Source: Tubulanus polymorphus
Lineage: Eukaryota; Animalia; Nemertea
Reading direction: 5' to 3'
Assembly (NCBI RefSeq): GCF_964204645.1
Contig: NC_134028.1
Span: 21,820,345 to 21,884,344, forward strand
Length of the DNA: 64,000 bases
Made by a program: the position numbers and the translations under genes. The notes under the pieces are model-generated. The model made no database searches. It had not been told where the DNA came from and saw only the letters and a list, made by a program, of their open reading frames with translations. The first letter of the stretch is position 1. The number at the start of each line of letters is the position of its first letter. Of this stretch, positions 1 to 64,000 are shown piece after piece.

Positions 1-507
1 ACAGTATTTATCCAACAGCTGTCGATTCCACGATTCCATCGTCGAGTACGTATGGATATTCTCGAACACGATCACGCCGTATTTGCCCTTGTCCTTGTGG
101 ATCAAATACGGCAGACCGCGGCCGGCAATTGCGACCTTGAACTTGACGCGATTCGCCTCGAGCAACGCGACGATCTCCTGCCCGAGGCGCGAGTACTGCG
201 TCTCGACGAACACCATCACCTTGTTGTCGATTCGCAGATTCGAAACGCGTTCGCTTTCGGCGACGCGGTTCCGGGACCCGACGCGCGGCTCCGCGTGACC
301 TTTACGCGGCGAGTTGCACTTGATTCTCGGTTCAGGCGGAGCGCGGCTCATCGCCTTGAAGTGGAAATTCGATATGTAATATGAGAAACAGAGTAAGGAC
401 GTTACGCTGAGCGCCAACGCTATGAATATACCGCGCGTTATTGTCGGTTGACGAACCAGGCAAACTTTCGACAAAACGCAATCCGTCACTTTTCTGATTT
501 GCACCAT
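1..507 (-). CDS. NDST: Heparan sulfate N-deacetylase/N-sulfotransferase (sulfateless/NDST family), first coding exon, truncated by the window edge
   Basis: Not in the ORF track because it is open to the edge. Hand translation from ATG 507: MVQIRK...GIFIALALSVTSLLCFSYYI (type II anchor)...KVMVFVETQYSRLGQEIVALLEANR...KDKGKYGVIVFENIHTYSTMESWNRQLLDKYC. This matches the NDST N-terminal signature (VLVFVESxYSxLGQ...G(K/R)Y.L.I.EN...MDSWNR.LL.KYC). Confidence 0.92.
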   Translation of the reverse strand, partial: MVQIRKVTDCVLSKVCLVRQPTITRGIFIALALSVTSLLCFSYYISNFHFKAMSRAPPEPRIKCNSPRKGHAEPRVGSRNRVAESERVSNLRIDNKVMVFVETQYSRLGQEIVALLEANRVKFKVAIAGRGLPYLIHKDKGKYGVIVFENIHTYSTMESWNRQLLDKYC

Positions 508-2212
508 CGTTTTTTTAATTATTGTTTTTTTTCTATTTCGGGCACCAGATTTCACGCAGTTTAAAAAAACGTAACGCCGAATTCTAGACAGTTACAGCGA
601 CGGCCATATTTCAAACGAACGATATTGAAGCCGACTGAAAACTCTTTTCTTGCCATTCCTGATCGGATCCTACGTGAACAGAAAAAACGCCAGCTTTTTC
701 ATGCCTAACTACCGTCAACACAATGGAGCCGACCCAGGCCTAGAATAAAACATGAAAGTACCGATTAAATGATGTTTTTAAGCGAGCTAGGACGGAAAAT
801 ACCATCGATTTAAGCAGTCGGTTTTTTTGGGACACCAAATGGCAAATAGGCCTAGGCCTAAATACTACATTATCAATTTATTATCACTACTACCGGTTAC
901 ATTATTAAGGGTCAGTTCTTTCTAGGGCTAGGATTAGTGTGGACCAGGAATTATCGTCAAAGGCTTAGTACTAGAGTAGAATTTGAATGAGTCACTCACT
1001 CACTGTGAGTGTCAAATTCTGCTGCTGCATTCTAACCTGAACCACCAACAACACTTCATACAGAGATTAAAAATAACCATAAATATCACCGTCGATAAAT
1101 AACCCAGAGCTACGTGATCAGACTTTTATTAACATTGATTGATGATTGATTTGGATTCGGTGTTGCTGCTGCTGCTGCCGAGGAGAGAGAGAAGATACGG
1201 ATTGCCAATAATGATTCCTTTTATTAAGGACCTTCTTATTATTAGAAATTAGAGATTAACTTCAGAAGAACCATTTCAATGTAACCTACCTCTCTTCTAC
1301 CTTCTTAAACCACCAACAACGGAAAGATTTTTCCCTTAGTCTTCCTTAGAATCTCAAAATCCTTCCAAGTAGCCTGGCTATGCTCCACTCAAGAATGATA
1401 TCCCCGTTCCCGAGATTCATCGGAGTCTCGAACGTCCGTGCAGCATCGACTCGAGAAATCAATCCAGGTTGCAGCTGCGCGGTGAATACTAAATGGCAAA
1501 CTAATCGGTATACAGCAGATGAAATGACGCCGGGTGCTGATAACTCAGCTTAACTTAATTCGAATATCATTTACATTCAATCTATAACTGTATGGGAAAT
1601 ACGATTTCTCATAAATTGTGTTAATTTCATTGGTCCCAAATTATCTAGATTAAGCAGAATGAGAAAACTTATCACATAACACAAGCCAGTCAACAAATCA
1701 GATACGGCACCTTTTTTGGACCAAATTGCTGAGGGTTTTATCCAGTGCTTGTAAAAAAAATGCAGTCAAATCAACCAGATGGTAATTAATAAATTCATAG
1801 TCAAAATCCTTTATGGACCAAGGAATTTCCTCTTTCGAAGGAATTTATCCAGTACATGTAAAAGAAAAATGAAGTCAAATCAACCAGATTGTAATTGATA
1901 AATTCATTTTTAATATGGCAAACTTCTTTTTTATTCTGTCTATTACAAATAAATAGACGATCGTTGTATAGGCTACATCATATACACATATATCACAGAT
2001 AAATCTAAAATGGTTTGTGCAATATACAATAAATAACCTTCGTTGGACGGAAAACTATTTCTGTAAGTAATAAGTCTAGATAATGCCCAGTTACGATATT
2101 ATTCGCAAAATAGGCTTAGGTTTCATCACGTATGATGTGAGGGATGTGCCTCTAGTCTATAGTGGTTGTAGGCCTATTCTTAGCTGCGATGAAAGATTGA
2201 ATTTCGGTTAAA

Positions 2213-2425
2213 GGCTAAAAAAAAGATACCTTAATTGTTTCTCCTAATCAGTTGCGGGTCATTTTGTAAACTGTAACAAAATTTGTAATCAGTTCACTTC
2301 TATAACTACTGGGTCTTAGTTTGATCATGATTTAAAGTAATGTACGTGGAAGATAGGCAGCTGGCCGGATCAACTTTTAAGCTACATAAGCTGAAAGGTG
2401 AAACAAGGTGTCAATTTTTCAAGCC
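2213..2425. mobile_element. MITE with GGCT...AGCC termini (PIF/Harbinger-like); second copy at 40231-40478
   Basis: Short TIRs (GGCTAAAA/TTTTCAAGCC) and a TAA right flank; internal sequence is clearly homologous to 40231-40478. Confidence 0.6.
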
Positions 2426-3735
2426 TAAGCTCATTGACTCAAAGTTTAACAATTTTGTTCCACTAATATGTGCATGTTATGAACAAAACAAAAATATTTC
2501 CATTCATAAAGACTCTAACTTAAAACTGACAATTAATCATACATACATTTGGTGTACAAAAAAATATGACCACATGAAAATAAACTTTGATCTCTTCAGC
2601 TTAATAAAATTTGAGCACGATTTTGGCCGATCCTCCCCTTGGCTACAGGCGTTAATATTCGTACCTTCAAAATAACATAATAGACTACGGTTATACTGAG
2701 CATTCATTGATTTTTCCACGTGAATCAAATCAACCCACGGTTCACTGGGTTCAGGAACACGTAGGCTACGGTGCTGTATTTGAATCATGAATGTTGCTAG
2801 TCATGCATGCGCGCTGATTTCAAAGTCTATTCATATTTGTCTGGATCAATTTTTTGGGGATATTTCTCCTAATCTGTTGAACACGTACTTCTATTTGGTC
2901 TTAATACGACCAGTGAAACTGTGCAGTCTAAATAAACCATCGTTTTTATATCCATTTTACACTGTATTGAAGTATTGCAAAAACGTCTTCTTTTAGACTT
3001 TAGTCAAATCATAATCTCTTCAATAAAATGCATAGAAAACTGTTTTTATCAAAATACCAGATACAACTGTAAGAAATCTGTGAGTGTTTAAAACGTCATT
3101 ATCAAAACTACATAAACAGTTAACAAATATACATAATATATTCATAATATTATACATATGTGACCATCTAAAAATAACACTCGACTCTTCCAGAAAAGAT
3201 GACTCTGAATAACCTGAGCTGTTATTATATTATAGAAATTGATTGCCCGTAAGTAACTCATTCCCAAAATCACAAATACCAGGTACATTGATAGTGAAAT
3301 ACAGTGGAACTTTGAGTTGAAGAAAAACCCACAATCATGGAGAAAAACATTAATTTGATAGACAGGATTTTAATGAAGAGAACTCCATCTTTTCCAGAAG
3401 AGTCTATGATAAATCTGTAATTTCCTGTAGGGAGACATTTTAGTGTGTATAGCAAGTGTAACATACAATAAAATTACAACTTGTCTCAGAATGCGAAGAT
3501 TATTTCAAGGCAATACAAATATACATGTATCCAATAATAGTGCTTTGTGTAGTAAATAAAGTGAGCAGTAGCAGCAGCAGCATCAGCAGCTAATGACATC
3601 GAGTTTAGAGCAAATAATCACTGCATAAGGCTGCATTGGAATCATTTTTTGGCTTCTCAAAAACCATTCTCATCGCCTGTCTTAAGCATTTTAAGTCAAG
3701 ACAAGCAGACGCAAGTAGAGCGTCGGATCTGATCT

Positions 3736-6700
3736 CTATATCTGCGAATTTTCTATGTCTTCGATGTCTATTTGAGGATTGTTGTGACGTCTAGGACGCG
3801 AATACGACATATTCTCTAACATCGTAACCATACGTTCAATCTGAGCGCTTTGATTGTGCATTCGGTCCTGCATCGTCTTCATTTGATCGTTTAAATTACG
3901 GATCTCAATCGCTTGTTCGTCTTTTGACCGAGCGGATCTGAAACGAAAAGTTATAAATAGGTATTCTTCTTCAAACTTAGAGTGAATTTCGTCGTGATGA
4001 GTAAATCAATTCCACATCTAATACAACACTATCAGATAAAACAAATCGATTTTCCAGTCCCCTGACATTTTTGCAGTAACAAGGTTCCCTCGTTGTAGAT
4101 TCTGATCGGACAGTTTAACATTGACAGAGTGGAGGGGATTTTTTTTTTTTCGTACTTAAAACTTTTTCTTAACATTACACACCAAACTTAGACACAAATA
4201 ACGGTACAATAATCTTAGAATGACTGCAATACAGATAAGCCTTAAGTCTATCAAAGTAATAAGACCATTCTTGTGACTGAACTATCTACCCGAAAAGCTT
4301 CACCATTTTGCCACAGCGCGGTTTATAAGGAAACATGCCACAAAGGATATACTACTTACTCTTGCACCTTGATAGCATTAAGAGGTATTGCATATTCGGA
4401 TTCAATGGCAGCAGGTTGACCCGACACCGGTCCTTGCGATGTCACTGTTTCTTTGATCTGTTCTAATTCATTGATCACTTGTTCAATCCTACAAGAAAAA
4501 AAAAACTTTCAAATGCTCACCACCTTTTATCTAAAATACTCTTCCATCTACTGAATCGATACATCATCCCCTGAATTAACAACCCTAGAATTAGGGGTTT
4601 ATTATGATCAGAAGATTGATCCAATTCCTCCGGTAAATCGAACAAACCTTTCTCCAGCATTTTGAACTTTTCGATCGATTTGTTCGGCATTTTTCAACGA
4701 AACCTTGTACAAGTAGCTTTCCATTCCGACTTTTTCGAACGCTCGGATTTTTTCCGTATCTTCTTTGTTGGCTAGAAATTCTGCGAAATCATAAAAAATC
4801 ATTTCATTTTAAGAAGCTTTTGTATAACAGATACTGATTTAATCTCAATATTTTTCTGACTCAGGCTGAGTAAAGCGAAGTACCTGGCTGAAATTGTACT
4901 TACTGAAAGCGTTGTTCGTTTTCGGTGTTTTTTGACATGTGTTGATGATCATTTTGACGAAGCGAGTCACGTGACTGATAATAATCAGCGGCGCCGCCAG
5001 CGTCGGACGGTCGAAATACTCGAAGATCAGCGAATATCGATAGAAACGCCAAACTTTTTCAGAATTGTCTTGGACGGTTTGAAATGTATAACTGGAAAAA
5101 ACATTGAAATTAGTTAAAGTGCTGTCAGTCTTTGCTGAATATAGGGAGACATTCATTAGTCGTGAATATCTGAGACTATTTTCAGTCTTGGTGAATATCG
5201 TTAAGATAAATCCACAATATCAATTCAAACAACTCTTCTTGTTTTTTTTAACGTTTCGAGTGGAATCCTTCCACGAAATGTAAGAAAAAAAACAAGCGCA
5301 TCCCTCTACGTTAAAATGCTATAATTTACACATGTGTAAATAGATGTCCGTTCCAGTTGCGCAGTTGTGAGTCCAAAAGTAATCTTAAATCTTAAGACTG
5401 GTCTTAAGTTGTAAGATTGACTATAGAACCAAAATGAACTTAGATTGGTCTTGAGTTGTTAGATTGATTATAGAATATAGATGAGCTGGTCTTCAAGTTG
5501 TTAGATCAGCTGTCGTTGAAAGACTGGTCTGAAATCTAGTATCATGACTACGCAACCAGCCCTTGTAATAGTAGTTCATAGTAGTTTATTTCTGTGTATA
5601 AACCCTTAGAGTGAAATAAGTTGAATTTTACCAAGAACTGCGGAATTGGCTCTCGTAAATTAGGAAGAAGTTTGACGATGATCTTTTACCTGAACATAGC
5701 GATGAGGAGATTCAACAGCAGCACGTTTGTGAGTATCATGTAAACAGCGAATAAAGCCGGAGCTAACCAATTAGACTGCGAACAGCGCGAGTATCCGGAT
5801 GTCTCGTTGTTATAGATCATCGGGTTTCTAGAACACGTTTCAGTGTTCTTGCCTAATTGGGAATAAACGAAAATATCAATTCAAGCATAATTACAAAGTC
5901 ACAACGGAATCACAACCAAAAACAAAGTTCACCCTTGAAAAATAGTTCATATATTCATTCCATGATGGTTGATTTCACTGATTCAGCCTCATCAGGTATA
6001 ATGTATTGAATAAACTATATACAGAAGGGCATATAAACCCACAGCAGAAATAAACAACTATTTAGAATGGGAATACAAGAATTTACACAGATCAATAGGT
6101 GTGACAATAAAATATATATTGATGGTGTTAGTTTAGTTTGGGTTGGCGACCTAAACTAAACAGTCGATTGAACATTCTAAATTTTGAAAATGCTACCATT
6201 AATGTTAATATATTCACTTTCTCTTGCGCTTACCCTCCATTTCATCGAGGAATAGTTCGCCATACATCTGCCAGTAGGGTTTATAGACTACGTCTTTCAG
6301 CAGACCCCAATCAGCTTTGGAATTTGGGTAGAGCAACGCGTGAATAGCAACTCCGTAACTCAACAGAAATACCACGAGAATAGCGAAGAAAAACATGAGA
6401 TCTGTCAACTGGAAAATTGAATAACATACTCAAACCATTAGAACTGCGATAGCCTTTATTAGCAACTTTCAGATTCAACTTTGATTTAAGATTATATTTG
6501 AGACATTATAACCAATATCAGTCCACTGTCTAGTAGGATAGCAAATCTTAAGCAAACCTAGTGAATCCTGTGATATCCCCCTATGATATCATCAAATTGC
6601 TTTTTGATTTGATTAATCTGTAACTTCTAGCAAGTCCGGCTCCGTGATAGGTCCGTTTTATTCATACACAGTATCTCGAGTTAGGATATAAACAAGTTAG

Positions 6701-9700
6701 TTCGTAATTCAAATCTTCCATTTCTCCATAGTTCTAATTCGAAGTCAACTCTGACCAGTTGAGGTCACATCATGACCCTAATCCTAGCGAATCAGAAACC
6801 CTTTAACCTTATCTGACTATAACATTTTTTCCTAACATAACATTCACAACATATCCAGCTATCAGAATTCCACAATTACAGTAAATCTCTGAAAATGTAT
6901 CTATTTTAACCCTTTCAGTGCATCTACACCGCAATGCGGTGTATAAATCAGTGATAGATGTTGCTAGTACACCACACTGCAGTGTATTGATGTAATTAGT
7001 AATTAGTAATTATCTCTCTTGAAAAATGGCAGCACCTGTCAAACATAGTGAAATATTAGTTACTAACGATACACCGCGCCGCGGTGTAGACGCACTATAG
7101 TGGTATTCCTGTTATTCAACACACTAGGGTGAAATTTCTTAAAATTTTCAAATTATCTCCAGCACTATAGGGTATTAATTAGTCAGCACTAAAAGGGTTA
7201 AGAATAACTAATATTGCCTCAGGTGGAACTGAGTTCAGATTTTTCCTCGATACTCTCATGTAGTTAGAATAACTCACCATTTTACGTATCATGATGACTT
7301 TCGGTCCAATGTTTTTGTCAACGAAGAAAACCTGCATAAATCGTAGGAAAAACATCGACAGATCGAGAGCGTAGACCATCCTCGCGAATCGGAAATCTTC
7401 TTCGGTTTTCATCGTGTATCTCAGCACTATCGCAATGATGAACAGCAGATAGACACATAAATCGAACCGATTCCAAACGTTATCGAACCAACCCATTATC
7501 TTAAACCGCAACGACCGAGGATCTTTAGAGTAAACCTTCAAGAGATGATAAGAAATATTTCAAGGGAATTTGAAAACATAGATCTTTATCTCAGAAGTAA
7601 CAAAAGTGAAACTAATAGAGTTCACTGAGCTTATTTTATCGTTGTATATATCAGGGTGGCCACTTTCTGCGCATTCATACATAAATCCCCCGACTTTTCC
7701 CTGATTTTTAAATGTAATTATACAAAATTCAGTGAGTGAATCAGAGTAATTTCTAGGTTTAAAATTCTACAATTCATTCATTTTTCATTGAAACATGTAC
7801 TGATTATGAAACACATTATCAATAGCATTATCCGAATTCCCTGAGTTTCCCAAGTTTTTTTGGCAAAACTTGTCAAACTTGAGTTTTCCCCAATTTTTTT
7901 CTAAATTCTAATGATCTTTTCAGTTTTCCGGGTCAGTGGCCACAACCAACCTGTAATGATAGATATGTTTATCGTACCTGTCTAATTTCCTCAACAATCA
8001 GAGTCATAATCCACACCCAGACACATATCTCAATTGAACTCGGTTTCTCATTGTCAACCACCGGACGGAGTTGAGTTAACACAACAAATGAGTAAATCAT
8101 CAAGAATATCAATTGTGACATCTGTAAAAACCAAGAGTGGATGTTACACTACTGGTAGGTCATATTCCGATACGGAAATTACAAAATCACAAAATAACAA
8201 ATGGAAATCCAGCTGGTGGCCCCACATCAAATGTAATGAGAACGCACAGGGACCTGACGAAAAAAAATTTTTACCCCAGTATCCTAGTAACTATATATAA
8301 AAAAACGTTTTTTTATATATAGTACCTAGGATACTGGGGTCAAAAACTTTTTTGTCAGGTCCCTGTGTGAGAACGTTTAAATACTTACGACGTTGTAGAT
8401 GAATTTCGTAACAGGAGCCGTGTAGAAGTAGAATACGGCGCTCGGTAAACTGATTCCTTGTTTGGATTTGGGAACCCACGATACGCTGTACAGTTTACTC
8501 GGTTTCTTCACCGCGTCGTAAAGCGTTCGATTCGTGGTCGTAGCAGACGTACCGCTCAACGCTCCCATCAAATTCTTATACGGCGAAACGCGACTCGAAA
8601 ACTTGATCCAGATCATGAAGAACGGCAACAACGAGCTCAGTACGATCTAGAAATATCAAACAATTCATTCTTATGATTTTACAATTACGAAACGGGTTGT
8701 AAAAATTTGAGATCAATGACAACCAGTTTTATACAATACTGGTATTTTACTATCCTCTAGGCAAATTTCAATGCCAGCTATGAACAGTAGTAACTGCAAC
8801 AGTCAATTGAAGTGATGGCCTGCTATGGCGATCTTGACACGGTTTAATGATACACAGTTGTCAAATTAAGTTAGTGAACATTAGCTGAGGTATGATAAGC
8901 TTCTATATAGTTTATAGTTTTTATAGAGTCTGTCAATTTCTATGATTGCTATCAACGCTATGGCAATTTTTCTATTATAATAAGTTAGTGTTTTTGGGGA
9001 TTTATCCCTAGAATTCGCAACAACAAAGACGGATACGGAAAGTTTAACCACCTTGGTAAAAGATTCCAGCAATAACCCTAAAACTGACACATACCTTCCA
9101 TGAGTACTAGACCATATTTCCCCTCCAGTGATCAAAGTTAAGTACTAAAAATTTTTCCGAAAAAAATCCGAGAAATATCCATGAAACTGTAACATACCTT
9201 CCACGTAGCGGTGTACAAGGCCATATTTCCCCTCCAGATCTTGTTGAGACAGATTTGACAACTCGTATGACCGAGGAAATCCATGTGTTCACCGTTATCG
9301 GCGACGCCCAGTAGCGTAGCGCTGCCCCATTCATCCAACGTGCGGATCAAACACATCCGACCTAAATCTTTATTAGTAACGTAACATTCGTTCAAAACAC
9401 CGATCGACAACGTCTCGCATTCTCTGAAATGAGATTATATGTTTTAACCCTTTTAGTGCGTCTACACCGCAGTGCGGTGTATGAATCGGTGATGGATTTT
9501 TGCTAGTACACCACACTGCGGTGTATTGATGTAATTAGTTTTTAGTTTTTATCTCTTTACAAAGATCACAGCACCCGTCAAACATAGTGAAATATTAGTA
9601 CCTAATGATACACCGCACATAGTGCTATTCACCTTATTCAACACACTAGGGTGGAATTTTCCCAAATTTTCACATTTTCTCCAGCACTTAGGGTATTAAT

Positions 9701-12700
9701 TAGTCAGCACGGAAAGGGTTAATCGACACATTTCTGATAGTTTAAAATTACAAATGATAACAATAGCTGCACGATTACCGAATTGCAAGTTGATAATTTA
9801 CGAACAAAATTAAGATTTTAGTTTGATTGTCATCAGCATGTTTCTTTTTCATCCCTGAAACCACTGAATGCCGTTTAGGGACATATTATCATGTTAAAAG
9901 TTACTGCCAAAATAAAATCAATTTTCAATTAGTAGTATGAGCTTTATGAGCTTTATGCTCCTTGTGTATTATATGTAACTTGTATTTGCTGACGTAACCG
10001 TATTTCTAGTTAATGTTTCATGGAATAATACGTCAGCACGTTAAGGGCAGAGAGGTCAGAAAAGAACCTTCAAATGAGAAACTCTGCCAGCATCAAGATT
10101 CAAACTGATGGACCCCGGATTGAAAGAGACACCAGTGAAAGACTGACTAACTGCTACCACCAGGATTCAAACACAAGAACCCTGGGATTGTCGAGAGACC
10201 GATGATCAATACTCGGCCACTCTATGCCACTCATCAGCACATTACAGTGCAAAACTTACTTGGAATTTTTCTCAAGTTGTAAACTAAGATCTATCTCTTC
10301 TGCGTCTGCGGCTTTGTCGCTTAACCTTTTCAAAATAGTCGCCGCTATAAGCGTAGTTCCTGCAGAAAATATGGCATAACAAAGATAATTCATCGTAGCC
10401 TATTTTCCGTGCGCGTACGTATATCCCTTTTACATTGTGACTAGTAATTATAGATATCTTCTTACAAACAAATATCATATACTTTAATAATACCCAGCCC
10501 TCAACGGGCTTATAAGCCAGCAATTTCACTAATTATGAATTAAAGGATTGAAAACATTAGTTTTTCCTAGGAGGGAGGAGCTGTGATACCTACCGATATG
10601 ATCCTGACCCATTCTCCAGAATAATTTCGCCAATTCCATACGATTTAAAAGCACAGCCCAAATGAACAGTTCCTTCTCCGGCGAAGCAAAGCTGCACAAT
10701 GTCTTATGTCTGCTGTCCGATCTAGCAGTCAGTGATATGTGCTGAGGAGGAGTCTTCGAGTCTGAAAATACATTAAACTATCACCGATGGATAATGCTCA
10801 CACAGAGTAAGCTACTAGTTTATTCAATGTATTACTATATCCTAATAGTTGAAATATCAAATAAACTAGTAGCTCGAGTAAACTTTTCGAACTCCATTTT
10901 CTAAATCATGGAGTCGCTTGCGGCAGGATTCTTAAAACGTACCTGTCAGATCTTGTTTCCAATTTCTAGTCGCTTTAGGATCGATCGTCGATTCGTCGAA
11001 GTTTACAGATTTACTCACGCAAAACTTTTCACCTGTTAAAAAGCGTAGGAAATTATCGTACTCACAAAAAAGAACCAGCCGTGGTGTTTTAGATATAAAA
11101 GGTATACCAGTCCGAGCAGGTGATGGGTTCCAACTTTGTACAAGGCATTTGTATAGGATTTTGTTAATTTTCAATGAGGTATGACAAGTTGTATAACCAC
11201 TATGCGGACTAGTTCTATTGGTCTACTGGTCTAAAATAGCACACTTGCTTTCTAAGTCCGAGACCCGGGTTCGATCCTTGTGCGTGTAATCTCACTGTCA
11301 TTTCTCTTATGTAATCGTTACAACAACCTTTCAATTAACCTTGATCTAGATTTTTAGCGTCCAAAATCGGACGGTTCGTTCATATCAGATATTTCGATAC
11401 ATACTTGCGTAGAAGTTCGGGTATTGGTCGCCGAGTAGAGCTCGTATCACGCGGCCAACATCGGTGAGCAAAGTCGAGTTATCGACGTGCCATTCATTCT
11501 TTACGCAACAAAAACACATCCACTGCTTCCACGTTGTCTGCAAACGAATACAGCGAACAGCTACATTAATGAACACCTGGGGCCAGTCGTCGAAAACTTG
11601 GTTACAGTAAACCAGTGGATAGTTGACATAGTGACAATTATAAGTTCATTGTTATTATGGTATTTATCTGCCGGTTATCTTTAACCAACTTTTGGGCAAC
11701 TGGCCCCTGGCTTTAGTGAACGAACACTTCTGATTACCGAAAAACTATCTATAGCAAGTGATTTAAGACTTCTCATTACTGAATACCTGTTCACAGTGAA
11801 TAAACGCCTAAAGTATGTATTTTCGTTATGAGTAATTTACCCGTAATGAGCAAATTATGTTATTATAACAATATCATTATCGATATCTTAATTGAGAATG
11901 AAACTCACACTTTGTTCCTGTATTAATTCTCGAAGGAGATCTCGACATGTATCGGCGTATCTATCTTTTAAGACCTGAAATAGAAAAGTAATTCTGTCTA
12001 TAATTCTGAAAAGCATGAAAAAATTCCACTGTTGGATTCGTTTTTAAGAGCTATTATCATATATCATCATTGTCATATACTGGTCGCGGAGTCCAATGGG
12101 TTTTACACTGGTCGCAGGGTTAAATGGGTTTCATATTGGTTGTGGGGTCGATGGGTTTTACACTGGTTGCGGGGTTAAATGGGTTTCATATTGTTCGTGG
12201 GGTCGATGGGTTTAACACTGGTCGCGGGGTTAAATGGGTTTCATATTGTTCGTGGGGTCGATGGGTTCTACACTGGTCGCGGGGTTGAATGGTTTTTACA
12301 CTGGTCGCCGAGTCGAGTGGGATCCCTAAGCGTTAGAACTCACCTGAGAGTAGAGATCTTTCAGTCGTTGCACGGTGAGGAATCGTTTCAACTCGATTGC
12401 TCGAAGTTAGAACTCACCTGTGAGTAGAGATCTTTCAGTCGTTGCACGGTGAGGAATCGTTTCAACTCGATTCCTCGAAGTTAGAACTCACCTGTGAGTA
12501 GAGATCTTTCAGTCGCTGCACGGTGAGGAATCGTTTCAACTGGATTCCTCGAAGTTAGAACTCACCTGTGAGTAGAGATCTTTCAGTCGCTGCACGGTGA
12601 AGAATCGTTTCAACTCGATTCCTCGAAGTTAGAGCTCACCTGTGGGTAGAAATCTTTCAGTCGTTGCACGGTGAGGAATCGAGGGATTAGAACTCACCTG

Positions 12701-15700
12701 TGAGTAGAGATCTTTCAGTCGCTGCATGGTGAGGAATCGTTTCAACTCGATTCCTCGAAGTTAGAGCTCACCTGTGAGTAGAGATCTTTCAGTCGTTGCA
12801 CGGTGAGGAATCGAGGGATTAGAACTCACCTGCGAGTAGAGATCTTTCAGTCGCTGCACGGTGAGGAATCGTTTCAACTCGATTCCGACGTCGAGAAACA
12901 GTTGCACGAATTCGACGTTATTTTGAACGATCGCGGCCGACATCGCGTCATTCATACAATCGAGCGATCCCTTCCAGTGCGGTCGATTCTCCGCCGAGAA
13001 TATCTCGCTCCTCGCTATATCGACACGGTTCCAGGCGAGGGCAAAATTCAACTGTGACTGAATGTTCGATTTATTCGCTGCAAAAATAGAATTAACGTAC
13101 GTACATGTAGTTTCATTTTTGGCGGATTATTGTGGACTGGATGATTTAAATCTAAGAGAGGCGCAGTGGCCGAGTGGGCTAAGCCGCCGGTCACTGGTCT
13201 CGTCAATCCAGGGTTTATGGGTTCAAACTGGTGGGAACAGAGTTTCTTGGTCGAAGGTTCTTCTCTGGTCTCTCCCCCATTGGGAAAAAAGAAACATCGA
13301 ACCCGCTTATAATGCACTGTGTGGCGCTTAACGGGTGTTGAAAAAAAAAATGATTTAAATTAAATTCAAACGGCCTTTTATTGATCCGTAATGATAAAAT
13401 TATTGAAATATCAACGTTTAACCCTTTCAGTGCGTCTACACCGCAGTGCGGTGTATAAATCAGTGATAGATTTTGCTAGTACACCACACTGCGGTGTATT
13501 GATGTAATTAGTAATTATCTCTCTTGAAAAATGGCAGCACCTGTCAAACATAGTGAAATATTAGTAACTAACGATACACTGCGCTGCGGTGTAGACGCAC
13601 TACAGTGGTATTCCTGTTATTCAATACACTAGGGTGGAATTTCTTAAAATTTTCAAATTAGCTCCAGCACTATAGGATATTTATTAGTCAGCACTGAAAG
13701 GGTTAAGAGAGAATAGAAAATGACACTTAAAATCACAATATTTATATCAGCATTACAATTGAAATATTCATCAATGATTTACTTATTTTAGGAGTTTCAC
13801 TTTTTCTGGTTGTATTGGCAACAAATAAGAACCTCGAGGACAAAATTGAAACTAAAAGATTTGAAAAACACTGACCTCGAAGTAAAGCATTCAGGATAGC
13901 TTTATCTAAATCCTGATTTTCTTCGTTAATTTCGTACACGGTCAACTAAAAAAACGAACGAAATTCGCGTGAATTTCATCCCTCGACCCGCTCGGTTTGA
14001 TTAAGGGTTATATCAGCGGGGGTGTCGACTAATAGTAGGTCGATAATTACCAGTTTGCGGTACTGTTTCATGCTGGTTCTTATCGCGGTCACCGCACTAT
14101 TCATTCGCTCTTCGGTTTGCTCATTCATCACGTGAATATCGAACAATACTTTTAATCTTTCTGCCAATTCCAGTACGAAATTATCCGGTTCGATGCAGTC
14201 TTCAGGGCTATCGATGTAATAAACGCATAAAGATGGTGCCATAAGCTACGATTTTGCAATTGATTGTGGCAACAAAATATGCCTAGGTACCGATATAATA
14301 GGGAAATACTATGTCATAGGGGGTAGCGGATGCACCCCTTTTTGAGACTAACTTCTCAAATTACTATGTAATCAATATTTCATTCATTTGTTGAGTGGTA
14401 AATGATTGATCGATTTAGCCTGTAAAATCCTAAGTTGAAACAAGGTCACGTTGCTAAGTTTTAAATGTACATCTAGAATTGAGGAGCTAGCACAAGACGT
14501 GTTGAAGTGGGTAGACCCTCGAACGGGTAGTTTTAAGCTTTTAAACACGTCTAAAATCACGTGATCACAAGTTTCTTGCAAATTTGATTAGTCTTGTGGA
14601 AAACGTCTCTAAAGCCTCTGATTTTCAAGAAGTTTTTTGGATTTCAAACCCCATATTGTGTTTGGATCTTGCATTGATGCTAATTTCGACCCCCCCATGA
14701 AAATTCCTGGGGACGCCTATGCAGCTTTCAATTGATAGCGGTTACAAAATATGCCTAGGTACCAACATTATGGAAACCGACTACGCTGTTCTACTATTCT
14801 ATACGGTGTGTCTACGGTACTTACTCTAATCTGTTGCGAGTGATTTTGTAAGCATAAGCGAACAAGTCGGCAGCTCTTCCCGAACCGGCTATTATAACGA
14901 CGGGAATATCCTGTTTCAACGCCGCGAATACGGTTTCCACGGAATTCGCTCCACCTTCCAATAATAACTGCACTACCGGTACATTCACACCTGTTTACAG
15001 ATAGAGATATTGTGAAATTACGACTGAATGGTTGGCTTAATTTTTTGGACTTCTCCTTCCAGAAGAAAACATGGCTAGTCGAGCCCTGAAGGTGGATTGA
15101 AATTTAGCTAAATCATGCCCACGCAGTTGCAGTTTATGAACTGACCCTATGATTGTTCAGTCGCATTATTAACACATTAGCACTCAGGAATTTCACTATG
15201 TAGTGTCAATTACTCATTCAAGAGAAAATCCAAGTTTATCACGATAGGAATCATTCATTTATTACGTACGCATAAGATTTGAATTTTTCAACCCCCCCTC
15301 CTCCTCTGTACGCAAAATCGGCCATTTTTTCATATACATTAAGCATTACAGTAAGCAATTGCACTGAACCCTCCCCCTCCCCTAATTCCTACGTAATAAA
15401 TGAATGACCCCATACACAATAGCTCATTTGCTGTTTATTTTCATTCATTACAAGTTTTTGTTATTTCGAAGTACATACTCAAGGCTTTGATGATATAAGA
15501 TTTGATAAGGCGGGCCACCAAAATCTTGTCATTACGCCCCCCCCCCCGAAATTCATTCAAACTTACTTGGATTTGAAGTGAATGCTCAGATCTGTCATGT
15601 TCTTACTTTCAAAATTTGAGAACTTCAAATAGTTGAGTTGATTTTTGTACGGTATTTTGAGGACTTGGGTGTCGACTTTATCATAAGCTAATGGGTTCGA

Positions 15701-18700
15701 ATCCCACTATAACTGTTTACGGGCGGCTAGAGTGCTAACGGGTTAACGAACTGGAGAAAATCTCATTGCTTACTCTGTTTTTCTGAAATACTCGTCTCCA
15801 CCTCTGAAATAGCGCGCTCGAACGCGGCGCGGAATTCAATCTCGCGTCCGTATTGTTTCTCAGTTCCGTCGTCGACGAGAATGAAATGCGTGTGATTGTG
15901 ATCTAATCGACACGTGTGACGCTCGTTCTGTAGATCGTCGATATTATACGACGCCGGAAACAGACCTTGACCCTGAATTGAAAACGACAAGGAGTTCGAA
16001 ATCAATAAAAATGAATCTAAAGACAACATATTCAAACATAGGGATACATTGTACTGGAAGGGGGGGTAGATGCAATACAGCAGTAAGTTAGTTATACGCT
16101 GCACTGGGGCAGGCAAAATATACCAGTATATCAATTATACATTGTACTGGGGTGGAACATAAAGTACAACAGTAGGTCAGTTATACACTGCACTGTGGGG
16201 ACGATACAATACAACAGTACCGGTAAGTCAGTTATACACCGCACTGCAGGGTAGACAAGATATACTGTAATAGTATATAAGTTATACACAGCACTGTGGA
16301 GTAGATGCAATATAGCAGGAAGTGAGTTACACATTGCACTGTGGAGTGGATGCAACATAACAGAATATCTGTTTATCGTACTACAGGTAAATGCAGTATA
16401 GCAGGATGTCAGCATACACTGCACTGCCGGGTAGACAGTAAAGCAGTGTAAGAGGTATACATCGTACTGCAGGATAGACACAATACTACAATACTGTCTG
16501 TACCTTTTCTCCAATAAGAGCTGCTTTATTGTCAACAGCACCCCATGTGCAGATACCGATACAGGTGACTATATCCGTTCCTCCCGTCATTAATGAATGT
16601 TCTTGAATCGCTTCTCCTACGTATTTCATCACTCCTTGATGCATTCCGCCCGTTACTATCCAAGCACCTGAAATGTGATACACATTGATCGAAATGAGAG
16701 AAAGTTCATCTTTGTGAAAGTTTTGAAAACTGGATGCAATTTTACCTGTTGATCTGGCAGCGTTGACGAGACCTCTCTTGAAGAGACTGAGCAGTTTTTG
16801 TTTGAGCTGAAATGATTTTGCGCCACCCGTGACGGATATGAGGAGTTTCGGAGGATTCAGACCCCAGTACTCGTCCATTAGAGTCCAGACGGACGATACT
16901 TCAGTTTTATGGTCGACTCTGATGTACTGGAAAAAAGATTTCACAGTTTGAATTTAAACTATAGTTGAATGAAAGAGTTGACCGACACTTCCATTCTGTA
17001 AATCAATATGATCGCTCTTGCCCATGACCAGTCTTACAGTGTACTTGACTAACAGTACTATGAGCTGCCATATTGAAAGAGCCACAGAGACAGTTCCCTG
17101 CCATTCAGGACAGTGTTAACCAAACAGCAGACCAAGTTGATTGAGTCGACCTGGTCTCCTAAGAGAGCATGGCTGTTCTATAGCATAATAGATTTACCTG
17201 TATATTAGACTTGGATAGTAATCATCAATGTTAAATATATTAGGGGGTCATTCATTTATTTTGTACCCATTAGGGGAGGGGGAGGGGTAAGTGCAATTGC
17301 GTACTGTAATGCTTTATGTAAATGAAAATGACTGATGTGTACATGGCGGGAGAGGGGGGTTAAAAAATTCAAATTTTATGAGTACGTAATAATTCAACGA
17401 TCCCTTAATAGTAGTTATACTAACCGGAGAGGTTGAAGCGACTTCGTTTCCGAAACCGTAGAATTTGATTTCGCCGAATGAATCGGGGTCGATTTCGCGA
17501 GTGTGTTCGTCGACGGACCAGACCTGATCGCCGGTAGTCTGATCGACAACGATTCCTTCATAGATATGCCATTCAAATCCTCGACCGCACTTACAACGAC
17601 TCAAACTAGAGACAAACACAAATTCGAATTCATTGCGTGGAACACTTTTTATTCAAACGTATGGCAGACATTTCGAAATGAACAGTCCTGAGGGGTCAGA
17701 TGGGTGTGAATATTTTGTGCATAATCAAGATTGATAAAACACTATATCAGTGTTGTGACGATAGTATAGAGAAAATCCCACAATGATAATGAGAGACAAA
17801 GTCCGAAAATGTTTTCTAGAGCCAGTAGTTTATTTGAAGTTTCGACTTTATTCTAATAGTCATCTTCAGGAATACAGTATTCAGCATTCCTGATGATGAC
17901 TATCAGAATATAGTTGTAATGTCAAATAAACTACTACTACTAGCTCCGGTAACATATTCTTACTTTGTCGCTCATTATCATTGAGGAATTCTCATAGATG
18001 TTTTCGCACACAGGCTCAAGATCTACACTTTACCAATGACAACCTCTTGGAGGCCTCAGGCCTACGTGTATTTTCTCTTAGCAATAAGAATGGGGCGAAA
18101 AACAAGCCTCATGTACGTAATATAGCATTCGAGAATGTCTATTAGTAACTTTTTTCTTTTAGGGAAGTCCCACACCTCTATAGTGCCCGCAATGTCGGTC
18201 CACTTTCATGAAATTCCTTCCCCCTCTAAAGACGATGCTGGCTACGGACCTGATCAAGGCCTATATGTTACCTACAGTTTTCACACTTACTTGTATTTCG
18301 GATCGGCGATATATTTACTACATTGACGATGACGGATATTTCCGAAAACGTACGCAGCAGTTAGATCCTGAAAATAAATCACTATTTCATAGAGACAACT
18401 CGCATTAAATGACAAACTCATACAGAAAAGCCAGGTCCATTACTGGCAGTAATATGTGTTACTCAATTCATTACAGTGAAACTGAAACCAGATTAATCAG
18501 AATTATTTGAATTTCAATGTACCTATTATGGTATTCATAATAAAACATTAAACAGATGAATAAATACCTTATTTGTCATATTTTTTCCGAAATAACCTCT
18601 TATATTCAGGGGTATTAACGGGATATAAATACTCTGATAGGCCTTTAGGCCCATAGGCAAGCACATCCTGCTTGGATTTAACAGTTTTTTCTTAGGTGAA

Positions 18701-20663
18701 CACTTGTTATCAAACAGTTATCAGTGTTTTATCTATTGACAACTATTTCGAAATATATTTCATGTAGCCTATATTTACGCTACCCTGAAAAGAGTTTTAT
18801 CGCTTGAATAGTACGTACTATTTTTATTAAACTGTAGCACCAGGTGCTAACCTTAGGTCACAAATACCATCAACTTCCAAATTGATAAGATAAACAGAAT
18901 TAAAATGAGCTGGGCCCAGGGTCATGAAAAAGTTAAAACTCGATTTTTTGGATCTATTCCCATTGGCATCTTCAATGAGTTAAACGATTCAGACTTAACC
19001 ATTTTGAGCTAGACCTGCCAACCTATCGATCACCACATCAGGGACAAAAAAGTAAATTTTCAAGGATACAATATAAAGAAAAATGAAGAATTAGAATAAT
19101 CTTTTTGGGACAGTGGAAAATTGTTTCAGGGACAGCAATAGATTTTCATAGCAGCGAAAAACCATGATCAGGGACTCTGATAGTTAGTTACCTTATCGTT
19201 GGCGGTAAGCTTTTAGCCTATAATTGGATGGATTTATATGGGTCCTGAAACTGGCAAACTCAAAATTCCTCAATCAAAAATGCTCCAACAGTCCACACTC
19301 TAATAAACAGATTTAAGGAAATCACTTTTAATGGCTATTGAACCCAAATCCAATTCTGGTCTTAGCCTAAGTCATTTAAAGCACAATTCTTTGAAGTTAA
19401 TGAATCAAACTGATGTATCTAAAACTTCTACAGCGGACAGATTACTCCTATTTCGCGTTTCCATTTCACCCTCATTCTACCTAATTTCATTAAATTTTGA
19501 TCTTTTTTTCTGGGTGCTTGGATCCCTACGGGACACAGCCTCCATTGGCTTTCCAAGCATCCAGCCGCGTATGTATGTAAATTGTTTATAATCTATATAT
19601 CATTTATACTGCATATGTACATGGCGAAATAAATATTATATAAATATTATAAACTAAACCACTGACAGGTACTGACTAGGACTGTGAGGTATTTTCAGGG
19701 CACGTTGGCAGCTCTGGAGCTTATAGGCCTAGAAGACACTGGACTGTGGTCTATAAATCAAAGACGGACAATTAGAAATTAGAAATGGCGACTTACGTGT
19801 AGAACGCATTTTTTATTACGATGCATCGACTCGCGGTGATCTATTTTCACTTTCGCCATCGAGTCCGAGCGCAGTCCTTTGAACGCTTGCCGCGCGATAC
19901 CCATAGCCGCGAACGGTAGAATCTTAGATCCGGGCCGACGAGAGCCGTCCACCTCGTCCAGATTCACCGTGTACGTACCGACGCTGGCGTTCGATTGTTT
20001 ACGACCTTCACCCGCCATCTGCCCGTACATCGGATTGTTGTAACTATTTAACAGTTTCGAAGATGACGAACCGTCTATATCTATCGTATACGTTCCAGTA
20101 CTTCCGAGATTCTCCATGCTATTCTCCCGTTTGCTACCACTGCTACGGTTTTGACGGTCTCTACGTCTATTACGCTTCTCTGCCGCCAATTCCGAGTCCG
20201 CGGTACCGTCCCTCGTTTTAAATCGTCTACGTCTACTACCGCCGACATCTCGGTTGGATTTTCGTTCCGACGCCTCTCGCGGTTTCGTTCGTTTTTTCGC
20301 CGACGGAGCCTTACCGGACAGCGACGGATTTTTAAACGGATCGTTTTCGATCATGTTCTCGAGGATTTCGTCGTAACTTGTGTAAAGTCCGTGATATCGC
20401 GCTCCCATTTTCGGCACCCGCTCGTCGAACGATGGGTATGATTCTGAGATTTTGCGCTCCTCGTCACGGAGGTCCTCATCATACCCGTTTTCCTGAGTAC
20501 GCGGTGTCATAGTGGTCAAGTCTATCTGGACTGGACGTGGAATACGCGATGTCACGCTCCTCGGTACGGTGAACTGGTCGGCTTCGGGATTATCCTGTTC
20601 ACGGATCGGGGAGCTCCCTGTCGATAATGACACCGTCTCGTTCAATAAGGGGCGCTCACTCAT
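3736..20663 (-). CDS. TRPM: TRPM-family cation channel (invertebrate TRPM2-like pore; no NUDT9-H or kinase domain), 25 coding exons
   Basis: GT-AG exons: 19797-20663, 18291-18367, 17425-17605, 16746-16926, 16504-16667, 15774-15972, 14825-14990, 14051-14207, 13876-13945, 12830-13077, 11909-11974, 11405-11537, 10943-11032, 10594-10761, 10260-10359, 9198-9423, 8389-8646, 7978-8121, 7278-7535, 6234-6408, 5690-5852, 4904-5091, 4648-4780, 4360-4488, 3736-3937. Motifs: MHR (PKLLISVTGGA, GAWIVTGG, LDHNHTHFILVDDGT, LAWNRVDIA, LFIWAVL), FYTAPVTKF, S4-S5 IGPKVIMI, pore PYWQMYGELFLDE, TRP box WRFYRY, C-terminal coiled coil, stop TAG 3736-3738. Confidence 0.93.
6910..7197 (+). mobile_element. piggyBac-type MITE, copy 1
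   Basis: TTAA|CCCTTTCAGTGC...GCACTAAAAGGG|TTAA; about 280 bp; near-identical copies at 9448, 13422, 32168 and 45265. Confidence 0.85.
7652..7944 (+). mobile_element. MITE with CAGGGTGGCCAC TIRs (hAT-like); relative at 45891-46178
   Basis: CAGGGTGGCCAC...GTGGCCAC termini, internal TTCCCTGA motifs, homologous copy in an RNPS1 intron. Confidence 0.55.
8246..8367. repeat. Near-perfect ~120-bp palindrome (foldback) in a TRPM intron
   Basis: CACAGGGACCTGAC...TATATATAAAAAAAC|GTTTTTTTATATATA...GTCAGGTCCCTGTG; the arms are reverse complements with a few mismatches. Confidence 0.85.
9448..9718 (+). mobile_element. piggyBac-type MITE, copy 2
   Basis: TTAA TSD, CCCTT...AAGGG termini, same family as 6910-7197. 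Confidence 0.85.
12078..12310. repeat. Minisatellite with ~29-30-bp units (CACTGGTCGCGGGGTTAAATGGGTTT...)
   Basis: Alternating related units read directly from the sequence. Confidence 0.8.
12333..12829 (-). repeat. Tandem array (74/58-bp units) copying the 3' end of TRPM exon 12830-13077 plus its 5' splice site
   Basis: Donor copies (AG|GTGAG) at 12829 (real), 12771, 12697, 12639, 12565, 12491, 12417 and 12343; each unit repeats the RFLTVQRLKDLYSQ-coding sequence. Confidence 0.9.
13157..13350 (+). mobile_element. tRNA-derived SINE; degenerate relatives near 10050-10235 (minus) and 33750-33910
   Basis: A-box TGGCCGAGTGG, B-box-like GGTTCAAAC, body shared with the other two loci, poly(A) tail. 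Confidence 0.6.
13422..13702 (+). mobile_element. piggyBac-type MITE, copy 3
   Basis: TTAA TSD; CCCTTTCAGTGC/GCACTGAAAGGG TIRs. Confidence 0.85.
15248..15411. mobile_element. MITE with GGGTCATTCATTTATTACGTA-type TIRs; inverted relative at 17243-17405
   Basis: TCATTCATTTATTACGTA...TACGTAATAAATGAATGACCC inverted termini; homologous sequence in the opposite orientation near 17243-17405. Confidence 0.6.
16045..16485. repeat. Degenerate ~42-bp minisatellite filling a TRPM intron
   Basis: Recurring GTAGATGCAATA...AGTTATACAC(T/C)GCACTG unit; similar motifs at 33290-33610. Confidence 0.65.
17770..17995. mobile_element. Palindromic Penelope-like pLTR remnant with degenerate hammerhead core
   Basis: Inverted arms centred near 17877. 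The minus arm reads CTGAAGATGACT...AGTCGAAAC TTC AAATAAAC. Same family as 45028-45259. Confidence 0.55.
19011..19714. mobile_element. Probable non-autonomous DNA element with AGACCTGCCAAC/GTTGGCAGCTCT termini
   Basis: Imperfect 12-bp TIRs and internal GGGAC motifs; TSD not established. Confidence 0.4.
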
Positions 20664-21736
20664 TTTCTTACCATCATCATCGCCTGTTGCTTAAAATATC
20701 CTTTACCATTGCCCTGGAAACAGAGAACAACAATCTAGTATTTGACAAGATTTCTTCAAAACTGTGACTGTCTGTGTAGGCCTATTTATTTAAGATTTGA
20801 AAAAAAAACAACAAAGGGCGCCTTCCTTGAATCCTCATTTTGGCTATCAGGCCCTAACTTTTATTCTCTGGGATCGGACAGGGATATTTGTTAGTCCTTT
20901 TAGAGATGTTTACATTCATGTTTACAGTGACAGCGTCAATTTAGCGACCGCCTTATTCGCTAGCTGCTGATCCGGCAAAGAGTTCGATTCCGTGAGGTAG
21001 TAATGACCAATTCAATTCAATTAAGCTTTGTTATCTCCCTTAAGACATTTAATTCTATCTGACAGCAAACGAATGAATACATTAAAGTTGTCCCATTTGG
21101 TAACTAATCGTTTCAGTTTGACTGCAATAGACAATATATGAGGTTTGAAATTATTTTAGAGTTTTGGATTGAAGATATCCGGAAATTAGTGATATCCTTG
21201 AAAAAGCGGACGCTAACTTTAACGTCAGTTTTCATTTCCGGGTTTTTACGGTTTTTAGAAACAGGTTAAACTGCAGCTATGCAGCATGTCCCGTGAGAGG
21301 ACCTGGGGCCTGTGACGGGACAAGGATGTCCCGTCACAGGTCCCGATGGAAAATGAAAACTTTGCATTTCGTAGACGAAATGTCGGAAGAAACTGCACTC
21401 GATTGGTTACTATATACACTCAAAATAATGTTAAGAACATGTTAATAATCGAAATTTGTTCGTAATTTTATTATTTCAGATCAATGATATCATCAAATCG
21501 AAACATTAAATGTAATAATGAAGATCGGATCAAGAGAAGACAGAACCACAGCTATCGAAATTTCAATTTTTAGTGTATAGACTGACTCATACTATCGAAA
21601 ATAAAGTGAATGTATCTTGACAATTTTGGTGCCAATGGTGTTAGTAACCGTTTGTTAAGCGTTACACTGCAAACAAAAGTAAAAGTGGAGGGGGCAACTT
21701 AATGGCCCTAGATCACTCTCGAGAGAGAATTCAAAG

Positions 21737-22099
21737 TGAGGGACCCGATTCAACACACTGTCCCGTGAGAAGACCCGATTCAACTTACTGTCCCGTGAGA
21801 GGACCCGATTTCAAATACTGTCCCGTGAGAGGACCCGATTCAACACACTGTCCCGTGAGAGGGCCCGATTTTAAATACTGTCCCGTGGGAGGACTCGATT
21901 CAACACACTGTCCCGTGAGAGGACCCGATTCAACACACTGTCCCGTGAGAGGGCCCGATTTTAAATACTGTCCCGTGGGAGGACTCGATTCAACACACTG
22001 TCCCGTGAGAGGACCTGATTCAACACACTGTCCCGTGAGAGGACCCGATTTCAAATAATGTCCCGTGAGAGGGCCCGATTCAACACACTGTCCCGTGAG
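21737..22099 (+). repeat. Left subterminal 30-bp tandem array (~12 copies)
   Basis: Unit TGTCCCGTGAGAGGACCCGATT plus 8 variable nt (CAACACAC/TCAAATAC/TTAAATAC/CAACTTAC). Confidence 0.95.
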
Positions 22100-22174
22100 C
22101 CAAAAGTTGTTGAATGAGTATCTTTATGACAAATAGTGAATATTGGTGGAATATTTCTCTATTTTGATTTATAG

Positions 22175-24640
22175 GTATCCGGCGAACGACAGGACCAAGA
22201 CGACGACGTGGACGATGATATTTCAAACGTGAGTCAAAAGTTGTTGAATAAATATCTTTTTGACAAATAGTGAATATTGTTGGAATATTTCTCTATTTTG
22301 ATTTATAGGTGTCCGGCGAACGACAGGACCAAGACGATGACGTGGGCGATGATATTTCAAACGTGAGCCAAAAGTTGTTGCATGAAAACTTCAATGTACA
22401 ATATGAAAAAGTGATCAAATATTGAAAAAAAATATATTTTACTGTATGAAATTACAGGTTTCCGCAGAAGACGGCTGGCTTAGATTGTATGACGACGTCT
22501 TTGATATACAAAATCTCACCGAGGCAGAACAGATTAAAATCAGTATGAAGTTATCACTCAAAGAGTCACATCTCCGTCAGAGTGCAGAGAAAAGGCTTCA
22601 ATCTCTAGTTTCCGAATCCAATCTGAATATTGTGTCGGTCGCGGATGACGGAAGCTGCTTTTTTTGCAGCTGTTGTCGAACAATTGAGGCGAGAAAACGT
22701 TGACATAACAGCACATGAGCTACGATTAATGGCTGTTTCATACCTTTCTGAAAATAGATATTGCGCTGTAAGTAAATTAAAAACCCATTGATATATCAAG
22801 ACAGACTACAATAAATATTATATACACATATTATGGTTTGCTTCGCTGGATGGGGCTGATAAGGCCGACTTTCTGGAGTCTCATCTGACATGGCCATTAT
22901 ATCTTAATAAAATGAGACAAAGAACCACCTGGGCCGATGCTTTAGTTGTCCGTGCCACAGCTGACTGTTAAGGGAGACCAATGGTACTATATACCAGTTC
23001 AGAGCAGTCAAACATCAATATGATAGATCCTGTCGAATGTAAAAATGCTGAACCCATCTTACTAGGGCATATTCAAGATATTCACTACGTTGCCCTAGTA
23101 AAAAGGAGCTATATCCCAAGACGACGCGTGTCAGTCGAGAGTGTCAGAGGGTAACCTTGCGGCCTAACCCACGGAAGACGGTAAGTTGATAGTATATGCC
23201 ACCCCTTCTGACTATTTGGCAAAAATAATACAGCCATCAGAAGCCTTGTTCATGTCAGCTAAGGGTTAATTAATTGAATTTCATAGCGTCAAAGTGACAG
23301 TTACCTCTGAGAACCGCAGAAAAAAAGAAGACGGGTTGTCGATAAAGGAATCTACTGCGTTTGCAAGAAACCAGATGATGGAAGGTAAAGCTTAATTATA
23401 TCATATAAGATCAGGCTGTTGTTTTAAGATTCAGTCGTCATTGTCGAAAAAATCTTTTACCTTCACTTTCACTTTCACTTACCTTCACTTTCAAAATTTT
23501 CTGCATTTGCATTTTAGGAAGTATTTGCAATGCGATGAATGTAGTGGGTGGTTCCATCCGAAATGTATTGGTCTGAACGAAGATACTGTGGAGAAAATTG
23601 ACTATAGATGCGAAACGTGTTTTCAGGTAAGCGATGAACTAAAAAAATATTTTGATCAAATAAGCTATGCCTATATCCTTGCTATGCTATCCTTTTATAC
23701 AATGTGATTGCATTCTTTTTATATAGGTACCTAAACGATTCATTAAGAGTCAGGTATGGAATCCGATACATAATGCATACGAAACTCTTGCCATTTTCCA
23801 CTAGAAAGCAATGAATCAAATGTTTTTCTTTTCGCAGCTTGGCGCGGTTGAATATCACGTTTCTCGTATAATTAATGCCGAGATAAAAGACAAGAGGTAA
23901 ATATTGTACCTTAGTAGAAATCTCGCCAGTTTGTTGAATTTTTCAAACTTTTGTTGATAATATACAATCTTTGGTTTCAGAAGGCCGGAATTCAGGAGAC
24001 ATTTGGACTTGATTAACAAAGACCATGAAAGAGCCGAAAAAGAACTGAAAGGATATGGCTATGGGCTTTTAACTGATGAGGTAAGCATTGATAACAGAAA
24101 ATATGAAATGCGTACAAATAAATGAGCTTTCTTTCGATCATCGTAATATTCAATATTTTAAAGGGCCATGCATATCTCTATAGTGTAATGAAATCATACG
24201 TCAGCCCTACCTTTGCGGACAAATCGTAAGTATATACATGAATCAGACGTGAAGTTTTTTTACTATATTTCGAAATGATAATCAATTCATTTCAATTACA
24301 GGAAACCATATTCAACTCGCTACATGACCCTCCGACAACATCATTCTAAAATGCTGAATTCAGTTTTTAAAGAAGGAAAGACGTAAGTTCATTCTCATCT
24401 TCTATTGCTAATCTCTTAAAAGAATTTCATCCATGTTATATTCATTGTATTAAAATATTTTTCAGGTCAGCAGTAACGTATGTTAATGACGTTTTGCTTA
24501 AAGAGGCCATTTGTTTATTGGTGTCAACCTACCGAAATATCACATACAACGAGGCTGATATTCTTGGAAGAAGAACAGAGGCCAAAAAACTAAAAGATGT
24601 ACAACGACTAATGTCCAAATACTTCTTGCCAGATTATTGA
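22175..24640 (+). pseudogene. Decayed multi-exon cargo gene: acidic mini-exons, UIM-like motif, OTU deubiquitinase domain, PHD finger, helical C-terminus
   Basis: Exons include 22175-22228, 22309-22362, 22458-22767 (EAEQIKISMKLSLKE; VADDGSCFF-AAV with a +1 frameshift in T7 at 22659-22665), ~22845-23180 (YLNKMRQRTTWADALVVRATADC*...ILLGHIQDIHYVAL, stop at 22969), 23287-23384 plus 23518-23626 (YCVCKKPDDGRKYLQCDECSGWFHPKCIG...YRCETC, C4HC3), further small exons, and last exon 24466-24640 ending TGA. Confidence 0.8.
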
Positions 24641-25566
24641 AGAGTGAAGCAGTTTTCGATTCTTAAATGGGAGCTGTTGTAGATTGGTTATCCCGTAATG
24701 ATTGTATTCTATGGAATAAGTTTTCTTGTTGCGATGAATTTTTGGATTGCTAGAGATGGTCTTTGCTGAATTTTGGTAATGGTTTTAATTGGAACCAGAT
24801 TGTGACATGGATGTTTGAATTGTTGAAATGCTGTCCAGTCTTTTAATAGATGTGTGTAGTATATAGCCTATAGAAGTTCTTTGCAATGATGTTTCAGAAG
24901 TTATGAATGATGGTTGAAAGATTCCAGCCGGGGCCGAGATGGTATTGTAAATTGTTGTTAATTAGTGGATCGTTTTATCTGCCTGGTTTGTTGTCGATGT
25001 CTTATGCTGTGTACTACTTCGTGTTAAATATTATTTTTGTATTGTGTCTTAACAGACAAGGGCGTTTTCTGTCATCCAATATGAAATGATAATTTTTGGT
25101 TCAAATTATAATACATCTATCCGGAATTGGGAAATATTGCTGAAGAGTAAAAGGGGAAATATGAAAGAATTGATGATAACCTTTTTTACCGTGTAAAGTA
25201 ATAATTAATAATTAAATGATAAGTAATAATTTAGTTTGGCGACAAAGATTTAGTAATCTAAAATGCTAAATTGATTTCGAATTCCAACGTATGTTGTTTA
25301 TGTTCAAATATGAATAATATAGTCTTCGAATGTAATATGGTTTACAGATTTTGATAAATAAATAACTGAACATAATTTCACATATATACGATTTGTTTTA
25401 TGTTTTAAGGGGACATAGCCAATTTGGCTTTTAGTACGTACATCCAGCCATCATTGTACGCATATTGTTGAAATAATAATTTCTTGTTGTAATTTTTATA
25501 TATGGCAAAAATGCATTATCATTATGAGCATGGGACTCTACATTGACAAAGTGGACAATTTCATTA

Positions 25567-27800
25567 GTCCTCTCACGGGACAGTGTGTTGAACCGAGTCC
25601 TCTCACGTGACATTCTTTGAAACCAGGTCCTCTCACGGAACAGTAAGTTGATTCGGGTCCTCTCACGGGACAGTGTGTTGAATCGGGTCCTCTCACGGGA
25701 CAGTATGTTGAATCGGGTCCTCTCACGGGACATTATTTAAAAGCGGGCCCTCTCACGGGACAGTGTGTTGAATCGGGTCCTCTCACGGGACAGAGTGTTG
25801 AATCGGGCCCTCTCACGTGACATTATTTGAAACCAGGTCCTCTCACGGGACAGTGTGTTGAACCGAGTCCTCTCACGTGACATTCTTTGAAACCAGGTCC
25901 TCTCACGGGACAGTAAGTTGATTCGGGTCCTCTCACGGGACAGTGTGTTGAATCGGGTCCTCTCACGGGACAGTATGTTGAATCGGGTCCTCTCACGGGA
26001 CAGTATTTAAAATAGGGTCCACTTACGGGAAAGTGTGTTGAATCGGGTCCTCTCACGGGACAGTGTGTTGAACCGGGTCCTCTCACGGGACAGTATTTAA
26101 AATCGGGTTCCTTCGCGGGACAGTATTTAAAATAGGGTCCTCTCACGGGACAGTGTGTTGATTCGGGTCCTCTCACGGGACAGTGTGTTGAATCGGGTCC
26201 TCTCACGGGACAGTATTTAAAATAGGGTCCTCTAACGGGACAGTATTTAAAATCGGGTCCTCTCACGGGACAGTGTGTTGAACCGGGTCCTCTCACGTGA
26301 CATTATTTGAAACCAGGTCCTCTCACGGAACAGTAAGTTGATCCGGGTCCTCTCACGGGACATTATTTGAAACCAGGTCCTCTCACGGGACAGTGTGTTG
26401 AACCGAGTCCTCTCACGTGACATTCTTTGAAACCAGGTCCTCTCACGGGACAGTAAGTTGATTCGGGTCCTCTCACGGGACAGTGTGTTGAATCGGGTCC
26501 TCTCACGGGACAGTATGTTGAATCGGGTCCTCTCACGGGACAGTATTTAAAATAGGGTCCACTTACGGGACAGTGTGTTGAATCGGGTCCTCTCACGGGA
26601 CAGTGTGTTGAACCGGGTCCTCTCACGGGACAGTATTTAAAATCGGGTTCCTTCGCGGGACAGTATTTAAAATAGGGTCCTCTCACGGGACAGTGTGTTG
26701 ATTCGGGTCCTCTCACGGGACAGTGTGTTGAATCGGGTCCTCTCACGGGACAGTATTTAAAATAGGGTCCTCTAACGGGACAGTATTTAAAATCGGGTCC
26801 TCTCACGGGACAGTGTGTTGAACCGGGTCCTCTCACGTGACATTATTTGAAACCAGGTCCTCTCACGGAACAGTAAGTTGATCCGGGTCCTCTCACGGGA
26901 CATTATTTGAAACCAGGTCCTCTCACGGGACAGTGTGTTGAATCGGGTCCTCTCACGGGACAGTATTTAAAATCGGGTTCCTTCGCGGGACAGTATTTAA
27001 AATAGGATCCTCTCGCGGGACAGTGTGTTGAATCGGGTCCTCTCACGGGACAGTATTTAAAATCGGGTTCCTTCGCGGGACAGTATTTAAAATAGGGTCC
27101 TTTCACGGGACAGTGTGTTGAACCGGGTCCTCTAACGGGACAGTATTCAAAATCGGGTCCTCTCACGGGACAGTGTGTTGAATCGGGTCCTCTCACGGGA
27201 CAGTATTTAAAATCGGGTTCCTTCACGGGACAGTATTTAAAATAGGGTCCTCTCACGGGACAGTGTGTTGAATCGGGTCCTCTCACGGGACAGTATTTAA
27301 AATAGGGTCCTCTAACGAGACAGTATTCAAAATCGGGTCCTCTCACGGGACAGTGTGTTGAATCGGGCCCTCTCACGTGACATTATTTGAAACCAGGTCC
27401 TCTCACGGGACAGTAAGTTGATTCGGGTCCTCTCACGGGACAGTGTGTTGAATCGGGTCCTCTCACGGGACAGTATTTAAAATCGGGTTCCTTCGCGGGA
27501 CAGTATTTAAAATAGGGCCCTCTCACGGGACAGTGTGTTGAATCGGGTCCTCTCACGGGACAGTATTTAAAATCGGGTTCCTTCGCGGGACAGTATTTAA
27601 AATAGGGTCCTCTCACGGGACAGTGTGTTGAATCGGGTCCTCTCACGGACAGTATTTAAAATCGGGTTCCTTCGCGGGACAGTATTCAAAATCGGGTCCT
27701 CTCACGGAACAGTGTGTTTAATCGGGTCCTCTCACGGGACAGTATCTAAAATCGGGTCCTCTCACGGGACATTGTGTTGAATCGGGACCTCTCACGGGAC
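25567..27800 (-). repeat. Right subterminal 30-bp tandem array (~74 copies), inverted relative to the left array, with a 540-bp higher-order duplication
   Basis: Unit GGGTCCTCTCACGGGACA-GTGTGTTG/GTATTTAA-AATC; 25821-26360 and 26361-26900 are almost identical. Confidence 0.95.
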
Positions 27801-29546
27801 GGTAACTTGAATCGCGGGTTCCGTTGTAAAATCCTGCGTGAAAAACGTGCATTCATATCCCCTATTGTCCCCCTGGCCCTGCAGTAAATTAGAATTTTTC
27901 GGTAGGCCCTTATGTATTTATAAATGAAATCAAAATGGAAAATGTAATAATTACAATCGATAGTTGAATTTATTTATTCATAATCGTTATAGGCAGAATA
28001 CATAAGAATATATAAGGGACTCGAAACCGCTAGCATTGGAATCGACGTTTCATGTAAGAATTCTACATTTGTCCCGTGAGAGGACCCATGTCCCGTCACA
28101 GGCCCGGGTCCTCTCACGGGACGCTGCAGTTAAACTCATATGGGTTTTTACGCACTGGAAGAATAAGTAGGTTAATCTTTTTTATTCCGCGTGTACTGCG
28201 TGTGTCTGATTTTAGTGACAGCTGGTCGTGTTGTATAGTAATTGTTATAGATAATAGAGGGTGAATATTCTAATGAATGCTTTTTTAATGCTACGTATCG
28301 TAACAAGTGCTTCTTTCCATGTTTGTTCCGACCATGTTCAGCCGAAAATTGATAAGATTAGGCCGCCCTCTCTTCTCTTGAAAAAAAAACTAAAGGACGT
28401 AGCGTTATATTTAGTAGTAGGTGTAGTTTAGAATAATTAAGAGTGTAAACTGAGGGTCTCACTCCCTTTTCTGCTATTGTTGTTAATGTTAGGACTAGGT
28501 AGGCTTAGTTTGGGTTTCATTCATCAGTTGCAAAACATACACTCGCCAAATAGAATGTCACTTTTGTTTGAAAAAATCTGATACAATTATATGTACTGCT
28601 TTAAGTCGTGTTTACGACCTTAAATATTTAATTATTAAATTATCCGCGTAAGTAATGAGTAGGCTAGTTAGACTGAATGGTTATTGACCTGCCCTGATTT
28701 ATTCATGTACTACGGTATTACACAGGGTAATATCTCGACAGTAGGCCACTTAGACTTTGACCCTCTTTTTGTACAAAGGTCTGCGTTGAGCCATGTGCTA
28801 GACTGTCAGACTGTTTGATATAGTAGGAGTATGGTACAGTTGACTTGGCAGTGACCCTTATGTGTTATCCGGTTGTAGAGATATATATTTGTTGGTATTT
28901 TACTGTAAGTGACTGTATAGCCTTTATCGACTAGTCCGGTTCCGGCAACAAAAATACTCATTGAATTTGAAAGATGGATCAAGATTAGTGAGTATATATG
29001 TACTACTTCTTTTGGGGGGTACTATTATTTGGGGGTGCAGGGATAGTTGCTCGAGTTTGAAGGATACCGTGGCGTACTAATGATATGATTGTAATTTTTA
29101 CCATGATGTACATGCCCTTATGATTTGTAGTGTGTGATTACTTATTGTGATTCATCTATCAATAGACATTTCATTCTACCAATTTTTGACAGTCCACCTT
29201 CACATGTGATCAGTACTTAACTCGAAATGAATTACAAACACTAGACATTAGACATTTTATCGGCATAGGCCTACTTTCAAAAACAGATATCGTCCACACT
29301 TCAAACCTTACAATGTCAGGTGAACTGAAATTATTGAAAATCAGTAAAAAAATGTGAAGACTGACTTGGAGCATCACGGAATGGTTTGGACCAGTGGTTA
29401 CAATGTTCAACTTTGCGGGATGCCAGGTTGTAGGTTACCGGTAGTGTCCGCAGACAAGACACCGATCCTTGTTAGCTTTCTTCACCCACAGAACTGAATG
29501 TATATGTGACCTGATAGATGACCGAGTGAGCACTATCCGCTACGTT

Positions 29547-29793
29547 CAGGGGCGGATCTAGGATTTTCCATGAGGGGTGTCCAATGAGAAAAAGGGCACT
29601 CTTTACGAAAAACCACGTACTCCGGATACTTCTACACCATTTTAAGGCGTGCTTTCGGTCATTTCATGCGTTGAAAAAATATTATAGGCGGAAAACCTTG
29701 GTCAAAAAAATTTTGTGGGTGACATTTTTGAGGGCACTTCAAAGTTGAGGGGTCGGGGGCGGACACCCCGACATCCCCCTAGATCTGCCCCTC
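29547..29793. mobile_element. Non-autonomous DNA element with CAGGGGCGGATC TIRs
   Basis: CAGGGGCGGATCTAGG...CCTAGATCTGCCCCT flanked by an ACGTT direct repeat; same TIR as 49864-50702. Confidence 0.7.
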
Positions 29794-29829
29794 ACGTTAT
29801 CCTGTTATTGAATGTATTGTGATTTCAGT

Positions 29830-32800
29830 ATGATGGATATGTTATCGAACATTGATCGTTCTACGGCGATACGCGTAGGTGTCGCTGCTGCTGCTACTAC
29901 GACTGCTGTCGTCGCTGCTGGTTACCTGTTGTCCGACCCGGCTCCGATCGTACCGCCCGTCGATCTGAACTGTCAGTCCGTCGAAATTGAGGTATTAGAT
30001 TTTTTTAATTACCAAATATTCCTACATGGCCCGGTTCCACAGTTGTGAGTTAGCATCAACTCAAAAGGTTAGAATCAGTCCATTTTCGATATTTGAACTC
30101 TATAGAGTCTAGTTTTAACTGTGGAACTGAATCAAACTTAATTCTAATTCTGGCATGGAATTAATCTTGTTTAATGGAAATACGGTACCTACTATTCTTT
30201 AGATTTTTTATTGTCCATTTTTGGGTGTAACTGATTGACTAGGCTCAGAGTTTAGTTGCCAAGCAACACTTTAAATGAGGTTGCATTCTGTTGTTTCAGC
30301 CGGGAGTTCGTGCCTGTCCGCTGACGAAAGAGAAAATAATCGATTATTTATACGAAGATGCACAAACTATGTACGAAGGATTTCAGCGCGGTCTTAGACT
30401 GTCGAGTAAGTCTATTGAAGTATTATCCGTACAAATATTACGGATCCGTTCAAACCCTCAGAGGGTTATTGCATTTCAAACAGGGCTCTACTATGCAAAT
30501 CCATTCAAGCAGAAAGTGTATTTTGTCTTCTCATAACAGTAGACTCAGCCTAAACCGGTACTGGTCTATCCGATAATCCGTTCAATTCGGTAAATTAAAA
30601 ATGATGTCGGTTGTTTGCTACTCTCTTTTCAATACATATATATCGCCAAATCCGGTATCACTTTGCGGTAATCCGCCTCATCCGGTCAAATTTTCACTTC
30701 ATTTGCATACATTCTGTGCCTGAAACGTTAAACCGTAACTGCTCTTCAACTATAATACTGTATTATTAGGCCTATCTCTGTTGCTGATTCATATTAGGCC
30801 CTATGTTACTTACTGCTGCAAAATTGGCCATAGTTTTCATTACACGAGTGCATCATGGGTGAACCGAAATGGAGGAAAGTGTCACAGAATTCCTGAGGAT
30901 CGTAAAATGTCGAGTCACATTGAATGACTTGTTCGATTGTTGCGCTTCTTCAAACCGGTAACCGCCTAATTCAGCGGAAAAACAAAGGTCCCAACTGTAG
31001 TACTGGTTGAGGTGGAGTCTACTGTATAAACCACAAATTGTATCATTTCATGAAATAGAGCGAATACTACTACAGGCTGGCCATAGTGCCTCTGAGGCTC
31101 TGAAGCTGTGTTAACCTGGCGTCGAGACGAATAGTACTATAGGTGTAACTAGTTTATTTGACGCACAAGCTTTCGCTACTAATGTATATGGAAGCTTCAT
31201 CAGGTGAATGAGTCACCTGATGAAGCTACGATGCACTAGTAGCGAAAGCTCATGCGTCAAATAAACTAGTTACACCTATCAAGTACTATTCGTCTCGGTG
31301 TATTTGTAATAATTGAAGTCCGTGAAAATGAGATAGCTGCCGTGTTAAACCCTCAGAAATATGATATGAAATAATGATAGTTTTGAGAAATGAAAAATGA
31401 ATCAAAGAATTCTCATTGAGTTCTATGTATCTTATTTCAGAAGGTGGACCATGTCTCGGGACTCGGTCACAGGAGGGAGGACCTTATGAATGGAAGACGT
31501 ACGAAGACGTCTCTGAGCAGGCTCACGCATTCGGTTCGGCATTAGTAAACATGGGATTGGAACCGAACTCAAATACGTTTATTGGAATTTATGCGCAGAA
31601 TTGCCCTGAGGTAGGTTTAGATACCGACCAGTTTGTTTTATGATGACATAAAATCATCAAATTTACCGTACCATCATGCTACATCACACCGCATTAGCAT
31701 GCCACATCTTGCCATGAAGCGGTGCAGTGTAACATTAGTTACTGTCAGTTACAATTACATTTACAATTTTATTTACACTCCAACCATTCCAATGATATAT
31801 GGAGGAAAAATATTACATATATATACAAATATTCACAAAACAACACTTAAGTGGTAAAGATTTAAAGAATAAAATTGTAACAAATTTATTTATTTATTTT
31901 ATTTTACACTCGCAGCAGTTGACAGGTGCTGCCATCTTTCAAGACAGATTTCGACTGATAAACAATTTTATGGATTTGCACGCACTTTGTTACTGTTAAC
32001 CGTGGCTTATTAGTTAAGGAGTCTGTGAATCTATTTTTTCAGTGGGTTATTGTCGCTGAAGGTTGTAACATGTTTTCCATGGTAACCGTTCCCCTGTACG
32101 ACACGTATGGTCCGGAAGCGTGTTCTTATATCATAAACCACAGTAAGTTCACATCATATTCGGTTAACCCTTTCCGTGCTGACTAAATAATACCCTAAGT
32201 GCTGGAGAAAATGTGAAAATTTGGGAAAATTCCACCCTAGTGTGTTGAATAACGGGAATAGCACTATAGTGCGTCTACACCGTGGTGCGGTGTATCGTTA
32301 GGTACTAATATTTCACTCTGTTTGACTGGTGTTGTCATCTTTGTATACAGATAAAAACTAAAAACTAATTACATCAATACACAGCAGTGCAGTGTACTAG
32401 CAAAATCCATCACCGATTCATACACCGCACTGCGGTGTAGATGCACTGAAAGGGTTAAAACAAGCATCCTGTTCGACTAGTTAACAAGCTGCGAGTTTCC
32501 CTACTCGAGGACGCGAAAATACATTTTACATTTCGATTTCTATAGCCGAAGTTTCGACTGTGATCTGCGACCGAGCTGAAAAGGCTCAACACCTGATTAC
32601 AACTGCTGATAAAACTCGGTGTTTAAAACGAATCATCGTCATCGAAAACGTCACCAATAACAACATACAAGCCGCTGAAGAGCATCACATAGAAGTCGTG
32701 TCGTTATCCGAACTACAGGTAATGACTTAAGTTACGAAGTACGGTCAACCCGCGATATACCGCCCTCCCATATACAGCCACCCCGCCTACCGCCAGGTTT

Positions 32801-35800
32801 TCTCGATGTACATATCTATACAAATACATAATAAAACACCTGTAATCTATTGACTGTAATCCTAAATCATAAAACTTTCGGATGCTAGAAGAAAAAACGC
32901 TCAATTATGCAGAGTCTCTTTAGTATTTCTTCATAATTCTCTTGTCCATGGAAACATATTATGATGTTGTTTATGTTTTTAGGAGGCCGGGCGTAAGAAT
33001 TTGCGAGATCATGTTGTGAGTATTACCGATCCATTTCATTTTCTGTCGGTCCACCAATGTTCCTACTATATTACCGGTTTGTTAAAAAGGTGATCCACTA
33101 ACGCTTGAAATTCTATGATCGCTTCACCATTTTGATTACAGCCGCCAAAACCCGATGATTTAGCCGTGATATGTTACACAAGCGGAACTACTGGTAACTG
33201 GATTTTCATAGCTTCTATTCGATTAGCAGTGCTAATATGTCCCTCCCACCCTATAATGCTGGGAGTAAACTTTGACTAAAACTTTGGGGAATTCTATCGC
33301 AGTGCGGTGTATAATGGTTGTATTGAAATATTGCATCTACCCCGCAGTGCGGTGTATAACTGATATACCGTTGTATTTCATCTACCAGTGCAGTGTGGTA
33401 TATATGGTTGCTGCCATCTTTCAATCGAAATTTTGACTAAAATAACTAATGAATTTATACATCAAACTGCAGGGTTAGACGCATTGGGTGTATTATACAT
33501 TGCACTGAAGGGTTAGACTCAGTGTGGGTGAATTATACACCGCACTAAAGGGTTAGACACAGTTGGTCAATTATACGCTGCACTGAAAGGATTAGACGCA
33601 GTGAAAGGGTTTTAATATCGTGTTTGATATATTTTCTAGGGAATCCAAAAGGTGTAATGCTCAGCCATAAGAATGTAGTAGCAGATGTGTCTGCAACATT
33701 CATGTTATCCGGGGTAAGCTTTCGATAATCTCTTCTTCAACTTCAATAACTGGGTGTTGACAATTCAGGTTTCAGGGGTTCGAATCCTTGTGGTGCCAGA
33801 GGCTCTTGGTCAAAGGCCTTTCTGTCCTCAATCCAGAAAAAGAATCCTTGAACCTGCAAATTTTGGCGCTAGTGGAACCTGCTGAGTAGCGCTCAGTTTG
33901 TTGAGGGGAAATTAAAGAAACCTTTAACCTGATGCCTTTAACCTATCATTTCAGACGGTATTTGAAGCCAACCCGGAACAGATTCACATATCCTACTTGC
34001 CGCTTGCTCACATGTTGGAAAGATGTGTTCACGTACGTTTTGATAGTTTTGAAAATGAAATGAAACGTTAATGAAAATCTTTTCCTTTAAGAATTTCTTC
34101 GTCATTTCTTCAATTTTGTTTTGCGTTGTAGGCATTTTTATTGATGAATGGATGTCGTATCGGATTTTTCCGCGGAGATGTTCGTAAACTGATGGACGAC
34201 ATCAAAGAATTAAAACCGACTTTGTTCGTTACGGTTCCGCGTTTGTTGAACAGAATGTATGATACGGTTAGTTTGATCTTAGTAAACCATGCCTAACTCC
34301 GATTGGTCGGATAAACACTCTTCTTCAAGTCTGAGGAATACGGTGGAGGGTTGATTATAAAAATGAAATCCAAGATATTCATTTTTGGATATGAGCATTT
34401 TGAGCGATATCAACCGCTTTATTTCATTCAGTGACTTCTGAATTGGGTTTTTGTCCTTCAAATTTCAGAATTGCGTGAACTAAACTTTGAACTAAACAGG
34501 CTTAAATAACCATCTCTGATTTATATTGCATCATTAATTTTAGATCAATACTAAAGTCTTGACAACTTGGTACAAGAGGGCATTATTCAACGTAGCATTA
34601 AAACGAAAAGAGGCAGCTCTTCGTAGGTATGGTATTCATGTGCACGTATTTACCGTTTGACCGAGCTTAGATTTAAAAGATCGGTCTTATATTTAGTGAA
34701 TGGATCGATTTAATAGTTTGACATTATGTGAAAAAGATCGTGTTTCACAAGTTGAGAAAACACACAATATCCGTGTAAAATAGATGTGAGAGATGTGTGT
34801 CTGACAATAATTCAGCCTAAGAAGTTCTTGTAGTAGATGGCTTATATATTGAGCAACATTTCAGCTAAAGACTATTACTCATACACTTGATGATGGCTGA
34901 TAGTCTATAGCCGATGATGGTTGATAGAAGCATTGCTCAAATATATAAACCTTTTCTCTGGAACTTTACACCTTTAGCTGAATTATTGTCGGAATTCTTT
35001 CATATATCATGTTTATACATACGTAGACCTATGCATTTTCAGAGGCATTATTCGAAACGACACGATCTGGGATAAACTTGTATTCGGTAAAATTCAAGCC
35101 GGTCTCGGAGGTCGCGTCCAACTCGTCATTACAGGATCGGCTCCGCTTTCCGAGAAGGTGCTCAACTTTTGCCGTTGTTCGTTCGGGTGCCCGGTAAGTA
35201 AAACGATGAAACTCGATTGTATGAAGAAAAAAAAGAGAAGAATTTTCAATTATTCAGAAGATTCCGGCTACTAAGCATCAAACGATTCATATCTTCGACC
35301 AAGTTTCACAGTTGCAACTTTAAGTCCAAAGACGGGGTCTTAAACCAAAAGACTGGTGTTAAGTTGTTATCATATATAGAAAAGACGGATCCAGACTGAA
35401 GCTTGATTATAGAAATAAGATAAGCTTGAATCTATGCCATGACCGTGTATTTGGCCAGGCCCTGATTATTACGCGATGCGATGTCCTGTCATTATCTATA
35501 CTACTCTTATATATATATATCCTACGTAAATGCGCATGTTAATTGACACTAGTTGATCGAGTGTGATTGATTATTGAATATTAAGGTTATTGAGGGTTAC
35601 GGCCAAACCGAGGCATCAGCTGGCGTTACGATTAACGCACCAGGAGATTGTGTGTTGGGTGAGTTGCGCGGAGACGTAATTTTCATCTCTAGTTGTTACT
35701 GTTGCTGCTGCTGCTGGTGTTGTGTTCGTGTGTGACCTTGTTATTTTTCCCCTCGGATCATAGTGGATTCTCTGTTGTATGTGTTGTATGGACAGGCTTT

Positions 35801-38800
35801 GTGGTCGTAGAGAGCCCGGTTCTCTAAGTCCGGCGCACACTTGCTCGGTTTTGCTCGTTTGCCAAGAATTGGATTACTTATTCAACATTTTCGATATCAT
35901 CTCTTGTTTCTAAGTCTGCCTGATTTTTTTTATACGATTGGTAATCATTCTGGCTAGGCGGCCAACACGCGGGAAAGTGTGCACCGGTTATTATTTAGGC
36001 GTAGGTAGAATGCTTGGTGTTTTGCATGTAAATCAGGGCTTCCAGCGCTCCTTCCAAGTACATCTTTGTCCTTCTTTTGGAAAACTGTTTGGACAAACAT
36101 CATCTTTGCCCTTCTTTTTGACTGTAGGTCTTTCCTTGTGATGAAAACGTCCTTCCAAATTTCATTTTCACGTATTTTTCGTGGGGAATTTTGTCGCGAA
36201 TTCAACAGTTAGTTTGATTGGGAATAATAGGAGCTGCAATATGTCTTTTTCTTGGTGGAGGCATTGCAAAAAGCTTCCTTATGGGTACTCATTTTACTGG
36301 AAAGTACTTCTTTCTCAGTCAAAAAGTCCTTCCTTTCGGGTCTGAAATCGCCGAAAAGTACTTCTTAGTACGGTACAGCTTAGAATTAGCTTTACATCAT
36401 TAACGTTTATTTTCCGTTTCGTTTACGTTTAAAAGGGACAATGATCGGCATTTTGGAAAGAAATTTAACGCGTACCGTACATCGTTGTATCGGTTTTAAA
36501 ACGCGTTCTAATCGCGTGTACGATGCGTTTCAAACGGCACGATAAATGAGAACACGACGCGTTCAACGCGCAAACGATGCGCGATTAACGATAAGTTAAT
36601 TCTAAGCTGTACCGTATTTCTTTTTATCCCGGCCTTACCGCTGGAAACCCTGTAAATGTTTCCGCGTATAGAGCTTGTACTGTACACACGATGCACATTC
36701 TCTCTCGCTTGTTGTTGTTATATTTCGTGCGAATGTTGTTGTATATCCGCTGCAGGTGTTAGAGGGTTATGGTCAAACCGAAGCGACTGCTGGTGTTGCG
36801 TTTAACATTCCCGGCGACTCGAACGGCGGTAAGTTCAACACGTAACGTCATTTTAAACGCGTTTTTTCATGCGTGTGCGTTCGTCGATGCAGGTTCTCGA
36901 AGGGTACGGCCAGACGGAGACGACCGGAGCGTGTACGTGTAATGTTCCGTTTGAGATGCAGGCGGGTGAGTGAGTCTGTGCCTGCTGCTACTCTCTCTCT
37001 CCTCAGTTATATCATTGCTGATTCATGCTATACGCCATTATATATGATGTATCTTAATGATATTATATGTGATATTCTGCATGATATGTGGTATGCATGA
37101 TGACAAAAATACGTTCATATAGAGGTCACTTGATATGTGATATAAAGTGTGATATTCATGTACACATGTATTAAGTAATAATATGATATTCATATATAGT
37201 ATTAAAGTTATGATATATGTGATGTTATACACCGGTACGTGATATAATGCGTGATATGGTACTGGTACCTAGAACTTGGTTATATTCGTTCAACATAGCT
37301 TTGGTAAATTACGGAATCGTTGCAGTGGTTTGGTGGTATAAATCACCTCATCTGCGCAATAGGATCAAAAGGAAATTAGCTTGAGAAAACATTTGGTTTC
37401 TAGATCAACTGAAGTAACACGAATGCAGAATCTACTGTATTATGAAAATATTCAGTCAACCCGATTTATTCATATTTTTAAATCAAACTGAAGAATTTTC
37501 GATTGCACTGTGAACATTTTTCCCCTAAGTCAGATTCTTACTAAGTCGGACAAAAATCGCTGTTATCCAAAATAGATCCGACTTCCGCGGGATCGAGTCA
37601 ATTATCTGAAGACATTTTTTGCTACGCGCATATTTCACAGGTCAAGTCGGCTGTCCGATTCCGTGTAATCATTTGAAACTGGTCGACGTTCCCGAAATGG
37701 ATTACTACGCGACCGACGGTAAAGGAGAGGTGTGCGTACGCGGCAGCAACTGTTTCCGCGGCTACTTCAAAGACGAAGCGAAAACGGCGGAAACGATCGA
37801 CGCCGATAACTGGGTTCACACGGGCGACGTCGGAATGTGGCTATCGGTAAGCGTTTTGTTGTATAGTCGTATCTTTAACTCTTTCATTGCATCTGCCCCA
37901 TTTCACGGTCCTGTGCAGTTAGCTCAGTTGGTTGAGTGGAGGAGTGGGAACCGAGAGGTCTATAGTTCGAAACCACCTCTGGCGTTGGCTGTCGAGACAC
38001 ATACATGGACTAAGCTCTGCTAACTTCGTCAGGTTGTGAGCCATAACAACCTATAAACAGGACCTGGCTGTCTCTTAAGACCCACTAGGGTTACATTGTA
38101 ACTAATTGCAGTTGGGACGTAAAACTCTTCTTCTAAACAATAATCCAGATGATAAGACACCTGTTGATACTTACAATTTCTCTTCCGAAGTAAAGTTCAC
38201 TTGATTTTGCTTTTCATTACAGAACGGAACGTTAAAAATTATCGATCGTAAAAAGCATATTTTCAAACTAGCGCAGGTACGTAGTTAATTCTGAGAGATA
38301 ACTATCACTCAACCATTGTGGCATTTTAGATTTATTGTTCAAACTGTCTACGATTACGCTTGTCTACACTACTACAGGATAACTCGCTTAATTCAGATCG
38401 GTTTTATTCAGATTTTCGCTTATTTCGGACTAATAGCCCGGTCCTCTTTAAGTTATTTCTATTCAAATGAGAGCACATGTTATTTCATGTTATTAATCCT
38501 GTATTTTGGTTGTATTGAAAAAAGCCATGTCTTTTTACTGAATTTACTCCATTTTCTCAAAGTTAGTTATCATTACAGAAGGGTTATGCACAGAAAAGAC
38601 TTAGACATTTTAGAATATTTTAGATAATAAGAATTCCTGCTTCATTCCCTTGATGATAGTTGGATATTGAAGTTTTTGAGGGTTTAATTCATTGCAGGGG
38701 GAGTATATCGCACCGGAGAAAATTGAGAATGTTTACGTTAGAAGTAAATTTGCCGCCCAAGTTTTTGTAGATGGTAACAGTTTACAGGTATGTATAAACT

Positions 38801-39891
38801 TTCTCTGTCAGCTGGGATTCAAACCTCATCAAATCAACACTACTTAACACAGTACAGATCCAATGGTCTTGCCACATTTTTGAGGGCATTCTGGTTGTCA
38901 GTGCCATTTAGATAACCCTTTACTCAATTTTCAACGAAAGGGTGTCTACTGGATTGTTGAGGGTCTCATCAACATCTGGTAATACCCCCCGGGATTTACC
39001 CTAATTATCTCAGATTCTACATCTGTGAAGTGTTGTCATACACCACACAACCGGATAGATGCAATGAAAGGGTTAATGAAAGTTTAATAATAACTATTAT
39101 TGATACTTTTAGCCATTCATCGTGTGTATAATTGTTCCTAATGAACACTATCTGGAGGATTGGGCGAAAAAACAAGGAATAGAAGGAAATCTAGCTTCAT
39201 TATGCGAATGTGCGGTAAGCGTCAGAAGAATCGAATGCCTGCGTATTCTTGTTCAAGTTGGTAGACCGAGATCCACTTACATCGTATGAACGCTAATCAT
39301 GATTATTCATCGCTTTTTCCAGAAAGTGAAAGAAGCCGTTCTTAAAGACATCACTGATCTCGGAAAGAAATCTGGATTAAAGAGTTTCGAGCAGGTAAAT
39401 GTGTATTTCTCTGACCGCATAGTACTGTAGTACCACAAGGAAAATGTGTTAGAAGATTAGATTTTTCTTTCTTTGTTGGTTTTAATGAATAAATCTCTTG
39501 AGTCCTCACATGGCCCATACCCCTGAACTCCCAAAACTCACAACACAGAAATGGTTGTCGAAAAGAAATGTAGAAATCAGTCGTCGTTCAAGCCGAGTTG
39601 TAGTTTTCACACATGCCACGGATTTGAACCTGATGGCATCACGAGACTCGTCATGGCACAAAACCCGTGATTATCCCCAGTGTGTAGGTACGTGTGCAAA
39701 ATGACCTCTGCGAAACTATGGAACTGAAGTTTTTATGTATTTATTTGTAACAGGTGCGAGCATTACATCTCTGCGCGGAGCCATTCAGCGTCGAAAACGG
39801 TTTAATGACTCCGACGATGAAATCAAAACGTCCGGCGCTTCGGAAACATTTCCACGATCAAATCGAACGACTATACACGACATCGGCGTAA
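29830..39891 (+). CDS. ACSL: Long-chain-fatty-acid--CoA ligase (ACSL1/5/6-like) with a three-way mutually exclusive exon
   Basis: Exons 29830-29991, 30300-30405, 31441-31610, 32043-32142, 32546-32718, 32983-33015, 33142-33193, 33640-33713, 33955-34032, 34132-34266, 34544-34626, 35043-35193, one of [35586-35658 | 36756-36828 | 36893-36965], 37641-37846, 38223-38276, 38698-38787, 39113-39214, 39323-39394, 39754-39891; phases are continuous. Motifs: [13 protein letters not shown] (P-loop), [10 protein letters not shown] (gate), [62 protein letters not shown]. Confidence 0.95.
30537..31024. mobile_element. Tc1/mariner-type MITE (CAGTAGACTC/GAGTCTACTG TIRs)
   Basis: 10-bp perfect TIR with a TA flank on the right. 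Confidence 0.6.
31123..31297. mobile_element. Palindromic pair of Penelope-like pLTR fragments, each with a minimal hammerhead-like core
   Basis: Arms are reverse complements. The plus arm reads CTGATGA-A-GCTAC(9 nt)GTAGC-GAAA-GCTCATGC-GTC-AAATAAAC (31217-31266). Confidence 0.65.
32168..32454 (-). mobile_element. piggyBac-type MITE, copy 4 (inverted)
   Basis: TTAA TSD; reverse complement of the 9448 subtype. Confidence 0.85.
35586..35658 (+). CDS. ACSL: ACSL mutually exclusive exon A: [24 protein letters not shown](G)
   Basis: AAG|GTT...TGG|GTGAGT, 73 nt, phase 0 to 1; purine-rich, weak acceptor. Confidence 0.85.
36371..36614. mobile_element. Tc1/mariner-type MITE between ACSL exons A and B
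   Basis: TA|CGGTACAGCTTAGAATTA...TAATTCTAAGCTGTACCG|TA; 18-bp perfect TIR and TA TSD. Confidence 0.8.
36756..36828 (+). CDS. ACSL: ACSL mutually exclusive exon B: [24 protein letters not shown](G)
   Basis: CAG|GTG...GCG|GTAAGT, 73 nt, phase 0 to 1. Confidence 0.88.
36893..36965 (+). CDS. ACSL: ACSL mutually exclusive exon C: [24 protein letters not shown](G)
   Basis: CAG|GTT...CGG|GTGAGT, 73 nt, phase 0 to 1. Confidence 0.88.
37908..38125 (+). mobile_element. tRNA-derived SINE
   Basis: A-box TAGCTCAGTTGG, B-box GTTCGAAACC, non-tRNA body ending GGGACGTAAAAC; does not fold as a proper cloverleaf. Confidence 0.6.
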
Positions 39892-40043
39892 ACGGAAACA
39901 ACTCGACTAGTTATAGATAATCATAGCAGCAAACTGTACATACCACGAATAGCCGCGTATAATCTAAAGCCCGACGCGCATGTGTTGAACTAGTCAAACC
40001 TACTTAATTCAGATCAGTTTCATACAGATTTTGATCTTATTTA

Positions 40044-40478
40044 GGCCATATGAAATAGATTACTTGACTCTCATCAGTGCCCGCCCCGAATTCAGCGGAT
40101 AGAGGTGTTGCTAGTCTTCATATATCATTAGAGTTTGTGGAATGTTCTATATAAAATATAAACCTCCCTCTTCGATGATTTTTTTCACAACTTCTGATGA
40201 GAATCAAGTAATTCATTTTATATGGCCTAAGGCTAAACTAAAATGATACCTTGTTTCTCCTAATCAGTTGGGTCACTTTTGTAAACCGGCGAAAGATTTG
40301 TAGTCAGTTCAGTTCTATAACTTTCTTCTAACTTTCTTTCTCTTTCTATAACCGCTGGCTCTGTTATGCTTAGCTTGATCATAATTTTACAAAAGTAACG
40401 TACTGGGTATGTAGGTGGCCGGCCGGGTCAACTTTAATAGAAATGAGAAACAATGTACATGTATCAATTTTTTCAGCC
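40044..40478. mobile_element. Two abutting Harbinger-like MITEs (40044-40227 and 40231-40478) in the ACSL 3' region
   Basis: TTA|GGCCATAT...ATATGGCC|TAA|GGCT...AGCC|TTA; the first has ~35-bp TIRs; they share a TWA target. Confidence 0.7.
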
Positions 40479-41145
40479 TTAGATATTTTCTAAAGTCCAT
40501 CTATACAAATGTTTGTACGTAAGATAATTTGATAATAAATCAATATTTCTGATAAACCTGATGAATTTCATTTAGTCCCAAACGATTCGAATTCAGCAGG
40601 TTCTACAGTATTGGTTTTTGTCAAAACAAAAATACGAAACAAACCGCTATTTTCAGCGAATGAGTGTCATCTGGACTGACGGTTGATTCCTTTCCTGAAA
40701 ACGAAACACTCGCCGTGTGCGTTAGGCTTTACGATTCGCGGTTAAAAAACATAGAAACGATGTTTGAATGATTTGAAAAACGTGATGTCGATCAAATAAA
40801 CTATAATCTGCTGTTGATTCATCAGAGATGATCGCGCGATCTCGATGGTCGTTATCGTAATCTTGAATGTCGCCATGTTGCGTATTGTTGTGTAAGTTCC
40901 ATGTCCGTAAAACGAATCATGGGCCGGCACGGTCTAGGTGTTCATTCGCGAGGCTGAATTACTAAATGTCGCTGGCCAATTATTAATCACACTGTAAAAT
41001 GCTTTGAATTAGTGATTATCCACTTGGTATGTATTCCGGCCATTACAAAAACTAAATCGAAATGTATGTGATTAGCTTGAAATAGATGTCTCAATGTTCG
41101 CTACTATTGAATGTTACTATGTACCTATAATATGTCCATGTCCAG

Positions 41146-41424
41146 GGGCCGGTTGCACAGTCACGGCTTAGACTTAAGATCAGTCTAAGACCAACTTAGT
41201 TTTATCACCAATCTAACAACTTAAGACCAGTCTTAAGATTTAAGACCACTTTTGGACTTAGGTCACAACTGTGCAACTGGCTCCAGGGGCCAGTTGCACA
41301 GTCGTGACATAAGTCCAAAAGTGGTCTTAAATCTTAAGACCAATCTTAAGTTGTTAGATTAGCTATAGAACTAAGTTGGTCTTAGACTGGTCTTAAGTCG
41401 AAGCCTTGACTATGCAACCGACCC
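41146..41424. mobile_element. Two inverted, abutting 138-bp Harbinger-like MITEs with CAG target duplications
   Basis: CAG|GGGCCGGTTGCACAGT...ACTGTGCAACTGGCTC|CAG|GGGCCAGTTGCACAGT...TGCAACCGACCC|CAG; relatives near 5354-5562, 11580-11708 and 35300-35460. Confidence 0.8.
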
Positions 41425-43639
41425 CAGGTGTTTAACTACTACCGTAGTCTCTGAGCTTGAAATATTAACTGTCATGTGATAACTTTTATAGACAGGCGCT
41501 AACTTTATTCACTGCAGGTTTTAAACTACTTTTGACTTGAAACCGATGAGGTTTATCTGGTCAGAGGGGCTCGTTGTGATTCGACCAAGGGTTGAGGTAA
41601 TGATAAACTCATATTGGGTTAAAGTTAGTGCCTGTGATATAGAACCACGGATCTTGCTTTCTGTTATTTGCATTGAAAATTGTTCAGTTTTGTAGACATG
41701 GCGTTCGTTTTCTTCAGAGAATCGTCAATTGATCTCTCGTGGGGGAGGGAGTATTTAACATTTAGAAAATACGATTATCAATTTAAACAACTTTTTGCAA
41801 TTTATACAATTTAAACAGGAATTTGCCAAATAGGAATCAGTCACTTATTACATACGCATAAAATCTTGATTTTTTTAAGCCCCTATCCCCTTGAACGCAA
41901 ACATTTTTCAGTAACTCGCCCTTGCATATACGTACAAAATTTCAGGTGACACATATTAGTGACATAAAATAGACTCATTTGGATCCTGGCCTCTTATGGC
42001 AGATATCCCAGCACCTATATGTCCTATTTTTCAATAGGAATCCTATAATTCTTCTGTATTTGTGAAAAAATTTCCTATACGTATTTTTTTTTTCACCAAA
42101 AGATTTGCCCACTCGCATTTTTATGCGTCATGAATGGTGGTTTACTTACTTTTGTATGTGACATGAACTGATGATTGTCGCTGAAAATGATCGCTGGCAA
42201 AAAAGAATGGTCTGCTGTCGTCAAGTTGGATCTTGTCTATGGTTGACAAATTTTGGATTGAGATTTTTGTAGAAATGATATTCGGTCAATTTCCCCTACC
42301 ACATGCAATGAAATTGTTAGTTGTCTTCCTATTGATTGTCGTAGAACGTAGTCAAGAATTCCTATAAATATCCCATATTTTATTGAAAAAGCTCCTATTT
42401 TTCCTAAATATGTTTATGAAAAAAAATAGCTGGTATGTCCGACTATGGTAGATTTTTGTGCGCTGTTTCTAATCATCGATTATGTTTTTGTTTGATCGTG
42501 TTTTTGAGAGATTGCTCATCTGAAATATAGAATGACATTTTCTGCCAGTAGAACATAAAGTATATATTTATAGGTGCAGGTACCTTTTTATCATTTTCTC
42601 ATTTAGATAATATTTTCTTATTATCGGTTGCTTAGAGAAGCAGCGAGTTGAAGCCATTTACTTAAATATTCCTGTATAAAATGCTGCTGCGCTTCTTCGT
42701 GATTTTGGTGCTCAAATCATTCGGGTATCATTTTTCTGCGATCCTCCTAAACAGACATTTAGATGTAGATTGAAGTTCCGATACGATCACTTTTTGTATG
42801 TGCGTATCAAATGTTTACGTGTATTACAGCTGAACAATGATTTCCAGCATGTTGCAGCTAAGATATTTATATCAATCAAGCTTCGAATAATTTTGAAACC
42901 CGTTTGATACAACAATTTCACTTTTGCCAACAGGATTCGTATTAACAAGGTTTCATTTTTGTTTGTTTGTTTTCAATCATTCGAAGATGTCTGAGGTGAA
43001 GTCCTGGGCAACTAGATGTCGGAGGGGATGGATCCCGGCGGCAGAATGATACCTGCATTACGTTAATGGAACTTTTTCCTTATCGAAGGTGTCTGAAACC
43101 CTACTTAAGTCTGGAACTTATATAATATGAATATGGTTGTAATATGAACGATATATATTTCTATGGTTGCTGTATTTGTTGTGCTAGAAATTGCTTCATT
43201 TTAGTATAAACTATACCGAATAAAAAGTAAGCACGTAATTTATACTTAAAAACAAGTATCGTTTCAGTGTTTTTTGAGCAGCTGCTGTAGTCTCGGGGCC
43301 AGTTGCTCTTAAGTTGATCAGAGATTTTCAAACGATTACTCCCAAGGTCCGAGCATGGATGTACAGTAGAACAATTCTGATTACTAGGGACTGTCCAGAT
43401 TTCTTCGAATTAAAGTAAAATCGGAATTATGAATAATAGTGTTCATGGTTCGAGGTTAATTGGACCAAATATTTCTTCGGAATTAAGTGAAAATCTGGAT
43501 TAAAAAATCCACATTGAGTTTTACTGTTTTAACTAGTTTGACATACATCGTTAACTGATAATTATAACTATTGAGCAACCGCTGTCTGGGCAACGTTATG
43601 GCCAATGATGCCAGAAACAAATCGAACGTGCAAGATCAG

Positions 43640-43735
43640 ATATCTATAGAAACTCTTTTCATCAAAACTGCGATCGACTGGAACAACCTCAGCGACACCA
43701 CTGTGGCAACACAATCTGCTGAAGATAATTGCAAG
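43640..43735 (+). mobile_element. Degenerate 3' end of a CR1/L2-like LINE ORF2
   Basis: Translates to LFIKTAIDWNNLSDTTVATQS, resembling the FFxxTxxxWNxLP motif at LINE ORF2 C-termini. Confidence 0.4.
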
Positions 43736-44707
43736 AAGTGGTCACTGTCTACGTACCTCAATAGACCTTTTTTTACATACACTTTCCACTTTTTGGTGGC
43801 AGGCTAACAGAATAAAATATAAATGTATTCGGTCTTCCCTGACAGAAAGAAGTTGACACAAGTAGATTGCGGTATATTTGTTACTTAAGACGATTTATTT
43901 ATTTTACACATATTCAATTTACAATGTTTTCGAATAATAAGAACAGAAATTCCACATGTACAACCACGCTCGGGTACAAAGTTACAAATATCGAAACTCC
44001 TTCATGCGGTCAATGAGCTTGAAGCTCCGATGCGCTTGCATCCACCATGGACCGATAAATCGTCAAACTAAACCACTGAGACTATTTACAACAGAGTAAA
44101 AAGAGGAGTCTACTGTAATGTAGCTGAAAAGTTGATTTAAGTTAAAACAGGCATATGTGGTATTTGTTCAGGATCCCTATTGATCAGTTACTCTTGGATA
44201 TAAGGAGTTTTCAGAAGAAAATTTCGTGGAAGTGTCCGCATCACTTTCATATCCCAATTACAATAGACTCCTACTGTTTATCTCGGTAAACTATAAATTC
44301 AGTAGTTTTATATGCAAATTCTTATCCTTTACACTACCTAAACTTGGATTCTAATAAATTTGGTAAAAAATCCAGGTCCCAGAATAAATATAGGCATTGT
44401 TCACTGTTGTTTCCCTACTTCTCAAAATTGAAGGAGTTTTAAAAGAGTTTTTCATTCAAGTTAAAGGAGTTTCAAGCCCCTTATAAACATTTTCTGTTCA
44501 GAAGAGGATTTCAAGGAGTCGTAGGGACTGTGTTTTAATTCAAGTAATGTTCTCGGTGACCGAGTCCTGTATTTAATACATGCGGTCGCAGTTCATGCGC
44601 CGTACATTAAAAAACAAGTCAAATGAAAATGATCGATGGCTTAAAAACGAAATGACTAAAATGCTTTTCTTCGGTCTCCGTTTCTGCATTCAACGCTTTA
44701 ATATTCG

Positions 44708-47700
44708 TCAACGCGAGGACGACGACGAACTCGAGCTCGATCGACTGTAGCGCCGTCTTCTGGCTGGAGAACGCGATCCTGATCGCTGTCGACGGGGACT
44801 ACGACTTCTTCTACGAGGAGGCGACCTAAACAACGAAATATGATTTCCATTTCATTCACTATGCAACTACTGCAAATGTGATAACGTCATCGCAGCCTAC
44901 TTGATCAAATATTGCAAAAGCAGACTCTACTTCAACCAGATTTTCATCTTATTTTTGTTTACGCCCCAGTATTTCTTGTATCAAATGTAATATGTATGGA
45001 TCCGATAAACCGGTCATTGTTTTATAGAGAATCCCACACTAATATAACGAAAGATGAAGTCCGAAAAGTTTTTGCTTCAGCTATAAATTTATTTATCCGA
45101 TGTTTCGACTATATCCTAATAGTCATCTTCAGGAATAGTCATCTTCATTCCTGAAGATGACTATTTAGATGATTTAGTCGAAACGTGGGATAAATGAATT
45201 TATAGCTGAAAGAAGAACTTTTCAGATTTTATCTTCCGCTTTGTTAGTGTGGGATTCTCTTAAACCCTTTCAGTGCGTCTACACCACAGTGCGGTGTACG
45301 AATCAGTGATGGATTTTGCTAGTACACCGCACTGCGGTGTATTGATATAATTAGTAATTACTAATTATCTCTCTTGAAAGATGGCAGCACCTGTCAAACA
45401 TAGTGAAATATTAGTCACTAACGATACACCGCGCCGCGGTGTAGACGCACTAGTGCTATTCCCGTTATTCAACACACTAGGGTGGAATTTTTCAGAATTT
45501 TCAAATTATCTTCAGCACTATAGGGTATTAATTAGCCACCACTGAAAGGGTTAATAAGGTCACAACACAGAATAGTGTTTCATCAACTGGTAAATCAGTT
45601 GTTTCATTTCAGCAGACAGTATTTTCACGATTCAACTAGTCTTACCTTCGTCGTGGGCCGCCTCTGTCGCCACCGGGTCCACCGCCAAACCGCGGCGGCG
45701 AGTTGCGCCCCCATCTCGGAGGCGGGCCACGTCTCATCGGAGACCGGCGCGGGGGTGGTCTAGGCGATGGTCGGCGAACCAATACGGCGGCAGCTGTCAC
45801 TTCCTGACCATCTATCTGACCTGAAATCAATTGATTGAAAGTTTTAGCTTACCAGTTAGCAATCCAGAGGGTCTTACGAGACTTTCTAACCGGGTGGCCA
45901 CTTTCCGCCTATGAAAGTTTTCCCTGATTTTTTCTGTTTTTTTCCCATGTGATTGCGCGCGAAATTCCCGGAGCGAATCAGGGACATTTACTGCGTTTAA
46001 ACAGTTACAATTCATTCGTTTTTGAACATTGAATCACGTATAGATAAAACAAACAGGCGGTTCATAGCATTATCCGAATAACCCGAGTTTTCGAATGTTT
46101 TTTGGGTAAAATTTGTCTAATTCCCTGATTTTTTGATCTCCTGAGTTTCCCAAGTTTTCCAGGTCAGTGGCCACCTTGTCTTAGAGCCTCACATTGAGCG
46201 CCCTGCCCCAGTACACTGACAGCAGTACATCGTACATACCTCCGTCCATATATTTGATAGCTTTCGTAGCGTCTTCAGGTTTACCGTATTCGATATAAGC
46301 GAAACCTTTGCTGATTTCGTTGTGAATTCGATCCATCGGGAACTCGATCGATTTAATCACTCCATAAACGGAGAATATCTCCTGTAAATGATCTTTGTTG
46401 ACGTTACGCGTCAGACGTCCGACGTGGACTTTACACGGTTTTGGTGGAGTCGGCGCTCTCTTCCGTCGTGGACTTCTACAGTTACAAACACAATTAAACA
46501 ATGAAATTGTCCCAGTTGTAAGTGTGCCGATAAAATGTCTAATGTCCGGGGTGTTTGTAGTTCATTTTCATTTCAAAAATATCTCAGGTAAAATACTGAA
46601 CACATTTGAAGGGTGGACGATCAGTTTTTGAAAGATTGCTAATGTCTTATGTTTGTAGTTTTTCATTTTCAAGGAAATATCCCAAGTTCTGAACACATGT
46701 GAAGTGTGGACGATCAAAATAAGAATGATCAAGAGGCGTTTTTAACAAAACTGAATCTTTGTAAAAATCGTTTCAAGTTTCACGTTTACGGCGCGTGGTT
46801 AAGTGAATCCGATTTAGTAAATCAACTCGTTAATGGACAAGGTTTATTAATTGTGATTTATTAAATCGCCACTAACTTGCTCACCGAGCAAGTTAGTCAG
46901 CTAAATCCAACATGGCATTCTCTTCGAACGCGGGCCTAAGACATTATCGCAGACCATCATCTGTCAATAATTCAGTCACCATTGACGCCCATTTTCTTTT
47001 GAATCACGACCTTTATGATTCGACTCGTTTACGTTGGTTTTCCGTACCCATTTCCAACATCGAATCGAATTTAGCTAAATCAATCGGATTCAATTTCGTA
47101 AAAGCGCTTCAGATAAACAGCAATGAATTGAATGCAACAGGTGCAGAGTTCAGGCTGCACGTGAATCACCATTTTGAATATAATTACCTGGATTTCTTTC
47201 TCGGAGATCCGCGTCCTCTACTTCTAGAAGACGATGAACTACTACCCGAACTACTCCCCGAACTACCACTGCTAGAACTACTACTGGACGAGCTGTACGA
47301 TCCGGAACGAGCTCGGGATCTCGACGTCGATGAGCTACTGCTGCCCGACGAGCTGCTACTCGACGCGCGTTTCTTTCGATCTCGTCCCGCACGTTCGGCT
47401 CTCTTCGGACGCTCGCGACTACGACTGGTGCTTCGAGCCCTAAACGCGATTAACAAGACAACATGGATTAAAGATCAAATCTATTCACACACGCCCCGAA
47501 CATCTTGTACTAAAAATTATCTATAACAATTTGGGTTTCCATAGACAATTTACAGTCAATATTTGAATTGAAGAATCCACGGTTACTGAGAAAAAAACGA
47601 AAAGTGTGGTTTACCTTGAAAGCTAGAGGTTGTTTGGAACAAGGGCATTGCTTGAAAAATCTTTTTAATTCGCGACTTCAAAGTTCCACAAGTTTATTTT

Positions 47701-48906
47701 GTATTTTATCTTTCTTAAAGAATTATTTTGTAGTCAAAAAAGACCAAAGATATACATTTGGTTAAAGTCCACGTCCAAAATTTTGTAGGGTACAGGTAGG
47801 CGCGGCAGGGAAACAATTTTATATTTTCAAAAAAAAAATGTTTCACAATATGAAAAAAAATATTCAAATAAGGCCATCCCAAAATAATTGTCTGTTTGCC
47901 GTAACACCGACTCAACTTTTCAGGATGAGTCGGTAGGTAAGAAAATTTTTTTTTTGCTAAATTTTTGGGAAAAAAAAAATTTATCACCTTTTTACATGGA
48001 AACAATATCGCAAATATCATCTACGTTGTGCACGGGAAATTTGTCTAATAGCGTAGATTTCGAGAATTATTCTAAAATTATAACTTCGTCCAGAGCGTCA
48101 TCTCCGTGTTAAAAATGAAACAGTATATTGAATATATGCGCGCTTTTTAAATCCTGGAATTTACCACTACAATATTCAGACCTCGACAGACCTTATAGTT
48201 TGCTGCTTAGTATTTTCAGGTGACAAGAAATTACAATTTATTACAAATTCTATCGAACAGAAAACACAGCGCTCATCTTCTGCTACGATTATTCATCTTC
48301 ACCCGTCAAGGGATTCGAACCCACTACGCTAAAGCTGTTCCCCGAACCCCTTGACCTCACGAGTCGTTGGAGTCGTTACTAGCCGACCAGAATCCGGTCG
48401 TACCAATCACAGCGCTTGTAACAAACTGTCAGTAGACTTCTGTTGGTTTTCCCGTTAAATCAACCAATCAGCGAACGTTTTACCGAACAAGGAAGTATTT
48501 CGCAAATCGATATATGACGTCACGCGCAACAGCGCCAGTAATGAAATCACGCTTCGTGAGGCCAGGGGGCTGGTGGAAGCGAGTTCGGGAGTGATACCGG
48601 ACCCCTGGCAAGCGAGGATGTGATTATTCAGCCTATTTTCATGTCAAAAGGCGCACGCGTTACAGCATCACCTTGAGTAGTGTACTGTACGAGCTTGCGT
48701 GTGTATGTGGTGTAGCACTCCGCGCGCATGTGGAGGCTTCGTGTAAGTGAATATTCGCTTACACCTCGATGTCAATCATTCAAAACAATCAGCGGGTATT
48801 AAAATGAAACAATACCTATGGCAGATGAGTGAAATAATTACATCCTCACCAGCAATGAGCATTTGAAATACGTATACGCCACCTAGTTGAATGAAACGTA
48901 CGCCAT
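44708..48906 (-). CDS. RNPS1: RNA-binding protein with serine-rich domain 1 (ASAP/PSAP, EJC-associated)
   Basis: Exons 48902-48906 (ATG GC), 47188-47439 (Ser-rich tract), 46240-46475 (RRM KVHVGRLTRNVNKDHLQEIFSVYG...KGFAYIEY...AIKYMDGG), 45646-45820 (GQIDGQEVTA, R/P-rich), 44708-44825 (RS tail, TGA); phases are continuous. The first exon is the least certain. Confidence 0.93.
45028..45259. mobile_element. Palindromic Penelope-like pLTR remnant with hammerhead-like cores
   Basis: GAATCCCACACTAA...TTAGTGTGGGATTC arms; both strands read CTGAAGA-T-GACTA(loop)TAGTC-GAAAC. Confidence 0.6.
45265..45550 (+). mobile_element. piggyBac-type MITE, copy 5
   Basis: CCCTTTCAGTGC...ACTGAAAGGG|TTAA; same family as 6910-7197. 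Confidence 0.85.
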
Positions 48907-49863
48907 TCTATTGCTTTCCAATAATTATTTTAGTAGCGCCGGAATTCCCCGTATATCCCAAAAACAGCCAATCCCATTCGCTCGTAGAGACAACGCCCCC
49001 CAATCGAGGTCATTGCAATTTTATACGCGAGAGTTGAGAATTTTCACGCCAAAAACAGTTTTTCGTAGAATTTTAACTCAGTTGACCATGTCATCGACAG
49101 AGGTTCGCCATGTCTTCAATCGCATCGATTATACGTCGTCGTTTAAGCCAAGAACCAATGAAACGAATGCTCACATAAAAAAACGTACCGCGATTTTAGG
49201 CTACATGAATTGGCTCAATGCCAACATCATATCGCTGACAAAGGTAAACCAAAATCGAAAAGTAGATTTTGATGGAAAATATACGTTGTTTGAGGAACAA
49301 GTTTGTGACCGGATCCAGCTAAATAATCACTTCCTAAAATAAACCAGTGTACTGAATTGCTGATGACATGTTTGGGTCTGAATCAGTGATATTTAATGTA
49401 ATTGATTGAACCATTTACAAGAGGTGCGGATCTGCACTTTTAACAATGAGGCACTCCGAATGAATAAATAAACTACTTGTCAAAAAGCCGGGATTGAAAA
49501 ACGTAATTCAGTCAAGCTATTCTAGCTACATGTCATGCTGCACCAACCAAACAAGGAATTTGCATGTGATTTCAAACATCGCTTATTGACTCATTTAATG
49601 GTTTTTAATGGACAGATGTAAAGATGGGAACGATAAGGAGAAGATTAAAGCCGATTCTGCTTACATTTTCCAGATCGGTGTCTATCTATCTCGGGCGTAT
49701 ATAAACAATGGCGTAAAGTGTAGCATGTCACTGGTATGATCCCGATCTAGACAAATTCAATTCAATTTGAAAATATTGCATTCCTACGGCGGTTCCGGCA
49801 GGGCGACCCTGAGGCGAGTCAATGAAAATGTAGAAGACCCAGCGAAGTCTTGACGATCAGTTT

Positions 49864-50702
49864 CAGGGGCGGATCCATGGGGATGGGTAGACAGTATTGG
49901 AAGGAAATTTATGAGCACCTTTCTGATCTTAGGGCACACCCAGTATCCAGGTCAATCGAGCGCCGAAGGCGCGGGCCTTAGAGGGGGTCTGGGGGCCCAC
50001 CCCCAGAAAATTTTGAAAATATGGTACCATTTAAAGGCTTTTAGAGGGCTTCTAGAGGCTAGCAGAGCAATCCAGAATAAACGAATTCGAGAAAAGATTT
50101 CAACAGGTGCGGATAAAAAATGAAGCTGGCGAACCCATGAAAGAATGGTTGTCGCCAACTTCGCCTAGTGCCCCTATAATCTTTAAAAGTGCCCCTTAAC
50201 AATTATACAGAATACGGCTAAGTGCCCTTTCATTGTTAACAATCGGCAAAAATTGCCTCGTCTTCACATTTATCCTTATGTCTTGTGCCATCTTCCAAAC
50301 CAAAAGTGCCCCTAAAATTTTAAAAATTAGGCAAAAAAGTGCCATTTTCTTCAACATTTTCGGCGTATAGTGCCCTCTTCTAAAGTACGAGTGCCCCTTT
50401 AGCCCTCCCTGAAAAGGCAAGGACAAGGTGCCCTCATCTAAAGCATGAGTGCCCCTTGCAAAAGGAAAGTGCCCTTTTTAATTTATCATGATTAAAGGCT
50501 TTACAAATATGATTATCTCTCCTCACTTTCTCGGCAGCAGTATATACCGATTAATTTTATAATTATGCCCGCATTACGGACACGGAATTAGCGGTTGCTG
50601 AAATAATGCCGTCAAAAATATTGCCGGTGAAATTTCGAAGGGCACTTAAAAATTCTAGACCGTATTGGGCAATACGGCTAATACGGTCTGGATCCGCCCC
50701 TG
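49864..50702. mobile_element. Non-autonomous DNA element with CAGGGGCGGATCCA TIRs and internal AGTGCCC repeats
   Basis: 14-bp perfect TIR, AGTTT direct repeat on both flanks, many AGTGCCC motifs inside. Confidence 0.75.
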
Positions 50703-51269
50703 AGTTTCTATACCAGTATCCTGACGTTGACTGAGGGTTTGTACCGGTACAGACAGCAGATTGCGTTTAAGGGTTACTATGCATACACGAGGACGAGACT
50801 GGGCCGCGAAGCCGCCGGCCCGCCAGGCCCGGGTCCGATCTGAGTTCGAATAGAAATCATCTTTTGATGCAAAAGATCCCAACTTACTGTGCATCGGGCT
50901 TACTCAATGTTGCAAGCCCAAACACGACATAATAACAAAGCACATCTAAAACGGTTTGTTCACGAAGAAGCGTTTTTCCGCTTGTGTGCATTGCGGGGTC
51001 AATGACAACTTCCAATTTCGTTGGTTTGGTGATCTCAAAGATCGTGGGAATATTGTGTCTATTCTTTTATGAAACTAGCTAAAACAAAAGTTAGAATATT
51101 CGAGTATGTTCATCCCTGGGAGTACGTTGAATCATTAGCACAGTCATTTAGATCAAGTATATATCATTATCGCAACAACAAACAATTGACTAATGATGCC
51201 ATAATAACATGTTTTATTCAATTTCCACCAGGTCGCATTTAGTACACATTTTCTGCGAATACGGCACAA

Positions 51270-53136
51270 TTATGGTTTATTATCTTTTTCGCGGTTTTTG
51301 AAGGTCAAATAGAAAGTCAGGTCCGGATAGGGTTCCTTGCAGCACGGGTAATATTTCGTGTTCTTTATTGCGCTAGTCTTCATAATTTCATATCTATTGT
51401 GAAACACATAATCAGTAAGGTCGATCGCTTTTTGGTTGTCGAAGAAATTCACATCCAACTGCAACATATTAAAGTATTAATTTACCACATATTTCAATCG
51501 TAGAGCCTCGCTCAAAATGACGGCTAGACAACTATGATATGGTTTATCAAATGATTGTTATCAAATAAATATCAAATAAAGGTCCGCATTTATTGAAACA
51601 CAGTTTACATACCAGAAAACCGTCGTATGTCCATGAGCCGAACTTCAATGCACAAGAAGTAGTTTCACCCTGGTTACCGGGACATAGACTCACTATCAGA
51701 ACCGGTGGGATCCACAACACCTCACCGCTATGTGATACAACTGCCATGGTGTCGTCGGTTATCATCATCCCACCATAACCATTAATATAAGCCCTAATGA
51801 AAAAAAACATATATGAACTTTGGTATATAATTCATTCCCTGAAAGACGTTGAAATTCCAATGAAGTTAATTTTGGTGGTTATGGTTGATCGAAACATAAG
51901 AGTGGCACGGGATGAGACTAAATCACAATTAGACAATTAGGTTTAGTTCAAATATATATTTCAATATTTCCTGTCAAGAAAATGATTAGGTAACTTGCAG
52001 TCTTACAATCAATGGGAATCACGACCCCTGTGGCAATCGAGGATTCCACTTATGACAGGCGAAGATCCAGCAGGTTCGCTAGTCGGTCGTCCGCGTTCGA
52101 TTTCTTCTACATTTCAATTAAAACTGAATGAAATTTTTCTTAAACAATTTTCTTAAATAATCATTGAAGGAAACTATACCGATATTACGATGGTGACATG
52201 GTGAGAGATAGTATTTTTCGTGGGAACGAATTAATCATCTCGAAATAGCCACGAAATATGTTTCGTTCCCGCGAAAAGATTATTTCGTTCCTATTATTTC
52301 CTGGGTACGCACTTGTTGTACAGGACAACGTCCGGCTTCCAAATGTAATGGATTGGAATTCTAATCTCTGTAATACCACCGAATTCTGCCGGGTCCCATT
52401 TCAAAAACTCGTCCTTCCAACTCTGAAACGGTACAATACGTACGTTAGTCACCGAGTCTCGGACTGATAAAAAGGATCTATACTTTTATACCCACCATTC
52501 GAAGCCATGCATTCAACGACAAAGCTGATAGCTTGTGGTTCTGAAATCAATAAAACAGGCAATAAGATGATATAAGATAGAATCGGATTAGTATCATCGG
52601 ACCACTCGAGATGAAACTACAAACTTACAATTTCATTTATATGAATTAACGCTAATCCAACATCGACTTTCATCGTCTCATTTGGTTGTTTTACAGGTCG
52701 AGCAATTTTACCTGCTTTTTCATAACCATCTTTTATTGCTTTGATCAACTTCGCTTCAGGGTTCATTGATTCCACTTGATTTCAAAAGATTGGAGGAAAT
52801 CATATATAGTTGTCGTAATCATATGCGTCAATGCGAATATTTATTTGAAATACATAATGAAAAAAGCTTTTGGTCGTCGATTCATCAGTTGTATATGTGA
52901 CATATTTGTTAAATGAATACCCTCACGTCGGCTGCGGCCATGTTTAAAACAAAATCGTGTTCGGCTCTTTTTGATATTCCATTTATTATTACTATTATTT
53001 TTTATTTACGAATATCTTGCCTAAAACGACCCGAATCAGCAAGCACGCCTTAGATCATTAGATTGGAACTTGAATATCCCTCACCTGATACAAAACAGCT
53101 CAGAAGAATGAGTAATCCGACCGTTGTAACTGCCAT
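51270..53136 (-). CDS. AChBP: Secreted acetylcholine-binding-protein-like (nAChR ligand-binding domain only), copy 1, 240 aa
   Basis: Exons 53085-53136 (signal peptide MAVTTVGLLILLSCFVS), 52629-52774, 52496-52540 (loop D NAWLRM), 52313-52422 ([20 protein letters not shown]), 51613-51793 (C-x9-[10 protein letters not shown]), 51270-51458 (loop [12 protein letters not shown], then stop). No TM helices; poly(A) signal at ~51213. Confidence 0.9.
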
Positions 53137-53206
53137 CGTGGAAGCAAGTTTAAAACGTCTGTCTCTCACACTCTGTCGATCTCAAATAAGCCTCCGGTAG
53201 ACCCAG

Positions 53207-53212
53207 TTTATA
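53207..53212 (-). promoter_or_regulatory. Candidate TATA box of AChBP copy 1 (conserved at 57742-57747 and 61315-61320)
   Basis: TATAAA 71 nt upstream of the ATG in all three complete copies. Confidence 0.6.
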
Positions 53213-54020
53213 GTCGTGTTTTTTTGCAGATTCTTCACATGTGCAATGTTTTTATTCCGCAATTTAGAGAAAATTGGATCGCATTTGACGTATAAATTAC
53301 ACACAAAACATCATATACAATTATCCACAATAGCGATAGAAAATTGGGTATTATGCCAGTTTGTCCCCGATCAGTAACATCTCATCATTTAAGTTAATTT
53401 ATGGGTTTCTGTGAAACATGGGGTAGCGATCAATGGGGCCCCATCTGGGGTAACATCATATTTATCAAACCGGGGTGTTTTGATATCAGATATTGATGTC
53501 GATAAACGTGGGCATAGTTTTATCAATTGATTTAGAAGAGCCGGCTAAGAGATTGCTTTAAATTCCGAGATATTAGTAACTAAAGTTTTAAAGTGGGCCG
53601 CCGGATCATGCGGGTACCAGTCAAACGGAAACCCTCACTTGCCAAGGGTCAGTATCGTTAACGAACTCACGAAAAGAGTCACGTGATGCTTGTCGGATTG
53701 TCAATTCCTACTTACCAGAGATGGATTTAGCGAATATTTCAAATAAAACTTAGTCTAGAGCCAAACTAACCAGACTAGCGCGCGGCTAGCTATTTAGCCT
53801 GCTCAAGGTTAACAACAATAATAATAAGTCTAGTATGTTTTTACTGATAATACGTTTATTCGAGTATGTTGTCCTTAGTATATTGATCATATTCAATCGA
53901 TCGCTTTCCATTGTTAAGCTTCATAAAATCAATAGTAATCATAAAATCATTAAGTGAAGTTTCCTGGTCGATGAGTCTCAATTACACGAAAGCCGACGTT
54001 TTATACATATTTTCCGCGTA

Positions 54021-57000
54021 TTAAAATTTGCGGTTTTTGAAGGTCAGTTCGAACAACAGGTCCGGATAGGGTTCCTTGCAGCACGGGTAATATTTCGTAT
54101 TTTTTGCGGCGTTTGTCTTCATAAGTTCGTATCTGTGGTCAGGAATATAATCGTTCGTATCGATTAATTTCTTTTTTTCGAAGAAATCAATATCCAACTA
54201 CAAAATAGAAAATTATAGGTCATTATCAACAAACCACTTTTCAATCGCTAGCCGCCATTTTGTTAGGGTACCGATACTTTCTCCTCTATTGTTGAGCCTT
54301 GTAAACTATTTGTAATGTAATGAGTATTCTACAGGTCGTCTCAGAAGTTCATTGACTATGATTTAAATATTTTTTGGCGGGTAAATATTTTTTTTTATAG
54401 AAGCCATGCGTACCTGAGCACAAGCCGCCTTTGAATGTCCATTAAAATGGTGTGGGATAAAAAAACCCACGGATTTTGTTCCATATGACCCGCAGCAAGA
54501 TTCCGTGGTAGCTAAAAATGTTTGTAATATTGTGTGCGTTGCTGGTGTTTCTTTATGGAGTGCCAGACAACAAACGATGTAGTAAGAATAACTGAAGTTG
54601 TTGTTTGATGCTGTTTGATGCTTTAATCTATCAGCGCTGACCATAAATCAGCCTGGTGTAAAATAATTATTTCTCGGTTCTTCTGCTGCGACATTCAGAA
54701 ATCTTTATATAAAACTCCAGAATAAACGGAACCAAATTTGGTTGGGTCGGAACAATGAGGTGTATTTATAATGTGACTCGTGAAGGGATCATGCTGTAAC
54801 TTCTTGATACTCCCGGCTACTTACTATAAAAGGAAAAAAACGGAAGTATAGGGGGACATTGTTGTTTTACTTTATCCTGTATTTTAATAGAATTAGTTTA
54901 ATTATAGATAAAAATTAGTATAACGACTGTAGAATAATTTTAGGATTGATAATTAATCACAATGTATTTCCGAATCAAAAGTAATATTAATAATTCAAAA
55001 AAATGAAACAATGAGTTTGTACCGTAATTTTTGATGAATATTAAATTTTGAAAATATGTTTAATTTTAGTAATCTGGATGTTATTTAAGAACAAAATGTT
55101 AATAATTGCTAAAGTTTTAGGAAAATCAATTTGGTGTTAAATGTAAATACTGGCTATCAGAAGTTTCTCTTGTTGTATACGTCTGGTGGTAATAGCTTTT
55201 CTCTCAACGATGATAAGCAAAGAGTGAGTAAATCATTCCACATCATGGCAGGGGGGTTGGAAGGAAAAAGTTAGTCTAGCAAATCAGTTTTAAAAATAAT
55301 TTTAGATCAGCGAATCATTAGGGCTAAATTCTACATGACCAAAACAGTCATGTTGAGTGGGAGGCTCGGGATTTTAGGAATGCCGATTCTTTCTACAAAA
55401 GGGGTCCGCAGTCTTGGGAGAGCAGACTTGTTTCAGACTCGATTCGAGACTGCTATCCGGAGGTTTGGATTTTTCAAAAAAATTGCGAAAGTTACCAGCG
55501 GGCGTATGCGATAAGGAAACTCTGAGCTAGGTTGGCATTACTATTGTCAGTGGGACAAGGAAATTTGAGGTAAATAAAATTCAGTCATTATTATTATCAG
55601 TCAATATCCGGCCTTTCTAGTTTTTATTTTGGGCTTGTGCGCGGACACGTTCCCTCACCACATCTTTACATTTAATAATTTACGATTTAAGAGAGAATTG
55701 TGACCGGTGTATCAATTATGTATGTTCATTGTTTGTTAAATGGCCAGCTGCCAGTTGAGACCGGGTGTTTCCTGTGGGGGGATCGTAAAACCACGGTATT
55801 CAAAACACCATCGGCAGGAATCGAGGACTTACATGTTCGGGAATCTGATGTGTCAAAATCCTGTGAGGGAAATAAGGCTTCGAGCTAAACCGTCCATTTG
55901 TAAAATTGGTTAGAATATTGAACAATTCCGGAGCAGCCTAATTAGTGAAACGGATCAACAATTTTATTTAGGAGAAATCTTTCTTAGTGTTGATTCAATT
56001 CTTATGTTTCAAATCATGCCCATTTATCAATGAACGTACACAATGCAATGATCCTCATTTCTTGTATTGGTTCGACTTCATTTTCATGTAAATTCAAAAA
56101 CACGCCATTATTCAGCCATACATGACTTATTTTTGCACTTAAAAATCTCATCCTCGAGCAAGCATCCAGATCTACAAACCTTATTCCCCCCATCAAAAAT
56201 TATTCCAATCATATAGTTAATGAAAAATAAATTTTTATGCTACGGTAACACATTTTAAGACACCTATATTATATTCCACCCACCATTTGATGGATTTTGA
56301 CGTGTAACCGTCTGGATCTGTACGTTATCTAAATTTGCTGCAATCAACATCGGAGTAGACAAAAGTATGTTATCAACATTTCAAGTCGCGGTTTGTTACT
56401 TCATTTCACTGAAGTGTGACAAGACGTATGGTTTAAGACACTCTTTGAACGATTAGGCATAGATTAGGATCGAACATACTCTAATAAGGGTGGCTAGTGC
56501 TGCATGGGTGGTTCTTAAACGCAGTCTAGATAATGTATTGAATATCAAATATAGGTCCGTATTTATTGAAATACAGTTTACTTACCAGAAAACCGTCGTA
56601 TGTCCACGAACCGAACTTCAATGTACAAGAAGTAGTTTCACCCTGGTTACCGGGACATAAACTCACTATCAGAACCGGCGGGACCCACAACACGTCACCG
56701 CTAGAAAATACGACTGCCATGGCGTCTTCGGTTATCATCATACCACCATAACCATCAATATAAGCCCTAATGATAAAATACTGATATATGAGTTTTAAAA
56801 AGGCTGACATTTTCTAAAGGAAAGTTGTGTATTTTTGCTACGCACTTGTTGTACAGGACGATGTCTGGTTTCCAAATGTAATGGATGGGAATTCTTATAA
56901 CATCTATACCATCGAACTTTGCCGGGTCCCATATCAAAAACTCGTCCTTCCAACTCTGAAACGGTACTATACGTACGTTAGTCACCGAGTCTCGGACTGA

Positions 57001-57671
57001 TAAAATGGATGTATACTTTTAAACCCACCATTCGAAGCCATGCATTCAACGACAAAGCTGATAGCTTGTGGTTCTGAAATCAATAAAACAGGCAATAAGA
57101 CGATATAAGATAGAATCGGATTAGTATCATCGGACCACTCGAGATGAAACTACAAACTTACCATTTCATTTATATGAATTAACGCTAATCCGACATCGAC
57201 TTTCATCGTCTCGTTTAGTTGTTTTACAGGTCGAGCAATTTTACCTGCTTTTTCATAACCATCTTTTATTGCTTTGATCAGCTTCGCTTCAGGGTTCATT
57301 AATTCAACTTGATTTCAAAAAGATTGGAAGAAATCACATATAGTTGTCGTAATCATATGCGTCAATGCGAATATTTATTTGAAACGCATAATGAAAAAAG
57401 CTTTTGGTCGTCCTTTCGTCAGTTGTATATATGTCATTTTTGTAAAATGAATACCCTCATGTTGGCTGCGGCCATGTTTAATAACAAAATCGTGTTCGGC
57501 TCTATTGGATATTCCATTTATTATTACTATTATTACTTATTTAAGAATATCTTGCCTAAAACGGCCCGAATCAGCAAGCACGCCTTAGATCATTAGATTG
57601 GAACTTGAATATCTCTCACCTGATACAAAACAGCTCAGAAGAATGAGTAATCCGACCGTTGTAACTGCCAT
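54021..57671 (-). CDS. AChBP: AChBP-like, copy 2
   Basis: Exons 57620-57671, 57162-57307, 57029-57073, 56846-56955, 56586-56766, 54021-54197; exons 1-5 are the same size as in copy 1 and the frame is intact. Confidence 0.9.
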
Positions 57672-58344
57672 AGTGGAAGCAAGTTTAAAACGTATGTCTC
57701 TCACACTCTGTCGATCTCAAATAAACCCCTGGTAGAACCAGTTTATAGTCGTGTTTTTTGCAGATTCTGCACATGCGCAATGTTTTTATTCCGTAAATTA
57801 GAGATAATTGGATCGCAAAAAATCACTATACAATTATCCACAATAGCGACAGAAATGTCGGATATTATAACTGTTTGCCCTACGATCAGAAACATCTCGT
57901 CATTTATAAAAATCAATTCATTCTTGAGGATGAAAAGAGTCACGTGATGCTTGTCGGGTTGCCATTTAATACTTATTGAAGATAGCTTAAGAGAAAAATT
58001 CAAATAAAACTTAGTCTAAGTCTAGAGCTAAACTAACCCGACTAGCGGCTAGCTATTTAGCCTGCTCAAGGTTACTAAATACTACGAGTCCATTTGTGTT
58101 AATTCCCTACGTATGTTTGGCGATCTCTCAAAAAGGATAGATTTTTTCTACACGTATAGGATCTCAAAACATAATGCTTCATCACGTATTTTATTGGCAT
58201 TATCGAGTCTTCAATCATGTATTTTTGATGCGTTGGTAATCATGTATGGATGTATTTTGTTATGCCTTGGTCGTCAAAGATGACAATGGCACATTCTCAA
58301 TGTATTCGATGCTTCTTTTAGACTGTTTTCCACAGATAAGCGCC

Positions 58345-58620
58345 GATGAACTGACACTGAAGTTTAAGGTTCTTAAGATTCATACAAATGCATCCACCTT
58401 GCTCCACCCTACCTACATACAAAACCGAATTCAACTTTGCACAAAGCCGTTCATTACGATCCCCAGGAAAACTTCTTCCGTCCCAACCAAGAAGCAGACC
58501 GACGTCGTTTGGTGATTGTTCTTTTTCTAATGTTGCTTCACACAATGTGGAATAGGCTCCCTTCTGTTGGGGCGTCAGACAGTTTTAGCGATGCGTCAAA
58601 AACAAATTTTTTGTCTGTTT
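58345..58620 (+). mobile_element. Degenerate 3' fragment of an L2/CR1-like LINE
   Basis: Frameshifted translation LKFKVL...PTYI...VP...TSFGDCSFS...MWNRLPS resembles the L2 ORF2 C-terminal motifs. Confidence 0.5.
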
Positions 58621-58908
58621 GAAACCTACGTAACATATACACACTGTCTTTGATCGCATCACGTGGAAACAGGAACTATATATAATACAATCAAAACAAT
58701 AATGATAAAGTCTAATATGTTTTTACTGATAATACGTTTATTCGAGTATGGTTTCCTTTGTATGTTAATCATATTCAATCGATCGTTTTCCATTGTCAAG
58801 CTTCAAAAATCAATTGTATTCATAATAAAATCATAACGTGAAGTTTCCTGATTGATGAGACTCAATTACGCGAAAGCCGACGTTTTATCAAATTTTCCGC
58901 GATTAAAA

Positions 58909-61244
58909 TTACGGGTTGTTATTTTTTTTGCGGTTTTTGAAGGTCAGCTCAAACATCAGGTCCGGATAGGGTTCCTTGCAGCACGGGTAATATTTCGTAT
59001 TTTTGGCGGCGTTTGTCTTCATAAGTTCGTATCTGTGGTCAGGAATATAATCGTTCGTATCGATTGATTTCTTTTTTTCAAAGAAATCAATATCCAACTA
59101 CAAAATAGAAAATTATAGATCATTATCGACAAACCATTTTTTAATTGCTAGCCGCCATTTTGTTAGGGTACCGATACTTTCTCCTCTACTGTTGGGTCCT
59201 TGTAAACTATTTGTAATGTACTGAGTATTTTACAGGTCGTCTCAGAAGATTCATTAACTATGATTCTAATATTTTTTGCGGGTAACGTTGGTAGAAGCAT
59301 GCACAAGCTGCCTTTGAAAGGCCATTAAAATGGAGTGGGACCAAAAACCACGGACATAGTTCCATTATGTACGTTTATTGTTAAATGACCAGCTGCCAGT
59401 TGAGACCGGGGGTTTCCTGTGGGGGATCGTAAAACCAAGGTATTCAAAACACCACCGGCAGGAATCGAGGACTTATGTTCTGGAATCTGGTGTGTCAAAA
59501 TTCAGTTAGGGAAATAAGACGTCGAGCTAAACCGTCCATTGGTAAAATTGGTTAGAATATTGAACAATTCCGGAGCAGCCTAATTAGTAAAGCGGATCAA
59601 CAATTTAATTTAGGAGAAATCTTTCTTAGTGTTGATTTAATTTCTATGTTTCAAATCATGTCCATTTATCAATGAACGTACACAATGCAATGATCCTCAT
59701 TTCTTGTATTGGTTCGACTCCATTTTCATGGTAATTCAAAAACACGCTATTATTTAGCCATACATGACTTATTTTTGCATTTCAACATCTCATCCTCGAG
59801 CAAGCATCCAGGTCTACAAACCTTATCCCCCCACAAAAATTATTCCAATCATCTAGTTAATAAATAATTAATCTTTATGCTACGGTATTACATTTTAAGA
59901 TACGCTATATTATATTTCACCCACCCGTTGATGGATTTTGACATATAAGCGTAAATTTGCTACAATCAACATCGGAGTCAACAAATGTATATTATCAAGA
60001 TTTCAAGTCGCGGTATGTTACTTCATTTCACTAAAGGGTGACAAGGCGTATGGTTTAAGGCACTCTTTGAACGATTAGGCCTAGATTAGGATAGAACATA
60101 CATACTCTAATAAGGGTAGTTAGTGCTGGTGGTTCTTAAATGCAGTTTAGATTATGTATCAAATATCAAATATAGGTCCGTATTTATTGAAATACAGTTT
60201 ACTTACCAGAAAACCGTCGTATGTCCACGAGCCGAACTTCAATGTACAAGAAGTAGTTTCACCCTGAGCCCCGGGACACAGACTCACTATCAGAACCGGC
60301 GGGATCCACAACACGTGACCGCTAGAAAATACGACTGCCATGGCGTCTTCGGTTATCATCATCCCACCATAACCATCAATATAAGCTCTAATGATAAAAT
60401 ACTGATATATGAGTTTTAAAAAGGCTGACATTTTTAAAGGAAAGTTGTGTATATTTGCTACGCACTTGTTGTACAGGACAATGTCTGGTTTCCAAATGAA
60501 ATGGATGGGAATTCTTATAACATCGATACCATCGAACTCAGCCGGGTCCCATTTCAAAAACTCGTCCTTCCAACTCTGAAACGGTACTATATCTACGTTA
60601 GTCATCGAGTCTCAGACTGATGAAAAGGATGTATACTTTCAAACTCACCATTCGTAACCATGCATTCAACGACAAAGCTGATAGCTCGTGGTTCTGAAAT
60701 CAATAAAACAGGCAATAAGATGATATAAGATAGAATCGGATTAGTATCATCGGACCACTCGAGATGAAACTACAAACTAACCATTTCATTTATATGAATC
60801 AACGCTAATCCGACGTCGACTTTCATCGTCTCGTTTGGTTGTTTTACAGGTCGAGCAATTTTACCTGCTTTTTCATAACCATCTTTTATTGATTTGATCA
60901 ACTTCGCTTCAGAGTTCATTAATTCCACTTGATTTCATCAACAATTATAAGAAATCATGTGTTAGATTACATATTTTGTAATCAGGTATTTTGATTATAT
61001 TCGAAACTAAATTTTAAGCAATGCCACAAAGAACCCATTGTAAGACATGTATGCATTTCTCTTTTCTCGTAGCGAGAAATGAAAAGAAAAATTTTTATTC
61101 GGCGCCATTTCAATTTACCGGGAATTCATTTACAGTGGCCCGAATCAGCCGGCACATATCAGATCGTTAGATTGGAACTGGAAATATCTCACCTGATACA
61201 AAACAGCTCAGAAAAATGAGTAATCCGACCGTTGTGACTGCCAT
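58909..61244 (-). CDS. AChBP: AChBP-like, copy 3
   Basis: Exons 61193-61244, 60782-60927, 60649-60693, 60466-60575, 60207-60387, 58909-59097; intact. Confidence 0.9.
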
Positions 61245-63027
61245 CGTGGAAGCAAGCTTAAAACGTCTGTCTCTCACACTCTGTCGATATCAAATAAACC
61301 CCTGGTAGACCCAGTTTATAGATATGTTTTTGCAGACTCTTATTTTTTCACATGCGGTCGCGTTATTACGTAATCTAGAGGGAATTGGATCGAATTTGGC
61401 CTATAGATTACCGTTAACGATGTGATAACAACTATTCACAATTCAGCGATAGACTTGTCGGAAGGATATTTGTCAGCTTGTTTTCTGTTTATACACCCTA
61501 TAATTATCAAAAATTAATGCTTATCGAGTTGACGAATACCACGTTGCAGAGATGGATTTAGGGGGTTGTCGGCGGGATCCTAATGAAGTTGCCATTTTAG
61601 TCAATACAACCATCTTCAGACTCCTCAAACCTGCAAATTTTACTCTGATATAGATATTGCAACTCTCCTAGTTCTGTCCTGCTTGCCATCCCCTTGGAAA
61701 ACGTGGATAAAGCATTCGAGGGTTTCCCACGTAAACGTGTACTGGTGCTTCTTTCTTTGACTCGTCGTTAATTTCTATCCAACACCTTATTTAGTCTAGA
61801 GCCCGACAAACCAGACTAGTAGATTAGCTATTTAGCCAGCTCGAGGTCAAATACTATAAAAGTCAATTATTTGAGTGTATTTTCATTTACTATACCAATC
61901 TGGGGTGATCGCTTCCTTGGCCCCTCCCCTGCATGCGTCCATACTAAATGAACGACCCTATATAATGCTATTTGATGTATTCTGTTTATTTAACTCATAT
62001 CTTAGGGGATTAATTTCCCCCTTCCCGCCATTTGTAGTTTTGTAAATCTGAATGTGTGAATGTGTGTATGCTTGATGAGTATATGTGTGTTTTGAATGCG
62101 TGTGAGGGATAGGTGTCTCATACCCGACAAGCAACCTTGCTTTAAATGAGCACCTACCACTGATATTGGAATATCCTTTATAAATATAAAATTTGTTACA
62201 ATTTCTTGTGGAAATAAAATATTATTATTATTATTAATCCATTCATTGATTTTGGGTACATGGAGTTGCAACCAGACTAAGGCCGCGACACAGCCAGCCA
62301 GTATAACAATTCTCTATGTTTGGCGATCTCCCAAAAATCATCGGTGTGTAAAGGGTTTATTTTTTTCTACACCTACTTTCTACTTTGTACAGCTTCATCA
62401 CTTATTCTATTGGCATATTCCTGTCTTAAGTATTTTTAATGTGTTGATAATCCCGCATGGATGTATTTTGTTTATAACATGTGCCTTGGTCGTTGAAGAT
62501 GACAAAGATGCATTCTCAAAGTATTCGCATGCTTCATTTAGATTAACTGGTTTTCTGCAGTTAGGCGCCGATTATCATCATCACCATCCTGGTAATAACC
62601 AGCCTCAATCAACAGTAAAACTAATACGCCTGTGGTTAATTATTAATTATTCTGCTGGTACACAGGTTGGCGCAATGATGGTGGGGATAGATTTGAGAGG
62701 CCAGTTGTAGCTCGAATCCTGGGAGTTCGTTCGTGTACTAACTCGATCCCTCGCGTCAGAAATCTATGTTTCGTACAAACATTAAAGTTACTTACACATC
62801 AACTGTCGCTGAAGTCTAATATATGTTCACTAATAATACGTTTATTCGAGCATGGTTTCCCTTGTATATTGATCTCGTATATAACGCTTAATGAACATGT
62901 AGAATTGATCATTTTATTTTCAATAATATATATAACAATATCATTAGGCGAAGTGTGATTCCAGCTTGATGAGTCTGGATTTCACGGGCTTACTTTTCAT
63001 ACGCATTTTCTGCGAGTACTATTAGGG

Positions 63028-63966
63028 TTAGTTATCGTTTTCGCGAGTTTTGAAGGTCAATTTGAACACCAGGTCCGGATAGGGTTCCTTGCAGCACGGG
63101 TAATATTTCGTATTTTTGACGGCGCTAGTCTTCATAATTTCGTATCTGTGGTCAGGAATATAATCGGTCGTATCGATTAATTCTTTACCGTCGAAGAAAT
63201 TCACATCCAACTACAAAATAGAAAGGAGTTGATTGATAACTAAACTAAATTAAACATCGTTTGATATTCGGCTCAGTAAAATGCCTATGCACGTACTCTA
63301 TTATCAATTTCTTCATACAAACATGTCATGCCTCATTTCATGTATCATATCAACTGTTTAATAGTTTTATGTTTTTGCGTATAGACACCACTTGGCTTGG
63401 TCCAAAGTTGTTACAGCCTGTGGGCTGTGTGACTGCTCCCTCACTTATTTATGTAAACTCTGCATATACTTTTTCATTTCAGTATTAGATAATGGTAGCT
63501 AGCATGGGTGGTTATTAAACGCAGTTTATATACTCTATGATTATGCGATGAATATCAAATATAGGTCCGCATCTATTGAAACACAGTTTACTCACTAGAA
63601 AACCGTCGTATGTCCATGAACCGAACTTCAATGCACAAGAAGTAGTTTCACCCTGGTTACCGGAACATAGACTCACTATCAGAACCGGTGGGATCCACAA
63701 CACCTCACCGCCATATGACACAACTGCCATGGTGTGTTCGGTTATTTTCATTCCACCATAACCATTAACATTAGCCCTAATAATAAAATACCGATATACG
63801 AGTTTTGATAAGCGTCACATTTCTAAACGAAAGTTTTGTTAATTTCGGCTACGCACTTGTTGTACAGGACGATGTCCGGTTGCCAAATGTAATGAATTGG
63901 AATTCTAATATCTTTAATACCATCGAACTCTGCCGGGTCCCATTTCAAAAACTCATCCTTCCAACT
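63028..63966 (-). CDS. AChBP: AChBP-like, copy 4 (5' exons lie beyond the window)
   Basis: Exons 63857-63966, 63596-63776, 63028-63210, with the same motifs and a stop after loop C. Confidence 0.88.
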
Positions 63967-64000
63967 CTGAAACAGTATCATGCATTAGCCATCGAGTCTT

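What the first reader, a model, noticed from the sequence alone, without database searches (positions are those of the whole stretch)
35586..36965. Three mutually exclusive exons swap the adenylate/substrate-pocket strand of an acyl-CoA synthetase
Seen: three homologous 73-nt exons with intact GT-AG sites and identical phase encode [48 protein letters not shown] and [24 protein letters not shown]. The EGYGQTE codons differ at synonymous positions while the amino acids are invariant, which indicates purifying selection on all three. Including 0, 2 or 3 exons frameshifts, and the B-C intron is only 64 nt, shorter than any constitutive intron mapped here (minimum 73). Established: YGxTE is the A5 adenine-binding motif of ANL-superfamily enzymes, and the residues just after it line the substrate pocket (GrsA specificity-code positions 330/331). 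The known vertebrate ACSL1/ACSL6 mutually exclusive exons affect the gate motif, which is single-copy here (33955-34032). Inference: an independently evolved splicing switch giving three enzymes with different fatty-acid preference from one gene. I am not aware of a description of it, but cannot check.
Basis: partly seen in the sequence, partly recalled or inferred. Interest (0 to 1): 0.85.

Follow-up and report, generated by a model that had tools for sequence, protein, structure and literature searches.

The report
Swappable pocket exons in ribbon-worm ACSL
A ribbon-worm gene for a fat-activating enzyme carries three old copies of one short exon, two of which are spliced in as either/or alternatives; the swap likely tunes which fatty acids the enzyme accepts, but that and the use of the third copy are untested.

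Summary
Real. The gene is a Tubulanus polymorphus (nemertean) ACSL1/5/6-type acyl-CoA synthetase with three homologous 73-nt exons, A, B and C, encoding the YGQTE motif and the following strand. Spliced contigs of one run join the flanking exons through A and through B, with no A-B, skip or C joint. RefSeq already lists A and B as isoforms X2 and X1. C is unannotated and unseen, but keeps the motif at saturated synonymous divergence and has intact splice sites, so it is probably used somewhere. Any other exon count gives a premature stop. The best A/B candidate is I460F, which maps by spacing to a modelled ACSL4 tunnel residue. Altered fatty-acid preference is untested. No such swap appeared in 20 other clusters, Lineus included. 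It parallels, but is not, the vertebrate ACSL1/6 gate-exon switch. The scan had not noted this locus; it noted a similar triple exon in an arthropod FATP.

The parts
29830..39891 (+). Coding span (from the Met of RefSeq isoform X3 to the stop) of a long-chain acyl-CoA synthetase of the ACSL1/5/6 type, 19 coding exons per transcript in this model
   Evidence: Exon model translates to P0001/P0009/P0010 exactly; PF00501 E 5.5e-92; named XP_074647227-230, Tubulanus polymorphus
33955..34032 (+). Gate-motif exon (78 nt, YLPLAH), single copy
   Evidence: One motif hit in six frames and no second tblastn copy; a single spliced contig runs through it unbroken (record 17, length matches model)
35043..35193 (+). 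Constitutive exon upstream of the cluster (ends in phase 0)
   Evidence: joined to A and to B in run X3
35586..35658 (+). Alternative exon A, residues 445-468, used; weak acceptor
   Evidence: Joints on both sides in X3; RefSeq isoform X2 = P0001; acceptor score -1.9, lower than 16 of 17 constitutive acceptors
36756..36828 (+). Alternative exon B, used; closest to mollusc orthologues (up to 19 of 24 identical), so likely nearest the ancestral form
   Evidence: Joints on both sides in X3; RefSeq isoforms X1, X3
36829..36892 (+). 64-nt B-C intron; a branch-point-like TTCAT lies 41 nt from the B donor and 23 nt from the C acceptor
   Evidence: steric exclusion is inferred from the <50 nt rule used for human clusters (PMC5740500, passage)
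36893..36965 (+). Candidate alternative exon C, unannotated, use not observed; the most diverged copy (T454, G456, A457, C458, C460, F464)
   Evidence: Intact AG/GT with scores inside the constitutive range; 5 private synonymous vs 2 private replacement codons; profile score above 40 of 112 homologues; no joint in X3
37641..37846 (+). Constitutive exon downstream of the cluster (starts in phase 1)
   Evidence: joined from A and from B in X3

Best explanation
This is an old tandem triplication of the exon that encodes the adenine-binding YGQTE motif and the next strand of a nemertean long-chain acyl-CoA synthetase; copies A and B are spliced in one at a time, copy C is likely a rarer third choice, and the swap likely tunes the acyl-chain tunnel while leaving ATP chemistry unchanged. 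Shown: anatomy, reading frames, A and B joints. Inferred: transcripts with 0, 2 or 3 copies are removed by nonsense-mediated decay; B and C are also kept apart by the 64-nt intron; the residue most likely to matter between A and B is 460 (Ile, Phe; Cys in C), and C further changes the pocket entrance at 456/457. Untested: tissue or stage control of the choice, and any kinetic difference.
For: Four GT-AG joints, up-A, up-B, A-down, B-down, and no other joint in X3. RefSeq X1/X2 differ at 8 residues, all inside this exon. All 5 non-single combinations give early stops. Motif residues kept at saturated synonymous divergence; on the C branch alone 4 of 4 private changes in codons 1-9 are synonymous (p about 0.003 by site counts). 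AlphaFold model of the A form (mean pLDDT 92; 91-96 over residues 441-470) gives strand 445-450, helix 452-454, strand 457-460, loop 461-472 in an ANL fold. Precedent that this segment sets substrate fit in relatives: CG6178 344-347 / luciferase 345-348 (PMC10327219, passages; luciferase 347 = 456 and 351 = 460 by an ungapped but weak alignment, E 1); Nt4CL2 Gly339-Leu342 (PMC13341628, one passage); T. thermophilus Y324, G325, T327 contact myristoyl (PMC6122825, passages). An ACSL4 model lists V477 in the lipophilic tunnel (PMC12051732, passages); with the 25-residue spacing found in 271 of 271 proteins where both motifs were located (306 held) V477 maps to 460, assuming from recall that ACSL4 G443 lies in its GGAP motif.
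Against: No joint, database isoform or orthologue uses C. A and B are the same at 456/457, and 3 of their 8 differences lie in the most variable loop columns 466-468 (entropy 2.9-3.7 bits). The copies are about as alike (11-16 of 24) as homologues from different species (median 12 of 24), which drift could produce. C carries rare residues (F464 in 1 of 112, M466 in 1 of 112; the G456-A457 pair in none). The Lineus orthologue has no annotated alternative here (2 of 2 isoforms differ only at the N-terminus). RNA support is one run, contigs only, with 27 letters on the shorter side of each joint, under the tool's 31-letter guide, and RefSeq may rest on the same data. No animal ACSL1/5/6 structure was among the PDB matches and I had no model coordinates, so tunnel contacts are transferred, not measured.
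Confidence: 0.55

Rival explanations
1. The exons are mutually exclusive but the enzymes are nearly equivalent. The copies are kept because each has taken over part of the splicing programme, or because mis-choice feeds decay and sets enzyme dose; the amino-acid differences are mostly drift in tolerant columns.
For: A and B identical at 456/457; differences concentrate in high-entropy columns and match between-species divergence; in X3 the introns around the cluster appear as long unspliced contigs while single contigs run spliced and unbroken through the flanking constitutive junctions (records 17-21), a hint of slow or regulated splicing here.
Against: I460F and T459A (Ala in 2 of 112 homologues) sit on the pocket strand; single changes in this segment alter substrate use in related enzymes.
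Confidence: 0.3
2. It is a two-way switch. Exon C was once used but is now a silent or dying copy, blocked by its closeness to the strong B donor.
For: No C joint in X3; none of 3 cluster members uses C; lowest profile score of the three and rare residues; no C-like relative among 50%-identity representatives (3 hits, all unrelated repeats).
Against: Intact frame and splice sites scoring above A's; private changes mostly synonymous; C460 is shared with the Lineus orthologue and Lingula (3 of 112 homologues); a second individual has 0 differences over 36801-37008 against 31 in about 1,690 neighbouring intronic bases (my arithmetic gives p about 0.04 for the 180 non-B bases, post hoc, weak). One run, and contigs drop rare forms.
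Confidence: 0.3
3. Assembly or annotation artefact (collapsed paralogues or haplotypes).
For: A paralogue exists in the same species (P0064).
Against: Contigs of X1 match the window with 0 differences across A and across B-C; the other sample shows the same exons and exact joints; only this exon is repeated; the paralogue's segment is different (9-12 of 24).
Confidence: 0.01

Closest known systems
Vertebrate ACSL1/ACSL6 F-gate/Y-gate mutually exclusive exon pair (PMC1543647, first quarter of the text read; PMC4494069, passages)
   Same: Same enzyme subfamily; a duplicated short internal exon encoding part of the fatty-acid pocket, included one at a time.
   Different: Different exon (adenine motif and following strand, not the gate); three copies, not two; 73 nt so that mis-inclusion shifts the frame, whereas the gate exons encode 26 residues and skipped forms exist; gate exon is single here; seen so far in one species, not across jawed vertebrates.
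Mutually exclusive exon clusters born by tandem exon duplication (PMC5740500, passages)
   Same: Homologous, equal-length, same-phase exons; length not divisible by three (60% of human clusters in that paper); possible steric block by a short intron (9%).
   Different: Nothing in the mechanism is new; no docking/selector pairing was found. The protein position is the new part.
RefSeq isoforms XP_074647227-230 of Tubulanus polymorphus
   Same: This gene; X2 carries A, X1 and X3 carry B.
   Different: Exon C is absent from all 3 distinct sequences held; no functional comment.
Substrate-pocket segment after YGxTE in ANL enzymes (CG6178/luciferase, 4CL, T. thermophilus LC-FACS)
   Same: Same structural element, known to set substrate fit.
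   Different: There it varies between genes or by engineering; here it is exchanged by splicing within one gene.

Membership tests
ANL-superfamily long-chain acyl-CoA synthetase, ACSL1/5/6 group | AMP-binding domain and ANL fold | tested here: met
   PF00501 308 bits vs cut-off 29.9; Foldseek E 1e-43 to 1e-31, VIA Z 37.5-40 incl. 1v26 Z 37.5, rmsd 3.7, 477 aligned
ANL-superfamily long-chain acyl-CoA synthetase, ACSL1/5/6 group | P-loop, adenine (A5) motif, DRxK linker | tested here: met
   All present in P0001; T266-K274, E447, G450, E453, D545, R546 invariant in 113 aligned sequences
ANL-superfamily long-chain acyl-CoA synthetase, ACSL1/5/6 group | Gate motif D-x4-(Y/F)-LPLAH-x2-E | tested here: inconclusive
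   Y-LPLAH-x2-E present, but Gln stands in place of the leading Asp, as in the Lineus orthologue
ANL-superfamily long-chain acyl-CoA synthetase, ACSL1/5/6 group | Groups with animal ACSL1/5/6-like proteins | tested here: met
   Best hits are animal ACSL1/5/6-named proteins; sister to Lineus at SH-aLRT 98 in a quick 49-row tree (careful search unfinished; no ACSL3/4 rows)
ANL-superfamily long-chain acyl-CoA synthetase, ACSL1/5/6 group | Activates long-chain fatty acids to CoA esters | not testable with these tools
   Needs an enzyme assay
Mutually exclusive exon cluster from tandem duplication | Adjacent homologous exons of equal length and phase with splice sites | tested here: met
Mutually exclusive exon cluster from tandem duplication | Each member joined to both constitutive neighbours (A and B) | tested here: met
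   4 joints in X3; RefSeq isoforms
Mutually exclusive exon cluster from tandem duplication | Each member joined to both constitutive neighbours (C) | tested here: inconclusive
   No C joint in the one spliced run; contigs show presence, not absence
Mutually exclusive exon cluster from tandem duplication | No productive double inclusion or skipping | tested here: met
   5 of 5 non-single combinations stop early; no such joint among the 4 listed
Vertebrate ACSL1/ACSL6 gate-exon switch | Two copies of the gate exon (F and Y forms) | tested here: not met
   Single gate exon in the window
Docking/selector-controlled clusters (Dscam type; name recalled) | Competing base pairing between one docking site and selectors beside each exon | tested here: inconclusive
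   13 region pairs, best z -1.9 against 12 shuffles each; no orthologous DNA to test conservation

The most novel reading that the evidence does not exclude
A second, independently evolved splicing switch in the ACSL family that swaps a different wall of the fatty-acid tunnel from the vertebrate gate switch: one nemertean gene makes three enzymes, the unannotated C form being tissue- or stage-restricted, whose chain-length or unsaturation preferences differ through residues 456, 457 and 460. It would be a natural three-allele experiment on ACSL specificity.
Probability: 0.3. Interest if true: 0.58.

Novelty: new variant of a known kind. Interest (0 to 1): 0.36.

Why it matters
What sets acyl-chain preference among ACSL enzymes is poorly resolved, and no animal ACSL1/5/6 structure was among the PDB matches. 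Three natural versions of one 24-residue pocket segment on an identical scaffold are a clean test set, and I460F is a one-residue prediction. It would also show convergence: the same family evolving exon swapping at two different pocket elements. The splicing mechanism itself is textbook, two of the three forms are already annotated, and the cluster is so far known from one species, which limits the weight.

Tried and rejected
No whole genome was held, so orthologous genomic DNA could not be searched; conservation was tested only through annotated proteins. No RNA holder was listed by record; X3 was read as RNA because its contigs skip introns exactly (1051 nt expected, 1051 seen); X2 and X4 showed no spliced pieces among those listed. 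Absence of C joints in X3 is not evidence of silence. 20 clusters of other animals were opened (15 of 113 members listed in one, 2 of 3 in two, 4 of 5 in one): no whole-exon swap, only one- or two-residue differences between species or alleles. Only 2 of 303 stored proteins carry two motif copies, both Phallusia, as part of a much longer repeated block, so not this cluster. A search of 1.84 billion representatives with exon C gave 3 hits, all unrelated repeat proteins. A pattern for tandem 73-nt motif exons 40-100 nt apart found 0 in metagenome contigs (narrow pattern, few animal contigs expected). No docking/selector signal. Exon C's likeness to luciferase TETT-x-A (E 1) is not taken as a sign of light chemistry. 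Gene models had two boundary errors, fixed; their profile and tblastn results do not depend on them. Paper searches that found no description of this cluster: acyl-CoA synthetase + mutually exclusive exons (24 listed, judged by listing; two opened), Tubulanus + alternative splicing (3), mutually exclusive splicing + tandem exon duplication + Lophotrochozoa (1), ACSL + mutually exclusive + exon + nemertean (0). ACSL4 + YGLTE gave 0 and the alignment in the ACSL4 paper's supplement is a picture, so the V477 mapping rests on spacing. The original T. thermophilus, GrsA and carboxylic acid reductase structure papers were not held. PMC10020447, PMC7555964 and bioRxiv 2024.10.29.620959 (passages) added only the A5 motif definition.
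Full report
Observation. They hold the only three YGxTE-type motifs in the window, and tblastn of the whole protein finds extra copies of no other exon, the gate exon included. Synonymous sites are saturated between all pairs (pS 0.71-0.93 over 24 codons) while the first nine codons have pN 0.05-0.07; flanking introns show no alignable likeness. The duplication is therefore old and the motif was held by selection.

Identity. The downstream exon matches at 100% a RefSeq protein of the nemertean Tubulanus polymorphus, long-chain-fatty-acid--CoA ligase 1-like. Its cluster has 3 distinct sequences: X2 with exon A, X1 and X3 with exon B, none with C. My exon model reproduces them exactly; with C it gives a full 683-residue frame; with no exon or with two or three it stops after 450 or 479 residues, at least 488 nt before the last junction. 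The protein is an ANL-fold AMP-binding enzyme and is sister to the Lineus longissimus protein in a quick tree (SH-aLRT 98).

Expression. Four runs of one study hold the stretch, none recorded as RNA. X1 matches the window without differences and unspliced; X3 has contigs that skip introns exactly. In X3 one contig ends at the cluster's 5' edge and another begins at its 3' edge, and four GT-AG joints fill the gap: upstream-A, upstream-B, A-downstream, B-downstream (contig depths 16.8, 41.8, 20.7, 23.7; not expression levels). No A-B, B-C, skip or C joint is listed. The joints have 27 letters on the short side, below the tool's 31-letter guide, but fall on the predicted sites and agree with RefSeq, which may use the same data. 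So A and B are used alternatively; C is unobserved in one sample.

Is C alive? For: splice sites score 4.8 and 8.7, inside the constitutive range and above A's acceptor at -1.9. Where A and B share a codon and C differs, 5 changes are synonymous and 2 replace a residue; in the motif 4 of 4 are synonymous. Its profile score beats 40 of 112 real homologues. Its Cys460 is shared with Lineus and Lingula (3 of 112). The second individual shows no difference over 36801-37008 while nearby intron differs at about 1.8% (weak, post hoc). Against: no transcript or database support, and rare residues F464 and M466. I put its use at about 0.65.

Conservation. In 20 clusters from other animals, including Lineus, Lingula, Owenia, oysters, amphioxus, Ciona and Nematostella, no isoform pair swaps this exon (some clusters read in part). 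Annotation can miss such exons, as it misses C here, and no genomic DNA of relatives was available. The cluster is so far known only from this species.

What the swap changes. In the model the exon builds strand 445-450, a short helix, strand 457-460 and a loop. The motif residues that bind adenine, phosphate and Mg (Y324, T327, E328 in the T. thermophilus enzyme, PMC6122825 passages) are the same in all copies, so ATP chemistry should be unchanged. The following residues set substrate fit in related enzymes (CG6178 and luciferase, PMC10327219 passages; Nt4CL2 339-342, PMC13341628 passage). A and B differ at 446, 455, 459, 460, 462 and 466-468. Position 460 (Ile, Phe, Cys) corresponds by constant spacing to V477, listed in the lipophilic tunnel of a docked ACSL4 model (PMC12051732 passages); this transfer uses my recall of the ACSL4 motif and is an inference. 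An Ile-to-Phe change deep in the tunnel could shift chain-length or unsaturation preference. Against this, the copies differ about as much as homologues from different species, so drift is a live rival.

How exclusion works. Frame: shown by computation for all five wrong combinations; decay is inferred. Steric: the B-C intron is 64 nt, shorter than the gene's other introns (99 or more) and two neighbours' (78), with a branch-like site 41 nt from the donor, under the 50-nt rule used for human clusters (PMC5740500 passages); whether that rule holds in a nemertean is unknown. No docking/selector pairing was detected.

Comparison. It works like the vertebrate ACSL1/ACSL6 gate-exon pair (PMC1543647, first quarter read; PMC4494069 passages) but is not a member: the gate exon is single here and a different exon is repeated. 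It is a member of the textbook class of tandem-duplication clusters for A and B. Four paper searches found no description; subscription journals are largely not covered. The scan's notes hold nothing on this locus but list a three-copy pocket exon in an arthropod FATP and a two-copy catalytic exon in an urchin acyltransferase (unchecked).

Verdict. A real, old, apparently lineage-restricted cluster at a new position in a known enzyme family; two forms already annotated, the third new but unproven, the functional effect plausible and directly testable. New variant of a known kind, interest 0.36.

Noticed in passing
window 35194-37640, run X3: The introns around the cluster appear as long unspliced contigs (35173-35614, 35631-36325, 36801-37669) while single contigs run spliced and unbroken through the constitutive junctions on either side: a hint that these introns are removed slowly or retained.
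   Followed up: partly
window 36369-36616: 24-nt inverted repeat arms (96% complementary) 200 nt apart in the A-B intron, in a high-depth repeat stretch; looks like a small inserted element. X3 has no cover there.
   Followed up: no
P0011, P0012 (Phallusia mammillata): Both proteins repeat a block of about 120-145 residues that includes the YGQTE motif with different downstream residues; in P0012 the repeat starts at the position of this exon's first codon. Could be chimeric assembly of tandem genes or a multi-exon cassette.
   Followed up: partly
window 21736-27814: Two arrays of a 30-nt unit in opposite orientation (12 and 75 copies) flank a fragmented multi-exon coding region (OTU-like and PHD-like motifs by eye, not tested): possibly a transposon with long repeat arms just upstream of the ACSL gene.
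   Followed up: no
window 16486-16953 (-) and 60159-60611 (-): Neighbouring genes: a TRPM-type channel (PF18139) and a ligand-gated ion-channel subunit (PF02931), each with a 78-nt in-frame read-through intron. An RS-rich protein gene lies on the minus strand near 44700-47500.
   Followed up: partly
window 28974-28987: A short upstream coding piece supplies the five extra N-terminal residues of RefSeq X1/X2 over X3 (read, compared).
   Followed up: partly
window 33955-34032: The gate consensus Asp is Gln in both nemertean orthologues.
   Followed up: no
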